64,000 nt of DNA from Gammaproteobacteria bacterium (GTDB taxonomy: Bacteria > Pseudomonadota > Gammaproteobacteria > Chromatiales > Chromatiaceae): NCBI GenBank assembly GCA_024206335.1, contig JAAGZL010000342.1, positions 747 through 64,746 of the forward strand, read 5' to 3'. Positions 1 through 64,000 of the stretch are shown piece after piece. Below the pieces are notes generated by a model. It did no database searches. It was not told the DNA's origin and saw nothing but the letters and a program-made list of their open reading frames with translations. The position numbers and the translations under genes were made by a program. The number at the start of each line of letters is the position of its first letter. Within the stretch, counting starts at the first letter, position 1.

Positions 1-339
1 TTTCTTGTTGGGATGGTAATTCTTGATTTCAGTCTGGCCACCGCCCTGCTCGGAAGCAGCTATGTTTTTTTGCAGCAGAAAATATTCAGGCCTGATCAAT
101 AATATCAATTTGAAAAATCAGGCTTTTGAGTGGCATAATTGGCGCCGATTTTAACCAGCCAGCGTATTCTCTTTGGCTGCCCAGCTTGGTTGTTTTCGCA
201 GGATCCACTTTTTTCCTAGTAAAAACACATAGTTGGCAAACGCGAGAGAGCTATCCCCATAGCTAAATCTTCACTGCATGGGAGAGGCACACATGGCTTC
301 CCGACTAAAACAGTCGGATATTTTCAGAGGAAAACTGTT

Positions 340-1539
340 GTGAGTGAATTTATTACCAAACCCGGCAACGAGGATCTTGCCAGAATCATCCGCACCATAT
401 GTGAAGGCGGCAACGCCGAAGAGATGATCCACCAGTTCGATAATGAGCACGACGATCTGAGCGAAGAGGTGGTGGCAGAGGTGTTTCAGACCCTGGGCCA
501 GGAGGGGGTAGAGTTCCAGAACAACCCTCTGGTAATCGATTTCTACCACCGTGTAATCGTAAACAAGGTCGCAGCCGGCGTCCTGAATCAGTTTGCCCCC
601 GGCCATCCGGTCAGGGTCTATCTGGAAGAGAACGCCATGCTGCGTTCCCTGTTCGGCGAAATCGGCGGCATAGATCCAACCACAGACCTGGACGGTTTCA
701 GGGTCGTGTTCCAGAACATCCTCAAGGTGGAAAAACACTTTGTGCGCAAAGAGAACCAGCTGTTTCCCTGCCTGGAAAAACATGGCTGGGACTCACCCAG
801 CAAGAACATGTGGGCCTTCCACGATGATATCCGGGCCCGACTGAAAGAGGTACGGATCGCCCTGGAACAGGGAGACGCAGCCCAGGTGGCAGAGAAATTT
901 CCCACCACCCGCGACGAGATGGTGCGTCTGATGGCAGTGGAAGAGGAGCGTCTGCTGCCCAACGCCATGAATATGCTGGAAGAGACAGAGTGGGAGGCGA
1001 TGCGTACCGGTGATGAAGAGATAGGCTGGATGCTGGATCAGGCCCCTCCTCCCTACCCACCCCAGGCAGAGGAAGAGGAGTATGTGCACCCATCCCAGGA
1101 CACCAAGAAACGGGAACTGGACCTCTCCACCGAGGCCTCCCACTACGATGAGGGATTCCTGACGCCGGAACAGGTAAACATGATCTTCAAGTTCCTGCCC
1201 ATCGATATCACCTATGTGGATGAAAACGACCGCGTGGTGTTCTACAACCGGGGAGAGGAACGTGTATTCCCACGCAGTGCCGGCATCATCGGCCGCGAGG
1301 TGCGCTACTGCCACCCACCCAAGTCGGTGGACCAGGTGCTACGTATCCTGGAAGAGTTCAAAAAAGGCACCCAGGACGTAGCCGACTTCCGCATCCACTT
1401 CAAGGGACGCTTCATTCTGATCCGCTACTTCGCAGTTCGTGATAACGATGGAACCTATCGCGGCGTGCTGGAGATGTCCCAGGATATCACCGACATAAAG
1501 GAGATGGAGGGAGAGCAGCGACTGCTGGACTGGGATTGA
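340..1539 (+). CDS. DUF438-type sensor protein (hemerythrin-like region plus C-terminal PAS-like domain)
   Basis: 399-aa ORF with a GTG start preceded by GAGGAAA. The C-terminal block LPIDITYVDENDRVVFYN...GREVRYCHPPKS...GVLEMSQDITD matches my memory of the DUF438/PAS_10 family. The central helical part is His/Glu rich. Confidence 0.6.
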   Translation: MSEFITKPGNEDLARIIRTICEGGNAEEMIHQFDNEHDDLSEEVVAEVFQTLGQEGVEFQNNPLVIDFYHRVIVNKVAAGVLNQFAPGHPVRVYLEENAMLRSLFGEIGGIDPTTDLDGFRVVFQNILKVEKHFVRKENQLFPCLEKHGWDSPSKNMWAFHDDIRARLKEVRIALEQGDAAQVAEKFPTTRDEMVRLMAVEEERLLPNAMNMLEETEWEAMRTGDEEIGWMLDQAPPPYPPQAEEEEYVHPSQDTKKRELDLSTEASHYDEGFLTPEQVNMIFKFLPIDITYVDENDRVVFYNRGEERVFPRSAGIIGREVRYCHPPKSVDQVLRILEEFKKGTQDVADFRIHFKGRFILIRYFAVRDNDGTYRGVLEMSQDITDIKEMEGEQRLLDWD

Positions 1540-1578
1540 TAAACCCGAGATCTGACCCAGCGGGTCACCCACCTACTA

Positions 1579-3582
1579 TTAACTCAGTTTGATACAACTC
1601 ACTGTTCTAGTATCACTGAGTTGTACCTGTTGTGGGTAGGCCTGTTGACACTCAGGCACCGCCTCTGGACAACGCGGGTGGAAGTGACATCCGGCCGGAG
1701 GATCTGCCGGTGATGGCATATCCCCTTCCAGATGTATCACCTGGCGCTTACTATCCTGATCAACCACCGGCACCGCTGACAGCAGGGCCTTGGTGTATGG
1801 GTGTTGGGGTGACTCCAGCACCTCCTGCACCGTACCACGCTCCACGATCCGGCCCAGATACATCACCGCCACTTCATGGGCCAGATAGGCTACTACAGAA
1901 ATATCGTGGGTGATAAACAAGTAGGAGAGATCAAGGTCGTCCTGCAGCTGTTTTAGCAGATTCAGGATCTGGGCCTGGACCGACACATCCAGGGCACTGG
2001 TAGGCTCATCACAGACGATGAGCATAGGCTCCACCGCCAGGGCCCTAGCCACACAGATGCGTTGACGCTGCCCGCCTGAAAATTCGTGTGGATAGCGCTT
2101 GGCCGCATCCACAGAGAGGCCGACCTTACTCAGTAGATCATTAACTCGCTCACTGCGCTCCTGCCTGTTGTTCCCTATGCGCTGTGCCTGCATACCTTCT
2201 GCGATGATATCACCCACCAGCATACGCGGGTTCATGGAGGCCATGGGGTCCTGGAAGATGATCTGCATGTCGGAACGACGTTTGCGCAGTGCTTCACCTT
2301 TAAGTTCTGTAAGTTCATTTCCATCAAAAATGGCACTGCCAGCTGTGGGACGAATAAGTTGCAGAATACCTTTGCCCACGGTTGTCTTACCGCAGCCGGA
2401 CTCACCCACAAGCGCCAACGTATGGCCTGTAGTAATATCCATAGAGACACCGTCAACCGCCTTCACATGACCAACAGTACGCCGCAGAACTCCTTTCTGA
2501 ATTGGGAAGTGTACTTTTAGATCATCAACACTCAACAGTGGAGTTGAAGGTTTCTTGTTGATCTCTTCTGGCTGCTGGACAACGGGTTTGCGTATATTTG
2601 CAACCGGAACAACATCCATATTATGCAGATGACAGCGTATACCCTGGGCCTCGCCAATCTCGCTCCAGACCGGGATCTGGTTATGGCACATATCCATAAC
2701 TTCTTCACAACGATCAGCAAAACGACAACCCTTGAACTCCTGATTCAAAGCCGGCACAGTGCCTTCAATTACAGCCAGCGGCTGACCACGTCTTGCCTTA
2801 CCCGGCAGTGACTCAAACAACTTGCGACTATATGGATGTTTGGGATCGTTAAAAAACTCTTCTCTGGTTGCAACTTCAATAATCTGGCCGGCATACATGA
2901 CGGCAATACGATCCGCCACCTCAGACACCACCCCAAGATCATGTGTGATCAGCATGATGGCCATGCCTGTCTCTTGTTGCAGATCTTTCAGCAAACGTAA
3001 AACCTGGGCCTGGATGGTTACATCCAAGGCAGTGGTTGGCTCATCTGCAATCAACAACTCCGGCTTACCAGCCAGCGCAATTGCAATCATCACCCTCTGT
3101 TTCATGCCACCAGACAGTTGGTGCGGATATTCACGCACTCTGCGCTCCGGGTCTGGTATACCAACCGCCTTGAGGAGATCTACAACAATGCTGTTTATTT
3201 CAGATTTAACCGCGCCTGCATGTACCTTTACCGATTCTGCAATCTGATCACCGATGGTTAGCACCGGGTTCAGTGATGTGTTAGGTTCCTGGAAGATCAT
3301 ACCCATGCGGCCGCCGCGCTCACTGCGCATAGACGCTTCCGGCAGACTCAGGATATCGGTATCCCCCAACATCACTGATCCATCCAGGATACGTCCAGAA
3401 GTTGGCAGTAGACGCATCATGGTTAGTGCGGTCATCGACTTGCCACAGCCGGATTCTCCGAGTAACGCAAAGGTCTCACCCTTGCGGATTTCCAGATCAA
3501 CGCCGTCCACAGCCTTAACCGGGTTGTCTTTACTACCCAGCCAGGTCTTCAGATTTTTAATGCGTAACAGCGGATCACTCAT
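1579..3582 (-). CDS. ABC transporter ATP-binding protein with two fused ATPase cassettes (YejF / Opp-Dpp D-F fusion type)
   Basis: 667 aa. Two Walker A sites ([16 protein letters not shown]), two signature motifs ([16 protein letters not shown]) and two Walker B sites ([16 protein letters not shown]). ATG start preceded by AAGGAAAAA. Confidence 0.85.
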
Positions 3583-3609
3583 CCAGGATTTTTCCTTTGT
3601 TAATAATAT

Positions 3610-5031
3610 CTATCTACTGCTGCTGCGCAGGCGTGGATCAAACGCATCCCGCACCACATCGGAAAACAGGTTGGCCGACAGCACCAGGGTAAACATGAAC
3701 ATCAATGCCGCCATCAGGGACCACCAGACTATGGGCTCACGCGCCATCTCCAGCCGGGCACTGTTAATCATATTGCCCCAGCTGTTCATGGTGGGGTCCA
3801 CACCTATATTCACATACGAGAGCACCGCCTCTGCCAGCACCAGCCCGGAGAAATCCAGCACCACCGTAATCAGAACGATATGCAGCACATTGGGCAGGAT
3901 GTGGCGCAGGATGATCTGGAAGTTACCAACACCAAAGGCAGTAGCAGCCTGCACATAGTCCACCTCTCGCAGCTTGATGGACTCCCCCCGTAGCAGACGA
4001 CACAGGCCGGTCCAACTGGTCACCCCCAGGATGATGCAGAGAAACAGCAGACGCATATCTGCCCGTTCCAGCAGGCTGTTGAACTGGTCGGCATGGTTAC
4101 TCATGTAGATCTGCAGCATCAGGATGGCGGCGGCAATCAGCAACACACCGGGAATCGAGTTCAGGGTGGTGTAGAGGTACTGGATGATGTCATCCACCCA
4201 GCCGCGAAAAAAACCCGCCATGATCCCCAACAGAATGGCCGCCGGCAACATCACCAGGGTGGTCAGGGTGCCGATCATCAGCCCGGTACGGATGCTCTTC
4301 AGGGCCTGATAGAACACATCCTCGCCCACCTTGTCCGTGCCCAGCAGGTGATACTTAAGGCTCAGCTCTGCACTCACCGTGAGCAGCACCAGCAGCACCC
4401 CAAGGGTGAGCAGCACCACCCGCCAGGGTATGGCGGTCTGACCCAGCAACATGCGCTTGGCCTGCCCACCGTAGCCGCACTCTGTGCCTATGGAACTAAA
4501 CATGATCAGAATATTGATCACCACCAGGGTGAGCAGCCCCCCCTTAATGGTGCCGATGGCAACGCTACGCAGGATATCCGGCAACCACTCCTGTTCCGGT
4601 CGTTGCAGGTGGGCGCCACCATGAAGCAGGCGCGGAAAATCCCGGATCTGGGTCCCGTCCGGCAGCTCGATGGTCTCTTTGGCATACTGATGCGTGGCCA
4701 ACGGCGCTGAGTAGGTCTTCTCCTGCCTGACCCGCAGTGGCGTTACCATCTGATCAAACAGGCTAATCACCTCAGACGCATGGGTAACACCGTTGCTCTG
4801 CTCCTCCTCTGCCAGGGTGGGATGATAATGGATGGAATCGAGCAGACCTATAGTTACATAGAACAGCAGCACCACCATGGTGCCCACACCCACCTTGCTC
4901 TCGACCACACTGCGCCAGGGGTCGCGCAGATGCTCCTTACGGGCGGCATAGAGACCAAAGCCCACTGCCATAAACAGCAGCAGGAAGATCAGCGCATCGG
5001 TCCAGAGCACAACGAATTGCGGCATTACCAT
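3610..5031 (-). CDS. ABC transporter permease (OppC/DppC type) with a long N-terminal extension
   Basis: Multi-TM ORF. The C-terminal half has the binding-protein-dependent transport fold pattern (LGTDKVGEDVF..., EAA-like region). The track starts at a TTG at 5037; ATGs at 5031 and 5025 are more likely starts. Confidence 0.75.
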   Translation of the reverse strand: MVMPQFVVLWTDALIFLLLFMAVGFGLYAARKEHLRDPWRSVVESKVGVGTMVVLLFYVTIGLLDSIHYHPTLAEEEQSNGVTHASEVISLFDQMVTPLRVRQEKTYSAPLATHQYAKETIELPDGTQIRDFPRLLHGGAHLQRPEQEWLPDILRSVAIGTIKGGLLTLVVINILIMFSSIGTECGYGGQAKRMLLGQTAIPWRVVLLTLGVLLVLLTVSAELSLKYHLLGTDKVGEDVFYQALKSIRTGLMIGTLTTLVMLPAAILLGIMAGFFRGWVDDIIQYLYTTLNSIPGVLLIAAAILMLQIYMSNHADQFNSLLERADMRLLFLCIILGVTSWTGLCRLLRGESIKLREVDYVQAATAFGVGNFQIILRHILPNVLHIVLITVVLDFSGLVLAEAVLSYVNIGVDPTMNSWGNMINSARLEMAREPIVWWSLMAALMFMFTLVLSANLFSDVVRDAFDPRLRSSSR

Positions 5032-5056
5032 TCCCAATAATCCAACATGGTTAAAC

Positions 5057-5758
5057 TCACCCCGGTTTGCGTGGGCATAGTTTCTCTTCCACCGCTATCA
5101 CCGCCGCATCCACCCTGGAATGCACCTGTAGCTTGCGCAGGATGGACTTCACATGCAGCTTTACCGTGCCATCCGAGATCCCCAACTCGCGCGCAATCAC
5201 CTTGTTACTCTTGCCCCCGGCGAGTAGACAGAGTATCTCCGTCTCACGTGGGGTAAGGCCAGCCAGTGCCGTCTTCTCCATGGACACATCCAATTCACCC
5301 CGTAATATCTTGGTAAGGGTACTGGTGAACTCCTTTGCCACCACTAGATTTCCAGCAACCATATCCCGCAGCGAGGTAATAAGTTCATCCGGCCCGATGG
5401 TGCGCAGCAGGTAGCCGTTAGCCCCGGCCCGCAGGGCCTGTACCAAATCATTTTCCTGCAGACTAAAGCTAAGCATGGCAACCGGGAGATTTGGCCTGCG
5501 CTTGCGCAGTTCACGCAGCACCTCCACCTCGGTCATCCCTGGCAGCTGCAGGTCCAACAACATGGCATCTGGCCGGTCTGTTACTGCCAGCTCAATACCT
5601 TCCTGCCAATTCCCCATGGCGGCAACCACCTCCACACCACGCCGTTCCAACAGCTCCTTCAGGCCTAGGCGGAACAGGGCGTGGTCCACCACCAATAGCA
5701 GACGCATGGGGGCGGTCTGTAGTGGTACAGGTTCTGGTTTCAGCACGGTGTCTGGCAT
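5057..5758 (-). CDS. Two-component response regulator, NarL/FixJ (LuxR-type HTH) family
   Basis: REC domain (LLVVDH..., MLLDLQLPGM, ...LSFS) plus C-terminal LuxR HTH (LTPRETEILCLLAGGKSNKVIARELGISDGTVKLHVKSILRKL). Confidence 0.85.
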   Translation of the reverse strand: MPDTVLKPEPVPLQTAPMRLLLVVDHALFRLGLKELLERRGVEVVAAMGNWQEGIELAVTDRPDAMLLDLQLPGMTEVEVLRELRKRRPNLPVAMLSFSLQENDLVQALRAGANGYLLRTIGPDELITSLRDMVAGNLVVAKEFTSTLTKILRGELDVSMEKTALAGLTPRETEILCLLAGGKSNKVIARELGISDGTVKLHVKSILRKLQVHSRVDAAVIAVEEKLCPRKPG

Positions 5759-5815
5759 AGTAGTTACATATTTATAATTGATTTATATTAACTTTAGCAT
5801 GAAATATTCCGGCAC

Positions 5816-6910
5816 TTAACTCCCCAGGGTGCTGGCAATGGCCTCTAGCCTCAATCTGGTTAACTCTTCACCCAACTCCTTGCCGCCTAACCCCTGTCCC
5901 TGTAGATCCACTGCCGAGACGGTGTTGACCGCCCGCAAGGCCCGGTCCAGGTTTGGCCTTGCCTGGTCAATTAGTCCTGGCCAGATGGCACTACAGGCCA
6001 GGATAAACTCCTGAAATCGCTGCGGCTGCTGTTGCGCGCGCAGTTGGGTAAGCAGTTGTAACATGGCCTCAGCATCACCCGCCGCCACCGCGGCTACCCC
6101 ATCGGCATGCCGCAGTAATGCATCCAGAAGCCGGGCATGATTGGCCGGCAAACGCAGGGAACCGGCCAGGGCATCAACACCCCCCATGTCTGCCACACTG
6201 CCATACATCACCGCGGCAAAACGTACTTCATTCGCGGCAGTTATCGCCGCCGCCCGCTTCAAGGACGCCAGGGCCTCGGACGGAGCGGTTAAACTGAGTT
6301 GCAGTGGCGCCAGCGCCTCACACTCCTGCAGCACCTCAAAGAAACGCCAGGGTGCCCGGCCCTGAAGGGCAGCAGCCAACTCCTTCCAGACACGTTCCCG
6401 GTTGAGCGTACTCAACTCACCGGACCGGGCCATCTGCCGCATCAACCCCATGGTCTCTGGATCAACACTGAAATCAAATCTGGCCGCAAACCGGGCGGTG
6501 CGCAGCAGGCGCAGTGGGTCTTCCACAAAGGCCGGGGATATGTGCCGCAGGCGGCCCTGTTGCAGATCATCCTGGCCGTGAAACAGATCAATCAGGCCGC
6601 CATCCTCCGCCTGGGCCATGGCGTTAATGGTGAGATCACGTCGAATCAGATCCTGCTCCAGGGTTACCTCTGGACCCGCCTCCACCACAAACCCCTTGTA
6701 GCCGCTGCCACTCTTGGTCTCGGTGCGAGCCAGGGCGTACTCTTCACCCGTATCCGGATGCAGAAATACCGGGAATTCGGCATCCGCCGGGTGGAACCCA
6801 CGCTGCAGCATTTCCGTCTCACTGGCACCCACCACCAGCCAGTCTCGCTCTCTGGGCTGAAGATGTAATAGACCGTCACGTACTGCGCCGCCCACCAGAT
6901 AGATTTTCAT
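5816..6910 (-). CDS. cca: CCA-adding tRNA nucleotidyltransferase (short form)
   Basis: The N-terminus [15 protein letters not shown]...RDWLVVG...FPVFLHP...EYALARTE is the classic class II nucleotidyltransferase head of Cca. Confidence 0.85.
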
Positions 6911-6954
6911 TGGATCTTCACCATAGCTTTATTTTTGGTATCTATTCCAATGCA

Positions 6955-6983
6955 GAAACAAAAAATAAACCGCATTGCGGTTT
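6955..6983 (-). terminator. Rho-independent terminator downstream of the ATM1-type ABC gene
   Basis: Read on the minus strand: AAACCGC-AAT-GCGGTTT stem-loop (6967-6983) followed by ATTTTTTGTTT. Confidence 0.6.
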
Positions 6984-7065
6984 GAACTGGCATTTCTGAA
7001 CAGATGCTATCAAATTTGCCACAATCGATTTCAACCCCAAGTTACTGATCTTCGGCCAAGCATAC

Positions 7066-8880
7066 TCATTCTGTTTGGCTTTGGTAAGCTCCAGTCCGTT
7101 GATCCTCCCGCTGCAGCTGCCACATCTCCGAATAGCGGCCATCCTGTTGCAGCAGCTCCTGATGCCGGCCCTGCTCCACAATACGCCCCTGCTCCATCAC
7201 CAGAATACGGTCTGCATCCACCACCGTGGAGAGGCGGTGCGCAATGACCAGGGTGGTGTGGTTCTGCGCCACATCCCTCAGGGTCTCCTGGATCGCCTGT
7301 TCCGTAGCACTATCCAGGGATGATGTGGCCTCATCAAACAGCATAATGCGTGGCCGTTTCAGGATGGCACGGGCAATGGCCACCCGCTGTTTCTCACCCC
7401 CGGAGAGCTTGAGACCACGCTCCCCCACCACGGTGTCATAACCCTGGGGCAGGGAGTCGATAAACTCATCTATATGCGCCATGGCCGCCGCCTCCCTTAT
7501 CTCATCCATGCTGGCATCTGGACGCCCGTAACGCAGGTTGTACAGAATGCTATCATTAAACAGCACCGTATCCTGGGGCACTATGCCGATGGCTGCGCGC
7601 AGGCTCTCCTGGGTCAGGCTACGCACATCCTGACCATCTATGGTGACGCTGCCACCAGATACGTCATAGAAACGAAACAGCAGCCGCGACAGGGTGGATT
7701 TACCGGCGCCACTGCGCCCTACAATCGCGACCTTCTCCCCCGGCCGCACAGTGAAATCCACCCCATGGAGTATCTGCCGATCATCCTGATAGGAGAACTC
7801 CACCTGGTTGAAACGGATCTCTCCTCCCGTCAATGCCAACTCCCTGGCTCCAGGTTGGTCCTGCACCTCCGGTTCCAGTTCCAACAGTTTGAACACCAGA
7901 TCCATATCCGCCATGGAGTACATCACCTGACGATACACCATGCCGAGAAAATTGAGCGGGATAAACAGCTGCAACAAAAAGGCGTTGACCATAACCAGAT
8001 CACCAATACTCATCTCACCCGCCACCACACCATCTGCCGCCAGAAACATTATGATGGTGACACCGATGGCGATGATTGCCCCCTGTCCGAAGTTAAGCAG
8101 GGACATGGAGGACTGGCTCTTTACCGCCGATTCCTCCCACTGAAACAGGGTGTTATCAAAGCGCTGCAACTCCAGCTGCTCATTCCCAAAATATTTGACC
8201 GTCTCATAATTAATCAGGCTATCAAAAGCCTGGGCGTTAGCCTCTGATTCCAGACGATTCATACTGTGGCGAAACTCCATGCGCCACTTGGTAACCATGA
8301 CAGTAAAAAAAATATATACCGCCACTGTACCAAAGGTGACCTGGGTAAATATCGGGTCATACATGGTGAGCAGGACTATCGCCACCAGGGTGAATTCAAT
8401 CAACAGCGGCAGGATGCTGAAGGTCATATAGTTCAGGATGGTGCTGACGCTGCGGGTGCCCCGTTCCAGATCCCGACTGATGGCGCCGGTGCGCCGCTCC
8501 AGGTGAAAGCGCAGCGCCAGCTGGTGCAGATGTTCCAGCACCTTGCGCGACAACATACGCATGGCATTGAAACGCACCCGGGCGAACACCACATCCCGCA
8601 GTTCATTGAACAGGGAGCTGCTCAACCGCAGCAGCCCATAGCCCAGCAGCAGGGACACCGGTAGCACCAGGGCAGCGGTACCGCTCTTCTCCATGGCGTC
8701 CACGATCTGCTTCAACAGCAGCGGGATACCAACATTTGCCACCTTAGCGAACACCAGGCAGACAATGGCAAACAGCGCACGCCCCCGGTATTCAGCCAGG
8801 AATGACAACATCATGCGCAGATTATGCAGATCACGTCGATCCTTATGGGGAGTAGCTAGAACTTGTGAATGGCGTGACAT
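7066..8880 (-). CDS. Fused permease/ATPase ABC exporter, ATM1/HMT1 (heavy-metal tolerance) type
   Basis: 604 aa. N-terminal 6-TM exporter domain, Walker A GRSGAGKST, signature LSGGEKQRVAIAR, Walker B IMLFDEATSSLD. Confidence 0.85.
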   Translation of the reverse strand: MSRHSQVLATPHKDRRDLHNLRMMLSFLAEYRGRALFAIVCLVFAKVANVGIPLLLKQIVDAMEKSGTAALVLPVSLLLGYGLLRLSSSLFNELRDVVFARVRFNAMRMLSRKVLEHLHQLALRFHLERRTGAISRDLERGTRSVSTILNYMTFSILPLLIEFTLVAIVLLTMYDPIFTQVTFGTVAVYIFFTVMVTKWRMEFRHSMNRLESEANAQAFDSLINYETVKYFGNEQLELQRFDNTLFQWEESAVKSQSSMSLLNFGQGAIIAIGVTIIMFLAADGVVAGEMSIGDLVMVNAFLLQLFIPLNFLGMVYRQVMYSMADMDLVFKLLELEPEVQDQPGARELALTGGEIRFNQVEFSYQDDRQILHGVDFTVRPGEKVAIVGRSGAGKSTLSRLLFRFYDVSGGSVTIDGQDVRSLTQESLRAAIGIVPQDTVLFNDSILYNLRYGRPDASMDEIREAAAMAHIDEFIDSLPQGYDTVVGERGLKLSGGEKQRVAIARAILKRPRIMLFDEATSSLDSATEQAIQETLRDVAQNHTTLVIAHRLSTVVDADRILVMEQGRIVEQGRHQELLQQDGRYSEMWQLQREDQRTGAYQSQTE

Positions 8881-9212
8881 GTTATGATTGAGTCTTCAGG
8901 TTCCAGTAAACGGGATCAACTGTTTCGGTCTTCTTAAAACTAATGTGTCGGTATCAGTTCAGTTTTGGTATATACGGACACATTATTGACCTCAGGCAAA
9001 GGTGCATAGAGAGCTTTCTGAATCACCATTGTCATAACATTGTGTCCCTAGCTTCTCTGCTGTAGCCGATTAATAATTTGAAATAACTACAAATATTGCC
9101 GAAAAACCCTATTCTATAACATTTAGTCTGGGATAGACCGGGCTAGGGGAAATATCATTTATCTACCAGGCCCTTTGTATGGACAATAAACCTTTTAACA
9201 ACGGACAATTGT

Positions 9213-9554
9213 ATGACTCAAGATTGTAGTTACAACGAACTCTATCCACTGCAGGTGTTGGATGACAGCATGGAACCAGAGTTCCCGGAAAAATGCATCA
9301 TCATTATCGAACCATCCCAGGTGTGCGCCAGCGGGGCCTTTGTGGTGATCACGGTTGGTGAGGAGCGCTGGTTCCGCCAGTTCATTACCGATCGAGACAG
9401 CAACAGCAAACTGGTGGCCCTGAAACCAGGCTACCCGGAGATCGACCTCAAGGGAACCGAATACCAGATCGAAGGGATCATAGTACAGCGCAATATCGGG
9501 CGCGAGAAAAAACAGTACAAACCACATCAGGCCAACAACAGAAACCCGGAATAA
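9213..9554 (+). CDS. Stand-alone S24 (LexA/UmuD-like) peptidase-domain protein
   Basis: 113 aa. LQVLDDSMEPEFPEKCIIIIEP resembles the Ser-nucleophile strand (G-D-S-M-x-P) of S24 peptidases. No DNA-binding domain. Confidence 0.5.
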   Translation: MTQDCSYNELYPLQVLDDSMEPEFPEKCIIIIEPSQVCASGAFVVITVGEERWFRQFITDRDSNSKLVALKPGYPEIDLKGTEYQIEGIIVQRNIGREKKQYKPHQANNRNPE

Positions 9555-9560
9555 CCCTGG

Positions 9561-10628
9561 ATGCAGAACAACAACAATAAACTGCTGCTGTTAACTACCC
9601 TCTGGATCTCCATCACCCTGAGCGGCTGCAGTGAAACACCCCCGGCACCATCTACCGCCGCCAAACCCAAACCCCACCTGGTGGAGGTGGACAGGGTGGA
9701 GTTTAAACCAGTCAGCACCGCCCAGGAGCGCACAGGCTCCCTGCGTTCCCGGCGTCTGGTGCGCATCCACAACCAGGAAGAGGGCCGGGTGATCGAACTG
9801 CCCCACTTCGAAGGCGACCTGGTGGAGACGGGACAGCTTCTGATCAGCCTGGAGGATGCACTGCTCAAGGCGCAACTGGCCAAGGCCCGCGCCACCACCA
9901 GTCAGGCCCATCTGGATCTGGAACGTATCAGCAACCTGGTGGACCGGAGGGCCGCATCCAAGGATGAGCTCGCCCGGGTCAACACCCGTCTCGAAGTAGC
10001 CCAGGCCGAGCAGAAGCTGCTAGAGACCCGCCTCAGCTACACCCGCATCACCGCGCCCTTCAGTGGAGTGGTAAGCCACCGCTATGTGGAACCGGGTGAT
10101 GCCGTGGCCAAACACACCCATCTGCTGACCCTGATCGATCCACAATCACTAATCACCGAGATCCGCATCTCCGAACTGTTACTGCCCCATATCGCAGCGG
10201 GCGATATGGCCAAGGTGCGTATCGATGCCCTGGGAGACAGACAGTTCACCGGGCGCATACTACGTATCCACCCGGAACTGGATCCTGCCACCCGCCAGGG
10301 TGTGGTGGAGGTAATCCTGGACCCGGTACCCAAGGGCGCCCGGGCCGGACAGTTTGCCCGGGTCACCCTGGAGACCGCCCGGGTGCAACGCATGCTGATT
10401 CCATTTGGCACCGTAAGGCATGATCGCCTGGGGGCCTTCGTCTACCTCCTGGACCAGGAGAACAAGGTTCGACGCACACCGGTACGCAGCGGCATCCGGG
10501 TGGCCGACCGGATTGAGATCCTGGATGGCCTGAAACCGGACCAGCAGGTAGTCAGCCGCGGTTTTCTGGGACTGTCCGATGGCAAACAGGTCCAGATAAC
10601 CGAACGGAGACCCAACACCACCGACTAA
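9561..10628 (+). CDS. RND efflux periplasmic adaptor (membrane fusion protein)
   Basis: Lipoprotein-like signal (ITLSGCS), coiled-coil hairpin region, the ...ITAPFSGVV... lipoyl motif and beta-barrel/MP domains typical of the HlyD/AcrA family. Confidence 0.85.
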   Translation: MQNNNNKLLLLTTLWISITLSGCSETPPAPSTAAKPKPHLVEVDRVEFKPVSTAQERTGSLRSRRLVRIHNQEEGRVIELPHFEGDLVETGQLLISLEDALLKAQLAKARATTSQAHLDLERISNLVDRRAASKDELARVNTRLEVAQAEQKLLETRLSYTRITAPFSGVVSHRYVEPGDAVAKHTHLLTLIDPQSLITEIRISELLLPHIAAGDMAKVRIDALGDRQFTGRILRIHPELDPATRQGVVEVILDPVPKGARAGQFARVTLETARVQRMLIPFGTVRHDRLGAFVYLLDQENKVRRTPVRSGIRVADRIEILDGLKPDQQVVSRGFLGLSDGKQVQITERRPNTTD

Positions 10629-10775
10629 CCTTTGTTCAGACAGATGCTGTATTAACCGCAAACAGCGCGAAGTTAATAGATTGATAAATATAGCGGTTAC
10701 TTTGCGTGCATCACGAACTTTGCGGTTTATAAAGAAATTCTGGCACCCACCAACTAACTGAGCCAACCAAAATAG

Positions 10776-13700
10776 ATGCCACGTTCCAACAGCAACAATA
10801 AGGGCAGAACCTGGTCCTCCGGGGGCATAGCCGAATGGTCCATCCGCCACCCCATCGGGGTGGTGATGATCACCCTGGCCGTCATGGTGCTGGGGGTATT
10901 TGCGGTGGAACGTCTCAATATCGACCTGCTGCCCCATATCATCTATCCCGAAATTCGGGTACGCGTCCTGGACTCCGGGGTCCCCACCACCATCATGGAG
11001 GACGAGATCACCCGGCAGCTGGAAGAGCAGTTGGCCATCACCGAAGACGCCATCCATGTGGACTCAATCACCAGCGAGGGGCGCAGTGCGGTCTCCCTGG
11101 CCTTTGAGTACGGCAAGAATATCGATATCGCCCTGCGTGATGCCAGCACCCGGCTGGACCGGGCCAAACGCTTTCTGCCCGACAGCATAGAACCCCCGGT
11201 GATCTACAAGCGGGACCCATCCCAGATACCCATAGCCGAGTATGTGGTCAGCTCCACCATGCGTGATTCGGTGGAACTGCGCAGCTGGGTGGACTACAGC
11301 CTGGGCAAGTGGCTGGTGAATCTGCCCGGGGTTGCCGCCGCCGAGGTGGGTGGTGGTCTGGTGCGGGAGATCCGGGTGGTGATTGACCAGGATCGACTGG
11401 CCGGGCTGGGGCTGGACGTACTGGACATCTCCAACGCCCTGAAGCAAGGCAATCGGGATACCGCCGCCGGCCGCCTGCTGATGGAACGGGGCGAGATCAG
11501 TGGTCGCACCGCCGGGCGTTTTCGCAACGTGCAGGAGATCATCAATCTGCCCATCACCCTGCCCGGCACGGACGGTCAATCCCGCTCGGTCTATCTGGGC
11601 GAGGTGGCCCAGGTGATCGACGGAGCAGAGGAGGAACGTCTGCAGGTACGCCACAACGGTCTTCCCGGGATAAAACTCTCCATCCAGAAACAGCCCCAGG
11701 CCAACACCGTCTCGGTGGTGGACGCGGTAAACGCACGTCTGACCCAGCTCCAGGCAGACAAGCTGATCCCACCGGATATCCGGATCGACACGGTGGACGA
11801 CCAGGCCCTGTATGTACGCCGCGCCCTGAACAACGCCATCACCGCCGCCTCCAGTGGCGCCATCCTGGCCATGGGTGTGGTCTACCTGTTTCTGGGCAGC
11901 CTGCGCCGCACCCTGATCATCGGCAGCGCCATCCCCATCGCCATCCTGGTGACCTTCACCCTGATGGCCAGCGGCAACCTTACCCTGAACATCATGACCC
12001 TGGGCGGGCTGGCCCTGGGCATCGGCATGCTGGTGGACAGCACCATCGTCATGCTGGAGAACATCTATCGGCACCAGCGCGAGTGTGAAAATAACCGCGT
12101 CGACAGGTTCGATACCGATGCCTCAATAGACGCTGCCGCCGAGGTGAACAGCGCCATTGTGGCCTCCACCTCCACCAATCTGGCGGCAGTGCTGCCATTC
12201 CTGTTTATCACCGGTCTGGTGGGGCTGCTGTTCCGGGAGTTGATCTTCACCATCTCCGCCGCCATCGCCGCCTCCATGTTGGTGGCCCTTACCCTGGTCC
12301 CAGCCATGGCCGGACGCATCCAGGCCAAAAGCGAGGGGCTGCTGCGGCGTGGGGTCAATCGGGTCATGGACCGCTTGCGCGACGGCTATGCGTTTCTCCT
12401 GGGCCATCTGCTCAAGGTGTACTGGCTGATCATCCTCCTGTTCATGGGGGGGCTGGCGGCCTCTTTTCAGCACTTTTCCGATGCCAGACAGATCTTTCTG
12501 CCTAATATGGACGAAGGCCGGGTCAGTATATATATCACCGCCGACCGCGGGATTAACCTCTCCAGCATGAACCGGGTGACCTCCAGGTTGGAACAGCTGA
12601 TGGCGGCACAGCCGGAGGTGGAGAGCATCTTCACCATCGTGGGCGGCAACATCTTTGGCCGTTCCCAGCATGAGTCACCCAACCGCGCCAGCATCAAGGT
12701 CCAACTCAAACCAAGGCCAGAACGTGGTGGCAGCAGCATGGAGTGGATCAAGCGTATGAGCCAACAGGTGGCGGCCATGCAGCTGGCCGGGGTAAAGGTG
12801 CATATGCGCATGCGTGGCATCCGCGGCATACGCCTGAATCGCAGTGATGATGATCTGGCCTTCCGCGTCAAGGGGGCCGAGCTACATGTACTGGAAGAGA
12901 TCGCCCATCGGGTAGCCGAACGGCTAAGTGGATTGCCCGGTCTGCGTAATGTGCAGCACTCATCCGAAGACCGCAATCAAGAGCTATCGGTGGAGGTTGA
13001 CCGGGAGCGTGCCGCCGCCTATGGCCTGGCGGTGGAGGATGTCGGCAAGGTGGTGCGCTTTGCCCTGGAGGGGAGCAACGTTACCGATTTCATCATCGAT
13101 GACCGCTCCATTGATGTGCTGTTGCGCCTGGACCGCAGCGGCATGTCTAACCCGTCGGATGTGGAGAACATCATCCTGTTCAGCAATACCGAGCCCAGGG
13201 TAGCGGTGCGTCTGTCGGATATCGCCCAGGTCAATCTGGTGGCGGCCCCGGCTGCCATCATGCGCGATCAGCAGCAGCGGATCGTGGAGGTAAGCGCCGG
13301 CATGACGGCAGGAACAACCCTATCACAGGCGTTGAATGAGGCCCGGGAACAACTTAAGGGACTGGAGATCCCTGCCGGCTACAGCCTGTATGAGGCGGGC
13401 AGTCTGGAGACCCTGCAGGAGGGACAGAACCTGAGCATGCAGCTGCTGATGCTGGCTCTGTTCCTGGTATTTGTGGTGATGGCAGTGCAGTACGAATCCC
13501 TGCGCAATCCGTTGGTGATCATACTCAGCGTACCCTTCGCCTCAATCGGGGTGATGCTGGGTCTAGAGTGGACCGGCCTACCGGTCTCCATGCCGGTGTG
13601 GCTGGGCCTGATCATGCTGGCAGGTATCATGGTGAACAACTCCATCGTACTGGTGGAGTATATTGAGATAGAGCGCAGCCGGGGGATGGAGCCGGTCCCG

Positions 13701-13913
13701 GCCATCATTGCTGCAGGCCACCTGCGACTACGCCCGATCCTGATGACTACCCTGACTACCGTGGTGGGCATGCTGCCGCTGGCCCTGGCCCTGGGTGAGG
13801 GTTCAGAGATGCTGCAACCGCTGGCGGTCACCATCGTCTCCGGCCTGCTGTTCTCCAGCCTGGTTAGCCTGCTGCTGGTACCATCGTTTTATCGATTGTT
13901 AGCCAAGCGATAA
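10776..13913 (+). CDS. RND efflux permease (AcrB/HAE family)
   Basis: 1045 aa with 12-TM/two-large-loop architecture. N-terminus ...IAEWSIRHPIGVVMITLAVMVLG, conserved ...GGLALGIGMLVDSTIVMLENI... and ...GLIMLAGIMVNNSIVLVEY... segments. Confidence 0.9.
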   Translation: MPRSNSNNKGRTWSSGGIAEWSIRHPIGVVMITLAVMVLGVFAVERLNIDLLPHIIYPEIRVRVLDSGVPTTIMEDEITRQLEEQLAITEDAIHVDSITSEGRSAVSLAFEYGKNIDIALRDASTRLDRAKRFLPDSIEPPVIYKRDPSQIPIAEYVVSSTMRDSVELRSWVDYSLGKWLVNLPGVAAAEVGGGLVREIRVVIDQDRLAGLGLDVLDISNALKQGNRDTAAGRLLMERGEISGRTAGRFRNVQEIINLPITLPGTDGQSRSVYLGEVAQVIDGAEEERLQVRHNGLPGIKLSIQKQPQANTVSVVDAVNARLTQLQADKLIPPDIRIDTVDDQALYVRRALNNAITAASSGAILAMGVVYLFLGSLRRTLIIGSAIPIAILVTFTLMASGNLTLNIMTLGGLALGIGMLVDSTIVMLENIYRHQRECENNRVDRFDTDASIDAAAEVNSAIVASTSTNLAAVLPFLFITGLVGLLFRELIFTISAAIAASMLVALTLVPAMAGRIQAKSEGLLRRGVNRVMDRLRDGYAFLLGHLLKVYWLIILLFMGGLAASFQHFSDARQIFLPNMDEGRVSIYITADRGINLSSMNRVTSRLEQLMAAQPEVESIFTIVGGNIFGRSQHESPNRASIKVQLKPRPERGGSSMEWIKRMSQQVAAMQLAGVKVHMRMRGIRGIRLNRSDDDLAFRVKGAELHVLEEIAHRVAERLSGLPGLRNVQHSSEDRNQELSVEVDRERAAAYGLAVEDVGKVVRFALEGSNVTDFIIDDRSIDVLLRLDRSGMSNPSDVENIILFSNTEPRVAVRLSDIAQVNLVAAPAAIMRDQQQRIVEVSAGMTAGTTLSQALNEAREQLKGLEIPAGYSLYEAGSLETLQEGQNLSMQLLMLALFLVFVVMAVQYESLRNPLVIILSVPFASIGVMLGLEWTGLPVSMPVWLGLIMLAGIMVNNSIVLVEYIEIERSRGMEPVPAIIAAGHLRLRPILMTTLTTVVGMLPLALALGEGSEMLQPLAVTIVSGLLFSSLVSLLLVPSFYRLLAKR

Positions 13914-13933
13914 CACAAGATAGAACAGTCACA

Positions 13934-14680
13934 CTACAGCGAGATTCCAGCCCTGACCTCTGCCCACAGCGCCTCATAGGCGGTAACGGCTGGCCCCTTT
14001 GATGCGTACTCCAGCAGGGGTTGCCGGAACACCCCCATGCGCTCCACATCACTGGCGTAGGGGATATGGGTTGTCAGCAGTTCATCGTAGTGTTTAGGCA
14101 GCTGTTCCAGCATCTCGATATGCATCCGTTTACGCCGGTCCACCATGGAAAAGAACGGCATTATTTTCAGGCTATCCAGCTTGTTATTTGCTACAAAATC
14201 CAGCAGCTGACGATAGGTGCGCAGAGAGAGGGTAGTGGGAATGGTCGGAACCAGCAGCGCATCGGTGGCCTGAAAGATATTCTCTGACACCAGGGAGATA
14301 CTGGGGGGGCAGTCGAGAAAGATCAGGTCGTACTCATAGGAGAGGGGACGCAGCAGCTTTAGCAACCGCAGGGCCGGCTTCTTCACCTCATCCAGCAACA
14401 GGTCCATGTTGCGATAGGAGAAATCTGCCGGCAACAGATCCAGGTTTTCAAAATCGGTCCCCTTGATCAGATCATCCAGATCTATCTTTCCGCGCAACAT
14501 CTTCTTGCTGCCACCCTTGACCTTGGGTTTGATACGAAAATAGAAGCTGGCAGCCCCCTGGGGGTCCAGGTCCCACACCAGTGTCCTAAGTCCCTCTCTG
14601 GACGCGAGGTAGGCCAGGTTTACCGCAGTGGCCGTCTTACCCACACCACCCTTGATGTTGTAGACCCCGAGGATGCGCAT
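13934..14680 (-). CDS. Orphan ParA/MinD-family P-loop ATPase
   Basis: MRILGVYNIKGGVGKTATAVNLA carries the deviant Walker A (KGGxxGKT). 248 aa. Its ATG shares a TAATG junction with the stop of the upstream CHAD gene. No parB nearby. Confidence 0.85.
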   Translation of the reverse strand: MRILGVYNIKGGVGKTATAVNLAYLASREGLRTLVWDLDPQGAASFYFRIKPKVKGGSKKMLRGKIDLDDLIKGTDFENLDLLPADFSYRNMDLLLDEVKKPALRLLKLLRPLSYEYDLIFLDCPPSISLVSENIFQATDALLVPTIPTTLSLRTYRQLLDFVANNKLDSLKIMPFFSMVDRRKRMHIEMLEQLPKHYDELLTTHIPYASDVERMGVFRQPLLEYASKGPAVTAYEALWAEVRAGISL

Positions 14681-16338
14681 TACCGCTTGCCCCCCTTGGA
14701 CCCTGAGGCAAACAGGGCACGAAACATACGCTGATTTCGCGGACGGGAAAAACTGGCAAAGCGTTCAGAAAACTCCAGATGGGCCTGTTGCTGCCGTCGC
14801 AATAATCCATCCACCAGCATGCCCATGGCCAACAGGGTATCGTGTGGCGTCTCTCTCTCCTCCACCATCTGCCGTGCGTACTCCCGCAGCTGGTCTGCCT
14901 GTACCTCAAGGTCCTGAAAGTTACCAAGATTGTCCAGCAACTCCTTCAACACCCTGATCAGGCGGGAGATCTTTTTGTTTGGATACAGGTGCTGAAAAAA
15001 CTCCATGAGATAGCGCAGCTTCTTACACTCCTTGCGCAGATCATGCAGGCTCTCTGCCGGAGATTCATCATTGATAGCCGAACCATGCTTTAACACCCGC
15101 CGGTACATCTTATGGATGCGCCGATTGGCCAGTTGCCCAATCGGTGTGGTCGCATCAGGCGGGGTGTCGGCCTGCTCGTCCACCGTGGTCTCAAGGAAGA
15201 GACGCCACTCTTTTAACAGTTTGCGAAAGTGCGGGGAGTTAATCTTCTGCACCAGAATCTGTTGCTCCATCTTCTGGTGTTTTGTCAGAAAATCGTGCAG
15301 AGGATTGAGGTCGTCCCGAAACTTCTGTGGCAGACTCTCCCGGTATTGTCCAAACCCCAGGAGAAACACATCCATATCACGGGTAGGACCGGTCACCTGC
15401 CCCACCCAGGCCAGACGTGATTTGAATCTATCCAGCTCGAAATCACTAAACACACCCTTTATCTGGGTCAAGGCAGAGCGGGTCCGACGCACCGCCACTC
15501 GCAGGTCGTGTAGAAATTCCGAATCCAGGTCGGCCTTCATCCCCGGTATATTTCTCTCTATGATACCCAGCAGATAGAGATGGATCTGTCTAGCCGCCAG
15601 ATCAGAGCGCAGCATAGGATCAAAATTAAAACTGAGTTTGAAACTGTAGTCACCTGCCTCTCTTCCTATGGCCTGCAGCGCCTCATCCTGGAGGTCATCC
15701 TTGGCAACACTCAGACCAAACTTGGAGCGCAGTAGCTTTCGTATGCGAGATAATGGCTTTGGATAGCCCCTGACCGGTAGCAGCCGGATAGTATTCCCAC
15801 AAAATCTGTATTGCCCTGTTCCCGAAACCCGGCTACCGTTCTGTTCCAGCAAAATACGCAGAACCGTCTTCTCGGCACTGTCGAGCAGACGCAATGAACG
15901 CACCTGGCTTTCTGTCTCAACCTGTGACATCAGGGCCCTGACACCCAGCGGCTGCGCAACTGATTCCTGGATCTGGCCGGGGGGAATATCGTCCGAAAAT
16001 CTGGGGGCTGCTCCGGGTAGCGTAATCCATGCATTAGGCCCTAGTTCAGGAATGCCATTCTGACAGAGCCGGCTGACACCATCTCTTCGCTCAGTCCAGA
16101 GGCTTAATCCACGGCTGTATAGACGCCAATCAAAACTATCCAGAAAAGTGCGAACCACTATGGTTGAGGGATCTTCAAGCAGGCTGCGGCTATTTTGAAT
16201 GGCGACCACTATCTCATCCGGATGAATTACATCCGGTATTGAAAAACGCTCTTCCTGCTGTTTAATCATATTACTCCATGCAGTAGCCGCCAGAAGCAGA
16301 GGCAATTCTTGCACAAGGGTATGTGGTATGACCAGCAA
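14680..16338 (-). CDS. CYTH-like plus CHAD domain protein (start uncertain, possibly M at 16269)
   Basis: The N-terminal FLDSFDWRLYSRGLSLWTE is CYTH-like. The C-terminal half holds the two CHAD signature helices, LHDLRVAVRRTRSAL and LHDLRKECKKLRYLMEFF. Confidence 0.65.
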   Translation of the reverse strand: MLVIPHTLVQELPLLLAATAWSNMIKQQEERFSIPDVIHPDEIVVAIQNSRSLLEDPSTIVVRTFLDSFDWRLYSRGLSLWTERRDGVSRLCQNGIPELGPNAWITLPGAAPRFSDDIPPGQIQESVAQPLGVRALMSQVETESQVRSLRLLDSAEKTVLRILLEQNGSRVSGTGQYRFCGNTIRLLPVRGYPKPLSRIRKLLRSKFGLSVAKDDLQDEALQAIGREAGDYSFKLSFNFDPMLRSDLAARQIHLYLLGIIERNIPGMKADLDSEFLHDLRVAVRRTRSALTQIKGVFSDFELDRFKSRLAWVGQVTGPTRDMDVFLLGFGQYRESLPQKFRDDLNPLHDFLTKHQKMEQQILVQKINSPHFRKLLKEWRLFLETTVDEQADTPPDATTPIGQLANRRIHKMYRRVLKHGSAINDESPAESLHDLRKECKKLRYLMEFFQHLYPNKKISRLIRVLKELLDNLGNFQDLEVQADQLREYARQMVEERETPHDTLLAMGMLVDGLLRRQQQAHLEFSERFASFSRPRNQRMFRALFASGSKGGKR

Positions 16339-16532
16339 AAAGCTGTCACGCCTATTTAATCTTATACGCAGTTATCAAAAATAACTGGTAATTCTATCAA
16401 TCTTAGAGCCTAAAAAACCTGTTTTTGATCTCAGATGCAACTCACAAGTGCAACCCTTAACAAGATACCCATGGGGTAAGCTACTACATCATTGTGCTGA
16501 AAAGGCATCATGGCACACTGATTACCACTACA

Positions 16533-16811
16533 CTAGATCTGCAATCGTGAGAGAATCGGCTCGACTGTGTCTTGATAGTTTTCTAGAACAGCGCATAATC
16601 CAATCTCAACGCCTGAGGTGGAGGTTTCCACCGACATGCTTAGCACCCCAAGATTCTCTGGAAGTACCGCTATGTTTGGAACAATGCGAGCAACTATTTC
16701 TGATCCACAGATGAGATTACCGTCGAGTTTAAGCACAACCGCTTCCGCTAGGTTATAAGGTGTTTTTACGTACGCTTCAAATCCGGTTAATAGTATCTTC
16801 GCTATTCCATT
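16533..16811 (-). pseudogene. Decayed pyroglutamyl-peptidase I (Pcp)-like remnant
   Basis: The open frame reads NGIAKILLTGFEAYVKTPYNLAEAVVLKLDGNLICGSEIVARIVP..., like the Pcp N-terminus (K-[IV]-L-[LV]-T-G-F-E...N-P-S-W-E-A-V...L-[DN]-G...I-G-G-x-E-I-V). The only ATG (ATGGAATAG) is one nucleotide out of frame. The frame stops after about 92 codons, before the catalytic Cys/His region. Confidence 0.35.
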
Positions 16812-16981
16812 CTACTAATTAATTTACAGTCTCAGCAGAAGTGAACTCCCAAAAAAATACGCTTAAGGTTACATAAGACATTTTCCTTTAGGTTTTCGGA
16901 TAAAAGCTATTTTGTTGTTACTGCCATATGTGATTTAGCCATGCACTTTAGCTGTCAGACAGAGCCCATATTTCAACAACT

Positions 16982-19615
16982 TTAAGCCAAACACTTGCTC
17001 GCCACCTCAAACACATCCTTCGAGATTCCATCTGTGCTGAATATCTTTTCCAGTTGCTGTTTCATCAGCAACTGACGTTCTGCATCGTAGCGTCTCCAGC
17101 GCGCCATAATTCGTAACATGCGCGCGGCTATCTGCGGATTGATGGGATCAAGCTGCCGCACCGTCTCACCCAGCAATAGATAACCCGAACCATCAGCCGC
17201 ATGAAAATTAATCGGGTTCGCGCTGCAAAATGCCCCGATCAATGAGCGTACCTTGTTGGGATTATGCATGCTAAATCCAGGGTGTTGCATCAGCTGCCTG
17301 ACATGCCCAATAGTGTCTTTCCGCTTCGATACCGCCTGCACCGTAAACCATTTATCCAGCACCAGCTGATCATGCTCCCAGCGCCGGTAAAAATCCGCCA
17401 GCAATTGCTCTCGCTCTGGTGTATCACTGCTGGCAATCAGGCCCAGGGCAGTAATTACATCGGTCATATTGTGCCCGTCCTGGTACTGCTCAATACAGAG
17501 ACCAGTAATCTCCGGATCATCCAGCTGCATTAGATACTCGAGCGACAGATTACGTAGTCTACGCCGGGCGATGGATTGCGAAGATATATCATAGGCGCCC
17601 TGCTCCGCACCCTCATGGTATACCCGGTAAAAATCGTCCTTCAACTCCTGCGCCAGCAACAGCTTCAGCGCCTCACTGGAGTTGTGGATGGCCACAACAT
17701 CCACACTACCCATCTGATCGCCTAGGTAGGACTCTGCGGGCAGGGTAAGAATCTCCGCCAGTAGCGCTTGGTCTGATTCTGTATCAATCAGCGCCTCCCT
17801 ACAGGCAGCAATGAAACCAGAGGCCGGGGTGTAGTCCGGGTCGTTAACCATGTTCATCAATATACCCAAACTAACCCGTTGGGATGCATCCCAGCGATTA
17901 AATCCATCACTGTCATGGGCCATCAGAAACAGCAGTTCATCATCGGTGTAATCAAAGCTGACCTTTACCGGGGCAGAAAAGCCACGCAGGAGAGAGGGAA
18001 CCGGCGCCACCGGCAGATCAACAAAATGAAACTGCTCCCTCGTCCTGGTCAGTTCCAACACCCGAGTGGTTCCTGCCGCACTACTCTCACCCTTCAGTCG
18101 CAGGGGCAGATCGGCACCATCCTCCGCCAACAGACCTAGGGCAAATGGTATATGAAATGGTTGCTTCTGCGTCTGGCCCGGCGTATCTGGGCAGGATTGT
18201 TCAACGGTAAGGGTGTAGCTGTTATCCGCTGTATGATATTCGCCACGACACCGTAACTCCGGGGTGCCGGCTTGGCTGTACCAACGCCGAAACTGAGCCA
18301 GATCCCTGCCACTGGCGTCTTCCATGCATTTCACAAAATCATCTGTGGTAACCGCCTGCCCATCATGCCGCTCGAAGTAGAGATCGGTACCTTTTCTATA
18401 CCCCTCTGATCCGAGCAGACTATGTTGCATTCGCACCACTTCAGCACCCTTTTCGTACACGGTGAGGGTGTAGAAATTATTGATCTCCATGTATGAATCG
18501 GGACGTACTGCATGGGCCATGGGGCTGGCATCTTCAGCAAACTGATGGGCGCGTAGCATGCGCACATCTTCAATACGCTTTACCCCACGTGAACCCATGT
18601 CGGCAGAAAACTCCTGATCACGAAATACCGTCAGGCCCTCTTTCAGGCTCAGTTGAAACCAGTCCCGGCAGGTGATCCGGTTACCGGTCCAGTTATGAAA
18701 ATATTCGTGGGCAATTACCCCCTCGATCCCCTGAAAATCTCTATCCGTGGCGGTATCCGGGCGCGCCAGTACATACTTGGAGTTAAAGATGTTCAGCCCC
18801 TTATTCTCCATGGCCCCCATATTAAAATCATTCACTGCCACGATCATGAATATATCCAGATCGTATTCACGTCCGTAGTTCTGCTCATCCCATCGCATCG
18901 ACTGCTTGAGCGAATGCATGGCGTGATCACACTTATCGATATTCTCCGGCTCCACATAGATACGCAGGTCCACGCAGCGACCGGAGGCGGTGGTGTAACT
19001 ATCTCTGATATCCAGCAAATCTCCCGCCACCAGGGCAAACAGATATGCCGGCTTGGGGATCGGGTCTTCCCAGGTTACCCAGTGGCGGCCATCTTCCAGC
19101 TCACCGCTGGCTATGGGATTGCCATTGGAGAGCAGTACCGGATACGCCGCCTTTTCGGCCAGGATGGTGGTGGTAAATTCAGACATCACATCGGGGCGAT
19201 CCAGATACCAGCTGATCTTGCGGAACCCTTCCGCCTCACACTGGGTGCAGTACATGTCACCGGACTTGTACAGACCCTCCAGGGCGGTGTTATTTTGCGG
19301 GTAGATCACCACCTCGGTCTCAAGTTGGAACTGGTCTGGAACCGTGTTGATGGTTAACCCGGTGGGAGTTACCTTATACTCTCGGTCCTGAAGCCTGACC
19401 CCATCCAGTTCGATAGATACCGGTTCCAGCTCCTCACCATCCAGATGCAGGCCTTCAGTTCTCGATACGGCCAGCGGGTTTCTACGCACACTGAGTTTTG
19501 ACACCACCCGGGTGGAATTTTCATCCAGGGTTATATGTAGCATTACCCGGTCTATAAGATATTCAGGCGGTTGGTAATCTTTCAGATATACCGTTTTGGG
19601 ATTATCACGTAACAC
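16982..19615 (-). CDS. pepN: Aminopeptidase N
   Basis: 877 aa. GAMEN exopeptidase motif (NMGAMENKGLNIF), zinc motif HEYFHNWTGNR...LKEGLTVF, and a typical PepN C-terminal ERAP-like domain. Confidence 0.9.
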   Translation of the reverse strand: MLRDNPKTVYLKDYQPPEYLIDRVMLHITLDENSTRVVSKLSVRRNPLAVSRTEGLHLDGEELEPVSIELDGVRLQDREYKVTPTGLTINTVPDQFQLETEVVIYPQNNTALEGLYKSGDMYCTQCEAEGFRKISWYLDRPDVMSEFTTTILAEKAAYPVLLSNGNPIASGELEDGRHWVTWEDPIPKPAYLFALVAGDLLDIRDSYTTASGRCVDLRIYVEPENIDKCDHAMHSLKQSMRWDEQNYGREYDLDIFMIVAVNDFNMGAMENKGLNIFNSKYVLARPDTATDRDFQGIEGVIAHEYFHNWTGNRITCRDWFQLSLKEGLTVFRDQEFSADMGSRGVKRIEDVRMLRAHQFAEDASPMAHAVRPDSYMEINNFYTLTVYEKGAEVVRMQHSLLGSEGYRKGTDLYFERHDGQAVTTDDFVKCMEDASGRDLAQFRRWYSQAGTPELRCRGEYHTADNSYTLTVEQSCPDTPGQTQKQPFHIPFALGLLAEDGADLPLRLKGESSAAGTTRVLELTRTREQFHFVDLPVAPVPSLLRGFSAPVKVSFDYTDDELLFLMAHDSDGFNRWDASQRVSLGILMNMVNDPDYTPASGFIAACREALIDTESDQALLAEILTLPAESYLGDQMGSVDVVAIHNSSEALKLLLAQELKDDFYRVYHEGAEQGAYDISSQSIARRRLRNLSLEYLMQLDDPEITGLCIEQYQDGHNMTDVITALGLIASSDTPEREQLLADFYRRWEHDQLVLDKWFTVQAVSKRKDTIGHVRQLMQHPGFSMHNPNKVRSLIGAFCSANPINFHAADGSGYLLLGETVRQLDPINPQIAARMLRIMARWRRYDAERQLLMKQQLEKIFSTDGISKDVFEVASKCLA

Positions 19616-19651
19616 TGCCTCACCTCTTGGTTAAAAACCCACACTACATAT

Positions 19652-19936
19652 TATTAACCCGGCCACCTAATATGTCATGTTCAGCCGTCATATACCTGCC
19701 TACAGCAAGGCATCAAAACGCCACTGTAGCACTTCTACGGTAAGTTTTGATAACGCAGTCTGTAGGCAGATATATAACGGCCTCACTTTTTTTAATCAAT
19801 CTGCAAGGGGCTTCAAGAATGTCCTTGACCAAGGCGTGGTTCGCAGCCTATGGCTACTACCTTGGCAAGAGCCACAACACCGGGCATGGGGATTCTTGAA
19901 GCCCTGAACAAGGCATATTAGGTGGCCGGGTTAATA
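19652..19936. repeat. MITE-like / highly structured 285-bp element closed by 23-bp perfect inverted repeats
   Basis: TATTAACCCGGCCACCTAATATG (19652-19674) is the exact reverse complement of 19914-19936. Nested internal inverted repeats: 19690-19705 vs 19760-19776 (ATATAyCTGCCTACAG) and 19808-19820 vs 19892-19904 (GGGCTTCAAGAAT/ATTCTTGAAGCCC). Confidence 0.45.
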
Positions 19937-20008
19937 GCTGTGCTCTGGACCAGTCACAAGCTGATTGATAGGATGGGCGACCATATTCGTAACCTGATGA
20001 GATTACCC

Positions 20009-20290
20009 ATGCCAAAAGTTGTCGTATACAGCACCAACGTATGTCCCTATTGCGTGCGTGCAAAATCCCTGTTGCAACGTAAAGGGGTGACATATGAAGA
20101 GTTGAATATTGATCAAGACTTCTCCCTCATGGAACAGATGATAGAAAAGAGTCAGCGCCGCTCCGTACCCCAGATCTTCATCAATGACTACCATGTTGGT
20201 GGCTATGACGATATGGCTGAATTGGATGCCGAAGGTAAGCTGGACCCACTGCTGGGAATCGCGCCCCAGGAGACCGACGAGGTCACATGA
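20009..20290 (+). CDS. grxC: Glutaredoxin 3
   Basis: MPKVVVYSTNVCPYCVRAKSLLQRKGV...RRSVPQIFINDYHVGGYDD with a CPYC active site. The longer track ORF (from 19922) runs into the repeat element and is unlikely. Confidence 0.85.
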   Translation: MPKVVVYSTNVCPYCVRAKSLLQRKGVTYEELNIDQDFSLMEQMIEKSQRRSVPQIFINDYHVGGYDDMAELDAEGKLDPLLGIAPQETDEVT

Positions 20291-20697
20291 CACTGCCAGA
20301 AAACGGGACGCAGGCAGGGATGCGCCTGGACAAGTGGCTCTGGGCAGCCCGCTTCTTCAAGACCCGTAAACTGGCCGTGGAGGCCATCAATGGTGGCAAG
20401 GTTCATCTCAACGGAAAACGGGCAAAACCAGGAAGGGAGATAAAACCAGGTTCACAGCTGGAGATCCATAAGGGTTCATTCGCTTGGGATATTACGGTAC
20501 AAGTTATCCCAAAACAGCGACGCCCCGCCTCTGAGAGCATCCACTTCTACCAGGAAACCGAAGAGAGCATCAAACGCCGGGAACAGCTATCAGAAGAGCA
20601 GCGGCGTCTACGCAGCAATGCACCGCACTCAGACAAGGGACGCCCCACCAAGCGCGACCGCAGACAGATACACCGTTTTACCAGCAGGGACGAGTAA
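20287..20697 (+). CDS. hslR: Ribosome-associated heat shock protein Hsp15 (S4 RNA-binding domain)
   Basis: MRLDKWLWAARFFKTRKLAVEAINGGKVHLNGKRAKPG is the Hsp15 S4 motif. ATGA overlap with the grxC stop. Confidence 0.8.
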   Translation: MTLPENGTQAGMRLDKWLWAARFFKTRKLAVEAINGGKVHLNGKRAKPGREIKPGSQLEIHKGSFAWDITVQVIPKQRRPASESIHFYQETEESIKRREQLSEEQRRLRSNAPHSDKGRPTKRDRRQIHRFTSRDE

Positions 20698-20739
20698 CCG
20701 GCAGGATAGCTACCACCACCCTGATCAACATACTACCGG

Positions 20740-21138
20740 TCAGGCACCACAACTCTGACCAAACAACTCCAGTTCAACCTCTTGCTGTACTCTGTCCCTG
20801 CAGTGCACTATATGGTTATCAGTCAGGGTTACATCGCCCATTATTTCAAGCATGGACGCTTGATCAATATCGAACATGGCCACGGCGCATATCGCCTCCT
20901 TGTCGGCGTCGTTATCGGCCTTCTCCAACAGTTCCACCGTTGGAATGCCCTCCATATGACGCTGAACAAACCACTTTCTGAGTAGGTCCATGGGGATATT
21001 ACAGAAGCAGTGCTTCGGGTGTGGTAAATGAGCGGTGAGTTTCATACTGCTGCCCCCATTGCTATCGACCATCAAATCCGGCCTACACCCCTGACTTATA
21101 CGCCCATTGGCAGGCATCTGTCCAATAGGAGGTTGCAC
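20740..21138 (-). CDS. Hypothetical protein downstream of dsrR (start uncertain, possibly 21045)
   Basis: ORF only. No recognisable motif. Same strand as, and directly after, the dsr cluster. Confidence 0.4.
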   Translation of the reverse strand: MQPPIGQMPANGRISQGCRPDLMVDSNGGSSMKLTAHLPHPKHCFCNIPMDLLRKWFVQRHMEGIPTVELLEKADNDADKEAICAVAMFDIDQASMLEIMGDVTLTDNHIVHCRDRVQQEVELELFGQSCGA

Positions 21139-21188
21139 TCAAATCTCTATTCAGGGCCCTGCGATGCAGAATAAGCGATACCTATGGT

Positions 21189-21503
21189 TCAGCTTCCTTC
21201 AGGCGGTATATATGTCTCATCATTCGGATTCATGAAGATAAACCTGAACTCATCTTCAGCAACGGCCAGATAGTCCATGGTCGCCCCTTCTAACAGGCGC
21301 ACATATTTTGGTTCTATAACAATCTCTATATCGCCGGCCTGAACATGAATATCATCATCTTTAGCCGCATCAAATCCAATCAGATAGACTATGGAACCAT
21401 CCTCTTTCATCTCTGCGGCCAAACGCAGTGGGTCGCCAACAGAGTCATTGGTCTCGGCTGATAGTTTTACCTGTTGTATAGCTGCATCTGTTAGTTTAAG
21501 CAT
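21189..21503 (-). CDS. dsrR: DsrR (IscA/HesB-like protein without the cluster-binding cysteines)
   Basis: A-type carrier fold pattern (LKLTDAAIQQVK...LRL...GF...FIFMNPN) with no Cys at all. It follows dsrN, as in Allochromatium vinosum. ATG at 21503 preceded by GAGGTGAG. Confidence 0.7.
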   Translation of the reverse strand: MLKLTDAAIQQVKLSAETNDSVGDPLRLAAEMKEDGSIVYLIGFDAAKDDDIHVQAGDIEIVIEPKYVRLLEGATMDYLAVAEDEFRFIFMNPNDETYIPPEGS

Positions 21504-21591
21504 ACTCACCTCTGGTTGAATCAAATTCCATATCTACTCTTAGGTTAGATCTACCAGAAACGCTATCGCTTATTCTGGCCTACGACAAGGC

Positions 21592-22983
21592 TCAAACCGT
21601 AGCCTGTCCTTCCTTCACACTGCGTACATGGGCAAGAAAACGCTTGGTCCAGTGATTACCAGCAACATCCCGAATATGGGTGTAGTTTGCCAGCATATTT
21701 TTATACACAATTCCATCATGGCTGCCATCTATCCCGGTACCACGCAGTACCTCGTAGGCATACTCCAGATCACAGTCCAGGTTCTCCAGCGCCGAGTAGT
21801 GGAACTCATGCGCAGCAATCTCAATCGGTCCCTCAGCCTCGGCCGGCCAGGGTCCATTTCCGGTCTCACGCAGTCGCACATAGCCCCTGCCCTGTGGCCT
21901 CTCATGCATGACCACGTCCCCGGGCAGAGCACCTACCATGGAGAATGTCTTCCCTTTCCAGGTCATGGTGCGCGCCAGATACATCAAGCCACCACACTCT
22001 GCGTATACCGGCCCACCGGACTCTATATACCCAAGCAGGTCGGCCCGCAGACTGGCATTGGCCTCCAACTGCTCCATAACCATCTCTGGAAACCCCCCAC
22101 CCAGGAAGATCCCATCCAGCTGCGGAAGTGCCGGATCGTGCAGGGTATCAATAGGCAATAGCTCTGCACCACCATCGCGCAACGCCTGCAGATCACCCGG
22201 ATAGTAGAAGCCGAAGGCCCGGTCTCTGGCATAGCCTATACGAACCGGTGGTTCCTGATTGGTGTGTACGACCGTCTCTGTATCCAGAGTGATGGCAGGA
22301 GTTGCCGTTGCAGCTATATCCAACACCCTTTGCAGATCAACCTGAGAGGCCACCGCCGCCCCCAGCATATCAATCTTTCTCTTGGCCCTGTCCGCCTCAT
22401 TGCTCGGCATCAGGCCCAGATGGCGCTCTTCAATCACCAGATCCGGATTGCTATGTACCGCACCCACCACCGGCACATCAGTATAGTGTTCAATCACATT
22501 GCACAGCTTGGCTTCATGACGGCTGCCGCCCACTTTGTTCAGGATAACACCGGCAATGTTCAGATCCTGATCAAAGGCCTGATAACCAAGGATCAGGGGG
22601 GCAATGCCTCTAGTCATGCCACGAGCATCAATCACCAGGATTACTGGGGATCCCAAAAGATTGGCCAGGGCTGCATTACTGTTGCTGCCGTGCAGGTCCA
22701 ACCCGTCATACAGACCCTTATTACCCTCAATCACCCCTATATCAGCCGTAGCCATGGAAGCGGAAAAACCCTGCTCTATCTCCTGGCGCTGCATGGTAAA
22801 AAAATCCAGATTCAGACAGGGACGATTACAGGTGGCAGACAACCAGAGAGGGTCGATATAATCCGGCCCCTTCTTGAACGGCTGCACGGCCAGCCCCCTA
22901 TCGCGCAGGGCGGCACTCAATCCGATGGAAAGGGTGGTTTTGCCCGAGGACTTATGGGCGGCAGAGATAAAGAAGTGCGACAT
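21592..22983 (-). CDS. dsrN: DsrN, cobyrinic acid a,c-diamide synthase homolog (siroheme amidase)
   Basis: MSHFFISAAHKSSGKTTLSIGL...FKKGPDYIDP (CbiA/CobB P-loop) plus a C-terminal glutamine amidotransferase domain (AECGGLMYL). Located inside the dsr cluster. Confidence 0.85.
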   Translation of the reverse strand: MSHFFISAAHKSSGKTTLSIGLSAALRDRGLAVQPFKKGPDYIDPLWLSATCNRPCLNLDFFTMQRQEIEQGFSASMATADIGVIEGNKGLYDGLDLHGSNSNAALANLLGSPVILVIDARGMTRGIAPLILGYQAFDQDLNIAGVILNKVGGSRHEAKLCNVIEHYTDVPVVGAVHSNPDLVIEERHLGLMPSNEADRAKRKIDMLGAAVASQVDLQRVLDIAATATPAITLDTETVVHTNQEPPVRIGYARDRAFGFYYPGDLQALRDGGAELLPIDTLHDPALPQLDGIFLGGGFPEMVMEQLEANASLRADLLGYIESGGPVYAECGGLMYLARTMTWKGKTFSMVGALPGDVVMHERPQGRGYVRLRETGNGPWPAEAEGPIEIAAHEFHYSALENLDCDLEYAYEVLRGTGIDGSHDGIVYKNMLANYTHIRDVAGNHWTKRFLAHVRSVKEGQATV

Positions 22984-23022
22984 AATAGCGATTGATTGTA
23001 CGAGATATCAGCAGGGATTAAA

Positions 23023-23048
23023 AAGCCCAATGCCGTGGCATTGGGCTT
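23023..23048 (-). terminator. Terminator/attenuator-like hairpin between dsrP and dsrN
   Basis: Perfect 12-bp arms AAGCCCAATGCC / GGCATTGGGCTT. On the minus-strand RNA the stem runs into UUUUUAAU. Confidence 0.5.
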
Positions 23049-23083
23049 ATAACCAATCTCAGCACGATCCGGTTCAGTATGAA

Positions 23084-24280
23084 TCAGATGCTGTCCGGGT
23101 CTTCCAGACTATCCGGTAACATCGGGAACATACGGGCCGCCACAGCAACAATGGTCATGGCCACAACCACCCCGCCAAAGCCCAGCATGGCCTCAGGCAA
23201 CGTGGGTACATAGCTATTAACCATTCCATCAAAAAAGCTGCTCTCAACCACCTCTTTACCCGGAAACAGGGTCATGGGGAAGGCCTGGCCTCCGATCACA
23301 ATCACGTATATCTGAAAGAAGCCACCCACCAACACCAGCACCGAAGCTGCCATCACAGCAAAACGCGAAGCGGAAAAGGCCGGGGAGTAGATCAGGAATA
23401 GTGGGATAACCCCACCAATCAACACCTGTCCAATCCAGAACATCTTGGTGTAGACACCACCTTCCAACAGGATAAAGTTCTCAATTCCATGGTGTTGGGT
23501 AATATAGAGATTGCTCAGATGATATACCGTGGCAAAGTATAGTACTGCCGCAACAAATACCCCCAGCAGGTTCCTCAGCTTGGCTATGCGCACATCACCT
23601 ATTTTACGGTCATCCCACCAGTAGGCAGCCATCAGTGTAATAATAAAAAATGCCAACCCATAGCTAAATGACATGATGATAAACATAGGCGCCATAATGG
23701 CTGCATCATACGCCTCACGCGCCACCAGGAAACCAAAGATGGAACCGGTACCAGTGGTCAGTGCCAGACGCCACAGAAATGCGGTGATACCAAGGGGCCG
23801 ATACAGGGCCTTGCCCTTACGGTCGATCATGGCCCACAGATAAAATCCAACAATGACAAAGAAGCCGGTATACAGGTAGATATTCCAGGCAAAGATGGAC
23901 TTGAAGTTGTACTTGGTCATGGCGATGATCAGGCGATCCGGGCGACCCAGATCAAGCACCAACACCATCAGGCCACCAGCCAGCAACGCAATGGCCAATA
24001 TACTGGAGAAGCGACCCAGAGGCTTATACATGGGACCGCCAAACACCGAGCCGATGGATGCCACATTCAGGGCGCCAGAGGCGGCCACGATCAGGAAGAT
24101 GGCAAATACATGGGGCAGACCCCAGACTATCTGGTTGGTCATGCCGGTCACATAGTGGCCGTTGTGTTCCATGTGGTACACAGACACAAGCGCCAGTAAG
24201 ATCAGAAAGGCCATGACGCCCATGCCAGTCCAGAAACGGGGTGATTCACACCCTAATTCGCGATAGTTAATCTTTTCCAT
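23084..24280 (-). CDS. dsrP: DsrP, NrfD/PsrC-like integral membrane quinone-interacting subunit
   Basis: 398 aa, about 10 TM helices, NrfD-like. Sits between dsrO and dsrN. Confidence 0.85.
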   Translation of the reverse strand: MEKINYRELGCESPRFWTGMGVMAFLILLALVSVYHMEHNGHYVTGMTNQIVWGLPHVFAIFLIVAASGALNVASIGSVFGGPMYKPLGRFSSILAIALLAGGLMVLVLDLGRPDRLIIAMTKYNFKSIFAWNIYLYTGFFVIVGFYLWAMIDRKGKALYRPLGITAFLWRLALTTGTGSIFGFLVAREAYDAAIMAPMFIIMSFSYGLAFFIITLMAAYWWDDRKIGDVRIAKLRNLLGVFVAAVLYFATVYHLSNLYITQHHGIENFILLEGGVYTKMFWIGQVLIGGVIPLFLIYSPAFSASRFAVMAASVLVLVGGFFQIYVIVIGGQAFPMTLFPGKEVVESSFFDGMVNSYVPTLPEAMLGFGGVVVAMTIVAVAARMFPMLPDSLEDPDSI

Positions 24281-24299
24281 CGAGTAGGCCCCTATACGG

Positions 24300-25076
24300 C
24301 TAGACGTTCGTGTACCGAACAGCAGTGTTCAACTTAAGATCTTCACGCAGCTGGCGGCTGTGGCTCTGCTTCAGCACCTTGGATACGGCGCTGTTAGGAT
24401 CCTTTAGATCCCCAAAGACAATGGCGTTATGACCCTCTTTGCTACAGGCTTCAGCACAGGCGGTATTGCCATCACCGGCATCCAGGCGGTTGGCGCAGAG
24501 ATTACATGCCTCAACACAACCCTTTCCGCGTGGGGATTCCACCACCTGCTCTGCCACATCGGCATGGATAAAGGAACGCGCCTTGTATGGGCAGGCCATC
24601 ATGCAGTAGCGACAACCGATGCAGATATGACGATCAACCATGACGATACCATCGGCACGCTTGAATGAAGCGCCGGTAGGACATACATCCACACATGGCG
24701 CCTCTTCACAGTGCTGACACATCAGCGGCAGGTTGCTCACCATTCCGGTCTGGGTATCCTTCAGTTTTACCTTGCGAATCCACTGCGGGCGCTGCTCATC
24801 CCACATCGCATCCGAATGACCTTCAGGCTTTTTCACCAGATCGATGCCATTCTCCTTCTCACAAGCAGAGACACAGGAGGAACATCCATCCGCACACTTA
24901 TTTGTGTAAATCAGCATGCCCCAGCGGGTGTTGCTGGAAGCGGCCTTCGTAGCGGCATTGGCATCAGCCGTAGTAAGAAGCACGCCTGGAGCAATCGTGG
25001 CCGTAGAGGCAGCGATTACTGACTTAGTGAGAAATTCACGTCGCTTCATATCTGGTTGTTGTTTGCGGTTACTCAT
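24300..25076 (-). CDS. dsrO: DsrO, periplasmic 4Fe-4S ferredoxin-like subunit (Tat signal)
   Basis: Twin-arginine signal KRREFLTKS and several CxxCxxCxxxCP ferredoxin motifs (CIGCRYCMMACP, CQHCEEAPCVDVCP). The ATG at 25076 is preferred over the upstream start at 25109, which would overlap dsrJ. Confidence 0.85.
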   Translation of the reverse strand: MSNRKQQPDMKRREFLTKSVIAASTATIAPGVLLTTADANAATKAASSNTRWGMLIYTNKCADGCSSCVSACEKENGIDLVKKPEGHSDAMWDEQRPQWIRKVKLKDTQTGMVSNLPLMCQHCEEAPCVDVCPTGASFKRADGIVMVDRHICIGCRYCMMACPYKARSFIHADVAEQVVESPRGKGCVEACNLCANRLDAGDGNTACAEACSKEGHNAIVFGDLKDPNSAVSKVLKQSHSRQLREDLKLNTAVRYTNV

Positions 25077-25078
25077 AT

Positions 25079-25471
25079 TCACTTCTCCTCCGGCACCTTG
25101 CGGTGACACTGGAAACAGGTGATATTCACCGCCGCATAGTCATGACAAGAATCGCAAAACTGATCTTTTGCATTAACCGGCACCGGGTGTCCCTTCTTAT
25201 CTTTTGAGGCATGACAGTTGACGCATTCGGCCAGGGCGAATTTACTGCTCCTGTCACCCTTATGTACTACCTCGTCCCGCTGGTGCTTGAGATATTCCAT
25301 GTGGTTGCGCCGCATATCCATCTGGGGGGCAACACATCCACCCTTATCCATACCTGCAGCCTTTGATCCTTCTACAACGGTCGAATCACTGATGGCGGCG
25401 GTGGCGAATGAGAGCAATACGCTTGCCACCATCATGACCGCTACCCGTTTGAGGTCTATTAACCTATGCAT
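25079..25471 (-). CDS. dsrJ: DsrJ, triheme cytochrome c
   Basis: 130 aa, N-terminal signal anchor, three CxxCH motifs (CVNCH, CDSCH, CFQCH). Confidence 0.85.
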   Translation of the reverse strand: MHRLIDLKRVAVMMVASVLLSFATAAISDSTVVEGSKAAGMDKGGCVAPQMDMRRNHMEYLKHQRDEVVHKGDRSSKFALAECVNCHASKDKKGHPVPVNAKDQFCDSCHDYAAVNITCFQCHRKVPEEK

Positions 25472-25501
25472 TACAGCTAAGCTCCTATTGACTGGAGAGG
25501 T

Positions 25502-27037
25502 TTAATCATCATTTTCCTGCTCTTCATCATCACCTTCACTCTTCTGAGTGGTGAGAATGAGGGCATTACCGACCAACTGGTGAACGCTGACGATCTGGTC
25601 CATTTCCATACCGAAGTAAGGCAGCACCTTGGTGAACTGGCTCTTACAGATGGCACAGATGGCGGCCATATGGGTAACGCCTTTTTCATTCATGGCGTTT
25701 TGCAGGGCCGTCATTCTGGGCACTGCACCATTAACCCGGGTCTCCATCAGATCATCGGTCAGCAGGCCACCACCTCCACCACAGCAGAAGGTCTTTTCAC
25801 CGATGGTGTCCTGATGCATGTCCACATAGTTATTGCAGACCGCCTTGATTACGTTGCGCGGAATCTCAAACTGGCCACCTGGCTTATCCCCCATGCGGGT
25901 GGCTCTGGCCACGTTGCAGGAATCATGAAAGGTGAGGACCATATCGTCATTCTGTGACTTATCAAGGTTGAGTCTGCCCTCCTTGATCAAATCATCGGTG
26001 AACTCGCAGATATGCTGCGGCACCGGGTAGTCAGGATCGAGAAAGTCGAATGGGCCAGCCAGGGTATTCAGGAAGGCGTATGCCACACGCCAGGCGTGAC
26101 CACACTCACCAAAAACAATACGCTTTACACCCAGTTCCAATGCAGCCTCACGTACCCGCAACGCCACTCGCCGCATGTTCTCGTAACTGCCAATGAACAT
26201 ACCAAAGTTACCGGCCTCGGAGGCAGTGGTACTCATGGTCCAGCTGATCCCGGCCTCGTGAAACACCTTACCGTAGCCGATCAAACCATCCACATGGGGT
26301 TCAACAAAAAAGTCGGCTGATGGGGTAACCAGCAGAACCTCGGCACCCTTCACGTCCAGTGGGAATTTTACCTCTACGCCAAAGTCATCCACCATGTCCT
26401 CTTCCAGACCTTCGAGGGTATTCTCGATGGCGGGACCGGGCAGACCCAGGTTGTTACCAATCTTATGGACCTTGGCAATGATTTCATTGCAGTACTTCTG
26501 GCCATAGCCAATGCTGTCCAGGATCTCACGTGCCGCCATGGAGATCTCTGCGGTATCTATGCCATAAGGGCAGAATACTGAGCAACGGCGGCACTGGGAG
26601 CACTGATGATAGTAGTTGTACCAGTCATCCAGGGTCTCTCGGGTCAGATCCTCGGCACCCACCAGCTTGGGAAAATACTTACCAGCAAAGGTAAAGTAGC
26701 GCCGGTATACCTTGCGCAGTAGATCCTGACGACCTACCGGCATGTTTTTGGGGTCCTTGGTGCTTAAGAAGTACTGACACTTGTCGGTACAGGAACCGCA
26801 CTTAACGCAGGCATCAAGAAACACCTGGAGCGAACGGTAACGACCGCGTAGATCATCCAGTTTTTCCAGTGCTTTATCGTGCCAATCTTCAACCAGTTCT
26901 CCTGGAAACCCAAGATCTGTATTGTGTTCAGGCTTGGTGACCACGAATGACTTAACGTGCGCCATCGTGCCCTCCTCAACCTCGGGAACATCCACATACT
27001 CTTGGAGTTCTGGTACGTCAAATTCTGCCTTGGCCAT
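25502..27037 (-). CDS. dsrK: DsrK, HdrD-like iron-sulfur catalytic subunit
   Basis: CVKCGSCTDKC and CSQCRRCSVFCP ferredoxin motifs plus CCG domains (FCCGGGGG). Confidence 0.9.
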   Translation of the reverse strand: MAKAEFDVPELQEYVDVPEVEEGTMAHVKSFVVTKPEHNTDLGFPGELVEDWHDKALEKLDDLRGRYRSLQVFLDACVKCGSCTDKCQYFLSTKDPKNMPVGRQDLLRKVYRRYFTFAGKYFPKLVGAEDLTRETLDDWYNYYHQCSQCRRCSVFCPYGIDTAEISMAAREILDSIGYGQKYCNEIIAKVHKIGNNLGLPGPAIENTLEGLEEDMVDDFGVEVKFPLDVKGAEVLLVTPSADFFVEPHVDGLIGYGKVFHEAGISWTMSTTASEAGNFGMFIGSYENMRRVALRVREAALELGVKRIVFGECGHAWRVAYAFLNTLAGPFDFLDPDYPVPQHICEFTDDLIKEGRLNLDKSQNDDMVLTFHDSCNVARATRMGDKPGGQFEIPRNVIKAVCNNYVDMHQDTIGEKTFCCGGGGGLLTDDLMETRVNGAVPRMTALQNAMNEKGVTHMAAICAICKSQFTKVLPYFGMEMDQIVSVHQLVGNALILTTQKSEGDDEEQENDD

Positions 27038-27064
27038 GGAATTTCCTCTTCGGCTCAGCTCAGT

Positions 27065-27799
27065 CTAATTCTGTTCTTCTTCGAGCGCCTTCGCCCATGG
27101 GACGATATGGCGTTTCTCGCGTGGATTATCAACCTGGTTCCTGGTTGGGCTAAAGAAAATACCAGGCACGTGCAGCAACTTGCTAAACGGAAAGATCAGC
27201 ATCAGCAGAGCAACCAGAGAGAGATGGATAATGAGTGGGAAATCAGCCGGCAGCTGTCCACCGTTAAAGGTAAAGAACTGTTTGATGGCGACGATATCCG
27301 TGTGCACTACGAACGTCATCATCAGGCCACTGAACCCGATAAATCCCAGCATTAGCAGCATCAGGTAATCAGATGGCGCTGAGATATAACGCACCCGATC
27401 AACCAGAACACGCCGCAGAAACAGCCCGACCAGCCCCAACACCATGCCAAAACCAGCATACATGCCAAACGGCTGGACCAGTTCAATCAGGGTCCATACC
27501 ACTGCGGGGACGGCATCCGGTTCAATGAAGTAACGCAGATGTCGGATTAATACCAGGAGCAGGGCCATGTGAAAAACCCAGGAAAAGATCCAGGTCCACT
27601 TGGTGCTCTTGAACAGACTCTCGAAAAATACCACTTCCCGGAACATACGTAACACAACACCACTCTTGGTAACAGGTGCTGGTGTAGTAACAATCTTCAA
27701 TGGAACCGGGGTCTTGGCATACTGGATGATCTTCAGCGTCAGGCCCACCACAAAGACAAGGCTTGCGAGAATAAACAGCAGCGCAAAGAAAAATGACAT
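27065..27799 (-). CDS. dsrM: DsrM, NarI-like diheme cytochrome b
   Basis: Five-TM protein with conserved His residues. Sits directly upstream of dsrK. The ATG at 27799 (MSFFFALLF) is preferred over the start at 27844. Confidence 0.85.
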   Translation of the reverse strand: MSFFFALLFILASLVFVVGLTLKIIQYAKTPVPLKIVTTPAPVTKSGVVLRMFREVVFFESLFKSTKWTWIFSWVFHMALLLVLIRHLRYFIEPDAVPAVVWTLIELVQPFGMYAGFGMVLGLVGLFLRRVLVDRVRYISAPSDYLMLLMLGFIGFSGLMMTFVVHTDIVAIKQFFTFNGGQLPADFPLIIHLSLVALLMLIFPFSKLLHVPGIFFSPTRNQVDNPREKRHIVPWAKALEEEQN

Positions 27800-27967
27800 G
27801 ATCCTGCGATCCTCCGTCGGGTTTAACCAGCCCCACAAGAGCACACACCGCAGAATAAAAGCGAGGTTAATGGCCTCCTAATATATAGACGAAAACCGTA
27901 TCTATTATTATTCAGCTATCCAGTTCAGACAGCAACAGCCACGTACTTATGAGGTTCTGGTCTAACT

Positions 27968-27999
27968 GACCGGCAGCAGACTTTTGTCTACTGCCAGTC
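27968..27999 (-). promoter_or_regulatory. 14-bp intercistronic stem-loop just 3' of dsrC
   Basis: Minus-strand RNA GACUGGCAGUAGAC-AAAA-GUCUGCUGCCGGUC (12 Watson-Crick and 2 G-U pairs). No U-tract follows on the coding strand. The A7/T7 tract lies on the dsrC side. Confidence 0.5.
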
Positions 28000-28014
28000 A
28001 TGTTTTTTTACTGC

Positions 28015-28347
28015 TTAGATACAGCCGGTTGGCTTAGGCAGACCAGCATAGCGGCAGGCCTGCTTACCTGGGCCGTATGGGAACAGGGCGTACAGGTATT
28101 TGCTGTTGCCCTTTTCCTTACCAAGCTTCTTACCAACAGCCTTGGTGAGAACACGTACTGCAGGAGCAATCTGATATTCCTGGTAGTACTCACGCAGAAA
28201 GTTAATGATGTCCCAATGCTCATCACCAAGCTCCAGGTCATCCTCTGCAGACATAACGTTTGCAATACCAGGCACCCAGTCGTCCAGGTTTACCAGATAA
28301 CCTTCTTCATCAACTTCATAACTTTTACCGTCTACTTCGATAGCCAT
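28015..28347 (-). CDS. dsrC: DsrC, sulfur-trafficking/heterodisulfide protein
   Basis: 110 aa. The C-terminal arm ...GPGKQACRYAGLPKPTGCI carries both conserved cysteines (CysB in QAC, penultimate CysA). Confidence 0.9.
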   Translation of the reverse strand: MAIEVDGKSYEVDEEGYLVNLDDWVPGIANVMSAEDDLELGDEHWDIINFLREYYQEYQIAPAVRVLTKAVGKKLGKEKGNSKYLYALFPYGPGKQACRYAGLPKPTGCI

Positions 28348-28391
28348 GCACTTTCTCCTAACGTTAATCTATTTGGGGCAGATATTCTGAA

Positions 28392-28697
28392 TCAGACCCA
28401 GGCTTGAACTTTGTCGTGTTCGGCAGACAGGTCTACAAAACCCGCATAGTCCACGATCTCAATTCCATCAATCATCTTATCATCAGTAATGCCACGCGCC
28501 TTCAGGTCAGCACCCAGAGCATACAACTTTACTCCATCGAATCCCGCCACCAATGGCTCAATACTGGCACCCTTAAGAACCGCATAAACTGCATCCTCAT
28601 AGAAGAGTATGGAACTACCCTCTAAAGCATGAGCCAGACAGCTACCAACTGAACTTTTCTCAAAAGGTGATTTATTTACTGTGTGTAAAATACTCAT
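28392..28697 (-). CDS. dsrH: DsrH
   Basis: 101 aa DsrH/TusB fold (MSILHTVNKSPF...SC...). Third gene of the dsrEFH triplet. Confidence 0.85.
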   Translation of the reverse strand: MSILHTVNKSPFEKSSVGSCLAHALEGSSILFYEDAVYAVLKGASIEPLVAGFDGVKLYALGADLKARGITDDKMIDGIEIVDYAGFVDLSAEHDKVQAWV

Positions 28698-28711
28698 TCG
28701 TATGCTCCGCC

Positions 28712-29122
28712 CTAGAAACTGAAAATGACATCCTGCTGATCCAGCACACTGCTGAGTTCAGCACGGCTGACAACACGGATTGAGTCTTTTTCTGCCCAAT
28801 CTTCATCCTCATCTTCCCATTTCAGATCCATCAGATCATCAATGGTCAGGCCACGTTCTTCCAGTGACTCCTGCTCTACGTAAAGTTTGGTGACATCATA
28901 ATCACCCAGAGCGGCATAGGTTGGAGAGAAATTCTTGGTCTCTATATCAGACGTATCCTGGTTCTTCAACAGCTGATACACGCCATCATCAAAGAATGCC
29001 ACGCTGACATCCTGATCAAAGGCAGCACCAATCAAAACAACCTCCAGTGATTCCCAGGCATAGATAGTACCATGGGGAGCACGGCGGTTGACGTACATGA
29101 ATTTTTTAATATCTTCAGACAT
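28712..29122 (-). CDS. dsrF: DsrF
   Basis: 136 aa DsrF/TusC-like, lying between dsrE and dsrH. Confidence 0.85.
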   Translation of the reverse strand: MSEDIKKFMYVNRRAPHGTIYAWESLEVVLIGAAFDQDVSVAFFDDGVYQLLKNQDTSDIETKNFSPTYAALGDYDVTKLYVEQESLEERGLTIDDLMDLKWEDEDEDWAEKDSIRVVSRAELSSVLDQQDVIFSF

Positions 29123-29139
29123 GGATTCAACCTCTGTGC

Positions 29140-29532
29140 TTAATCACCGAAAACGACCAGACGATCGGCCTGGACAGCAGCTTCGATCAACTGCCCCAGC
29201 CCGGAGATACGAAACCCGGGGGCAATATTCTCAGCGTCTTTGCCATTACGTTGCATCTCACCCTCATCCACGATACCGCGACGTTGGGCAGCTGCCACAC
29301 AAACCACCATATCCAGATCATGCTTTTCTGCCAACTCGCTCCAGCGGTTAACAATATTGCGATCATCCTGTGGAGGAGTGGTCAGCTTAGTGCCGTTATT
29401 TACACCATCGTGGTAGAAGAAGACACGAAAGATCTCGTGCCCCTTCTCCAGTGCCGCCTTGGTAAATTGATAGGCGGAATCGGTAGCCTGATGCTGATAT
29501 GGCCCTTCATTTACTTGAATTGAAAACTTCAT
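29140..29532 (-). CDS. dsrE: DsrE
   Basis: 130 aa. MKFSIQVNEGPY... and the active-site Cys context DMVVCVAAAQRRG are typical of DsrE/TusD. Confidence 0.9.
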   Translation of the reverse strand: MKFSIQVNEGPYQHQATDSAYQFTKAALEKGHEIFRVFFYHDGVNNGTKLTTPPQDDRNIVNRWSELAEKHDLDMVVCVAAAQRRGIVDEGEMQRNGKDAENIAPGFRISGLGQLIEAAVQADRLVVFGD

Positions 29533-29563
29533 CTGTTTTCCTTTTAACTTTCGTCAGACCAAC

Positions 29564-30634
29564 TCAGAAACGAACGTGAGAAGACGCATTCAAGTTAGCA
29601 CGACCACCACGCCAGTTATCAATGTGGTACTTGGTAAACGGCAGATCAGTCTTCTCGAAGAAGCTACCCCAGCCAATACGCTCAGCCCACTCACCAATAC
29701 GCTCGTAATCCTTGGCGTCTTCCTTATAGGCCGCGAGGATGCGTTTTACCACATCTCCAACCTCAGGCCAGCGCGGCGGATTATTTGGCACGTTGGATGC
29801 GACCAGTTTATGGAAGGTCGGCTTGCTACGGGCGTTGGAGTTCTTACCACCTACCCAGATAGCAAAGTTAGAATGCTCAGGATCGTTGATCTGCATGGGC
29901 GGACATGGTGGAAAACATGCACCACAACATACGCACTTGCGCTCATCAACTTCAAGAGAAGGCTTGCCGTTAACCATTGCCGGGCGAATAGCAGCTACCG
30001 GGCAACGTGCAACAACCGTAGGACGCTCACATACGTTGGCAACCAGATCATGGTTGATCTTAGGTGGCTTAACGTGCTGAATGTTGATGGCAATATCACC
30101 CTGTCCGCCGCAGTTAATCTGGCAGCAGGAGGTGGTAATCTTTACCCGGTTAGGCATCTCTTCATGTTCGAACTCGTGAACCAGTTCATCCATCAGGGCC
30201 TTAACCGCACCAGAGGCGTCGGTACCAGGAATATCGCAGTGCAACCAACCCTGGGTGTGGGCAATCATGGATACTGAGTTACCAGTACCACCGATTGGAT
30301 AGCCGCACTCGGTCAGCTTATCCATCAGCGGCTTAACCTGCGCCTCGGTGCTCACCATATATTCAATGTTGGAACGAGAGGTAAAACGGACATAACCTTC
30401 AGCCAAATCATCGGCGATATCCATAAGCTCACGAATCATGGTTACGTCCATCTGACGCGGGGTGCCGGCACGTACGGTCCAGAGCTCATCGCCGCTGTTG
30501 GCAACATGGCGCAGAACACCAGGACGTGGGCGATCATGGAACTTCCAATCACCATAGTTCTTCTTCATTACCGGATGCAGATATGGATCTATCTCCGGTA
30601 CACCTGTCTCTTCGGGCATGCGAGGTTGGGACAT
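29564..30634 (-). CDS. dsrB: Dissimilatory sulfite reductase beta subunit (oxidative type)
   Basis: Siroheme/FeS cysteine clusters (TTSCCQINCGG, CPVAAI, CVCCGACFPPCP). ATG at 30634 preceded by GGAGA; the track's TTG start at 30646 is unlikely. Confidence 0.9.
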   Translation of the reverse strand: MSQPRMPEETGVPEIDPYLHPVMKKNYGDWKFHDRPRPGVLRHVANSGDELWTVRAGTPRQMDVTMIRELMDIADDLAEGYVRFTSRSNIEYMVSTEAQVKPLMDKLTECGYPIGGTGNSVSMIAHTQGWLHCDIPGTDASGAVKALMDELVHEFEHEEMPNRVKITTSCCQINCGGQGDIAINIQHVKPPKINHDLVANVCERPTVVARCPVAAIRPAMVNGKPSLEVDERKCVCCGACFPPCPPMQINDPEHSNFAIWVGGKNSNARSKPTFHKLVASNVPNNPPRWPEVGDVVKRILAAYKEDAKDYERIGEWAERIGWGSFFEKTDLPFTKYHIDNWRGGRANLNASSHVRF

Positions 30635-30672
30635 AATTATCTCCAAATATCTCTATTTCTAATTCATCTCGT

Positions 30673-30705
30673 GGCGCATAACCGAACCTGGGTCCGGTAT
30701 GCGCC
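30673..30705 (-). promoter_or_regulatory. GC-rich stem-loop in the dsrA-dsrB spacer
   Basis: GGCGCATAACCG (30673-30684) pairs with CGGTATGCGCC (30695-30705) with one bulged A. It sits in a 110-nt intercistronic gap. Confidence 0.45.
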
Positions 30706-30744
30706 GCGTATAAACCTGACGGTCAAGGCTGACAAACAGTCTTA

Positions 30745-31989
30745 TCAGTCGGCAGCCTTGCGCTCATTCCACTTGGCTGCTTCCTCATCCCAACCGTCCA
30801 TACGTATGTATGAGTTCGAACGTGGATTGCTGATCATGTTTGGATCCACTTCGAGGCCGACACCTTCCAGGAAACCTGCCAGGCCGATGCGCTCGATCAT
30901 CTCACCGGTACGCTCATGCTCCAGGGCATTCTCGGCAAAGAAGTCGATTACTTCGGTAGCCAACTCTTCCAGAGCCTCGAAGTCATCATCGGTTTCAAGC
31001 TTCATGAATGGGACGATCACGGTACCCATGAGGTCACCGATCTTCAAGGTACGCTTACCGCCACACAGGATGGTGATACCCTTGTCATCTCCAGGAGAGA
31101 GCGCCTTGTTCATGACATTCAGACAGTGCATGCAGCGCACGCAGTTCTTGTTGTCCACGTCCAGGGTGTCGTCATCGTTCAGAGACAGCGCCTTAGTCGG
31201 GCAGCGGGTGATTACGTTGTCTACAACGTACTTACGACCCTTCTCACCTACGTAAGCCTTGACCTCTGCCTGATCCACCTTCATATCGTCACGCCAGGTA
31301 CCGAGAACGGCAAAGTCGGAACGCTGAATGGAGTTAACGCAGTCGTTGGCGCAACCGGATACTTTATACTTGAACTTGTATGGCAGTGCCGGACGATGCA
31401 TATCATCCAGCACATTATTGACCAGCATACGCATGGTGCGCGCTTCATCAAAGCAGGACATCTCACAACGTGCAGCACCAACGCAGGACATACCGGTACG
31501 TACAGCAGGACCTGCACCACCCATATCAAAGCCCATTTCGTTGAACTCATCGAATGCAACCTGCACCTTCTCGGTGGTGCAACCCTGCATCATGATGTCG
31601 CCAGTCTGCCCATGCAGGGCAATCAGGCCAGCGCCATGCTCTTCCCAGATGTCACAGAACTTACGCATGGTAGCTGTGTCATAGTGCATGCCTGGAGGCG
31701 GAATGATACGGATGGTATGGAACTCGGCACATGCAGGAAACAGCGGGTTGTTATTGTCATCCTTCAGCTCGGTGAAGCGAGGAATAACACCGCCACCGTA
31801 ACCAATAACGCCAACGGTTCCGCCCTTCCAGTAGCCTAATTTAGTCTCGTATGAGGTCTCAAGCTGACCCAACAGGTCAACTACCATGTCCTTATCCTTT
31901 GCCAGACGTTTCAGACCAGTTACGAAACTCGGCCATGGGCCAGTTTCCAGCTGATCGAGCATCGGAGTATCATGCAGTGGTTTTGCCAT
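30745..31989 (-). CDS. dsrA: Dissimilatory sulfite reductase alpha subunit (oxidative type)
   Basis: 414 aa. MAKPLHDTPMLDQLETGPWPSFV..., siroheme-binding Cys motifs (CVGAARCEMSC, GCANDC) and a ferredoxin insert (CPTKAL...CVRCMHC). Confidence 0.95.
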   Translation of the reverse strand: MAKPLHDTPMLDQLETGPWPSFVTGLKRLAKDKDMVVDLLGQLETSYETKLGYWKGGTVGVIGYGGGVIPRFTELKDDNNNPLFPACAEFHTIRIIPPPGMHYDTATMRKFCDIWEEHGAGLIALHGQTGDIMMQGCTTEKVQVAFDEFNEMGFDMGGAGPAVRTGMSCVGAARCEMSCFDEARTMRMLVNNVLDDMHRPALPYKFKYKVSGCANDCVNSIQRSDFAVLGTWRDDMKVDQAEVKAYVGEKGRKYVVDNVITRCPTKALSLNDDDTLDVDNKNCVRCMHCLNVMNKALSPGDDKGITILCGGKRTLKIGDLMGTVIVPFMKLETDDDFEALEELATEVIDFFAENALEHERTGEMIERIGLAGFLEGVGLEVDPNMISNPRSNSYIRMDGWDEEAAKWNERKAAD

Positions 31990-32553
31990 TACTTTAATCT
32001 CCCAATAATCATTAAATATGGGTTATCTCACCACACCCTTGGATTCATGCTTTGAAATCACAAAAAATCCGGGTGAATAATCTATGCGAATCGGAACCTT
32101 TAGCAACAAACTTACCAAACGCTCCATAGCTACAGAATGGCAAAAAGTTTAGAATTTCCTAATGAAGTAAAATATCCCTACGATGGGGTAGCGGTATAAA
32201 AAAACTACTCCCCACTATGGGGTATATTTTTAAAAATAATGCGCATATTATTTTTATTTTAGGGGGCATTACCTTGTTGATTAGAGATACTATTTTCATA
32301 CTGGACCGCCTTTTTTTATCGGCAAATCCAGTGGCCAGGGCACTATTTGATATATATCAAGCAATCAAATACGCGTTGAAATATTGCTATCCCGCCCCAA
32401 CCAATCCCATATCGATCAAACTATTTAATGCAAACCCACATTTATCCTATCTCCATCTTCTTGCCAATGGATAGTGAATGGAGTTGAATAATATACACCC
32501 GCCCAATCAACGGCGAGCATCCGGCACACAACGCCAGGCCAGCAGATTCAGCC

Positions 32554-32769
32554 ATGGCACCCCTTAACAACCTGATAGAGGTCCTAATCAGAATGCTGTA
32601 CCTAAGTGAGATATTGATCCAAAATCCGGATCTGCAATCTTTCGAACAACTACTCTCCGCAGTCAAAGAGCGCTCTAAGAGTGAGATGTTCTTCCGTATT
32701 GATGTAAAACCTCAATACCAGGACACACCTGAAGACTGGGAAGACCGCATGGAAGCGGCATTTACATAG
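32554..32769 (+). CDS. Small hypothetical protein, first ORF of the dsrA-divergent module
   Basis: 71-aa ORF ending 11 nt before the next gene. Weak ribosome-binding site. No family recognised. Confidence 0.35.
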   Translation: MAPLNNLIEVLIRMLYLSEILIQNPDLQSFEQLLSAVKERSKSEMFFRIDVKPQYQDTPEDWEDRMEAAFT

Positions 32770-32780
32770 AGCCTATAGAG

Positions 32781-33491
32781 ATGAAGTACCTGAAAAACGA
32801 ATTTCGTATCGGTGATGCTGAAGGTGGTGAAGACGCAGTCATATCCACCCAGAACCTGGAATCCAAGCTAATGCAGATCCAGGATGAAATAGAGCAGCTG
32901 CCCGCCAGCACCAATACCAGCCAACGGCTGAAACTGACACTGGACCGGTGCTACCTGTTACTGGATCTGGAGCGTCAGGATGAGGCATGGAACAGCTCCA
33001 ACACCACGCTTAAACAGGCCCTGACAGAGAATCTATGGACCCGGGCCGTAGAATCCTGCGATATTATGTTCCAGACTGGTAATAAGGAGTCCATCCGGGC
33101 CCTGGCCCATGGCATCTGGCTGGCAGTCACCTTTCCTATCGACCCTGAACTCAGTGTTGCCATGCTGCAGCACCTGATCGACGAAACCCCGGACAACTCC
33201 GACGGTGCCGCGGTTGCAGCCGCAACTGCCTGCTACCTGGTGGATCTGCGAGCCAAGGGAGAACAGCACGAAGAGTTACATTTCTTCACTAGCCAGTTGA
33301 TGGGACAGGTGGCAAAACGCCACAGCCAGGTCGAGGAGAAAGAGATCTTTGACTTCTGGGTTGAGCGTCTGGAGCTGAATGAGCCAGGCAAATTCCTCCC
33401 ACGACTGGCACAGGTTCTGGATGTCCTCACCGAGGACAACTGGTGGTTTGACCGGGATCAGTTAAGAGATCTGATACCGGGCGAAGCCTAA
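32781..33491 (+). CDS. Hypothetical helical protein (dsrA-divergent module)
   Basis: 236-aa ORF with coding-like composition, tightly spaced with its neighbours. No family recognised. Confidence 0.55.
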   Translation: MKYLKNEFRIGDAEGGEDAVISTQNLESKLMQIQDEIEQLPASTNTSQRLKLTLDRCYLLLDLERQDEAWNSSNTTLKQALTENLWTRAVESCDIMFQTGNKESIRALAHGIWLAVTFPIDPELSVAMLQHLIDETPDNSDGAAVAAATACYLVDLRAKGEQHEELHFFTSQLMGQVAKRHSQVEEKEIFDFWVERLELNEPGKFLPRLAQVLDVLTEDNWWFDRDQLRDLIPGEA

Positions 33492-33508
33492 CCCCGAGGT
33501 AACTAAAT

Positions 33509-34168
33509 ATGCTCTGGCAGGATGAAAAGGAAAATACCCCTTACCAAATACCGGATGATGTGGTCGATCTATCGTTCAGCATCAGTTGCACATCCATACC
33601 AGTAGACAACGCCTACGCCCTATCCAACGCCATTATTGCGATACTGCCATGGTTCAGCAGTGAACCAGAGGCCGGACTGCACATTATGCAAGGCGGTGCC
33701 TCCATCAATGGCTGGCATCGGCCGGAGACCGAGGACGCAACACTGCTCCTGTCGAAACGCTCCAAACTGCGCCTGCGTCTACCCAAGCACAGGGTCAAAG
33801 ATGCAGAACAGCTCTGCGGCAAGCTACTGGATGTGTCCGGTTACAGCGTCGAAGTTGGAACGTTCAAGACCCTGCTCCTTGGCAACACCGACACCCTGTT
33901 ATCCCGTCACATAGTCTCTGCCATTGAAGAGGACGAAACCGAATTTACCGAACGCATGCTGCAGGAACTACGGGGTATGGGGCTGGAACTCACCAAGATA
34001 CTATCCGGCAGAGATCACGCCCTGGCCGGGCCGGACGGCCCCATCAATACCAAATCCCTGCTGGTAAGCGGCATGACAGCCGAAGATGCTGTCACTCTCC
34101 AGGCAAAGGGAATTGGTCCAGGCCGCAGTATGGGATTCGGCTTGTTCATTGCGTCAAAGAGCTTATAA
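33509..34168 (+). CDS. Orphan Cas6-like RAMP protein (Cas6/Cmx6-like)
   Basis: 219 aa. The C-terminal KGIGPGRSMGFGLFI fits the Cas6 glycine-rich loop G-h-G-x5-G-h-G exactly. Its size and near-C-terminal loop position fit Cas6. No CRISPR array or other cas genes in the window. Confidence 0.5.
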   Translation: MLWQDEKENTPYQIPDDVVDLSFSISCTSIPVDNAYALSNAIIAILPWFSSEPEAGLHIMQGGASINGWHRPETEDATLLLSKRSKLRLRLPKHRVKDAEQLCGKLLDVSGYSVEVGTFKTLLLGNTDTLLSRHIVSAIEEDETEFTERMLQELRGMGLELTKILSGRDHALAGPDGPINTKSLLVSGMTAEDAVTLQAKGIGPGRSMGFGLFIASKSL

Positions 34169-34210
34169 TATTGGCTTATGTTAATTTAATTAATTTCCCT
34201 GCCTTCGCCA

Positions 34211-34238
34211 CCACGTGAGAGATTTCATACTCATGTGG
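34211..34238 (+). promoter_or_regulatory. Stem-loop between the Cas6-like gene and the DsrC-like gene
   Basis: CCACGTGAG-agatttcata-CTCATGTGG: 9 bp including one G-U pair, with a 10-nt loop. It lies 52 nt upstream of the DsrC-like ATG. Confidence 0.4.
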
Positions 34239-34289
34239 GCCAGGTAGGGCAACAGAATTCAGCATAGATTTAAAATAAGGAGAATACAG

Positions 34290-34634
34290 ATGGCATACGA
34301 ACTGAACGGCGCAACCATTGAGACCAACGCCAATGGTTACCTGGAAAACCTAGACGACTGGAGTGAAGAGCTGGCAGGGGTTATTGCCGCAGCTGAGGGT
34401 ATCGAACTGTCAGACCGGGGTTGGGAGATAATCAACTACCTGCGCGATGAATACCTCAACAACAACAGCAATCAGCCCAACGAACGTCACATGGTCAAAC
34501 ACTTCAAGAAGCTCTGGACCGACCTGGACAAGGTGGACACCAAGGCCCTGTACATACACTTCCCCATGGGCCCCGCTAAACAGGCCGGTAAGATTGCCGG
34601 ACTGCCTGAGACCCGCCGTAAGGGTGGATACTAG
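34290..34634 (+). CDS. DsrC/TusE-family protein lacking both conserved cysteines (RspA-type)
   Basis: Aligns by eye with the dsrC product (YLENLDDWSEELA..., HFPMGPAKQAGKIAGLPE vs LFPYGPGKQACRYAGLPK). It has no Cys anywhere and ends in RRKGGY instead of PTGCI. AGGAGA ribosome-binding site. Confidence 0.8.
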   Translation: MAYELNGATIETNANGYLENLDDWSEELAGVIAAAEGIELSDRGWEIINYLRDEYLNNNSNQPNERHMVKHFKKLWTDLDKVDTKALYIHFPMGPAKQAGKIAGLPETRRKGGY

Positions 34635-34654
34635 GCGTTAATTCGGACACACCA

Positions 34655-34685
34655 ATCAACCTGCCAGTGATGCTGGCAGGTTGAT
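34655..34685 (+). promoter_or_regulatory. Perfect 13-bp stem-loop sequestering the start codon of the next gene
   Basis: ATCAACCTGCCAG-tgatg-CTGGCAGGTTGAT. The A and T of the ATG at 34684 are in the 3' arm. No U-tract follows. Confidence 0.55.
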
Positions 34686-35253
34686 GGAGAGCACATTGGC
34701 ACTAAGAATCAAGAGTCACTGGCACAAAGAAGAGAAAGATAGATCTATCGACGAGATTGCCGGAGCTATAGCCTTCAGCAGTTGGCGCATAGCCATGGAG
34801 AAGGCGATAACACTGCACAGTGAGCAGTTCGACTACAGCTCTGACCGACAACGCCTGGACGTCATAGCCGAGTACCTGCTGTTTTCAGCACAGGTGGTGG
34901 ACCGCCTGGTACATAAAAACTTCACCCCGCAAGAACGTCAAGAGCTTATTATCTCCCTTGTTACCCGTCTGGCAGAACATCTGCAGGAGAACAGCCAGGA
35001 CCTACTGGGTTCCGGAGACTACCGCACCCCATTCATCAACAAGTTCAACCTACGCTCCGAAGAGTACGCCCAACTAAGCTTTGACCAGGACGACGGCCCC
35101 AGCTACCCCTTCATGCGCCACCTTGGATACGAGATCCAACAGCTTATGGGGGACGAACAGGAAAACCGCTGGATCATCGACCAGGTAATGGACAAGGATG
35201 GGTTTGAGGTCTATACCCAGCTCAAAAAACTGGTAAAAAACCTCACTACCTAA
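34684..35253 (+). CDS. Hypothetical protein, last gene of the dsrA-divergent module
   Basis: About 189-aa ORF with coding-like composition. No family recognised. Confidence 0.55.
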   Translation: MESTLALRIKSHWHKEEKDRSIDEIAGAIAFSSWRIAMEKAITLHSEQFDYSSDRQRLDVIAEYLLFSAQVVDRLVHKNFTPQERQELIISLVTRLAEHLQENSQDLLGSGDYRTPFINKFNLRSEEYAQLSFDQDDGPSYPFMRHLGYEIQQLMGDEQENRWIIDQVMDKDGFEVYTQLKKLVKNLTT

Positions 35254-35370
35254 AAACAGCGTAACCCACTCCAAATGCAAAAAAACTTGCCAATAGTTCA
35301 CACCTACGGCATAACTACATAACCACATCCATTTTGGAACTTTTAACAGACTAGGTGGGTCTCTTTATAG

Positions 35371-36861
35371 ATGCAGATATTCTCACCACACACATCCCAC
35401 GCCAGAGGCATGGCCATCTTCATCAGCACCATGCTGCTGCTTTCTAACCTGTTATCTACAGCCATTGCCGGGAGTATTGAACTACCAAGCTTTGGCGACC
35501 CCAGCGGCAGGGTAATGACCCCAACCCAGGAACGAAGACTTGGGCAGGCCTTTATGCGCAACGTGCGCAAATCATTAAAGGTTGTTTCTGACCCTCTGTT
35601 AAATTCATACATAGAGTCACTGGGTATGCGCCTAGTATCCAACAGTAGTGATGCCAACCAACCATTCTCATTTTTTCTAGTAGACAACAAAGAGGTAAAT
35701 GCCTTTGCCGGCCCAGCAGGGAACATTGCAGTATTTACCGGCCTAATCCTGACCACAGAGTCTGAAAGCGAACTCGCCTCAGTAGTAGCACACGAAATCG
35801 CCCACATCACGCAGAAACATCTGGCCAGGACATTCGACTCAGCAGAACGCATGGGGATACCAACTGCTGCAATAATGCTTGCTGCAGTCATTTTGGGTGC
35901 AGCATCAAACAACTCAGATGTCGGTGCTGCAGCAGCGGCTGGAATTCAAGCTGGCCTGATCCAGCAGCAGATAAACTTTACCCGTGAAAATGAAAAAGAG
36001 GCCGACCGTGTAGGCATAAACATACTCGCCGATTCAAAATTTGACCCTAGGGCAATGCCGACCTTTTTCACCCGCCTTGGAAAGGTAAACATGGTCTACG
36101 ACGGTCACAAACTACCAGAGTTTTTACAGACTCACCCCATATCCAAAAACCGCATGGCCGACACCTTGGGACGGGCAGCGACCTACCCCTACCGGCAATA
36201 CCAGGACAGCAAGGAGTACCACTTGACCCGGGCCATCCTGCGCGAGCAACAATTCAACGACCCAAACCAGGCGGTAAAGTTTTATAGCAAAACCCTGGCT
36301 GAAGGCAGATACCGTAATGCTCAAGCGCAGCGCTATGGTCTGGTACGGGCACTGATTCGCACTCACAAATACCAGGAGGCCATGAAACATATCAACCTGC
36401 TGCTAAATAAAGACAGGAGCAGTGTCCACTACCTGACTACTAAAGCAGAGATATACAGCCAGACATCCAGACCAAAACAGGCAATCAAAATTCTACAAAA
36501 AGGGCTAAAACTCAATCCAGACAACTACCCTTTGACCACATACTATGCAAACGCCCTGCTACATAACGGCCAAGCAGCAAAAGCCGAGCGCATCCTAGAG
36601 CAGTTGATTAAAAGACACCCACAGGACACCACCCTGAACAAAATGGCAGCAATGGCAGCAGGCAAAGCCGGACACATCGCCCAAGGACACTATTTCATGG
36701 CCGAGCACTACTATCTTTCTGGCGACCTGGAATCGGCCCAACGCCAATTGGAGATATCATTGAACAACAGCAGAAACGATTTCTACATTAGCGCAAAAAT
36801 GGCGGCAAGGCTTAAAGATATCAAGCAGGAAATCTCCGACCTAAAGCAACGCAAACACTAA
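35371..36861 (+). CDS. Periplasmic M48 zinc metalloprotease with TPR domain (BepA/YfgC-like)
   Basis: Signal peptide, HEIAHITQKH (HExxH) and ENEKEAD, then C-terminal TPR repeats. Confidence 0.8.
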   Translation: MQIFSPHTSHARGMAIFISTMLLLSNLLSTAIAGSIELPSFGDPSGRVMTPTQERRLGQAFMRNVRKSLKVVSDPLLNSYIESLGMRLVSNSSDANQPFSFFLVDNKEVNAFAGPAGNIAVFTGLILTTESESELASVVAHEIAHITQKHLARTFDSAERMGIPTAAIMLAAVILGAASNNSDVGAAAAAGIQAGLIQQQINFTRENEKEADRVGINILADSKFDPRAMPTFFTRLGKVNMVYDGHKLPEFLQTHPISKNRMADTLGRAATYPYRQYQDSKEYHLTRAILREQQFNDPNQAVKFYSKTLAEGRYRNAQAQRYGLVRALIRTHKYQEAMKHINLLLNKDRSSVHYLTTKAEIYSQTSRPKQAIKILQKGLKLNPDNYPLTTYYANALLHNGQAAKAERILEQLIKRHPQDTTLNKMAAMAAGKAGHIAQGHYFMAEHYYLSGDLESAQRQLEISLNNSRNDFYISAKMAARLKDIKQEISDLKQRKH

Positions 36862-36884
36862 CCAAGCATTTCCTAAGCAGCAAC

Positions 36885-37364
36885 ATGCGCACAGACCTAA
36901 AACGCAGACTGTTTCTCAAATACCTTCTAGCCAAAGGCACAATTACAACAGCAATATGCACCGGCCTGATAACGCCACACTCTGCCCTAGCAGCCTGGCC
37001 CAAGAAAGCATTCGAGGCTACTACCATCCCAACCGCATTAAATGCGCTACTAGGTAGCGACAAAACCAGAACTAGGCGTTATGCCACTGAAGTCAAAACC
37101 AGACCACACATGAATAATAGCGGCACCCAGGTAACAGTCACCATCACCACCACTATTCCAGAGGTAGACTCCATAACTCTGTTGGCGACTAGTAACCAGA
37201 CACCACTGGTCGCATGTTTTAATTTTGGTGGAAGAACTATCGATTCACTAGCCACACGAATAAAGATGGAAGGCAAAGGTGAAGTAATTGTCATACTCAA
37301 GTCAGGCGACCGTCTATTCAGCGAACAGACCGAAGTAGACTTTTCTGGTTGCGGATGTGGTTAA
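36885..37364 (+). CDS. soxY: SoxY sulfur carrier protein (variant C-terminus)
   Basis: Tat-like signal (KRRLFLKYL), SoxY beta-sandwich pattern, and a C-terminal swinging arm ending ...DFSGCGCG (canonical GGCGG). Confidence 0.8.
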   Translation: MRTDLKRRLFLKYLLAKGTITTAICTGLITPHSALAAWPKKAFEATTIPTALNALLGSDKTRTRRYATEVKTRPHMNNSGTQVTVTITTTIPEVDSITLLATSNQTPLVACFNFGGRTIDSLATRIKMEGKGEVIVILKSGDRLFSEQTEVDFSGCGCG

Positions 37365-37400
37365 AAGATTCCACTAATACTCAGGAGAGCACAAGGTATT

Positions 37401-37718
37401 ATGTCAGCAAAACCCATACAAATAAGAGCCAAGCACACCAAGGGTGTTACCACAGTAAGGGCATTAATCAAACACCAGATGAGTAACTCCAAAAGCAGCC
37501 CCATCAATAAAAACAAGGGTAGCAACCCTCACTTTATTCAGGAAGTCACATGCAGCCTTGGTGACAATATTATTCTATCAGCACTTTGGGGAAGTGATAT
37601 CGCAAAAGATCCGTTCCTAGCATTTACCTTTAAAGGTGGAAACAAGGGTGAGACTATCCGGCTAAGCTGGGTAGACAACATGGGCAAACGCGACTCTATT
37701 GAAACCATTGTAGCTTAA
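37401..37718 (+). CDS. soxZ: SoxZ
   Basis: 105 aa. IRAKHTKGVTTVRALIKHQM...HFIQEVTC... is a typical SoxZ pattern. Directly downstream of soxY. Confidence 0.8.
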   Translation: MSAKPIQIRAKHTKGVTTVRALIKHQMSNSKSSPINKNKGSNPHFIQEVTCSLGDNIILSALWGSDIAKDPFLAFTFKGGNKGETIRLSWVDNMGKRDSIETIVA

Positions 37719-37783
37719 GGCAGCCCTGAATAATCCCATAAATTGCAGATCAAAGATCAAAACATTGGGTAGCCGCTAAGGAT

Positions 37784-38128
37784 CTAATCTTCGGTCTCTT
37801 CAGCCTCTTCCATCTCAATACCTTCCACTTCACGGCCAAGAAAATCATGCATCACAATATCCTTACCAAACTTACCTTTGTTAAGCCTCAACCCCTCTTC
37901 CAAGCTCATAGGTTTTAATGCATAGTGCAGGGGTTTATCCTCTTCTATCTGGCTTTCGATGATATAGATTTCCACTTCATCTGTGAACCAATCCCCCATG
38001 GTGAACTTATTTGGTTCTTCCAACTTGGTGAGAACCACCTCATGGCTTGCAATATCCAAAGTAAATTGCTGACCTGCTTTCAACTCAGAAACATTGATAA
38101 TTCCATCTTCCATCCGCTCTTTCCTCAT
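37784..38128 (-). CDS. Small acidic hypothetical protein
   Basis: The ORF reads as coding from MRKERMEDGIINV... onward. The N-terminal 58 codons of the track ORF look non-coding. Ends in an EMEEAEETED tail. Confidence 0.4.
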   Translation of the reverse strand: MRKERMEDGIINVSELKAGQQFTLDIASHEVVLTKLEEPNKFTMGDWFTDEVEIYIIESQIEEDKPLHYALKPMSLEEGLRLNKGKFGKDIVMHDFLGREVEGIEMEEAEETED

Positions 38129-38738
38129 AAAAATTAAGACGTGCGCGCCGTGGCTGGAATCATAAAAAGTCAATCCAATTGGGACAAGTCTAATAATACC
38201 AAGACTGCTCCTTATATAATACAGGCATGGATTGCAATTGACGACCCATACCCATTCAGCTACCCAGATTGAGTTGATAAACTGCAGTGATAATAACACC
38301 ACGCGCTGTACATCGTCGCATTGTTGGAGAAGGTATTCTTAGATCACATATCAAACTTCATAATTGATTTAGAGCACCAACAGCACAAAACTGCTGTCAA
38401 TAACTAGCAGGTATATTACATGAAGTGATCAAGGCAAATCCGGCTAAGTAGTTTTGTCTAGCGTTTAATATAGCATAGCCGCAACTATGGCTTGAGGAGT
38501 ATTGATCAAAATACAACACCGGACTTGGTCTAGACTCGATCAGGACAGACTGTATTTTATGCACAGAAATTTTAGTTGCTGTAACTGCCTGACATTTCTA
38601 CAAATCACCTATTGCCCAGTCCGTCTTTATGCAATATACGGGCTAGAGCTTACTACATAAAAGCCGGCACATCACCATCAACTAATCAGCTTCACCTGTA
38701 CATAAGGGTATTTGACAATCGTCTAATAACCAGTCAGT

Positions 38739-38768
38739 GCTTCTTGATCATTCAATGCATCAAGAAGC
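38739..38768 (-). terminator. Hairpin 3' of the OmpA-like gene (no clear U-tract)
   Basis: Perfect 10-bp arms GCTTCTTGAT / ATCAAGAAGC with a 10-nt loop, 17 nt after the stop codon. Confidence 0.35.
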
Positions 38769-38784
38769 AAACATGGTAGTTGTA

Positions 38785-39462
38785 TTAATTTCTTGGGGGT
38801 AGAACTTCAATTTCAACTCTACGGTTTTGACCGCGCCCATAGCTGGAATTATTGTCAGCTATGGGGCGACTTTCACCATAACCAACACTATATATTCTTC
38901 TAGGGTCTACTCCGCGCCTTTGCATGTAGTTGGAGACAGAGTGTGCTCGGCGTTCTGACAAACCCTGGTTGTGCTCCTGGCTACCTCGACTGTCAGTATG
39001 ACCAGAGATGCGAATATCAGATTTACCAAATTTCTTAAGCACCAACCCAACAGAATCTAGTACACTGAAGAAACTGCCCTTAATTCCAGAACTATCAGTA
39101 TCAAAGGTGATATTACCAGGCATATTAAGAACAATAGCGTCTCCCACGCGAGAGACACTGACCCCAGAGCCTTGAAGGGTACGACGAAGTTCAGCTTCCT
39201 GCTGATCCATATAGTAGCCAATCCCACTGCCTACACCAGCCCCTAATACAGCGCCAATTGCCGCTCCTTTACCACGATCATCTTTATTGGCCAAGGCACC
39301 GATAACACCACCGGCTACAGCGCCAATTCCAGCGCCTTTCGCCGTATTTGAGGTTTTTTGCTCATTTGTGTATGGATCAAGAGTTTGACATCCACCAAGC
39401 AGCGAAATAATTACAGTAGTAGCTATCAGATTCTTTTTGTTCACAAAAAGTCTACTCCACAT
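38785..39462 (-). CDS. OmpA-family lipoprotein with glycine-zipper region
   Basis: Lipobox LLGGC, glycine zipper GAGIGAVAGGVIGAL...GAAIGAVLGAGVGSGIG, and a C-terminal OmpA-like peptidoglycan-binding domain (GHTDSRGSQEHNQGLSERRA). Confidence 0.8.
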   Translation of the reverse strand: MWSRLFVNKKNLIATTVIISLLGGCQTLDPYTNEQKTSNTAKGAGIGAVAGGVIGALANKDDRGKGAAIGAVLGAGVGSGIGYYMDQQEAELRRTLQGSGVSVSRVGDAIVLNMPGNITFDTDSSGIKGSFFSVLDSVGLVLKKFGKSDIRISGHTDSRGSQEHNQGLSERRAHSVSNYMQRRGVDPRRIYSVGYGESRPIADNNSSYGRGQNRRVEIEVLPPRN

Positions 39463-39795
39463 TTTTATTTAAAGATTATCAATCAGGGCCAGCTAACACT
39501 AATTCAACAGGCCATAGTAACTATCAGTAAAAGCTCGAGTTTCTCATTTCAAGCTTCTTCTTTATACACACTATACAAATATATGCACGAGATTTACAAA
39601 TAATTAATGATGTTTTTATAAAATAGCTTAGTGTTTGATACCATCCAGAAGATATCCACAGAGCGACTTATACAAGCCAACCCGGACACGCCTACTCATT
39701 GAGCCAAAAATGAAAATATTAATATATGCTTTAGCTGGAAACAGCCAATCACAAACACTTATACGATCAGTTCTTACAGGGTTTCGTGGGCCATC

Positions 39796-40530
39796 CTACT
39801 CTTTCTGATCAAGATCAGACAGGTCATCCATACCATCAATCATTAGCGATGATTCCTCATTAGGCTCATCAGAAACTATCTCCTCTGTACCAGCTGACGT
39901 CTGTTCAGCTTCCGACATATCCTTAGCATCAGCATCTGACTCATCTCCCTGGGGCTGTTCCAGCGTCTGATCATCATCCACCTCATCAGCAGAACCACCG
40001 GCAAACATTGAAGAGTACTCATCCATCATACGACTCATGGTCTGCATAGTCACGCCCACTTCATCCGACAAACGTTTATTCTCTATTGTCAGCCTGCGAA
40101 TCTCTTCAGATTCATCTACGGCCACCGCCTCAGCAACTGGGCCACCGCCACCGCAGCCTGGTGGTTCCAGGCTGCGATAATGATCGATCATACCTTCAAA
40201 TTCTATGTATATGTTCTCAAAACCCACAGCATCACGCTGCAGATAGCAGTTAATTATATTCTGATAAAATCTATTCTCTTCACGACTGGATTGTGTCGCT
40301 ATCTCCTTGGCCACCTCATCCTCAAAACCAAACTTGTATTGCATCAACTTCCTTGTCTCATCCCTGCGACGCACCCCATCTTTTTTTATCTTCTGAACAA
40401 GACGCGCTGTAGCGGCTCTATCTTTCTGCTCACGCATAATTGTAAGCCCAACCAGCACTACCGAAACAAGTGTAGTAGCAATGAGCCCTTCAACCAGAAG
40501 CATGAACCACAGCGAACTAATTGTTGTCAC
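39796..40530 (-). CDS. Single-pass membrane protein with acidic C-terminal tail
   Basis: GTG start overlapping the VWA gene's stop (GTGA). N-terminal TM, helical middle, Asp/Glu-rich tail. No family recognised. Confidence 0.5.
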   Translation of the reverse strand: MTTISSLWFMLLVEGLIATTLVSVVLVGLTIMREQKDRAATARLVQKIKKDGVRRRDETRKLMQYKFGFEDEVAKEIATQSSREENRFYQNIINCYLQRDAVGFENIYIEFEGMIDHYRSLEPPGCGGGGPVAEAVAVDESEEIRRLTIENKRLSDEVGVTMQTMSRMMDEYSSMFAGGSADEVDDDQTLEQPQGDESDADAKDMSEAEQTSAGTEEIVSDEPNEESSLMIDGMDDLSDLDQKE

Positions 40531-42671
40531 TTTGATTTCCCTCTAACCTCACCATTCTCGATTATCTCTTCTCCCTGATCTATTTCATCCCCAACAACCT
40601 CTTCGGCCTCTGAATCAGCTATAGATTCTTCAACCTCTGCCTTACTGTTGTCTATGACCACTGTCTTATCTGCATCAGAGCCAACTTCATCATCATCTGT
40701 CAATTCCAAACATTCCGTTGCCTCTTCAACTTCAGCTTTAGCCTCAGCCTCCTTCACATCAAAATCATCACCAACCTCTTCCTTGTCTGCCTCATCCACT
40801 ACTTCATCATCATCTACTAACTCAGAAAATATGGCTGCCCTGCGTTTTCGAAAATGCCAATAGGCACCACCACCGAATATAACCACCAACAGATTGAGTA
40901 AAGCAAACCAGAGCACACCTGATACACCACCATCATCTTCCGCCTCATCTGGTAGCGGCATCGTGTCCGGTTTAGCCTCAACTGGCTCTGAGACTGGCTC
41001 AGCCTCAACAGCGGGCTTGGCCTCAATCACGGGTTCTGGTTTGGATCCCAGCTTGGCCGGTTCAGGTACAGCAACCGGCTCGGGCATAGGAGCAGGCTCC
41101 AGCCCCTTGATAAGCACCGAATCAAGATCCAGTTCCAACTGAACCCCGGAGACACTCTTGGCCTTTACATGCACATCCAGATTCCACTCTCCCTTCAGAG
41201 CTGACCGGTCTATCCAGGTCTCCTGAGACATACCATCAATACCGGGTAGGAACATCACCGCAACCGGCTTACCTTCTTTTGGGATCAGGGATGCTTCAAC
41301 CTGTATTGATTGCCCATCAACCAGATTTGGTTCAGGCAATATAGTCGCCATCAAACCAGCTTTACCACGACGCTCACCATCCAGCCTATCCATAGTTACG
41401 GCAGGAATGGATTCAAAGGTGTAACGCCGCTCACGCACAAAGGTCTTGCCTTCGGCAGTAACAATCAGCTCAATCTTGCCCTTGCCGATGGTCTTGCTCA
41501 TCACATGGGTGAATTCACCATCAGCAGCGGTTTTATCACCATCCTTGCCATCATCAAACATTGGACGTGGTTCACTTGGGCTACCACTACCGGCATACTC
41601 CGCCCGCATGTTGACCACATCCAGAAACTCCTTGTTGACGATCTTCTTGCCCCTATCGGTAAACTGGATTTTCAGGGGCTTCTGTTCTCCCTGCAGCAGA
41701 CGATTGGGAAGGGTGTTGGATACCATCTTCAGATCGGTGACCACCATAACCCGGTTATCTGGATCAACCTCGGCCTGGATCTGCCACACACCAGCTTTTG
41801 GATTGGCAATTGTCAGCAGGTCATAGCCATCATCACGGTGCCAACTCACACCCTTGGGAGGGTCTTCAGAACTAAAACTGCTGCCGTCCGGCATCAACAC
41901 CTTGGTCGGATCGGTACCCTCGGAACGAAACACCAGCAGTGTTGCCTCTTTCACGCTGGAGTCAATCTGAAACTTGTTATCCTTTAGGGGCACGGTGTCC
42001 GGTTTTGCCACCTTCTCAAATATGCGCAGAAAGATACGCTTCAGGCGATCAGCATCATCCACCTGCTCATACCAGCCATCGGTATCTCCAGAGAGTCTTT
42101 TTAATAGCCTGTGATCAGCCCTCTTGGATAGGGCAATGGTATGCACCTTTACCCCCATTTTTTTCAGCTGGGGCAAAATCTTGGCGACTATGCGCCTCCT
42201 TGAGGCCGCATTCTTGAGACTGTTCTTGGAGATATCCACCATGCCATCGGTAAGCAGCACCAGGTGGCGGGTATATTTTCCATCCACCTTCTTCCAATCT
42301 TCGGTAGACCGTTTCAGGACCTGCTCTATATCGGTATAGAGTCCGCGGGAGTGGATCTTACTGGCAGACTCACGGGCCCGTCCCCTCCAGCCCTCATCCA
42401 CCTTGCCCAATGGGATCTGCTGGTTTACAAACTGGCCAAAGGTCCATACCGCAGCCCGGCTGTCCTTGGGCAACAACCCAACCAGAAGACGCAGCGCCGG
42501 CCGGCGCAGATTGGCAGGATCATTCTCTTTCATACTACCGGAGACATCGATCAGCACCCTGGTGTCAGCAACATCAGAGGTTACAACCTCATCCTCAGCG
42601 GCATTTATCCACTGGGGTATGATAAGCATCAACAGCAGCAGGACGCCTTTATTGCCTGAAAGCAGAGCCAT
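40527..42671 (-). CDS. Secreted/anchored von Willebrand factor A domain protein
   Basis: Signal peptide, MIDAS motif DVSGSM, a large beta-rich middle, Pro/Glu/Ala-rich linker, C-terminal TM (VLWFALLNLLVVIFGGGAYW) and an acidic tail. Confidence 0.75.
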   Translation of the reverse strand: MALLSGNKGVLLLLMLIIPQWINAAEDEVVTSDVADTRVLIDVSGSMKENDPANLRRPALRLLVGLLPKDSRAAVWTFGQFVNQQIPLGKVDEGWRGRARESASKIHSRGLYTDIEQVLKRSTEDWKKVDGKYTRHLVLLTDGMVDISKNSLKNAASRRRIVAKILPQLKKMGVKVHTIALSKRADHRLLKRLSGDTDGWYEQVDDADRLKRIFLRIFEKVAKPDTVPLKDNKFQIDSSVKEATLLVFRSEGTDPTKVLMPDGSSFSSEDPPKGVSWHRDDGYDLLTIANPKAGVWQIQAEVDPDNRVMVVTDLKMVSNTLPNRLLQGEQKPLKIQFTDRGKKIVNKEFLDVVNMRAEYAGSGSPSEPRPMFDDGKDGDKTAADGEFTHVMSKTIGKGKIELIVTAEGKTFVRERRYTFESIPAVTMDRLDGERRGKAGLMATILPEPNLVDGQSIQVEASLIPKEGKPVAVMFLPGIDGMSQETWIDRSALKGEWNLDVHVKAKSVSGVQLELDLDSVLIKGLEPAPMPEPVAVPEPAKLGSKPEPVIEAKPAVEAEPVSEPVEAKPDTMPLPDEAEDDGGVSGVLWFALLNLLVVIFGGGAYWHFRKRRAAIFSELVDDDEVVDEADKEEVGDDFDVKEAEAKAEVEEATECLELTDDDEVGSDADKTVVIDNSKAEVEESIADSEAEEVVGDEIDQGEEIIENGEVRGKSK

Positions 42672-42810
42672 TTTTTATATCCCACTCAGTATATGTGTAT
42701 TTCCCATACCACCAGTTAGCGGCACAGTCACAGAAATACTTTAATTCTGAAAGCAGTTAGTATCTAACTGATTATAAAAGAGTTACATCTCCAATCAGAC
42801 AGCAGCCGGT

Positions 42811-43776
42811 CTATCTTGGGGATGAATAGGGCGACCGCCCCCCATCAGCACGTTTTTCAAATCTCTTGTAACCCCAAAGATACTGCTCCGGAAGTTGCCT
42901 GATGCACGCCTCCAGACCAAGATTTATCGCAGCAGCGGCCTCTTCCACTTCAATGTTATCCACCCCCTCTGGCGCGGGCATGCAGTGCAAACCAAAACCC
43001 TGCGCTGCGGGGTATCTCTCGGTATAAAAGAAGAACACGGGGGCACCGGTCTTACGCGCCAGGCTGTTCACCAGAACCATGGTAGCAGCCGACTGGCCAA
43101 AAAACGGGGCAAACACACTCCCCTGTTTGCCAGCCGCCTTGGGCAACTGGTCTGTGAGGACAAACAGCATCTCACCCTTTCTCAGGGCGGTGATCAGCTT
43201 TTTGACTCCACGTACATTTGCCGGGGCCAGATCCGCCCCGGTCTTGCGCCGCCCCTGATAGATGAAATCATCCAGCGACCGCTCCCGTGGTGGCCGATAC
43301 AATGCAGTAACCGGAAACTCCGAAGCCAGGTATTGAAAACCCACCTCCCAATTACCCAGATGCGGGCCGGCCATGATCACGCCCTTCCCCTGCGACATGG
43401 CTGCTTTCAGCTCACTGAACCCACGTCCCGGCTCAGTCATATCCGCCCACACCTTTGCATCCCGATGCCAGACTCCAGGCATCTCCAACATGGTGATAAA
43501 GTTCTCAATAAGGCTGTTACGCAACAGGCTCTTCTGCTCCAACTCCGACATCTCAGGAAAACATAGTGAAATATTTATCGCATAGATCCGACGCTGCTTG
43601 TTGGGGATTAGATATAACAACTGGCCAATAAGCCGCCCAGCGCCACGCGCCATCCACATCGGTATTCTGGATATAAATTTGAAGATTAAAAGCACTAGTT
43701 GTGATCGCATTTGGTAATTGGCCCACTTCAATACTAAGGGTAATTCTTTATGACCATGATACCTCTGGTCGTTCAA
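42811..43776 (-). CDS. Lipid A biosynthesis (Kdo)2-lipid IVA acyltransferase family protein (LpxL/HtrB-like)
   Basis: N-terminal membrane anchor and the LPLAT H-x4-[DE] motif context MAGPHLGNWEV. Length typical of LpxL/LpxM. Confidence 0.75.
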   Translation of the reverse strand: MNDQRYHGHKELPLVLKWANYQMRSQLVLLIFKFISRIPMWMARGAGRLIGQLLYLIPNKQRRIYAINISLCFPEMSELEQKSLLRNSLIENFITMLEMPGVWHRDAKVWADMTEPGRGFSELKAAMSQGKGVIMAGPHLGNWEVGFQYLASEFPVTALYRPPRERSLDDFIYQGRRKTGADLAPANVRGVKKLITALRKGEMLFVLTDQLPKAAGKQGSVFAPFFGQSAATMVLVNSLARKTGAPVFFFYTERYPAAQGFGLHCMPAPEGVDNIEVEEAAAAINLGLEACIRQLPEQYLWGYKRFEKRADGGRSPYSSPR

Positions 43777-43936
43777 CTGCGTCGAGCTTTAGCCGCAGAC
43801 TCTCCACAAAGCGGCAAAATAATTATATGTTTATCACTTATTCGTCTAAGGTCTGCGAGCAAGACATGTTAGATTTATACTAAAATAACCAGACAACTCC
43901 AGGGCCAAACCCACACCCTGAGGAGAGAGAGCACAG

Positions 43937-44365
43937 ATGAGTGATAAAACCACGATAGACCTAACCCCCGAACAGGCACACAAACTGATCGAGGACGACC
44001 CCAGAACCATCCTGATTGATATCCGTTCCAACATGGAATACCTGTTTGTGGGTCATCCGGTTGGTGCCGTACACATACCATGGATTGATGAGCCCGACTG
44101 GGTTATCAACCCGCATTTCGTCACAGATATACGCAAACTGGTCCTGGGTGGGGCCGTCTGTTCAATAGAGGACGGGTGCGCGTCTGTAATCCTGATCTGC
44201 AGGAGTGGCAAGCGCTCCCTGGAAGCCGGAACACTGCTGCTGAAAGAGGGTTTTACCCGGGTATATCACGTAGGCGAAGGCTTTGAAGGCGAGCTGGATG
44301 ACCACCACCAGCGCAGCACCATCGGTGGCTGGCGTCACCACGGACTGCCCTGGGAGCAGTGCTAG
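43937..44365 (+). CDS. Single-domain rhodanese (sulfurtransferase)
   Basis: Active-site loop ICRSGKRS and the upstream LIDIRSNMEY pattern. Confidence 0.8.
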   Translation: MSDKTTIDLTPEQAHKLIEDDPRTILIDIRSNMEYLFVGHPVGAVHIPWIDEPDWVINPHFVTDIRKLVLGGAVCSIEDGCASVILICRSGKRSLEAGTLLLKEGFTRVYHVGEGFEGELDDHHQRSTIGGWRHHGLPWEQC

Positions 44366-44518
44366 CCCAGGCTTCACAGAACAGGTTCACGCTTTTCATA
44401 CTGCCGCGATAAATTACATACAAAACCGTTATGATTTAGAACATTTCAGTTCATATCTGGTCCATAATACAGGCACCTACTGGACCAGATTAATCATACG
44501 TATGTCACGGAGCAACAG

Positions 44519-44968
44519 ATGAAACTTAGACTTCTCACACTAATGGTAGTGTCAACCTTCCTTCTTGCCTGCACCCAGAATCCAAACCGGGATGCTGGTG
44601 TGGCAACCGGCACCATCGTTGGTGGAATCCTCGGCAACCAGGTTGGCAAGGGAAGCGGGCGGGCCTGGGCAACTGGACTCGGCATGCTTGCCGGCGCCTA
44701 CATTGGCGGTAACATTGGCTCCAGCATGGATAAACAGGACCGTATCCATTCACAGCGGGCCCTGGAGAAACAGTCCGACAACCGCCCCAGCAGCTGGAAA
44801 AACCCAAATACCGGCAACAGCTATACAGTAACACCTACCGGCACCTATCAGACTGCAAGTGGCCCATGCCGGGAATACACCACCGACGCAATGATAGATG
44901 GCAGATCTGAAACAGTCTACGGCAAGGCATGTCGTCAATCCGATGGCAGCTGGCAGGCGGTGAACTAA
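44519..44968 (+). CDS. Surface-antigen-type lipoprotein (glycine zipper plus C-terminal Cys-pair domain)
   Basis: Lipobox LLAC, then GTIVGGILGNQVGKG...GMLAGAYIGGNIG, then ...GPCREYT...GKACRQSDGSW, as in 17-kDa antigen family proteins. Confidence 0.7.
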   Translation: MKLRLLTLMVVSTFLLACTQNPNRDAGVATGTIVGGILGNQVGKGSGRAWATGLGMLAGAYIGGNIGSSMDKQDRIHSQRALEKQSDNRPSSWKNPNTGNSYTVTPTGTYQTASGPCREYTTDAMIDGRSETVYGKACRQSDGSWQAVN

Positions 44969-45030
44969 CCCACCGGCAGATACCCTGCGCTACAACGGGG
45001 TGTGGTTATCTACCGATAAGCAGCAACAAA

Positions 45031-45057
45031 ACCGCGTCCCATGGACGTGGTTTTTTT
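45031..45057 (+). terminator. Rho-independent terminator
   Basis: ACCGCGTCC-CAT-GGACGTGGT (9 bp, one G-U pair) followed by TTTTTT. Confidence 0.7.
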
Positions 45058-45641
45058 GTGCCCATAATTTAAATTACTGCCATACCGCCCCCCATAAATG
45101 TAGTAGCAAGCCCCCTCCTAACATACCATTCAATTCCTCATTTCACCTAGGCTACTTCATGCCGAGCTGGGTAGTCGACTATTACATTATGTCCTAGACT
45201 TAAAGCAAGGAGAGGGCAAGGTGGCTGCCGCCAATAGTGGCGGCTGAATTAAGCGGGCCACGATAGGGAACTTCACATGCTAATAACTCAAGATGCTGTA
45301 GCGCCTGAAACCAATTCCCATCCTCTTGATACAAATGCAGACCACTTGGTACCAAGAATAACGATCCAGGAAAAGAGAAAGTCACAGACCTATATTTTTA
45401 CGATGATGACCCAGGTCCTATTAAACAAGTCTCGAAACAATATCGACACCATCCGCGCGAGTGATTCATTGGCCACACAGGTGTTGGTTGTTAACGCGGC
45501 TAACACCAGAACAGCATATCTGACGAAGGTACCCAGAGAATGAAGACCTTTCATTGGGATGATAGGTTAAGTATCGGCATCCAGAGCCTGGATAACGACC
45601 ACAAACAGATAATTTAGCTGATCAACTCATTAGCTGAAACG

Positions 45642-48600
45642 ATGACCACCAATGAGTGCGCAAAAAAGCTGCCGGACATTTTTGATCAGCTGGTTAACTA
45701 CGTACTTACCCACTTTGATCGTGAAGAGCAGTTGATGCAGCGGGTGCAATATCCAGGATTGGAAAAACACCAGCTCCAACATGAAAAACTTGCATCCAAA
45801 CTCACCCAGCTAAAGGAACAGGCAAATTCTCAGGATATGGGGTTTATATCTATTGAACTTGCAGAGTTCCTGCGTAGCTGGCTGCTCAATCACATCGCCA
45901 TGGACGACCTGCAACTAAGACCTTACTTTGCAGATGCAGGCCTAATGGATACTCCAGAGATTGAATCGTCTAGCCAGACACATCCTCCTGAACGATGGGG
46001 ATTTGTTAGACGGCTGCACCTCAGGCAACGCTTCACGCTTCTGGCAATATTACACTCGATGGGCGTACTGTTTCTGGGCGCCATTGTCATGTTCAGTTCA
46101 TGGCAGGAGGTAACCCATATCAGAGCCGCAACCCGCATCAACGAACTGGTGCCCTTGGCGGGCCATCTTCTAACCGAATTACAACGCGAGCGTGGTCTTC
46201 ACAGCGGCCTATCCCGGTGGGGGCCGTCACGCTTTGGCCCGCACGTGGACAGACAAAAACAAAACACCAACAAGGCACTGACGGCATATCTTGCCGCAGA
46301 CCCCGGATCCCGAGCAGAAGCCACTGACGCCACATTGACGCGAAGTATTAATGACGCTCTCGAGCGCCTGACTCAGATCGAGTCGATAAGCAAATCAGCA
46401 CAGGCCCCAGGGCAATCACCCAGGACAATCATCAGTCACTACTCACTGGTGGTTGATGCACTTCTGGACCTGGTTGATGACATCGTCGCCATTAGCGTTC
46501 CTGAGGAGGCAAGAGACACCGCTAACGCCTACAGTGCCCTTTTACATCTACGTGAATTCCTGGGCCGGGAGCGCGCGCTGGGCACGACGTTGTTCGGCGC
46601 AGACTCACCACCGCCGGCCATGGTCAACTGGTTCTCCGGCCTGATCACTGCCCAATCCTGGCGAGAGCATCAGTTCAAACTCAACACACCTGCCAACATT
46701 CTTGAACTGTTTAAACAACTACAATCCACACCCGCACACAAACAACTTGAAGATCTACGCCAGAGGATCTTGGCTCCAAGCACAAGGGACACCACGGATG
46801 AGATCGATCCACTACTTTGGTTTCAGACCGCGACACAAAACATCGATGCCATCATCGCTATCGAAGGCCAACTACTAGGTAGCCTGGAGGAACAGACACT
46901 TACCAGTTTGACTTACGCAGGAAACAAACTGATTGTTTTCGGCTGTGCCGCCGCACTGTTTACACTCATCATCGTACTACTGGTAAAACTTTTGGCCCGC
47001 AGCATTACGCAGCCATTGACCCACCTATCCCAAGGTCTGCTAGCGTTAGCAGGTGGGGATCGTATGGTAAGGGTCCATGGCATTTCACGAACAGATGAAC
47101 TGGGTGAACTTGCACGTGCATTTGAAATATTTCGATCCAGCCTTATACGCACCGATCTGGCACTGGCAGAAAATAAGACCGACATCTCAAACATTGAGTA
47201 CGTTCAACGCTATTTCTCTCATCTCTCGCAGGCGGTGAAACAACTACCGGTTTCAGTGGTGATCACAGATATCGAAGGAAATATTGAGTACGTAAACCAG
47301 TTCTTCGAATCTATTACTGGTTTTTCCAGCAATGAGGCCATCAAGATGTCGCTCCTCTCAATACTCTCTGGGAGTATAGGCGCAACCAAGCTTAATAAAA
47401 TCTGGCGTAATGTACTCGCAGGAGAGATCTGGGAGGGTGAGATATTGACGCACTCAAGATCTGGAACAACGTACTGGAAGTTGGTCAGCCTTTCCGCCAT
47501 CGTCGATAAAGGGCAAGTGATCGGTGTGGTTTATATCGGCCAGGATATTTCCGATCGCAAACGACAGGAAGATGCTATCGAACATCAGGCCAGTCATGAC
47601 ATTCTTACCAACCTTCCCAACCGAATATTAATGTTTGATCGCCTGAAAAGCTCTATCTCCCAGATGAAGCGCAGTCAACAAAAACTTGCACTGATGTTTC
47701 TGGACCTGGACGATTTCAAACGCGTAAACGATACCATGGGACACAACGTCGGTGACGTGATGCTGATTGAAACCGCGCAACGCCTTACACATGCCGTACG
47801 CGCCAGCGATACGGTTGCCCGTCAGGGTGGTGATGAGTTTCTGATTCTGGTGCCAGACCTCACCAATCAGTCAGATGCCGAGCCCATTGCGGAAAAAGTC
47901 CTAACCGCACTGAGCAAACCGTTCATGATAAATGGCATGCACCTACCCATCAGCGCGAGCATTGGTTTTGCATTCTATCCCGATGATGGTGATGACACAC
48001 AACTTCTGCTAAGCAAGGCAGACGCAGCAATGTATCAGGCAAAAGCGGATGGTGGTGGGAAGTATCGGTATTTCGACGCATCAATGAAGGATTCGGCAAC
48101 CCGGCAGTTGAACATTGAGCAAAGATTGTACCAGGCGCTGGATAACGGGGAGTTGTATTTGGTCTACCAACCATTGGTGGAAATCAACACCGGCCAGGTT
48201 GTCGGTGCCGAAGTCCTGGTGCGTTGGGATGATGAGATATTTGGTGAGGTCAGCCCAGAAGAATTCATTCCGATTGCGGAGCAGACCGGCTTGATCATCC
48301 CGATTGGAAGTTGGGTACTAGACAGCGCTATCAGGCAGACACAAATCTGGCGACAAATGGGGCATACCAACTTCAGGATTTCCATCAATGTCTCACCACG
48401 CCAGCTTCATGAAAGTAACTTTGTTGAGATGCTACAAGCCTCTCTGGAGACGGTTGGATTACCAGTCAACGCACTGCAACTGGAAGTCACAGAAGGATTA
48501 TTAATGCGCAGTGAAGAACCCGTGCGCAAACTGCTTGACGGTCTAATCAAGACCGGAGTTGGCATCGTTATGGATGACTTTGGTACTGGTTACTCATCCC

Positions 48601-48872
48601 TGAGTCATTTGAGGAAATATCCATTCAACAGCATAAAGATCGACCGTAGCTTCATTAAGGACATCACAACCGATCCAGGAGATGCGGCACTGGTCGCGGC
48701 CTCTATCGCCATGGGCAAAGCACTCTCCCTAAGCGTCACAGCCGAGGGTGTCGAAACTCAAACACAATTAACCAAACTACAACGCATGGGGTGCGATATA
48801 GGACAGGGGCATTTATTCTCCCATCCACTACCACCGGATGAGTTTGCACAGTTATTTACCGATCCAAATTGA
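45642..48872 (+). CDS. Hemerythrin-NIT-HAMP-PAS-GGDEF-EAL signalling protein (N-terminus truncated by an upstream in-frame TAG)
   Basis: Hemerythrin ligand motifs THFDREE, HQLQHEKL and NHIAMDD. NIT-like ELQRERGLHSGLS. TM plus HAMP. PAS. RQGGDEFLIL. An EAL-type domain (YQPLV...EVLVRW...DDFGTGYSSL). The first hemerythrin helix lies at 45540-45614, before the stop. Confidence 0.8.
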   Translation: MTTNECAKKLPDIFDQLVNYVLTHFDREEQLMQRVQYPGLEKHQLQHEKLASKLTQLKEQANSQDMGFISIELAEFLRSWLLNHIAMDDLQLRPYFADAGLMDTPEIESSSQTHPPERWGFVRRLHLRQRFTLLAILHSMGVLFLGAIVMFSSWQEVTHIRAATRINELVPLAGHLLTELQRERGLHSGLSRWGPSRFGPHVDRQKQNTNKALTAYLAADPGSRAEATDATLTRSINDALERLTQIESISKSAQAPGQSPRTIISHYSLVVDALLDLVDDIVAISVPEEARDTANAYSALLHLREFLGRERALGTTLFGADSPPPAMVNWFSGLITAQSWREHQFKLNTPANILELFKQLQSTPAHKQLEDLRQRILAPSTRDTTDEIDPLLWFQTATQNIDAIIAIEGQLLGSLEEQTLTSLTYAGNKLIVFGCAAALFTLIIVLLVKLLARSITQPLTHLSQGLLALAGGDRMVRVHGISRTDELGELARAFEIFRSSLIRTDLALAENKTDISNIEYVQRYFSHLSQAVKQLPVSVVITDIEGNIEYVNQFFESITGFSSNEAIKMSLLSILSGSIGATKLNKIWRNVLAGEIWEGEILTHSRSGTTYWKLVSLSAIVDKGQVIGVVYIGQDISDRKRQEDAIEHQASHDILTNLPNRILMFDRLKSSISQMKRSQQKLALMFLDLDDFKRVNDTMGHNVGDVMLIETAQRLTHAVRASDTVARQGGDEFLILVPDLTNQSDAEPIAEKVLTALSKPFMINGMHLPISASIGFAFYPDDGDDTQLLLSKADAAMYQAKADGGGKYRYFDASMKDSATRQLNIEQRLYQALDNGELYLVYQPLVEINTGQVVGAEVLVRWDDEIFGEVSPEEFIPIAEQTGLIIPIGSWVLDSAIRQTQIWRQMGHTNFRISINVSPRQLHESNFVEMLQASLETVGLPVNALQLEVTEGLLMRSEEPVRKLLDGLIKTGVGIVMDDFGTGYSSLSHLRKYPFNSIKIDRSFIKDITTDPGDAALVAASIAMGKALSLSVTAEGVETQTQLTKLQRMGCDIGQGHLFSHPLPPDEFAQLFTDPN

Positions 48873-48959
48873 ATATCAGCTATAACGCAATATCCAGATC
48901 CTGTAGACGCAGCTTGCTGTTCTCACCTTATACAAAAGGCGGAGCATTCAGCCTGAGTG

Positions 48960-50063
<1,104 letters not shown>

Positions 50064-50170
50064 CTAGAATGAATATGGGTTGACATGCGTGTTAGAATAT
50101 TAGAAGATTCTATTATTCTGATTCGCAAGCAATGCCTGTTTCGATTCAGATTCCTCCTTTAGTGGTTTAG

Positions 50171-50199
50171 GCGCGGTATCATCTACCGCGCTTTTTTTT
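50171..50199 (+). terminator. Terminator-shaped hairpin oriented against the flanking genes
   Basis: GCGCGGTA-tcatc-TACCGCGC followed by T8 on the plus strand. Both neighbours (queA, tgt) are on the minus strand, where the element reads A8-hairpin with no U-tract. Confidence 0.4.
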
Positions 50200-50214
50200 G
50201 TCTGTAATATTTGT

Positions 50215-51243
50215 CTACCCTGTTTGCCTGGTCAGAAACATCGCATCCCCATAGCTGAAAAAGCGATATTTCTGTTCCACCGCATGGCCGTATGCGGCCA
50301 TCAGGTGATCATAACCCGCAAATGCCGACACCAGCATCAACAGTGTCGATTCCGGCAGATGGAAGTTGGTCAGCATGGCATCCACCGTATTAAAGCGGTA
50401 ACCGGGGCGAATGAACAGCCGGGTTTCACCCTCAAACGGTTTCAACTCACCACCTGCCGATGCCGCCTCCAGGCTACGTACACTGGTGGTCCCAACTGCA
50501 ACCACCCTCCCCCCGCGCTGGCGCGTGGCGGCCACAGCTGCACACACCGTGGCATCTACCTCCACCCGTTCGCTGTGCATCTTATGCTCATCCAACTGCT
50601 GCACCCGCACCGGCTGAAAGGTCCCGGCCCCCACATGCAGGGTGACCTTGGCACTCTCCACCCCCATATCCACAAGACGCTGCAACATCTGCTCATCAAA
50701 ATGCAGCCCGGCAGTGGGTGCGGCCACCGCTCCCGGACGTTGGGCGTAGACGGTCTGATAACGCTCCAGATCCAGCTCCTCATCCCCCCTCTGCACATAG
50801 GGCGGAAGCGGCATATGCCCATATTGCTCCATCAGGGTCATCATATCCTGCCCCGGTGAGATCAGCTCAAACAGATCCCCCTGGCGCCCCACTACCTCCA
50901 ATACAGCACCATCGGCCACGGTAATCGCGGTTCCGGGTTTTGGAGATTTACTGGCCCGGATCTGGGCCAGGGCACGCTCTGCCCCCAGCACCCGCTCCAC
51001 CAGGATCTCCACCTTACCGCCGGTCTGCTTCTGTCCATACATGCGCGCAGGTATAACCCGGGTATCGTTGAATACCAGGAGATCGCCCGGTTGCAGCAGA
51101 TCGGTGAGATCGGGAAACCTGAGATCAGACACGGCCCCGCTATTCCCATCCAGGGTAAGCAGACGGCTGCCAGAGCGCTTCTCAGTAGGATACTGGGCGA
51201 TCAGATCCTGCGGCAGATGGTAATGAAAATCAGACAATTGCAT
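50215..51243 (-). CDS. queA: S-adenosylmethionine:tRNA ribosyltransferase-isomerase
   Basis: [19 protein letters not shown]...SRLL... and ...GDAMFL are canonical QueA ends. Confidence 0.95.
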
Positions 51244-51348
51244 AGCGGCGGAATCTTACCAGCCATTAATGCATAGCAAAAGGCATTGTAAGCTTGATAA
51301 GAAAAAGGAAATGGCTATACTTATGCCCTTCCTAAAGGTACTACCTAC

Positions 51349-51435
51349 GCCGGGGTGGTGAAATTGGTAGACACAGGGGATTCAAAATCCCCCGGGAGCA
51401 ATCCCTTGCCGGTTCGAGTCCGGCCCCCGGTACCA
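51349..51435 (+). tRNA. tRNA-Leu (anticodon CAA)
   Basis: 87 nt with a cloverleaf readable by eye. Acceptor GCCGGGG/CCCCGGT, D-arm GTGGTGAAATTGGTAGACAC, anticodon stem GGGGA/TCCCC with loop TTCAAAA, long variable arm, T-arm GCCGGTTCGAGTCCGGC, and an encoded CCA. Confidence 0.9.
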
Positions 51436-51727
51436 GACCTACTAAACACTCGGCCTGCGGCAAACTTGCCTTCGAACACAAACTTGCCGCGTTCTGAAGT
51501 TCAGGATTGTGAGTTTGTTCCAAAATATGCGTCAACATATTGCATCCCAGAGGTAGTGATAAGCGGGGCATCCAATTTTGAAAATCCAACGTACATTTTC
51601 AACCAGTGCCAGCGACTATCTGCTCAAACCATTGGTCGGTAACTTATTGAGAGTTCGTCTGAGTATGCTATTAAAGCTGAGGGCTGGCAATTCTCATACC
51701 ACGGTCGCTACAAATAATGAAAAAGTA

Positions 51728-54376
51728 CTAGTCAAGGCAGGCAACTGCCCGCTTTCCAAGTAAACTAAATGACTCAGCAGCAATGGGAATCAGAACCTGG
51801 GCATCTGCAATGGCCTGCTTCTCATCTCCATCCTGGCAAAGACGCTCAACCCGGCGCGCCAGGTAATGGAGCCGCATATTGCCATGAGCCGCTGCACTGC
51901 TTCCAATAGTATGGGTCTCAAACTCAAGTGTTTTCAGGTCATGTTCACGAAGTGCTATTTGAATAATCTCAACCCGTTTCCTGGCATCACTGATATAGAG
52001 CTCAACCAGTTCCGGGACAATTTCTGGTGCCGTATCTCTTGCCAACTGCTGCAATACCGACTCATCTAACAACGCACCTTCATCAATAGCTACCGTTGAT
52101 TTGTCAGACACATCATCCTGCTGCAGTTTATCTCCAGACCCAGTCCAGTGGGCGATACACTGCAGTACTTTCATTCGATCGATCGGCTTTGTCAGAAAGT
52201 CATTCATACCTGTGGCCAGAAATCTCTCCTTGTCACCAGACAAGGCATGAGCAGTAACGGCAACAATTGGGATTTTACTTTCCGGTCCTGACAGTTGACG
52301 GATTATCCCAGTGGCTTCCATACCATCCATCCGCGGCATTGAGATATCCATCAGTACTATATCGTAAGGGATGGTGCGCACCGCCTCTACCACCTCCTCT
52401 CCGTTGGCCACAATATCCACCTGCAAACCCGCATATTCCAGCATCATCTTGACCACCATCTGATTGGCCGGGTTGTCTTCTGCCAGCAGGATACGCGTGT
52501 TGGTCGCCGGAAGCTGTCCTGGCTCTTCAGTTTCAGGCTCAGCATCACATTCACTTTTATCAGCCAACCCCATCTGAATATTAAAATAGAATGTGCTGCC
52601 AACCCCAGGCTCGCTGGAAAAACCTATGTTTCCATGCATTAGACTGACCAGGCGTTTGCAGATAGCAAGACCCAAACCGGTACCTTCATGGGTCCTGGAG
52701 TGAGAGGGATCGGCCATGGTGAACTTGTCAAACAGTACGTCGTGATACTCCTTGTCAATCCCAACACCGGTATCCTCTACTGTGCAACAAAGCTTGCTGA
52801 TATCACCCTCATCAGGGGTTGCCGATACCTTGATGGTTACGCCACCTGTTGGGGTGAATTTGATAGCGTTACTAATCAGGTTGAGCAGGATTTGGCGCAG
52901 ACGATCGGGGTCACCTTTTACATAGATAGGGAGGTCATCATCCAGCTTTAAAACCAGTGAAAGACTCTTTTTGTTGGCTTGATGCTGTAGTAGTTCAATG
53001 GTTTGCGTCAACAGTCTGTGCAGGTTAAATCCTATATGCTCCAGTTTCATCCTGTCCGCCTCCATCTTGGAGAAGTCCAGGATATCGTTGATGATGGTCA
53101 GCAACAGCTCTCCCGATTCACGACCTGTGCGGATAAAATGCTGCTGTTCTGCATTCAGCGGAGTCTCTTTAAGCAACCCCAAAATACCCAGCACGGCATT
53201 CAGTGGGGTACGAATCTCATGGCTCATTGTTGCCAGAAACCCAGACTTGGCGCGGCTGGCGCTAAGGGCTGCATCATGAGCTAGTTCCAACTCCTGAGTC
53301 CGTTCCCTGACACGTCTATCCAGGAGTTCATTAGCCTGCTCCAAAGAACTCTCGCGCTGATGTATGGTCTCAGCCATTGCCATTATATCGCCGTGAAGGG
53401 AATTTAACTCCTCTATTCTGTGGTTTGACATCCTGATATCGGAGGGTCTTTTTTTGCCATCTCGGCGCCGAAATTGACCATTCGCGATCAGATTTGCAAC
53501 TCCTCTTAGCTCTTCAATCGGGTCTATAAACATCTTCCGACTCAGAAAAAATATCGCTGCAATAGCAACAAAAGCGAGGACAAATATCATAAACACGAAA
53601 TTTTGCAGGATTGCATCCCTAACATTCAGCAGGCCGCTACTGTCCAGGTAGCCAACAAGCCGCAACTGCATCTCAGGTAGATCAATTATACTTTTTTGCC
53701 CTTCCTGAATATTTGGGCCCAGTGATACAAGCAGGTCATTACCATAAAATAACTGTAACTGCTCAGACTTGATATCATCCGGCCAATTGTAATTGGTCGA
53801 GATAGCTTTGGCAGGAATCTCGGTAAGAAGCAATCCTTCAGGTGCATTGTTGTATAGAATTGGCGTCGCAAAGGTCAGAAAGTAAAGACCTTCTGCTTCA
53901 TGGATTCCAAAGTATCTATCTATCTCTCCATCCATCATTCGACTTACCCACTCTTCTTTACGGTAATCAAACGCAGGGGTCGATAGGGTAGAATTAATGG
54001 AGGCTCCCTCAAAATCAAGCAGTGTGAGTTGAACCTGCTTCCCCATAAGCCTTATTCTGCTCATATGGTCTCTGAGATTAGCTCGAAGCACTTTAGGTTG
54101 CATCACTGCCTGAGTGAAAATTGCCTCCCTGGATAGATCCCCAACCAGTTTACCGTGCATTTCTACAAAATGATGAAGCATTGTCTTGTAGGTGGCGATA
54201 CGGCGTTCAAAATCCCGCTGTTGGATTTTTCCAAAATCGGTTTCCAGTGCCTGGTGCATGTATAAAGATATGGTGATACCGAACAGTACAAGTACAATGA
54301 TTAGCACCGCACTTCCTGCCCGCGCAATGGAGATAGTTCTATGCAATGGTTGTCGCAATTTATTGTTGCAACTCAT
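51728..54376 (-). CDS. Hybrid sensor histidine kinase (periplasmic sensor-TM-HisKA-HATPase-REC-Hpt)
   Basis: H-box MSHEIRTPLN, N/G boxes (NLISNAIKFT, DTGVGI, GTGLGLAI), REC (ILLAEDNPANQ...MDISMPRMDG...TKP) and Hpt (HTIGSSAAAHG). Confidence 0.9.
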   Translation of the reverse strand: MSCNNKLRQPLHRTISIARAGSAVLIIVLVLFGITISLYMHQALETDFGKIQQRDFERRIATYKTMLHHFVEMHGKLVGDLSREAIFTQAVMQPKVLRANLRDHMSRIRLMGKQVQLTLLDFEGASINSTLSTPAFDYRKEEWVSRMMDGEIDRYFGIHEAEGLYFLTFATPILYNNAPEGLLLTEIPAKAISTNYNWPDDIKSEQLQLFYGNDLLVSLGPNIQEGQKSIIDLPEMQLRLVGYLDSSGLLNVRDAILQNFVFMIFVLAFVAIAAIFFLSRKMFIDPIEELRGVANLIANGQFRRRDGKKRPSDIRMSNHRIEELNSLHGDIMAMAETIHQRESSLEQANELLDRRVRERTQELELAHDAALSASRAKSGFLATMSHEIRTPLNAVLGILGLLKETPLNAEQQHFIRTGRESGELLLTIINDILDFSKMEADRMKLEHIGFNLHRLLTQTIELLQHQANKKSLSLVLKLDDDLPIYVKGDPDRLRQILLNLISNAIKFTPTGGVTIKVSATPDEGDISKLCCTVEDTGVGIDKEYHDVLFDKFTMADPSHSRTHEGTGLGLAICKRLVSLMHGNIGFSSEPGVGSTFYFNIQMGLADKSECDAEPETEEPGQLPATNTRILLAEDNPANQMVVKMMLEYAGLQVDIVANGEEVVEAVRTIPYDIVLMDISMPRMDGMEATGIIRQLSGPESKIPIVAVTAHALSGDKERFLATGMNDFLTKPIDRMKVLQCIAHWTGSGDKLQQDDVSDKSTVAIDEGALLDESVLQQLARDTAPEIVPELVELYISDARKRVEIIQIALREHDLKTLEFETHTIGSSAAAHGNMRLHYLARRVERLCQDGDEKQAIADAQVLIPIAAESFSLLGKRAVACLD
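51767..53296. repeat. Copy 1 of a gap-free 1.53-kb duplicated kinase transmitter segment
   Basis: Colinear with 56301-57830 at a constant offset of 4534 nt. The offset was checked at 51767/56301, 51866/56400 and 52998/57532. Long identical runs, e.g. GGAGCCGCATATTGCCATGAGCCGCTGCACTGCTTCCAATAG. Confidence 0.85.
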
Positions 54377-54394
54377 CTGTAAATCCAGGCGCCA

Positions 54395-55663
54395 TCATTC
54401 ATGCTCAATGAGTATCTCGTTATTTGGGCCATAATGCGCCATGGTAAAGTCATCTATACCCAGCGCCTCATGGGCATCAGGGTTATCTGCGCTATAACGC
54501 GAAAAAGGCGGATTATAGGTCTTTATAAGACCTTCCACTGGCAGATCCACACCCTCTAGAGCAGTGCGCAGTTTAGGCCTATCCACCTTCATATCTCCAG
54601 TCATACCCACCTGGTTTACGGCGGCAATCAGTATCCTGGTCAAATCATAGGCATGGATAAAGCCAGAGGGTGCCTTGATATCTTCCGGTCGTTGAATATC
54701 TTTTGGAAACAGGTTACGGGCCTGTTCCAGTACTTGTTGCTGGAATGGCGTCAACTCATCTAAAAATGAAAATTTCGTCTGAATAAAGTCAAGATTTATC
54801 TGCTTACGAATTTCATGCCCGACTACCTCAGAAAAATCTCCTCCAGTGATCCCCCAGTGACTAAATATGGGCAATCGTTGATCAACATGCATGGACTTCA
54901 TTGCTCGCACAATAACCTTTCCTTCCGGAGCATTGGCAACAAGAAATAGTGCATCGGCACCACTCTGATTAATATCTCTTAACAGAATTCTTGCACCCTC
55001 TTCTGTAAGGCCCCAGTTGAACCACTTAACCACTGCCGGTGCCAGCCCCTTTTCCAGCAACGCCCTGGTCATGGTTTTCTGATTTGATTTCCCCCATCCT
55101 GTCTGTTCAAGCAACAACGCTGGTTTTTTAATTTTTGCCTTCTTAACGGCGTGGTTAGTGATCACATAACCAGCCTTAGTATCATCTATTGAGAGACGAA
55201 ATATCCAATTGAGTCCTGAAGAGTAGCGTGTGATCGGACCAGCCGCCGCCCATGGATCAAGCACAAGAATCCCATTGGTATGGATATATTCCCTGGTTGC
55301 CAGCAGCGGAGGTGAATGCAGCCCAGAAAAAAGCACAAGAGCCGTTGGATCATTCAGGTATTTTTGAAGGTGTTTTTTTGCCCGCGGAGTGCTACCGTGG
55401 TGATCCATAATTTCAAGGGACACGTCGCGTCCACCAAGTTTATTTCCAACCTCAGACAGGGCTGTCCTGATGCCCTGTTCAATCGAGATACCTGATGCTT
55501 TGGTACCAGTTCTGTCAGTACTAAGATATATGGTTATTTTCTTGTGGTTGCCGCCAAGGACTGTGGTAGTCGCAAATAACAATGGAATGCAAAATGTGAG
55601 AATTGACAGAAATGAAGCTCTGGCTTTCCTGCCATTAACAATTAACTGTTTCAGTTCAATCAT
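54395..55663 (-). CDS. Periplasmic type-1 solute-binding protein (LivJ/Peripla_BP_6-like), paired with the downstream kinase
   Basis: Signal anchor followed by a binding-protein fold pattern. Its stop is 18 nt before the kinase start. Confidence 0.75.
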   Translation of the reverse strand: MIELKQLIVNGRKARASFLSILTFCIPLLFATTTVLGGNHKKITIYLSTDRTGTKASGISIEQGIRTALSEVGNKLGGRDVSLEIMDHHGSTPRAKKHLQKYLNDPTALVLFSGLHSPPLLATREYIHTNGILVLDPWAAAGPITRYSSGLNWIFRLSIDDTKAGYVITNHAVKKAKIKKPALLLEQTGWGKSNQKTMTRALLEKGLAPAVVKWFNWGLTEEGARILLRDINQSGADALFLVANAPEGKVIVRAMKSMHVDQRLPIFSHWGITGGDFSEVVGHEIRKQINLDFIQTKFSFLDELTPFQQQVLEQARNLFPKDIQRPEDIKAPSGFIHAYDLTRILIAAVNQVGMTGDMKVDRPKLRTALEGVDLPVEGLIKTYNPPFSRYSADNPDAHEALGIDDFTMAHYGPNNEILIEHE

Positions 55664-55803
55664 GCGCTTTATTCTCCAATTGCCACATTCACAAATACAA
55701 ATATCTGCATACTTGCATAACCAGATTTATGCTGTCGAATTTAACAGTTGTGTGATACTAACCTGGCCCAGAATAACGCCAGCATCTATTCAACTTTACC
55801 GGT

Positions 55804-56217
55804 TTATGTACGAAAAATATCCCAGAGGTGCATATCGGGAAATATATCTATCCCCATTGTTGATTTAAGATAGTAGATAATCACAAAGCCAGCAACTAAC
55901 AAGACAAAAAGAATATTCCAGATCAGTGTAAAAACCAGGGTAAAACCAGCCGCTTGAGAACTATCTCTACGTCTTTCCAGCAGAATTTTACGAGTTGAAC
56001 GTCGCAGATCACGCCCGAGAAGAAAAACAATATAGTAGCGAGCAAAGTAGAGTGGAATGCTAACTCGCGCATCAATCATATGCCTGGATCGATCATGCGC
56101 CGTGGCAAGTGCAGTACGAAGCGCCGTTAGTTGATCAGAACTAAAACCACGTCGAATCTCCAAAGGAATATTGGCGAGTATATTTTCAGTAAATGGATCT
56201 CTGTACTTTTCGTCCAT
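55804..56217 (-). CDS. Small membrane protein, unknown function
   Basis: 137-aa ORF with two predicted TM helices, lying between the two kinase modules. Confidence 0.45.
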   Translation of the reverse strand: MDEKYRDPFTENILANIPLEIRRGFSSDQLTALRTALATAHDRSRHMIDARVSIPLYFARYYIVFLLGRDLRRSTRKILLERRRDSSQAAGFTLVFTLIWNILFVLLVAGFVIIYYLKSTMGIDIFPDMHLWDIFRT

Positions 56218-56234
56218 AAGCTTGCCTATATTAT

Positions 56235-58565
56235 CTAGATATCAATGGAAGACCGGCAATTTCTGCCCTGCTGGCTAATATAACCCTCTTCCAGTACACC
56301 AAATGACTCAGCAGCAATGGGGATCAAAGCCTGAGCATCTGCAATGGCCTGCTTCTCATCTCCATCCTGGCAAAGTCGCTCAACCCGGCGCGCCAGGTAA
56401 TGGAGCCGCATATTGCCATGAGCCGCTGCACTGCTTCCAATAGAATGGGCCTCAAACTCAATTGTTTTCAGGTCATGTTCACGAAGTGCTATTTGAATAA
56501 TCTCAACCCGCTTCCTGGCATCACTGATATAGAGTTCAACCAGTTCCGGAACGATTTCTGGTGCAGTATCTCTTGCCAACTGCTGCAATACCGACTCATC
56601 TAACAACTCACCTTCATCAATAGCCACCATTGGTTTGTCAGGCACCTCATCCTGCTGCAGTTTGTCTCCAGACCCAGTCCAATAGGCGATGCACTGCAGA
56701 ACTTTAGTTCGATCAATCGGTTTTGTCAGAAAATCATTCATACCTGCGGCCATGAATCTCTCCTTGTCCCCAGACAATGCATGAGCAGTGATGGCAACTA
56801 TCGGGATTGTGTTTTCCGGCCCAGACAGTTGACGGATAATCCCTGTGGCTTCCATACCATCCATCCGCGGCATTGAGATATCCATCAGTACTATATCGTA
56901 GGGGATGGTGCGTACCGCCTCTACCGCCTCTTCTCCGTTGGCGACAATATCCACCTGCAGACCTGCATATTCCAGCATCATCTTGACCACCATCTGGTTG
57001 GCCGGATTGTCTTCTGCCAGCAGGATACGCGTATTGGCCGCAGGTAGTTGTCCGGATCCTTCATTTTCAGGCTCGGCTTCACATTCACTTTTATCAGCCA
57101 ACCCCATTGGGATATCAAAATAGAATGTGCTGCCAATCCCCAGTTCACTGGAAAATTCTATGTTTCCATGCATAAGACTGACCAGGTGTTTGCAGATAGC
57201 CAGGCCCAAACCGGTACCTTCATGGGTCCTGGAATGAGAGGGATCTGCCATGGTGAACTTGTCAAACAGAGAACCGTGATACTCCTTGCTGATTCCGACA
57301 CCGGTATCTTCTACCGCACAACAAAGCTTAATGATGTCGCCCTTACCAGAGGTTGCCGATGCCTTAATGGTTACGCCACCTGTTGGGGTGAATTTGATAG
57401 CATTATTGATCAGGTTGAGTAAAATTTGGCGCAGACGATCAGGATCACCTTTCACATAGACAGGGAGGTCCTCGACCAGCATTAAATTCAGTGAAAGACT
57501 CTTTTTGCTGGCTTGATGCTGTAGCAGATCTATAGTGTGTGATAATAGCTTATGCAGATTAAAGCTGGTTTGCTCCAGTTTCATCCTGTCAGCTTCCATC
57601 TTAGAGAAGTCCAGGATGTCGTTGATGATGGTAAGCAGCAGCTCCCCAGATACACGACCCGTATGGACAAAGTGGTGTTGCTCAGCATTCAGCGGAGTCT
57701 CTTTAAGCAATCCCAAAATACCCAGCACTGCATTCAGTGGAGTTCGAATCTCGTGGCTCATCGTTGCCAAAAATCCTGATTTGGCACGGCTGGCGCTTAG
57801 TGCCGCATCACGGGCTGCTTCCAACTCCTCCCGTGTCTGCAACAACTCCATTTCACGCTCATCCCGCTGCTGCAGTGCTGTGGTGAGATTGTTTGCCGAT
57901 TCTGCCAGACGCATTAACTCACTACTTGCAGAGAGATGGATAGGTGCTGGACGACTCCCATCTGCCAAGGTTATTAGATGGTTGTTTATTTGGCGCACCG
58001 GGCGCACTGCCAACCAGTGCATAAGGAAAATTATCAAGCCCGTCAAAACAATGAGCATTGATGACATGAAGAGGCGCATCTCACCGACATGGTGATCAAT
58101 CTCCTCATAAATTGGCTCGATATCCCACTTGATATTGATGTCACCAAAAATCTCTGCCTCATACTCTATCGGGTATGTGTACTGACGTATATTGCCTTGC
58201 GCTGGAACATCTTTGCGGAGCCATTTTGCCAACACTTCACCTGATTCATTTGTTACAGACAGCCCCACCATATCTGGCGCTTTCTTTATGGTTTGGGAGA
58301 TTATAGTTTCCAACAAAGGGCGGTCTTCTGTTATGACTGCATCAATAGCTGTAGCCGCCAACAGAGCAAATGAGTTCCGGCTCTGCATCTCCATCTGCTC
58401 AAAGAGATAATCACTTTCCATATAGCGGATCATGGAGGCGGTAAGGAAATTGACAACCATTAGAGCACCAAAAAGGGCAAGCGCTATCTGTGACCACAAT
58501 GGTAAATGCTTACGCTGTTGTGTTGCGCGCTTATGAGGCCTGATTTTTCGACACTCAGCTTCCAT
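56235..58565 (-). CDS. Hybrid sensor histidine kinase, paralog of 51728-54376
   Basis: Same HisKA-HATPase-REC-Hpt transmitter, near-identical over about 510 aa, but a different N-terminal sensor. The ATG at 58565 overlaps the stop of the upstream binding-protein gene (ATGGAAGCTGA). Confidence 0.9.
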   Translation of the reverse strand: MEAECRKIRPHKRATQQRKHLPLWSQIALALFGALMVVNFLTASMIRYMESDYLFEQMEMQSRNSFALLAATAIDAVITEDRPLLETIISQTIKKAPDMVGLSVTNESGEVLAKWLRKDVPAQGNIRQYTYPIEYEAEIFGDINIKWDIEPIYEEIDHHVGEMRLFMSSMLIVLTGLIIFLMHWLAVRPVRQINNHLITLADGSRPAPIHLSASSELMRLAESANNLTTALQQRDEREMELLQTREELEAARDAALSASRAKSGFLATMSHEIRTPLNAVLGILGLLKETPLNAEQHHFVHTGRVSGELLLTIINDILDFSKMEADRMKLEQTSFNLHKLLSHTIDLLQHQASKKSLSLNLMLVEDLPVYVKGDPDRLRQILLNLINNAIKFTPTGGVTIKASATSGKGDIIKLCCAVEDTGVGISKEYHGSLFDKFTMADPSHSRTHEGTGLGLAICKHLVSLMHGNIEFSSELGIGSTFYFDIPMGLADKSECEAEPENEGSGQLPAANTRILLAEDNPANQMVVKMMLEYAGLQVDIVANGEEAVEAVRTIPYDIVLMDISMPRMDGMEATGIIRQLSGPENTIPIVAITAHALSGDKERFMAAGMNDFLTKPIDRTKVLQCIAYWTGSGDKLQQDEVPDKPMVAIDEGELLDESVLQQLARDTAPEIVPELVELYISDARKRVEIIQIALREHDLKTIEFEAHSIGSSAAAHGNMRLHYLARRVERLCQDGDEKQAIADAQALIPIAAESFGVLEEGYISQQGRNCRSSIDI
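56301..57830. repeat. Copy 2 of the duplicated kinase transmitter segment
   Basis: See copy 1. The encoded proteins are roughly 90 percent identical by eye from the H-box to the Hpt domain, while the sensor halves and the extreme C-termini differ. Confidence 0.85.
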
Positions 58566-59412
58566 CTCTTTCTCTAAAAAACTTATGGTTATTCTGCATC
58601 GACTCACGAATGGTAGCGTAATCACTATCCTTTGCTGGTAAGAATCCAGCCTTTTTTAGTGCTTTCAGTGCCGTTGGATCTTTAAGCTCCAAAAGTGCTT
58701 CACTGAGGGCGTCTGTAATTATTTCAGTTACTTTACTGCTTGCAATCCATGGTTTGGTAACATTGGGAAAACGGGCAAGTTCACGGATCTTTATCCCTTT
58801 CTTTTTCAGTTTATTGAAAGTACTCTCTTTCAAAGCCCCGGCATCATATTGACGTGCACCAACCGCAGCTCCTACCTTGTCATGCCTATCAAGATAATCG
58901 TATCTTGCAAGATTATCTGCATACACACCATGCCTGGCAAGGTATTGCTGTGAAAGGTAACGCCCAATAGTTGATTTTTCATCTCCAAAGGCAAAGGCCA
59001 GACCTTTTAATTGTCTGATCTCATGAACATGGCTATTTTCAGGAACACAGATAATTCCAAAAAACACCCTCTTCCCTTTCTTACTTTCCATGGCCAGCAA
59101 TTTCACATCTGGATTGCGCTCTGAAGCAGTTACATATGATGCCGGGCCGATTCGCGCAAAGTCCACCCGTCCTGCAACAATGTCATCAATACCTCTGTCA
59201 TAACTACTTGCTACCTGCATCGATAGTTTGGTTGGTTCTCCTAGTTTCTTCGTTAACTTTGCTTCAAGTGCATTCAATATAGGCCTGAACGCTTTCACCA
59301 TGGCCGTCGGCTTATCTGATGTATAGACCCCAAACTTCAGTGCTATTTCTGCCTGAACAGCGGTTACATTCAGACTGAACAAACAGAGCACTGTAATGAG
59401 TACTATTTTCAT
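58555..59412 (-). CDS. Periplasmic PhnD-like (phosphonate/phosphite-type) solute-binding protein, paired with the downstream kinase
   Basis: Signal peptide, then LKFGVYTSDKPTAMVKAFRPILNALE... and ...GRVDFARIGPASY..., typical of the PhnD/SBP_bac_3-like fold. Confidence 0.7.
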   Translation of the reverse strand: MKIVLITVLCLFSLNVTAVQAEIALKFGVYTSDKPTAMVKAFRPILNALEAKLTKKLGEPTKLSMQVASSYDRGIDDIVAGRVDFARIGPASYVTASERNPDVKLLAMESKKGKRVFFGIICVPENSHVHEIRQLKGLAFAFGDEKSTIGRYLSQQYLARHGVYADNLARYDYLDRHDKVGAAVGARQYDAGALKESTFNKLKKKGIKIRELARFPNVTKPWIASSKVTEIITDALSEALLELKDPTALKALKKAGFLPAKDSDYATIRESMQNNHKFFRERDGS

Positions 59413-59448
59413 GTTAACACTCTCCTGGCAAGTCTATTTGCCGCTGAC

Positions 59449-59838
59449 CTATGAACCACTCAACAACATTCTAACCTTCCCACCCAGTTTCTCCAGGGTG
59501 AACGGCTTTGTCAGATAGTCGTTAACGCCAAGCTCAAACGCCTCCTCTATCTCACCCACCTTGTTACATCCGGTCAGCATAAGCACTGGAATACCAGCAG
59601 TATTTGCATATTTCTTCAGCCTTTTAAGAATCTCAGGACCAAGAATATCCGGTAGCATCCAGTCAAGAATAATTAGATCCGGGTTTCCATCCACCGCCAG
59701 ATCAACACCATCTTCACCAACCAATGCCTGCTCTACAGTTACTTTTTCATGCAGCTCCAGACGAAAGCGCAGTTGACGTTGCAGACTATTGTCATCATCA
59801 ATAACCAGTACCTTCTTTTTGTGTGCTGCGAAAAACAT
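59449..59838 (-). CDS. Single-domain CheY-like response regulator
   Basis: KKVLVIDDD...LIILDWMLPD...MLTG...YLTKPF receiver motifs. Confidence 0.8.
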   Translation of the reverse strand: MFFAAHKKKVLVIDDDNSLQRQLRFRLELHEKVTVEQALVGEDGVDLAVDGNPDLIILDWMLPDILGPEILKRLKKYANTAGIPVLMLTGCNKVGEIEEAFELGVNDYLTKPFTLEKLGGKVRMLLSGS

Positions 59839-60220
59839 AACTGCCTCCACTATTTAATCGATATCTGAGAGCCACATTCAAAACCGTTGGAACTGGACTA
59901 TTAATGCCTGAATATGATGCCAACCCTGGTAGATACACATGGAGTTGCAATTTCTTTGCCAGTATTCCAGACAGATGGATACGCAGCACAATTTCGTACT
60001 GATTACAGCTAATTTATTGTGGAAGAAGCTATCAGGCTGGTTCTACACAATCCACATACTGAACTGGTTTAGCCAGGATATCTAATTGATAATGCTACAT
60101 AATTATTCGTACTGGCTTTCGCCATCATAACCGCAAATGAATACCATTCCTGATTCATTGCTAACATCCACTGGCAATTATTCCCAGCTTGTTTCAAATT
60201 CAGCACCACCTATTAATTCC

Positions 60221-60652
60221 TCAAGTAGTCTGGATTCTTTTTTTGCTTCGCATTTTGCGAAGATGTCTTTTCATGATCAAAATATTGCCTGCACTATCTG
60301 AGTGGTAATCAACACTATCCATCCAGCTCTGGATAATGAACCAACCCCGACCTGTCTCAGACTCAGAAGCGGGAAGGCCTACAGTTTGCTCCTTATGCAT
60401 GGCTCGCCCGGAATCACAGATTTTTAGCTGAAGAAAGTCATCAGCCAACTTGTATGAAATGGAGATATCATGTCCTCCCTCACCCCCGTAAGCATGTAGA
60501 ATGGCATTATTGATACCTTCTACCATACACGTCTCAACCTGATACCGCGCAGTTTCACTCAGATCTGGCAGTGCAAACAATCGGGTCAGCCACGTACATG
60601 CAGCGGAAACACACACCAGCCGGCTATCGATTACAATGTTTTGATCAATCAT
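60221..60652 (-). CDS. RsbW/SpoIIAB-like anti-sigma-type serine kinase (HATPase_c_2)
   Basis: 143 aa. N-box-like EGINNAILHAYG, G-box DSGRAM, and ...GRGWFIIQSWMD. Its start overlaps the nucleotidyltransferase stop by 8 nt. Confidence 0.7.
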   Translation of the reverse strand: MIDQNIVIDSRLVCVSAACTWLTRLFALPDLSETARYQVETCMVEGINNAILHAYGGEGGHDISISYKLADDFLQLKICDSGRAMHKEQTVGLPASESETGRGWFIIQSWMDSVDYHSDSAGNILIMKRHLRKMRSKKRIQTT

Positions 60653-61844
60653 GCAGACAATGTAACTGTATAGTACTCATTGTTTTATTTCGTGACTCCA
60701 AGGCCAAATCATGAAGCATCTGATGCGATTCTGATAGAGATATTTCCGTACGCGCATCCTCAACAATCCATCCAATATCGGTCTCATCACAATCGACAAA
60801 ACTACCATTCGGTTGAATAATCCTGCCGCCATACACCATGCAGTGCAGCAGTCGCGCGACCCTACTTACCCTCGTATAGTCATCAACCAAACACTCTTCG
60901 ATTGCTGCACCTGGCTCTATAACACAGTTAGTCCCAATCACTGTTGGCCCGATTATCCGAGAGCCATTTCCAATCCGTGTGCTGCTTCCAATGTATACCG
61001 GCCCTTCTATCTCCACCTTATTCAGATCAATATCGACATTAATACCCAACCTTACCCCTGGTCGCACCTCTTTACCAGGAAGACGATACCCTTCTACATT
61101 CCCTAGCAATACGGCTCGATTAACATCCCAAAAGTCAGGTACCGAGCCTATATCCAACCAGTTAAATGGTAGCGACATCCCATAAAACTGTTCACCCGCC
61201 TCCACCAGCGCCGGAAACAACTGACTTCCAATGTCATACTCAACACCAGATGGAATATTGTTAAATATCTCTGGTTCAAATATGTATATACCTGTATTTA
61301 TCTCCGTGGATACAGCCTCACTTGGATGCGGTTTCTCTTGGAAACTCTCTATCCTGCCACTACTGTCGGTCTGAACAACACCATATTTATCGACCTGATT
61401 CAGAGAAACATCTTTCAATGCGATTGTAGCAATCGCGTTATGTTCACGATGAAACGCAAGCAGCTTTGAGATATCAAGATCAATTAGCGCATCACCACAT
61501 AACACAATAAAAGTGTCATCAAAGAACCCAGAGAAATCCTGGATCTTCCTCATGCCACCGGCCGAACCCAAAGCCATGCCCTGTATTTCTCCATCACAAA
61601 TAGTGCCTTCAAATGAGTATCCGATATTGACACCGAACTGGTTTCCATCTCTAAAATAGCTCTCAATTTCCGGAGCAAGATGGCTAGTGTTAATTGCCAA
61701 CTCATCTACCCCATGTCCTTTGAGATGCTCAATAATGGATTCTAAAATCGGCTTTCTAACCAGAGGAATCATTGGTTTTGGAATATCATGGGTTATCGGT
61801 TGAACACGCGTGCCTTTACCGGCGGCAAGAATCATTGCTTTCAT
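60645..61844 (-). CDS. Sugar-1-phosphate nucleotidyltransferase with C-terminal left-handed beta-helix
   Basis: MKAMILAAGKGTRVQPITHDIPKPMIPL (the GxGTR pyrophosphorylase motif), plus hexapeptide-repeat-like C-terminal third. Confidence 0.8.
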   Translation of the reverse strand: MKAMILAAGKGTRVQPITHDIPKPMIPLVRKPILESIIEHLKGHGVDELAINTSHLAPEIESYFRDGNQFGVNIGYSFEGTICDGEIQGMALGSAGGMRKIQDFSGFFDDTFIVLCGDALIDLDISKLLAFHREHNAIATIALKDVSLNQVDKYGVVQTDSSGRIESFQEKPHPSEAVSTEINTGIYIFEPEIFNNIPSGVEYDIGSQLFPALVEAGEQFYGMSLPFNWLDIGSVPDFWDVNRAVLLGNVEGYRLPGKEVRPGVRLGINVDIDLNKVEIEGPVYIGSSTRIGNGSRIIGPTVIGTNCVIEPGAAIEECLVDDYTRVSRVARLLHCMVYGGRIIQPNGSFVDCDETDIGWIVEDARTEISLSESHQMLHDLALESRNKTMSTIQLHCLHD

Positions 61845-61928
61845 GGACTGCACTCCTTATTGTTTATGCCAAGTTTTATGACCGAATAAGACAAGTCATG
61901 TTGTATATAGATGTTCAAACCCTGATGC

Positions 61929-63158
61929 CTAGTACCTTCCTGTTTCTGGATCACCGTATTCAATTGCCAGCAGTGACATATCATCCGCTGGGGTTATGTC
62001 TCTAGACCACATTTTCAGCCGTATCTTCAGTCGCTCCAAAAGTTTTAAAACCGGCAACACCCTCAGGTCACTTAGAATTCTTCTGACACGCCATTTTCGA
62101 TAGATTGAGTTATCCTCATTCAAGTAGTCGCTGATACCATCCGAATAGAGAAACAGGCGATCTCCGGCACGCAGTCTGAATTGGATATTCTCGTATTCAG
62201 CATCTGGTATAAGGCCAACAGGGAAGCCGCTATGTCCCAGTGATCTGATCATCCCTGCACTGGTAACATGAATTGGATTAGGATGGCCGGCCTGACACAA
62301 CTCACCATGCCCTGTAGTCATATTGATTACGCCATAGATCATGGTGAAATAGAGCATGTTTCCACTGCCATCCTGGAACCGCTCATTCAGCACCTTCATC
62401 ACCTCTGCCGGACTGGCAATCACCTCTTTTCCTGGGTTATCCATATCCTCACGTTTCATTGGATTCCCAGCTCTGGTAGAAGCAGAAAGTGTCTTATTGA
62501 GCATGAATGACAGCATGGCTGAGGAGACGCTGTGTCCAGACACATCAGCAAGATAGAATCCAAGATGAGAATCATCCAGCCTGTGGTAATTGTAAATATC
62601 ACCAGCCACTATGGCGGCAGGACGAAAGAGTGAATGCAGTTGCAAATTCCGAATCTTAGAGTAACCAGGCAATAGACTTTGCTGCATAGATGCTGCCGCC
62701 TCCAGATCCTGGCGCATTTCTGTTTGTGCCTTCTGCAACTGAGTATTGGTACTATCAAGGTTCTGGTTACGCTCTTGCAATTGCTGCTGAAGCGTCAATA
62801 CCCTACTCGCAGCGTCAACACGAACCTGTAATTCATTAGCATTGAATGGTTTGGTTATAAAATCATCCGCGCCTGCCCCCATACCCTCCAACAAATCTGC
62901 ATAGGATGTTTTTCCGGTAACCATGATGACATAGACATAACGCTTCATCTGTTCTGAACGGATAAGCTTACATAGATCCAGGCCACTCACCTCAGGCATC
63001 ATCCAGTCACTGATTACAAGCTGGATATCACTATCAATCAGCATATCCCAGGCCTCAGCACCATTTTCTGCTTCTGAGACCTTATGCCCATAACCTGATA
63101 ATAGTGAACACAGATAGAGCCTGGTTGCAGGGACATCTTCCACAATAAGGATATGCAT
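61929..63158 (-). CDS. Response regulator fused to PP2C/SpoIIE phosphatase (RsbU/HsbR-like)
   Basis: REC (ILIVEDVPATR...VISDWMMPEVSG...TKPF), a coiled-coil linker, and a PP2C domain (GDIYNY...YLADVSGHS...LFLYSDG...DDMSLLAI). Confidence 0.85.
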   Translation of the reverse strand: MHILIVEDVPATRLYLCSLLSGYGHKVSEAENGAEAWDMLIDSDIQLVISDWMMPEVSGLDLCKLIRSEQMKRYVYVIMVTGKTSYADLLEGMGAGADDFITKPFNANELQVRVDAASRVLTLQQQLQERNQNLDSTNTQLQKAQTEMRQDLEAAASMQQSLLPGYSKIRNLQLHSLFRPAAIVAGDIYNYHRLDDSHLGFYLADVSGHSVSSAMLSFMLNKTLSASTRAGNPMKREDMDNPGKEVIASPAEVMKVLNERFQDGSGNMLYFTMIYGVINMTTGHGELCQAGHPNPIHVTSAGMIRSLGHSGFPVGLIPDAEYENIQFRLRAGDRLFLYSDGISDYLNEDNSIYRKWRVRRILSDLRVLPVLKLLERLKIRLKMWSRDITPADDMSLLAIEYGDPETGRY

Positions 63159-63161
63159 AAT

Positions 63162-64000
63162 TCAACTCCCCGATATAGAAAGCAGTTGATTCATCGAGTA
63201 TTCGAATTTATAGATATCACTACCCACGCGCTCTTGCGTTAGGCACTCAAAGACCTGTTGTATTCCTGCTGCAAGGCTGGTGGTAGCCCGAACCTGCAAG
63301 TAACGTGCAGCATTTTCAGGGTCTCCGATAGATGTCCTGATATTTCCTTTCTGGGCTTGATCTACTTTAATCCCGGTATATTTTCCACAGACGCTGAAGA
63401 TAGTATTTGCCAATTCCAAGGTTGATACCTGTTTACCACTGCATACGTTAAATACAGCAGACTGATTTGATGCGCAATGCATCGCAGCAATAAAAAAGCT
63501 GCAGACATCAGAAACATAAACCAAATCCAGCATCTCCCCACTACCTCCATTTATCACAACTGGAAGCCCTCTCAGCACCCGACGTACGATTCCGGTCACA
63601 ACATCTTCTATATCATATCTGCTACCCCTATACGGGCCATAGACACCAAAAAGACGCAAACCAACAATTGGGGTTTTGTGGATCAATGATGCAATGCGCG
63701 CATGTAACTCAGTTCTTGTTTTATCCGCAGCCTCCGCTGTCAATGGACGGGTAAGTGCGTCTTCCTTAAGCGCGACACTGGCGTTATCACCATATACGGT
63801 CGATGATGACGCATAAACTATTGGCACCTTGTTTATTGATGAGACTGCATGCGCCGCATTGAGAAGATTAATCATCCCTACCTGATTTTCCTGGTTCAAT
63901 TCACCAGCTTGGTATTCGCCAGTTTCACTCCTGTCTGCTGCAAGATGAAAGCATCCATCCACACCATGAAACAGTTCTTTTACCAAGCTTTGATCCTTAA
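63162..64000 (-). CDS. NAD-dependent sugar epimerase/dehydratase (N-terminus beyond the window edge)
   Basis: The frame stays open to nt 64000. SDR extended-family motifs ...GVDGCFHLAA... and ...VYASSSTVYG... The track's TTG start at 63986 is an artefact of the window edge. Confidence 0.8.
   Translation of the reverse strand, partial: KDQSLVKELFHGVDGCFHLAADRSETGEYQAGELNQENQVGMINLLNAAHAVSSINKVPIVYASSSTVYGDNASVALKEDALTRPLTAEAADKTRTELHARIASLIHKTPIVGLRLFGVYGPYRGSRYDIEDVVTGIVRRVLRGLPVVINGGSGEMLDLVYVSDVCSFFIAAMHCASNQSAVFNVCSGKQVSTLELANTIFSVCGKYTGIKVDQAQKGNIRTSIGDPENAARYLQVRATTSLAAGIQQVFECLTQERVGSDIYKFEYSMNQLLSISGS

Follow-up and report, generated by a model that had tools for sequence, protein, structure and literature searches.

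A conserved, CRISPR-independent module was found head-to-head with dsrA in gammaproteobacterial reverse-Dsr sulfur oxidisers; its conserved core consists of orf1, a Cas6-like protein and a cysteine-less DsrC paralog. The analysis started from a window of 64,000 nt (the whole stretch of DNA), in which the core is accompanied by orf2 (TPR-like) and orf5 (helical), both additions in the window's lineage (Table 1). No description of the module was found in the literature searched.

Table 1. Features of the module and of the spacer shared with dsrA (positions within the window)
Feature	Position	Strand	Description
dsrA	30745..31989	-	divergent from the five-gene module
conserved dsrA promoter region	32146..32224	-	-10 box and two palindromes in the shared spacer
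putative sigma-70 promoter of the module	32461..32489	+	TTGCCA, 17-nt spacer, TTGAAT
orf1	32593..32769	+	58-aa acidic protein, no known family; directly 5' of the Cas6-like gene
orf2	32781..33491	+	236 aa, acidic, all-helical TPR-like repeat protein (predicted), no known family
Cas6-like RAMP protein	33509..34168	+	219 aa; Cmx6 / type I-B-like subfamily; without CRISPR context
cysteine-less DsrC paralog	34290..34634	+	114 aa; PF04358 match
GC-rich stem-loop	34660..34680	+	in the DsrC paralog-orf5 spacer; overlaps the start region of orf5
orf5	34681..35253	+	190 aa, acidic helical bundle (predicted), no known family

Gene layout, selection and spread

The five co-directional plus-strand ORFs described in an earlier note are present, with gaps of 11, 17 and 121 nt from orf1 to the DsrC paralog and, from the DsrC paralog to orf5, of 46 nt if the TTG start is taken or 49 nt if the ATG at 34684 is. 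The same note gave orf1 as 71 aa behind a 564-bp AT-rich spacer; the AT-richness stood (GC 0.37-0.43 vs ~0.52 in the flanks) and the start was moved. The mechanical ORF (32554-32769) begins at 32554, and the start conserved in an alignment of 37 orthologs is Met14 at 32593, which is probably the true start, giving 58 aa and a spacer of 603 bp. Residues M14, L17, S18, F30, L33, D50, P53, P59, W62, E67 and F70 are invariant in this alignment, the dN/dS of orf1 is 0.04-0.06, and independent gene calls of 63-75 aa were obtained in four loci with more distant homologs of the Cas6-like protein (L081-L084). For orf1, orf2 and orf5, which had been left without a family, no match was found in Pfam, NCBIfam, PADLOC or PDB sequences. 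The AlphaFold2 model of orf2 (pLDDT 86.5, pTM 0.85, 11 helices) is confident and predicts a TPR-like all-helical fold; its best Foldseek PDB matches were TPR-like proteins (E>=0.047, none specific), and among the 120 listed of 4328 homolog clusters all were unnamed or 'hypothetical' except one labelled TPR repeat protein, and none carried a Pfam domain. orf5 was modelled as a helical bundle (AlphaFold2, pLDDT 89.5, pTM 0.85) with no Foldseek PDB match (best E 0.13), and no Pfam domain was found among the 120 listed of 647 homolog clusters. All five proteins are soluble and acidic (pI 4.4-5.2). Comparison with two related genomes gave dN/dS of 0.04-0.18 for all five genes, which indicates purifying selection on each of them; because of these values and the recurrence in dozens of genomes, the five-gene arrangement is not due to chance.

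Relatives of the Cas6-like protein occur in at least 466 species genomes, and gene context was counted in the best 80, using loci with enough flank. These 80 loci are titled gammaproteobacterial sulfur oxidisers or unclassified relatives and MAGs, one being labelled an archaeon; titles include Sedimenticolaceae, Thiodiazotropha, Chromatiaceae, Thioalkalivibrio, Thiothrix, Thiohalobacter, Acidiferrobacterales and Beggiatoaceae. Synteny with dsr in related genomes, proposed earlier as a check, was found: dsrA is divergent within 3.5 kb upstream in 52/58 loci, orf1 lies directly 5' of cas6 in 72/77 and the DsrC paralog downstream of cas6 in 68/74. The same context, with dsrA divergent, was seen for the more distant homologs (39-41% identity, L081-L084), and the head-to-head order with dsrA is kept across many families while the spacer sequences are otherwise unalignable. 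In Beggiatoaceae the orf1-Cas6 pair does not adjoin dsr. Roughly half of the lineages (38/77 loci) carry orf2. The link of orf5 to the module is loose: in 43/58 loci it is encoded no more than 9.5 kb downstream of cas6, direct adjacency is confined to the window's clade and two other loci (L040 and L066), and in Halochromatium roseum it stands alone. Of the proposed five-gene module of the oxidative Dsr pathway, the tie to the pathway is upheld by synteny, and the membership is refined to the conserved core of three genes by the loose link of orf5 and the distribution of orf2.

Cas6-like protein and DsrC paralog

The Cas6-like protein, named as such in the earlier note for its glycine-rich loop, passed the thresholds of Pfam Cas6 PF09559 (E=2e-50, 171.8 bits, cutoff 26.7) and NCBIfam TIGR02807 cas6_cmx6 (105.4 bits, cutoff 98.85), and its family profile matched the solved type I-B Cas6 8fcj_B (E=1.9e-21, residues 16-218 aligned to 9-213). 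It shares full-length homology, a similar size (~220 aa) and the RAMP glycine-rich loop with Cas6 of type I-B / I-MYXAN (Cmx6). The loop reads GIGPGRSMGFGLF, with G201, G203, G209, G211 and F213 invariant in the alignment; the nearly invariant H58 is aligned to the His in the 'GIHPI' segment of 8fcj_B, and 13 alignment columns are >=80% Lys/Arg, including a basic patch at residues 83-95. The module protein differs from these Cas6 proteins by a subfamily- and lineage-specific GNGWxRP insertion (132 of 150 representative clusters), by its acidic pI (4.8-6.4 across the clade), by its fixed non-cas neighbours (orf1, DsrC paralog and dsrA) and by standing without a CRISPR array or other Cas proteins. 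An acidic pI is unusual for RNA-binding Cas6 enzymes. Public records carry the automatic name 'type I-MYXAN CRISPR-associated protein Cas6/Cmx6', which is misleading for this subfamily.

Repeat, Rfam and PADLOC searches all agree with the earlier reading that the 64 kb hold no CRISPR array and no other cas gene: no spaced direct repeats and no Rfam CRISPR-DR match were found in the window, and among cas families PADLOC matched only Cas6 models on the 57 window ORFs. No array was found in 81 related loci, where the sole match of the array search (L048) was rejected as a perfect 55-nt tandem repeat; the recurrent neighbouring genes of related loci include no other cas gene, and the partner proteins of the Cas6-like protein matched no PADLOC family. 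That the module is left over from a decaying type I-B/MYXAN CRISPR-Cas locus, or belongs to a defence system, would agree with the curated Cas6/Cmx6 thresholds and with the public naming; this reading has a negligible probability and is already contradicted, since the gene is intact, under purifying selection, without arrays or other cas genes nearby and flanked by the same non-cas neighbours in hundreds of species. The earlier doubt about a CRISPR remnant was therefore well placed.

The fourth ORF, described before as a DsrC fold without cysteines, matched PF04358 (E=6.4e-31) and TIGR03342 (93.3 bits, cutoff 53.5) and contains no Cys. The profile match to the DsrC/TusE/RspA family covers almost the whole paralog, up to the changed tail (...AGLPETRRKGGY), and the FP.GP.KQ...AGLP arm is conserved; among solved structures, A. 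vinosum DsrC (1yx3, E=4e-17) is the nearest, and identity to the window's own DsrC is 44%. Its Shine-Dalgarno sequence, AAGGAG, is strong. The tail RKGGY is present in 43/45 adjacent orthologs (one ends TKGGY and one is masked), and 38/45 have no Cys, whereas the true operon DsrC in the same loci ends ...C..AGLPKPTGC[VI] with both cysteines kept. A functional DsrC sulfur carrier was rejected for the paralog, as both C-terminal cysteines (CysB ... AGLPKPTG-CysA-x) are missing; because these redox-active residues are absent it cannot carry persulfide/trisulfide. TusE was likewise rejected (NF008562, 89.1 bits vs cutoff 191, no Cys). Neither the RKGGY subfamily nor its linkage to Cas6 has, to our knowledge, been described. 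Since it has no Cys, the paralog belongs to the group that Venceslau et al. (2014) reportedly termed 'RspA-like'. The RspA family name is in use (PMC8477390), and four extra DsrC paralogs of A. vinosum are listed with function not known (PMC3368242).

Promoters, palindromes and stem-loops

About 105 nt upstream of orf1, the window and three related loci (L001, L002 and L003) share a TTGCCA-17 nt-TTGAAT block amid flanking sequence that is not conserved; the block is a putative sigma-70 promoter of the module. On the minus strand, dsrA has a -10 box (TAAACT, 32146-32151) and two palindromes (site 1 at 32173-32190, site 2 at 32206-32224) centred near -41 and -76 of its promoter. In the dsrA sense, the order TATCCC-N4-GGGATA, ~18 nt, second imperfect palindrome, CTAAAAT/CTAGACT box is fixed in the large majority of 60 genomes, with the box at a fixed +72-74. 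The window contains a single match to TATCCC-N3-9-GGGRTA (0.07 expected by chance). Half-site mismatches of the palindromes are mostly uncompensated, so a protein-binding DNA palindrome fits better than an RNA hairpin.

The stem-loop between the DsrC paralog and orf5, CCTGCCAG-TGATG-CTGGCAGG, is unique in the window (0 matches expected by chance), and the spacer folds with an MFE of -27.3 kcal/mol. L001 and L003 carry this stem sequence at the corresponding position, and L002 has a related stem followed by a T-run; the element is probably a terminator or attenuator separating two expression units. In the dsr operon, a stem-loop occupies the dsrA-dsrB spacer in 43/47 genomes (in the window MFE -35.5 kcal/mol, z = -4.5). 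GC-rich intercistronic hairpins are common in bacterial operons generally, which counts against reading them as RNA targets. No RNA element co-varying with or specific to the module was found: the cas6-DsrC paralog spacer held only unrelated local hairpins, the dsrA leaders had no common hairpin and the Rfam search found nothing.

Possible roles of the module

We tentatively favour a regulatory complex dedicated to Dsr, in which an exapted Cas6 binds an RNA stem-loop and a DsrC mimic links it to Dsr proteins. The earlier note's suggestions of action on RNA and of the DsrC-like protein as a sensor or DNA/RNA-binding partner are likewise hypotheses. The module proteins would assemble into a soluble complex controlling the Dsr pathway; its Cas6-like subunit, exapted from a type I-B/MYXAN-like CRISPR system, may still bind and perhaps cut an RNA stem-loop, the most plausible target being the long polycistronic dsr mRNA (dsrA-dsrB stem-loop, structured ~150-nt leader). 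The DsrC paralog would keep its globular fold and flexible arm without sulfur carriage and dock as a mimic on DsrEFH, DsrAB or DsrMK, through which RNA binding would respond to the state of the sulfur relay, and the TPR-like orf2 may be a scaffold, possibly clamping the basic C-terminal tail. The synteny, spread and purifying selection described above speak for this complex. The retained Cas6 determinants (G-rich loop, His58, Lys/Arg patch) argue for RNA binding, and the uniform replacement of the tail on a retained fold is consistent with a mimic. In A. vinosum, transcripts of dsrEFH and dsrC are more abundant than that of dsrA (Grimm 2010, as cited in PMC3397948), which fits processing of the operon mRNA. 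As with Cas6/Csy4-type processing of polycistronic mRNA at stem-loops (of pre-crRNA in CRISPR systems), the gene of a RAMP protein of a sequence- and structure-specific type adjoins a long transcript with stable stem-loops; the dsr stem-loops differ in being single, long (9-14 bp) and different in sequence between genera rather than repeated units. The acidic pI of all five proteins and the failure of the searches above to find a module-specific RNA element count against RNA binding. The Beggiatoaceae pair away from dsr counts against a complex dedicated to Dsr regulation.

Nearly as likely, though still doubtful in itself, is a modulator or assembly factor that acts at the protein level without RNA, the Cys-less paralog being a decoy or allosteric partner of rDsrAB, DsrEFH or DsrMK, and the Cas6-like RRM fold, orf1 and the TPR-like orf2 being protein scaffolds. 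Acidic, soluble proteins throughout, a protein-interaction fold in orf2, a DsrC body and arm kept with a changed reactive tip, and the lack of a specific RNA target among the elements searched all agree with it. It leaves unexplained why His58 and the basic patch, along with the RAMP G-rich loop, have stayed invariant at ~40% overall identity, and we know of no Cas6-family protein that works without RNA. The precedent would be DsrD, of which the module would be the oxidative counterpart: DsrD resembles a winged-helix DNA binder yet activates DsrAB allosterically, and it is absent from rDsrAB sulfur oxidisers (PMC8794893). The two are alike in role alone (a small accessory protein whose gene accompanies dsrAB, a fold hinting at nucleic-acid binding, one pathway direction); the winged helix is unrelated to the module proteins, and DsrD is a single protein, absent from oxidative rDsrAB organisms, vs a five-gene module.

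Transcriptional control, with the DsrC paralog, alone or with partners, binding the dsrA-promoter palindromes and activating or repressing dsr, appears rather improbable. The DsrC-family fold contains a helix-turn-helix-like motif, the palindromes lie in the spacer common to dsrA and the module with an operator-like layout at fixed spacing to the -10 box in the large majority of 60 genomes, and their uncompensated half-site mismatches point the same way; Grimm et al. are also said to have reported, in 2010, binding of A. vinosum DsrC to dsr promoter DNA. However, the palindromes keep their distance to dsrA and not to the module, are missing upstream of orf1-cas6 in the Beggiatoaceae loci and could be bound by any unlinked transcription factor, the paralog is acidic (pI 5.1), and Cas6, orf1, orf2 and orf5 would be left without a role. 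More improbable still is a housekeeping RNA function unrelated to Dsr control, in which, for example, a TusE-like/RAMP pair acts on tRNA or rRNA in sulfur oxidisers and adjoins dsr only by shared locus ancestry. TusE is the nearest relative of DsrC outside Dsr and partners the tRNA thiolase MnmA, in Beggiatoaceae the orf1-Cas6 pair has been kept at a distance from dsr, and the module seemingly has its own promoter, ~270 nt from the dsrA operators; against this, the dsrA head-to-head order outlasts spacer alignability across many families, the best 80 loci are all titled sulfur oxidiser or unclassified MAG, and the paralog resembles DsrC more than TusE.

A further reading would make a CRISPR-captured Cas6 endoribonuclease, fixed in sulfur-oxidising Gammaproteobacteria, a dedicated post-transcriptional regulator of an energy-metabolism operon, dsr, which with its 58-aa partner would bind or cut a dsr mRNA stem-loop while the Cys-less RKGGY DsrC mimic reports occupancy of the DsrEFH/DsrAB/DsrMK relay. 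This reading is speculative and, taken whole, unlikely; if true, it would be the first case of a Cas6 working outside defence and independently of CRISPR, and a missing control layer of stored-sulfur oxidation. The module bears on how reverse-Dsr sulfur oxidation is regulated and on the roles of the several Cys-less DsrC paralogs (PMC3368242), and the operator-like palindromes of the dsrA promoter offer a second route into dsr regulation. The module is a testable candidate set, conserved and dsrA-linked in sulfur oxidisers both free-living and symbiotic, some of them in culture, and would be an example of a Cas6 kept across hundreds of species without any CRISPR system.

Gene content and synteny of the module

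The five plus-strand ORFs, for which the coordinates in the earlier note matched our ORF map, were separated by gaps of 11, 17, 121 and then 46 or 49 nt, and the AT-rich character described for the spacer toward dsrA was recovered (GC 0.37–0.43 versus ~0.52 in the flanks). For orf1 the ORF itself stood and the length did not: an alignment of 37 orthologs placed the true start at Met14 (32593), which gives 58 aa. All five module proteins are acidic (pI 4.4–5.2) and lack long hydrophobic stretches, and dN/dS against two related genomes was 0.04–0.18 for each gene, the small orf1 included. ORF order, ORF sizes and Pfam families together gave the reading dsrABEFHCMK-JOPN for the dsr operon. At window positions 20000–32000, dsrABEFHCMK continued apparently directly into dsrJOPN; tblastn with the DsrL representatives of related loci gave no match anywhere in the window, and in some related genomes dsrL lay beyond the module, on its downstream side. 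In Sedimenticolaceae-type genomes (loci L006, L021, L035, L037, L052), genes for a MoxR-like ATPase and a VWA/metallopeptidase-like protein were present between orf5 and the M48-like gene.

Coordinates of the module genes, their neighbours and the elements located in the window
Feature	Position	Strand	Remarks
dsrA–dsrB stem-loop	30647-30744	-	MFE -35.5 kcal/mol, z = -4.5
dsrA	30745-31989	-	first gene of the dsr operon
dsrA -10 box (putative)	32146-32151	-	
Palindrome site 1	32173-32190	-	
Palindrome site 2	32206-32224	-	
Third palindrome, AATAAT-N6-ATTATT	32235-32252		window's clade
Conserved block TTGCCA-17-TTGAAT	32461-32489		window's clade
orf1	32554-32769	+	71 aa as mechanical ORF
orf2	32781-33491	+	236 aa
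ORF3 (Cas6-like)	33509-34168	+	219 aa
ORF4 (DsrC paralog)	34290-34634	+	114 aa
GC-rich stem-loop	34660-34680		perfect 8-bp stem, extendable to ~13 bp; orf5 start codon sequestered
orf5	34681-35253	+	190 aa from TTG; 189 aa from ATG at 34684
M48-type TPR-like gene, then soxY and soxZ	35371-37718		downstream of orf5; M48-type gene predicted from its own sequence

Relatives of the Cas6-like protein were found in at least 466 species in a scan with one genome per species. Among the best 80 of these, the titled genomes were gammaproteobacterial sulfur oxidisers or unclassified relatives, with the exception of one MAG labelled Halobacteria archaeon; they include Sedimenticolaceae, Candidatus Thiodiazotropha, symbionts of tubeworms and clams, Chromatiaceae, Ectothiorhodospiraceae/Thioalkalivibrio, Thiohalobacter, Thiogranum, Acidiferrobacterales, Thiothrix, Thiomargarita, Marithrix and Candidatus Muproteobacteria. 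Synteny was counted over the related loci with enough flank for each feature. The association with dsr held in related genomes, dsrA being divergent within 3.5 kb in 52 of 58 loci; orf1 was located immediately 5' of cas6 in 72/77 and orf2 between the two in 38/77, the DsrC paralog followed cas6 within 1.3 kb in 68/74, and orf5 lay within 9.5 kb downstream in 43/58. Metagenome contigs with more distant homologs (39–41% identity) had the same gene order, with the small ORF called independently. Loci of Beggiatoaceae were exceptional in that the orf1-cas6 pair was intact but apart from dsr, and orf5 was found alone in Halochromatium roseum. From the synteny counts and the Beggiatoaceae exceptions, the conserved core was taken to be orf1, the Cas6-like gene and the DsrC paralog, with orf5 more loosely attached.

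In many lineages (e.g. L004, L011, L038, L057, L073, L081) a gene for a TauD-like dioxygenase was present between dsrA and orf1, and the DsrC paralog was followed by genes for a ~70-aa protein, a PiuC-like 2OG-Fe(II) oxygenase and a ~108-aa protein, then GNAT, another 2OG-Fe(II) oxygenase, DUF6866 and finally orf5, over a span reaching ~9 kb past cas6. Two or three 2OG-Fe(II) oxygenases per lineage were located downstream, together with small uncharacterised proteins. Such a larger neighbourhood with oxygenases and GNAT hints that proteins or small molecules are modified. The window has none of the genes that these lineages add to the module.

Protein families and CRISPR context

The family assignments of the earlier note were borne out by profile searches. 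ORF3 matched Pfam Cas6 (PF09559, E=2e-50) and exceeded the curated threshold for TIGR02807 (105.4 vs 98.85 bits), the model of type I-MYXAN Cas6/Cmx6, a name that ORF3 also bears in public records; a profile built from 20 homologs matched the solved type I-B Cas6 (PDB 8fcj) over the full length (E=1.9e-21). Within the family, the G-rich loop shows no variation and His58 almost none, and 13 alignment columns are at least 80% Lys/Arg, among them a patch at residues 83–95. The subfamily has a GNGWxRP insertion, which 8fcj lacks; of the 150 best representatives at 50% identity, 132 contained it. The wider family comprised 1472 clusters (50% identity) at E<=1e-3, of which 281 reached E<=1e-30. To our knowledge, the sole activity of the Cas6 family is the binding and cleavage of RNA stem-loops.

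ORF4, as claimed, is a DsrC-family protein (PF04358, E=6e-31) and contains no cysteine. Its nearest solved structure is that of A. vinosum DsrC (1yx3), and it shares 44% identity with the window's own DsrC. The C-terminus was RKGGY in 43 of 45 cas6-adjacent DsrC paralogs (one TKGGY, one masked), whereas the true DsrC of the same loci ends ...C..AGLPKPTGC[VI]. Since it has no cysteine and reached only 89 bits on the TusE equivalog model (cutoff 191), ORF4 does not qualify as a sulfur-carrying DsrC or as TusE. The genome paper of A. vinosum lists four additional DsrC paralogs with function unknown (PMC3368242). One of that organism's extra paralogs, Alvin_1508, drops along with the dsr genes on pyrite.

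The remaining three proteins, which had been called unplaceable, stayed so: orf1, orf2 and orf5 had no relative in Pfam, NCBIfam, PADLOC or PDB sequence searches. A weak Pfam match of orf1 to Cas8b_C (E=0.09), given by only 2 of 37 orthologs, was rejected as noise. AlphaFold2 modelled orf2, named hypothetical in public records, confidently as a TPR-like helical repeat (pLDDT 86.5) and orf5 as a helical bundle (pLDDT 89.5); Foldseek against the PDB with both models gave no specific relative.

The reported lack of a CRISPR array and of any other cas gene in the 64 kb was reproduced: no spaced direct repeats and no Rfam CRISPR repeat family were detected in the window, cas models were matched by ORF3 only in a PADLOC scan of 57 window ORFs, and the four non-Cas6 module proteins had no PADLOC match. 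In 81 related loci a simple array detector found no array. Its only signal (L048, 1-275) was rejected as a perfect 55-nt tandem repeat of ~5 copies without spacers; the MAG belongs to Thiotrichaceae, and the repeat sits at the edge of its contig, 3 kb upstream of orf1-cas6. A PADLOC CARF3 match (E=6.4e-7) came from one of the 57 window ORFs, which is distinct from the four non-Cas6 module proteins, DsrE/DsrF/DsrH, two ORFs at 19922-20694 and the M48-like gene.

Spacer elements and candidate RNA structures

Read in dsrA sense, the large majority of 60 loci had a fixed order of TATCCC-N4-GGGATA, ~18 nt, a second imperfect palindrome and a box, the last (CTAAAAT/CTAGACT/CTAAACT) at a constant +72-74; the two palindromes are ~34 nt apart. 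With the box taken as the -10 element, the palindromes would fall near -41 and -76 and the leaders would measure 88–271 nt (mostly 112–180). The relaxed palindrome motif had a single occurrence in the 64 kb, where 0.07 would be expected by chance. RNA hairpins were rejected: half-site variants (TATCTC/GGGATA, TATCCC/GAGATA, TATCCA/GGGATA) were mostly uncompensated and favoured no strand, for which reason the palindromes were read as DNA operators and not as RNA. The arrangement looks like a candidate operator of a dimeric dsr regulator. No TATCCC-type palindromes were found upstream of orf1 in Beggiatoaceae loci. In the window's clade, the TTGCCA-17-TTGAAT block is plausibly the module promoter.

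The dsrA-dsrB spacer contained a strong stem-loop in 43 of 47 genomes, kept in position and varying in sequence by clade; in Thiodiazotropha its sequence was conserved, without compensatory changes. The GC-rich stem-loop before orf5 was also present in L001 and L003, two of the related loci, and the related stem in a third (L002) has a T-run and looks like a terminator. Neither structure is specific enough for a call as Cas6 substrate. A Cas6 substrate in the cas6–DsrC paralog spacer was rejected, the local hairpin of each genome having no common sequence or structure, and no common hairpin was found in dsrA leaders compared across clades. Rfam searches (gathering threshold for the whole window; E<=5 for 31800-35500) returned a tRNA at 51349-51432 and nothing else beyond a single match ascribed to chance.

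Possible roles of the module

Every statement on function made here is one that we infer. Ranked first, tentatively, is that the module forms an RNA-level regulatory complex of dsr, because Cas6 proteins are known to act on RNA only and the determinants of this activity are kept in ORF3, and because the dsr operon yields a long mRNA with stem-loops, whose cistron levels are unequal according to a passage citing Grimm 2010 (PMC3397948). Nearly as likely is a modulator acting at the protein level, for which the uniformly acidic module proteins, the TPR-like scaffold of orf2 and the precedent of DsrD (PMC8794893) speak. That the DsrC paralog itself acts as a transcription factor at the palindromes was considered unlikely, and an RNA function unrelated to Dsr somewhat more so. 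A CRISPR remnant, already doubted in the earlier note, is highly improbable given the missing array and cas genes, the low dN/dS and the conserved non-cas setting.

Both recognisable proteins belong to known superfamilies, and each is without a defining feature of the functional family: the Cas6-like protein lacks a CRISPR context, and cysteines are missing from the DsrC paralog. Searches of the openly available full-text literature found no account of a dsr-linked orphan Cas6, an RKGGY DsrC subfamily or the three further proteins, and within that literature the module was rated a kind of system without earlier description. It is a conserved, selected and CRISPR-free module, physically tied to dsrA, that includes a genuine homolog of Cas6 together with a homolog of DsrC unable to carry sulfur.

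Follow-up and report, generated by a model that had tools for sequence, protein, structure and literature searches.

A distinct Cas6 subfamily outside CRISPR-Cas, very probably an accessory to the oxidative dsr genes of Gamma- and Betaproteobacteria that oxidise sulfur

Members of the Cas6 superfamily are RAMP endoribonucleases that cleave RNA in a metal-independent manner, usually by means of a His acting with Tyr, Lys or Ser. Cmx6 from plasmid pSYLB of Synechocystis sp. PCC 6714 (WP_071880938.1) matches the same Pfam, TIGRFAM and PADLOC families as the protein presented here, Cas6L. It is encoded in a cas6-cas3-cmx8-cas7-cas5-cas4/cas1-cas2 operon (cyanobacterial I-MYXAN, I-D-like), whereas Cas6L is without those neighbours. 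The Cas6 of type I-B CAST (8fcj_B/8fcu_B) differs from Cas6L in being a crRNA-bound Cascade subunit, and Cas6e/CasE (E. coli; Cse3 of T. thermophilus) works inside Cascade on CRISPR repeats. Exaptations of CRISPR-Cas are also on record, namely Tn7-CAST, type IV, a Streptomyces I-E derivative with a STAND NTPase, HRAMP and solo Cas4 (PMC8730458, PMC6452270, PMC5704561). In these, as with Cas6L, a Cas part is under selection outside adaptive immunity, in the absence of an adaptation module or array; however, they are effector modules, or Cas4, employed by mobile elements or in defence, while Cas6L is a single homolog bound up with an operon of core energy metabolism. The literature searched yielded nothing on a Cas6 linked to dsr genes. 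A parallel of another kind is offered by DsrR (IscA-like) and DsrS, likewise products of small accessory genes at the dsr locus, for which a role in regulation and not in catalysis has been proposed. DsrR has a reported part in controlling the oxidation of sulfur (PMC11406059). Both are unrelated to Cas6L in sequence and fold and, unlike the module containing Cas6L, which is divergent from dsrA, are positioned at the 3' end of the dsr operon.

Cas6L is very probably a member of a large, distinct and acidic subfamily of Cas6/Cmx6 (PF09559) which has left CRISPR-Cas and, in Gamma- and Betaproteobacteria that oxidise sulfur, is now inherited vertically as an accessory gene at the oxidative dsr locus. 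Its gene lies in the window, i.e. the whole 64-kb stretch of DNA that was analysed:

33509..34168, + strand: Cas6L, 219 aa, dsr-type subfamily of PF09559/Cmx6 (Pfam, NCBIfam, PADLOC, PDB profile search, AF2/Foldseek)
34109..34141, + strand: codons of the G-rich loop GIGPGRSMGFG, residues 201-211 (ORF translation and profile alignment)

The ORF has an ATG start, with a GAGG ribosome-binding site 9 nt 5' of it, and its product ends in ...KGIGPGRSMGFGLFIASKSL. The choice of start codon is supported by Trp3, which is invariant in all 153 dsr-type sequences. The loop conforms to the G-h-G-x5-G-h-G pattern, its four key glycines (G201, G203, G209 and G211) being invariant in the same 153 sequences and conserved also in CRISPR-linked Cmx6.

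Family assignment was assessed with several profile collections. The Pfam 'Cas6' family PF09559 matches Cas6L over its full length (E=2e-50, 171.8 bits), and six PADLOC Cas6 models match with E values from 5e-50 to 7e-18. The NCBIfam model TIGR02807 (cas6_cmx6) gives 105.4 bits (E=3.7e-30), marginally above its equivalog cutoff of 98.85 bits; with the equivalent PADLOC model the genuine Synechocystis protein scores 206 bits, compared with 105 for Cas6L. A profile search of PDB sequences gave 8fcj_B, the type I-B CAST Cas6, as best match (E=2.9e-21), and in it the loop of Cas6L aligned with that of PmcCAST Cas6. The AlphaFold2 model (pLDDT 88.2, pTM 0.84) contains beta-alpha-beta-beta-alpha-beta elements, and superimposes best in Foldseek on 8fcj_B/8fcu_B, with TM scores of 0.78-0.80, rmsd values of 2.3-2.8 Å and 22-23% sequence identity. 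All 37 Foldseek matches at E<=0.001 were Cas6 or Cas6e structures. More distant is CasE, which has the double-RRM fold in common (Foldseek E ~1e-6, TM 0.4-0.5) and a homologous G-loop (GIGPAKSMGCGLL against GIGPGRSMGFGLF), the latter being all that sequence comparison detects (E ~0.4). Profile matches and the predicted structure together confirm Cas6L as a genuine Cas6-fold RAMP protein, modelled with two tandem ferredoxin-like/RRM domains.

The Cas6L gene is not accompanied by a CRISPR-Cas system. Neither tandem nor spaced repeats, and hence no CRISPR array, were found in the window; its sole match in an Rfam scan, CRISPR-DR families included, was a tRNA, with no other known RNA family; and Pfam scans of its long, likely-gene ORFs gave no cas gene. 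When genuine I-MYXAN Cas3, Cmx8, Cas7, Cas5, Cas4-Cas1 and Cas2 were used as tblastn queries against 1.72 Mb (the window plus 160 related loci collected in addition to it), there were no hits, although the Cas6 of the same I-MYXAN locus, serving as control, hit all 161 sequences. Of 80 genome loci scanned for CRISPR arrays a single one, L073, has an array; this is part of a type II Cas9-Cas1-Cas2 locus and was set aside as irrelevant. Type II CRISPR-Cas makes no use of Cas6.

A preliminary description of this DNA, made from the sequence alone, had reported a 219-aa ORF with a C-terminal Cas6 G-loop, and the ORF, its ending and the loop are exactly as described there. The HMM and AlphaFold comparisons that it proposed bear out the Cas6 identity. 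Its statement that there is no CRISPR-Cas context also holds for the window, which has neither array nor cas gene, yet Cas6L is no orphan since its neighbours are dsr genes. It had further suggested that such proteins are automatically annotated as I-MYXAN Cas6/Cmx6, and rightly so: MCP4125649.1, 96% identical to Cas6L, carries the NCBI name 'type I-MYXAN CRISPR-associated protein Cas6/Cmx6'. That label is functionally misleading for Cas6L, which has the score of a type I-MYXAN Cmx6 without the cas operon, the nearby array or the hallmarks of basic charge, long hairpin and His50.

The surroundings of the gene are as follows:

21189..31989, - strand: dsrABEFHCMK-(J)-OPN-R operon, divergent from Cas6L (ORFs, Pfam scans)
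30745-31989, - strand: DsrA, within the dsr operon
29564-30646, - strand: DsrB, within the dsr operon
21189-21524, - strand: DsrR, within the dsr operon
32593..32769, + strand: sp58, a 58-aa acidic protein, first gene of the module
32781..33491, + strand: up236, a 236-aa protein between sp58 and Cas6L, its stop 17 nt before the Cas6L ATG
34290..34634, + strand: Cys-free paralog of the DsrC/TusE family (PF04358, E=6e-31)
34681..35253, + strand: dn190, a protein of ~185-190 aa

Cas6L very likely forms a module, composed in this order of sp58, an optional up236, Cas6L itself and the Cys-less DsrC paralog, that is transcribed divergently from dsrAB. DsrA is encoded on the opposite strand, ~2-3 kb upstream of Cas6L, in 64 of 80 genome loci and in 29 of the 32 metagenome loci with enough flank. 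The metagenome loci came from a profile scan, a scan with a single Cas6L protein as query having yielded no matches. Loci L088 and L121 are exceptions to the dsr linkage. The linked examples come from Sedimenticolaceae, Thiotrichales, Thiohalomonadaceae, Ectothiorhodospiraceae and Betaproteobacteria. Module order is the same in the Lamellibrachia satsuma symbiont and in GCA_024224955.1. An exact match to the protein of the window was not found in public assemblies, but the locus of P0001, a protein 96% identical to Cas6L, shares the synteny of the window. Among complete genomes, carriers of the gene include OZ242174.1, OZ244850.1 and OZ243962.1. Identity of each Cas6L to that of the window correlates with the corresponding DsrA and DsrB identities (Pearson 0.70 and 0.78, respectively). 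What provides the decisive context went unmentioned in the preliminary description: the dsrAB operon transcribed divergently, sp58, and the DsrC paralog devoid of Cys.

The most constant partner of Cas6L is sp58, present in 132 of the 137 loci with enough upstream DNA. Its relatives form more than 323 protein clusters, nearly all of exactly 58 aa and with 25 invariant columns; it is very acidic (pI 4.3) and ends in ...DTPEDWEDRLEAAFT. Neither a Pfam, NCBIfam, PADLOC or PDB sequence match nor a fold match for its model was obtained, and sp58, whatever its NCBI name suggests, shows no similarity to DsrC. The immediate upstream neighbour of Cas6L is up236 in 55 of 132 loci, and in 71 others that place is filled by a TauD-like dioxygenase, encoded upstream of sp58. 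The DsrC-like paralog, which also matches TIGR03342 (TusE/DsrC/DsvC family), adjoins Cas6L in 78 of 80 genome and 44 of 48 metagenome loci (~92-97%). It is acidic (pI 5.1) and lacks Cys in nearly all loci, and its C-terminus, ...AGLPExxRKGGY, is invariant in all loci checked. Farther downstream, dn190 is dsr-linked at variable distance in 53 of 80 loci. Searches of Pfam, NCBIfam, PADLOC and PDB gave no match for up236 or for dn190.

Within the dsr-type subfamily, 13 residues are invariant across 153 distinct sequences whose mean identity is only ~36%, an indication of strong purifying selection on Cas6L. In 159 loci the ORF is full-length and undisrupted, and the subfamily hallmarks recur in more than 150 clusters at 50% identity. 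Common to Cas6L, CRISPR-linked Cmx6 and PmcCAST Cas6 are F23, R90, L102, G104, R133, F146, Q198, G201, G203, R206, G211 and F213; in the dsr-type proteins R90, Q198 and the loop glycines are each found in 153 of 153, and R133 in 149. In direct comparison with WP_071880938.1 (~27% identity over 90% of length) the shared positions are F23, D33, R90, P92, R133, F146, Q198, the G-rich loop and F213. Five invariant basic residues (R71, R84, R95, K163 and K217) are specific to the subfamily, as are C27, H34, H58 and H61. Relative to Cmx6, the dsr-type proteins are extended at the N-terminus, by 15 aa in Cas6L, and carry a 9-aa insert (GWxRPExPD).

The subfamily also differs from its CRISPR-linked relatives in charge. 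Cas6L has a pI of 5.15 and the dsr-type proteins a median of 5.24, compared with 9.2-9.5 (median 9.46) for CRISPR-linked proteins; K138, R152, K196, K205 and R207 are among the basic residues of the CRISPR-linked clade that are gone. The beta-hairpin of the C-terminal RRM, which by likeness to Cas6e we take to be the RNA groove-binding element, measures 28 aa with 3.8 Lys/Arg in dsr-type proteins against 38 aa with 6-9 in CRISPR-linked ones. The Synechocystis Cmx6 conforms to the latter pattern, with a pI of 9.4, a hairpin 10 residues longer than that of Cas6L, and both His34 and His50. The type I-B CAST Cas6 resembles Cas6L in having N34 and H58, but differs in its pI (9.2 for the aligned part), its long hairpin with 9 Lys/Arg and its His50. 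That last residue is present in 26 of 29 cyanobacterial Cmx6 proteins and in PmcCAST Cas6, and in none of the 153 dsr-type proteins. The latter typically have H34 (148/153), H58 (151/153) and H61 (135/153); H34 and H61 are missing from the clade of the window, where the protein of the window itself has N34 and Q61. No mapping of the catalytic residues of the Cmx6 family was found in the literature searched, the Synechocystis Cas6-1 paper included.

Candidate regulatory elements were sought in the DNA around the module:

34197..34249, + strand: stem-loop in the spacer that follows Cas6L and precedes the DsrC-like gene, with outer stem CCCUGCCU/AGGUAGGG, a candidate cis-element (fold z=-2.97)
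32147..32236, - strand: promoter-like block of dsrA with palindromes TCCCTACGATGGGGTA and TCCCCACTATGGGGTA, conserved in the 7 close loci compared
32460..32492, + strand: conserved block CTTGCCAA-N13-GAGTTGAAT, invariant blocks in a 7-sequence alignment

The palindromes upstream of dsrA are, to judge from their sequence, likely to serve as an operator, and the block at 32460..32492 (TTGCCA, 17 nt, TTGAAT) is a candidate promoter of an sp58-up236-Cas6L operon; a promoter consensus scan made no call at either conserved promoter-like block. In the stem-loop, 84% of cells are paired among 7 sequences and three pairs show compensatory changes, values above those of slid controls. The stem is limited to the near clade and absent where the spacer is 27-65 nt. 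Strong hairpins lie between dsrA and dsrB in most loci, with varying sequence, and were accordingly rejected as a conserved site.

The proposal in the preliminary description that Cas6L is a domesticated Cas6 processing host mRNA fares differently in its two parts. Domestication is upheld by the dsr linkage across 160 related loci and by purifying selection, but mRNA processing is not supported. The four hairpins that had been put forward as substrates all fold well and have unrelated sequences, so that no shared target emerges from them. The one at 34211-34238 is confined to one clade because the length of the Cas6L-to-DsrC-like spacer varies from 27 to ~370 nt across loci. No 9-mer is conserved as a repeat-like motif in intergenic DNA across 81 loci, the frequent ones being only the Cas6L start region, ribosome-binding sites and terminators. 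The acidity of the subfamily, its shortened and less basic beta-hairpin and its lack of His50 offer it no support either.

We tentatively propose, from sequence comparison, that Cas6L acts as an exapted, RNA-binding controller of dsr-locus transcripts. It would keep the RNA-binding face of Cas6, made up of R90, R133, Q198 and the G-rich loop together with R71, R84, R95, K163 and K217, and with it would recognise a small number of structured sites, perhaps just one, in dsr-locus transcripts. Candidates for these are the intercistronic stem-loop of its own operon, the 5' leader of dsrA and the hairpin between dsrA and dsrB. Once bound, Cas6L would set the stability, processing or translation of the mRNA and so, along with sp58 and the DsrC-like protein, would control sulfur oxidation post-transcriptionally. 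Retained nucleic-acid binding is the simplest interpretation of R90, R133, Q198 and the G-loop, since these are near-invariant and common to crRNA-binding relatives; because N34 and Q61 leave the protein of the window without two of the three His residues typical of the subfamily, binding without obligatory cleavage is favoured. DsrR, too, is said to act post-transcriptionally (Grimm et al. 2010). An exapted subfamily combined with a mechanism at the RNA level is the best explanation overall, one to which we incline with some reserve.

Were RNA not involved, the Cas6 fold might instead be a scaffold for sp58 and/or for the RKGGY arm of the Cys-less DsrC paralog. The resulting complex could target Dsr enzymes; it might, for instance, plug or tune the channel of DsrAB that normally takes the DsrC arm. 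Alternatively, it could be a transcriptional co-regulator at the palindromic sites 5' of dsrA. Doubtful in itself, such a role is nearly as likely as the RNA mechanism. Counted in favour of the latter are the compensatory stem of the near clade and the dsrA-dsrB hairpins of most loci; counted against it are the acidity of Cas6L and its partners, the short hairpin, the lost basic residues and His50, and the lack of a conserved RNA motif. The scaffold reading accommodates the acidic Cas6L, the loss of its long basic hairpin and of several basic residues, and the failure to find an RNA motif conserved across loci. It is also favoured by the very tight linkage to sp58 and the DsrC-like gene, by the conserved putative operator upstream of dsrA, and by invariant residues (R71, R84, R90, R95, K163 and K217) that could equally dock the very acidic sp58, while C27, H34, H58 and H61 could make a new ligand or metal site. 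However, this Cys/His site is not universal, since H34 and H61 are missing from the clade of the window, and the near-invariance of R90, R133, Q198 and the G-loop, common to genuine crRNA-binding relatives, speaks for the RNA-level mechanism instead.

Other readings are far less probable. By analogy with TusE, which passes sulfur to MnmA on tRNA, Cas6L might bind tRNA or other RNA as an adaptor for RNA modification, working with its TusE/DsrC-family neighbour. The TIGR03342 membership of that neighbour, the retained putative RNA-binding residues and the presence in the window, though 15 kb away, of genes for the tRNA-modification enzymes Tgt and QueA would fit, yet the idea is improbable: a partner free of Cys in nearly all loci could not carry a persulfide, the module has no thiolase or MnmA-like gene, and the fixed partner locus is dsrAB rather than tRNA genes. 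Still less probable is that Cas6L is a crRNA endonuclease acting in trans for a CRISPR-Cas locus elsewhere in the genome, for all that its score exceeds the TIGR02807 equivalog cutoff and some class 1 systems borrow Cas6 in trans (PMC12669027). The flanks, 1.72 Mb in all, hold no I-MYXAN partner, the sole CRISPR near these loci is the type II Cas9 locus, and the protein is acidic, with a truncated hairpin and no His50. Moreover, its position next to dsrA is kept across families, and its divergence parallels that of DsrAB; we know of no mobile cas genes with such a fixed position or parallel divergence. That Cas6L is the decaying remnant of a CRISPR-Cas locus since lost, or that it matches the motif by chance, has nothing but the absence of cas neighbours in its favour and is scarcely credible. 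It is refuted by the conservation data, with an intact ORF in 159 loci, 13 invariant residues, hallmarks in more than 150 clusters and E values down to 1e-50.

The conservation of the subfamily suggests that well over a hundred sulfur oxidisers have put a CRISPR part to new use, in metabolism or regulation. Hundreds of proteins of sulfur oxidisers bear the type I-MYXAN Cas6/Cmx6 name; they are no evidence of CRISPR-Cas, and they will inflate CRISPR counts in genome surveys. If the proposed exaptation is true, a single Cas6 homolog that has stayed next to a respiratory operon for hundreds of millions of years would represent domestication of a new kind, and a natural experiment in retargeting a repeat-specific RNase. 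Conceivably, though we think it unlikely, the Cas6-derived RNA-binding protein, the 58-aa protein and the Cys-free DsrC paralog constitute a three-part module, so far unrecognised, that controls the reverse-Dsr pathway. In that case a lone Cas6 would, for the first time, have been exapted into core energy metabolism, and the regulator of dsr expression, long sought, would have a concrete candidate. Found widely, tubeworm and clam symbionts included, the conserved and divergently transcribed module offers three testable candidate genes for control of the oxidative dsr pathway.

The open reading frame at 33509..34168 (+) encodes a Cas6-like protein of 219 amino acids (Cas6L) with the C-terminus ...KGIGPGRSMGFGLFIASKSL. 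The preliminary description had claimed it as a Cas6 from its G-rich loop, and profile searches agree: the Pfam family PF09559 'Cas6' covers it end to end (E=2e-50), the NCBIfam model TIGR02807 cas6_cmx6 gives 105.4 bits (cutoff 98.85), and six PADLOC Cas6 models hit it. A family profile run against PDB sequences retrieved 8fcj_B, the Cas6 of a type I-B CAST (E=2.9e-21), and aligned the G-loop of the family to that of E. coli CasE. The AlphaFold2 model (pLDDT 88.2, pTM 0.84) was compared with Cas6 structures, as the description had proposed: superposition on 8fcj_B and 8fcu_B with Foldseek gave TM values of 0.78-0.80, and 37 of 37 matches at E<=0.001 were Cas6 or Cas6e structures. Profile, PDB-sequence and structural hits together rule out a chance motif, and Cas6L is, by fold and profile, a Cas6-superfamily protein of the Cmx6 family. 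The annotation that the description gave for similar proteins was also found, the 96%-identical MCP4125649.1 being named 'type I-MYXAN CRISPR-associated protein Cas6/Cmx6'.

The claimed lack of CRISPR-Cas context holds for the window, where searches for tandem and for spaced direct repeats came back empty, Pfam revealed no cas genes among the long ORFs judged to be genes, and Rfam over 64 kb gave one tRNA alone, with nothing relevant around Cas6L at E<=1. Homologs of the six Cas partners from a genuine I-MYXAN reference locus, Synechocystis 6714 pSYLB, were absent from 1.72 Mb of flanks; the Cas6 of that locus matched 161/161 locus sequences searched. The sole CRISPR array near any of the 80 genome loci scanned, that at L073 in a sponge-associated genome, is part of a Cas9-Cas1-Cas2 type II system, and type II systems make no use of Cas6. 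This locus (L073:16675-20629), 6 kb from Cas6L and absent from sister genomes, comprises cas2, cas1, a fragment of Cas9 and a 36-nt repeat, GTTGTCTTAGCACCACCTATTCCTGAGTGGTAAGCT, present about 22 times; a TnpB/Cas12f-like IS605 OrfB lies at L073 12846-14111. Cas6L thus stands outside any CRISPR-Cas locus. Whereas a functional type I-MYXAN Cas6 has a cas operon, an array and the subfamily hallmarks, Cas6L lacks these three of the four defining features, so that the 'equivalog' annotation of TIGR02807 is misleading here.

The window instead holds a sulfur-oxidation locus.

Genes of the sulfur-oxidation locus and around Cas6L
21189-31989, minus strand: dsr operon, dsrABEFHCMK-(J)-OPN-R
32593-32769, plus strand: sp58, 58-aa protein, an ORF missed by the preliminary description
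32781..33491, plus strand: up236, 236-aa protein
33509..34168, plus strand: Cas6L
34290-34634, plus strand: DsrC-like paralog (DsrC/TusE family)
34681..35253, plus strand: dn190, protein of ~185-190 aa
downstream, plus strand: M48/TPR peptidase, soxY, soxZ and a rhodanese gene

In this operon dsrABEFHCMK runs directly into J/O/P/N/R without dsrL, and no DsrL homolog was found anywhere in the 64-kb window. The close relatives L001-L007 likewise lack dsrL, which follows dsrK in 37 more distant loci and the Lamellibrachia symbiont; DsrL is usually regarded as essential for Dsr-based sulfur oxidation. On the distant flanks lie two signalling proteins with hemerythrin domains that may sense O2/NO or nitrate, one hemerythrin-PAS (340-1539 +) and the other hemerythrin-NIT-HAMP-PAS-GGDEF-EAL (45642-48872 +).

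Taking a single genome for each species, a scan gave 128 Cas6L relatives, and the 80 loci kept belong without exception to sulfur-oxidising Gamma- or Betaproteobacteria (Sedimenticolaceae, Ca. Thiodiazotropha, Thiohalomonadaceae, Ectothiorhodospiraceae, Thiotrichales and sponge symbionts); metagenomes gave at least 500 more, of which 80 were kept. By tblastn with window proteins, dsrA lies on the opposite strand 2-3 kb from Cas6L in 64/80 genome loci and in 29/32 metagenome loci whose flanks are long enough, and a DsrC-family gene follows Cas6L in 78/80 and 44/48, respectively. Gene order is identical in the Lamellibrachia satsuma symbiont and GCA_024224955.1. Immediately 5' of Cas6L, or of the 236-aa gene, sp58 occurs in 132 of the 137 loci with enough upstream DNA. 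The gaps of 11 nt (sp58-up236) and 17 nt (up236-Cas6L) indicate a single predicted operon. The upstream neighbour is up236 in 55/132 loci and a TauD-like dioxygenase in 71/132. Two oxygen-dependent enzymes accompany the module: the TauD/TfdA-family dioxygenase, preceding sp58-Cas6L in loci without up236 (L052:8867-9769, L014:8817-9797, L073:8892-9809), and, at 69 loci, a YbiX-type 2OG-Fe(II) hydroxylase some 1.7 kb downstream (e.g. L073:11549-12217, minus strand). In two metagenome loci, L088:992-1870 (-) and L121:2776-3654 (-), Cas6L and sp58 occur without dsr or DsrC-like genes, divergent from an adjoining 291-aa CxxCxxCC (PF03692) protein, and no cas genes were found there; the two can therefore occur where the DsrC-like gene is missing. 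Divergence of Cas6L parallels that of DsrA (Pearson 0.70) and DsrB (0.78), a correlation that fits vertical co-inheritance rather than the mobility usual for cas genes.

An exhaustive profile search yielded 1473 clusters (50% identity) at E<=1e-3, 275 of them at E<=1e-30. Five hallmarks (W48, W69, R84, H58 and a 9-residue insert) mark the dsr type: among the best 150 of the 1473 clusters, every one has at least three and 110 have all five, whereas none of 40 cyanobacterial CRISPR-linked Cmx6 proteins has more than one. Mean identity is 36% inside the dsr-type subfamily vs 25% between the two groups, which differ further as listed.

Dsr-type and CRISPR-linked proteins compared
pI: dsr-type median 5.24 (window 5.15); cyanobacterial clade 9.46, PmcCAST Cas6 9.2
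N-terminal extension: dsr-type ~15 aa, acidic; CRISPR-linked without
Insert at 69-77: dsr-type GWxRPExPD; CRISPR-linked without
C-terminal RRM beta-hairpin: dsr-type 28 aa, 3.8 K/R; CRISPR-linked 38 aa, 6-9 K/R
Segment 84-95: dsr-type strongly basic; CRISPR-linked less basic

The dsr type is thus a large separate subfamily, fixed in a conserved module next to the oxidative dsr operon. Reviews of CRISPR exaptation (PMC8730458, PMC6452270, PMC5704561) name CASTs, type IV, a Streptomyces I-E derivative, HRAMP and solo Cas4, whereas here a solo Cas6 sits in a metabolic locus, a case absent from them; Cas6L is likewise absent from recent surveys of dsr gene content, and literature searches on dsr-linked Cas6 found nothing.

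The partner sp58 (MLYLSE...WEDRLEAAFT; pI 4.3, very acidic) forms more than 323 protein clusters, in almost all of which its length is exactly 58 aa; 25 of its positions are invariant and identity is 71-100%, a conservation exceeding that of Cas6L, and the ORF appears unannotated. It is predicted to fold as a small alpha/beta unit (pLDDT 84.6), for which no structural, sequence or family relative was found; 'sulfur relay protein DsrC', as some NCBI records name it, is a label without support, there being no similarity to DsrC. The DsrC-like paralog matches PF04358 and ends in ...AGLP(E/Y/Q)xxRKGGY in all loci, where true DsrC from these loci ends in ...AGLPKPTGC(I/V). Having no cysteine, it is unable to relay sulfur, but the flexible C-terminal arm is retained. 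Speculatively, its GG-Y end resembles the GG C-terminus of ubiquitin-like sulfur carriers.

The four hairpins proposed as substrates (34211-34238, 34655-34685, 27968-27999, 30673-30705) fold stably (z from -3 to -6.6) and are unrelated in sequence, and a shared target sequence among them is rejected. Between Cas6L and the DsrC-like gene, 27 to ~370 nt apart where co-directional, an outer stem (34197-34249) is conserved in the window's clade with three compensatory pairs, support above shuffled and slid controls that is limited to this clade and seven sequences. Most loci have a strong hairpin between dsrA and dsrB, its sequence drifting freely, and no 9-mer is common to intergenic regions across loci. 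Upstream of dsrA (32147-32236) lies a conserved promoter-like block with two 16-nt palindromes, TCCCTACGATGGGGTA and TCCCCACTATGGGGTA, 34 nt apart and adjoining a 30-nt block that hardly varies among seven related loci; the dsr promoter probably lies here, together with a candidate operator for some regulator. A conserved TTGCCA-17-TTGAAT block (32460-32492) precedes sp58; a consensus promoter scanner called neither block. At 34655-34685 a perfect 13-bp hairpin, CAACCUGCCAGUG AUG CUGGCAGGUUG, spans the predicted TTG/ATG start of dn190 and could occlude its translation start or act, with no U-tract, as a terminator of the DsrC-like gene.

Across 153 distinct dsr-type sequences W3, D20, W48, G68, W69, R84, R90, G167, Q198, G201, G203, G209 and G211 are invariant and R71, R95, R133, E143, K163, K217, H58, H34, H61 and C27 near-invariant, a pattern of strong purifying selection; a decaying gene is essentially excluded, even more firmly than crRNA processing in trans, itself essentially excluded. 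Position 34 is His in 148/153 dsr-type and 23/29 cyanobacterial sequences, and Asn in the window protein and PmcCAST; H58 and H61 are restricted to the dsr type, the window protein having H58 and Q61. No mapping of catalytic residues for the family was found in the literature searched. Position 50 is His in 26/29 CRISPR-linked proteins and PmcCAST, and in no dsr-type sequence. This loss, the acidic surface, the truncated beta-hairpin and the failure to find a conserved RNA motif across loci favour a role at the protein level, together with sp58 and the DsrC paralog that bears the RKGGY arm, a doubtful reading in itself, if nearly as likely as one through RNA. R90, R133, Q198 and the G-loop, on the other hand, are common to the dsr-type and CRISPR-linked clades, and since these residues shared with crRNA-binding relatives are near-invariant, the most economical reading is that Cas6L would still bind RNA at its ancestral Cas6 site. 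Because Cas6L is tied to dsr, its likeliest target, tentatively, would be a transcript of the dsr locus.
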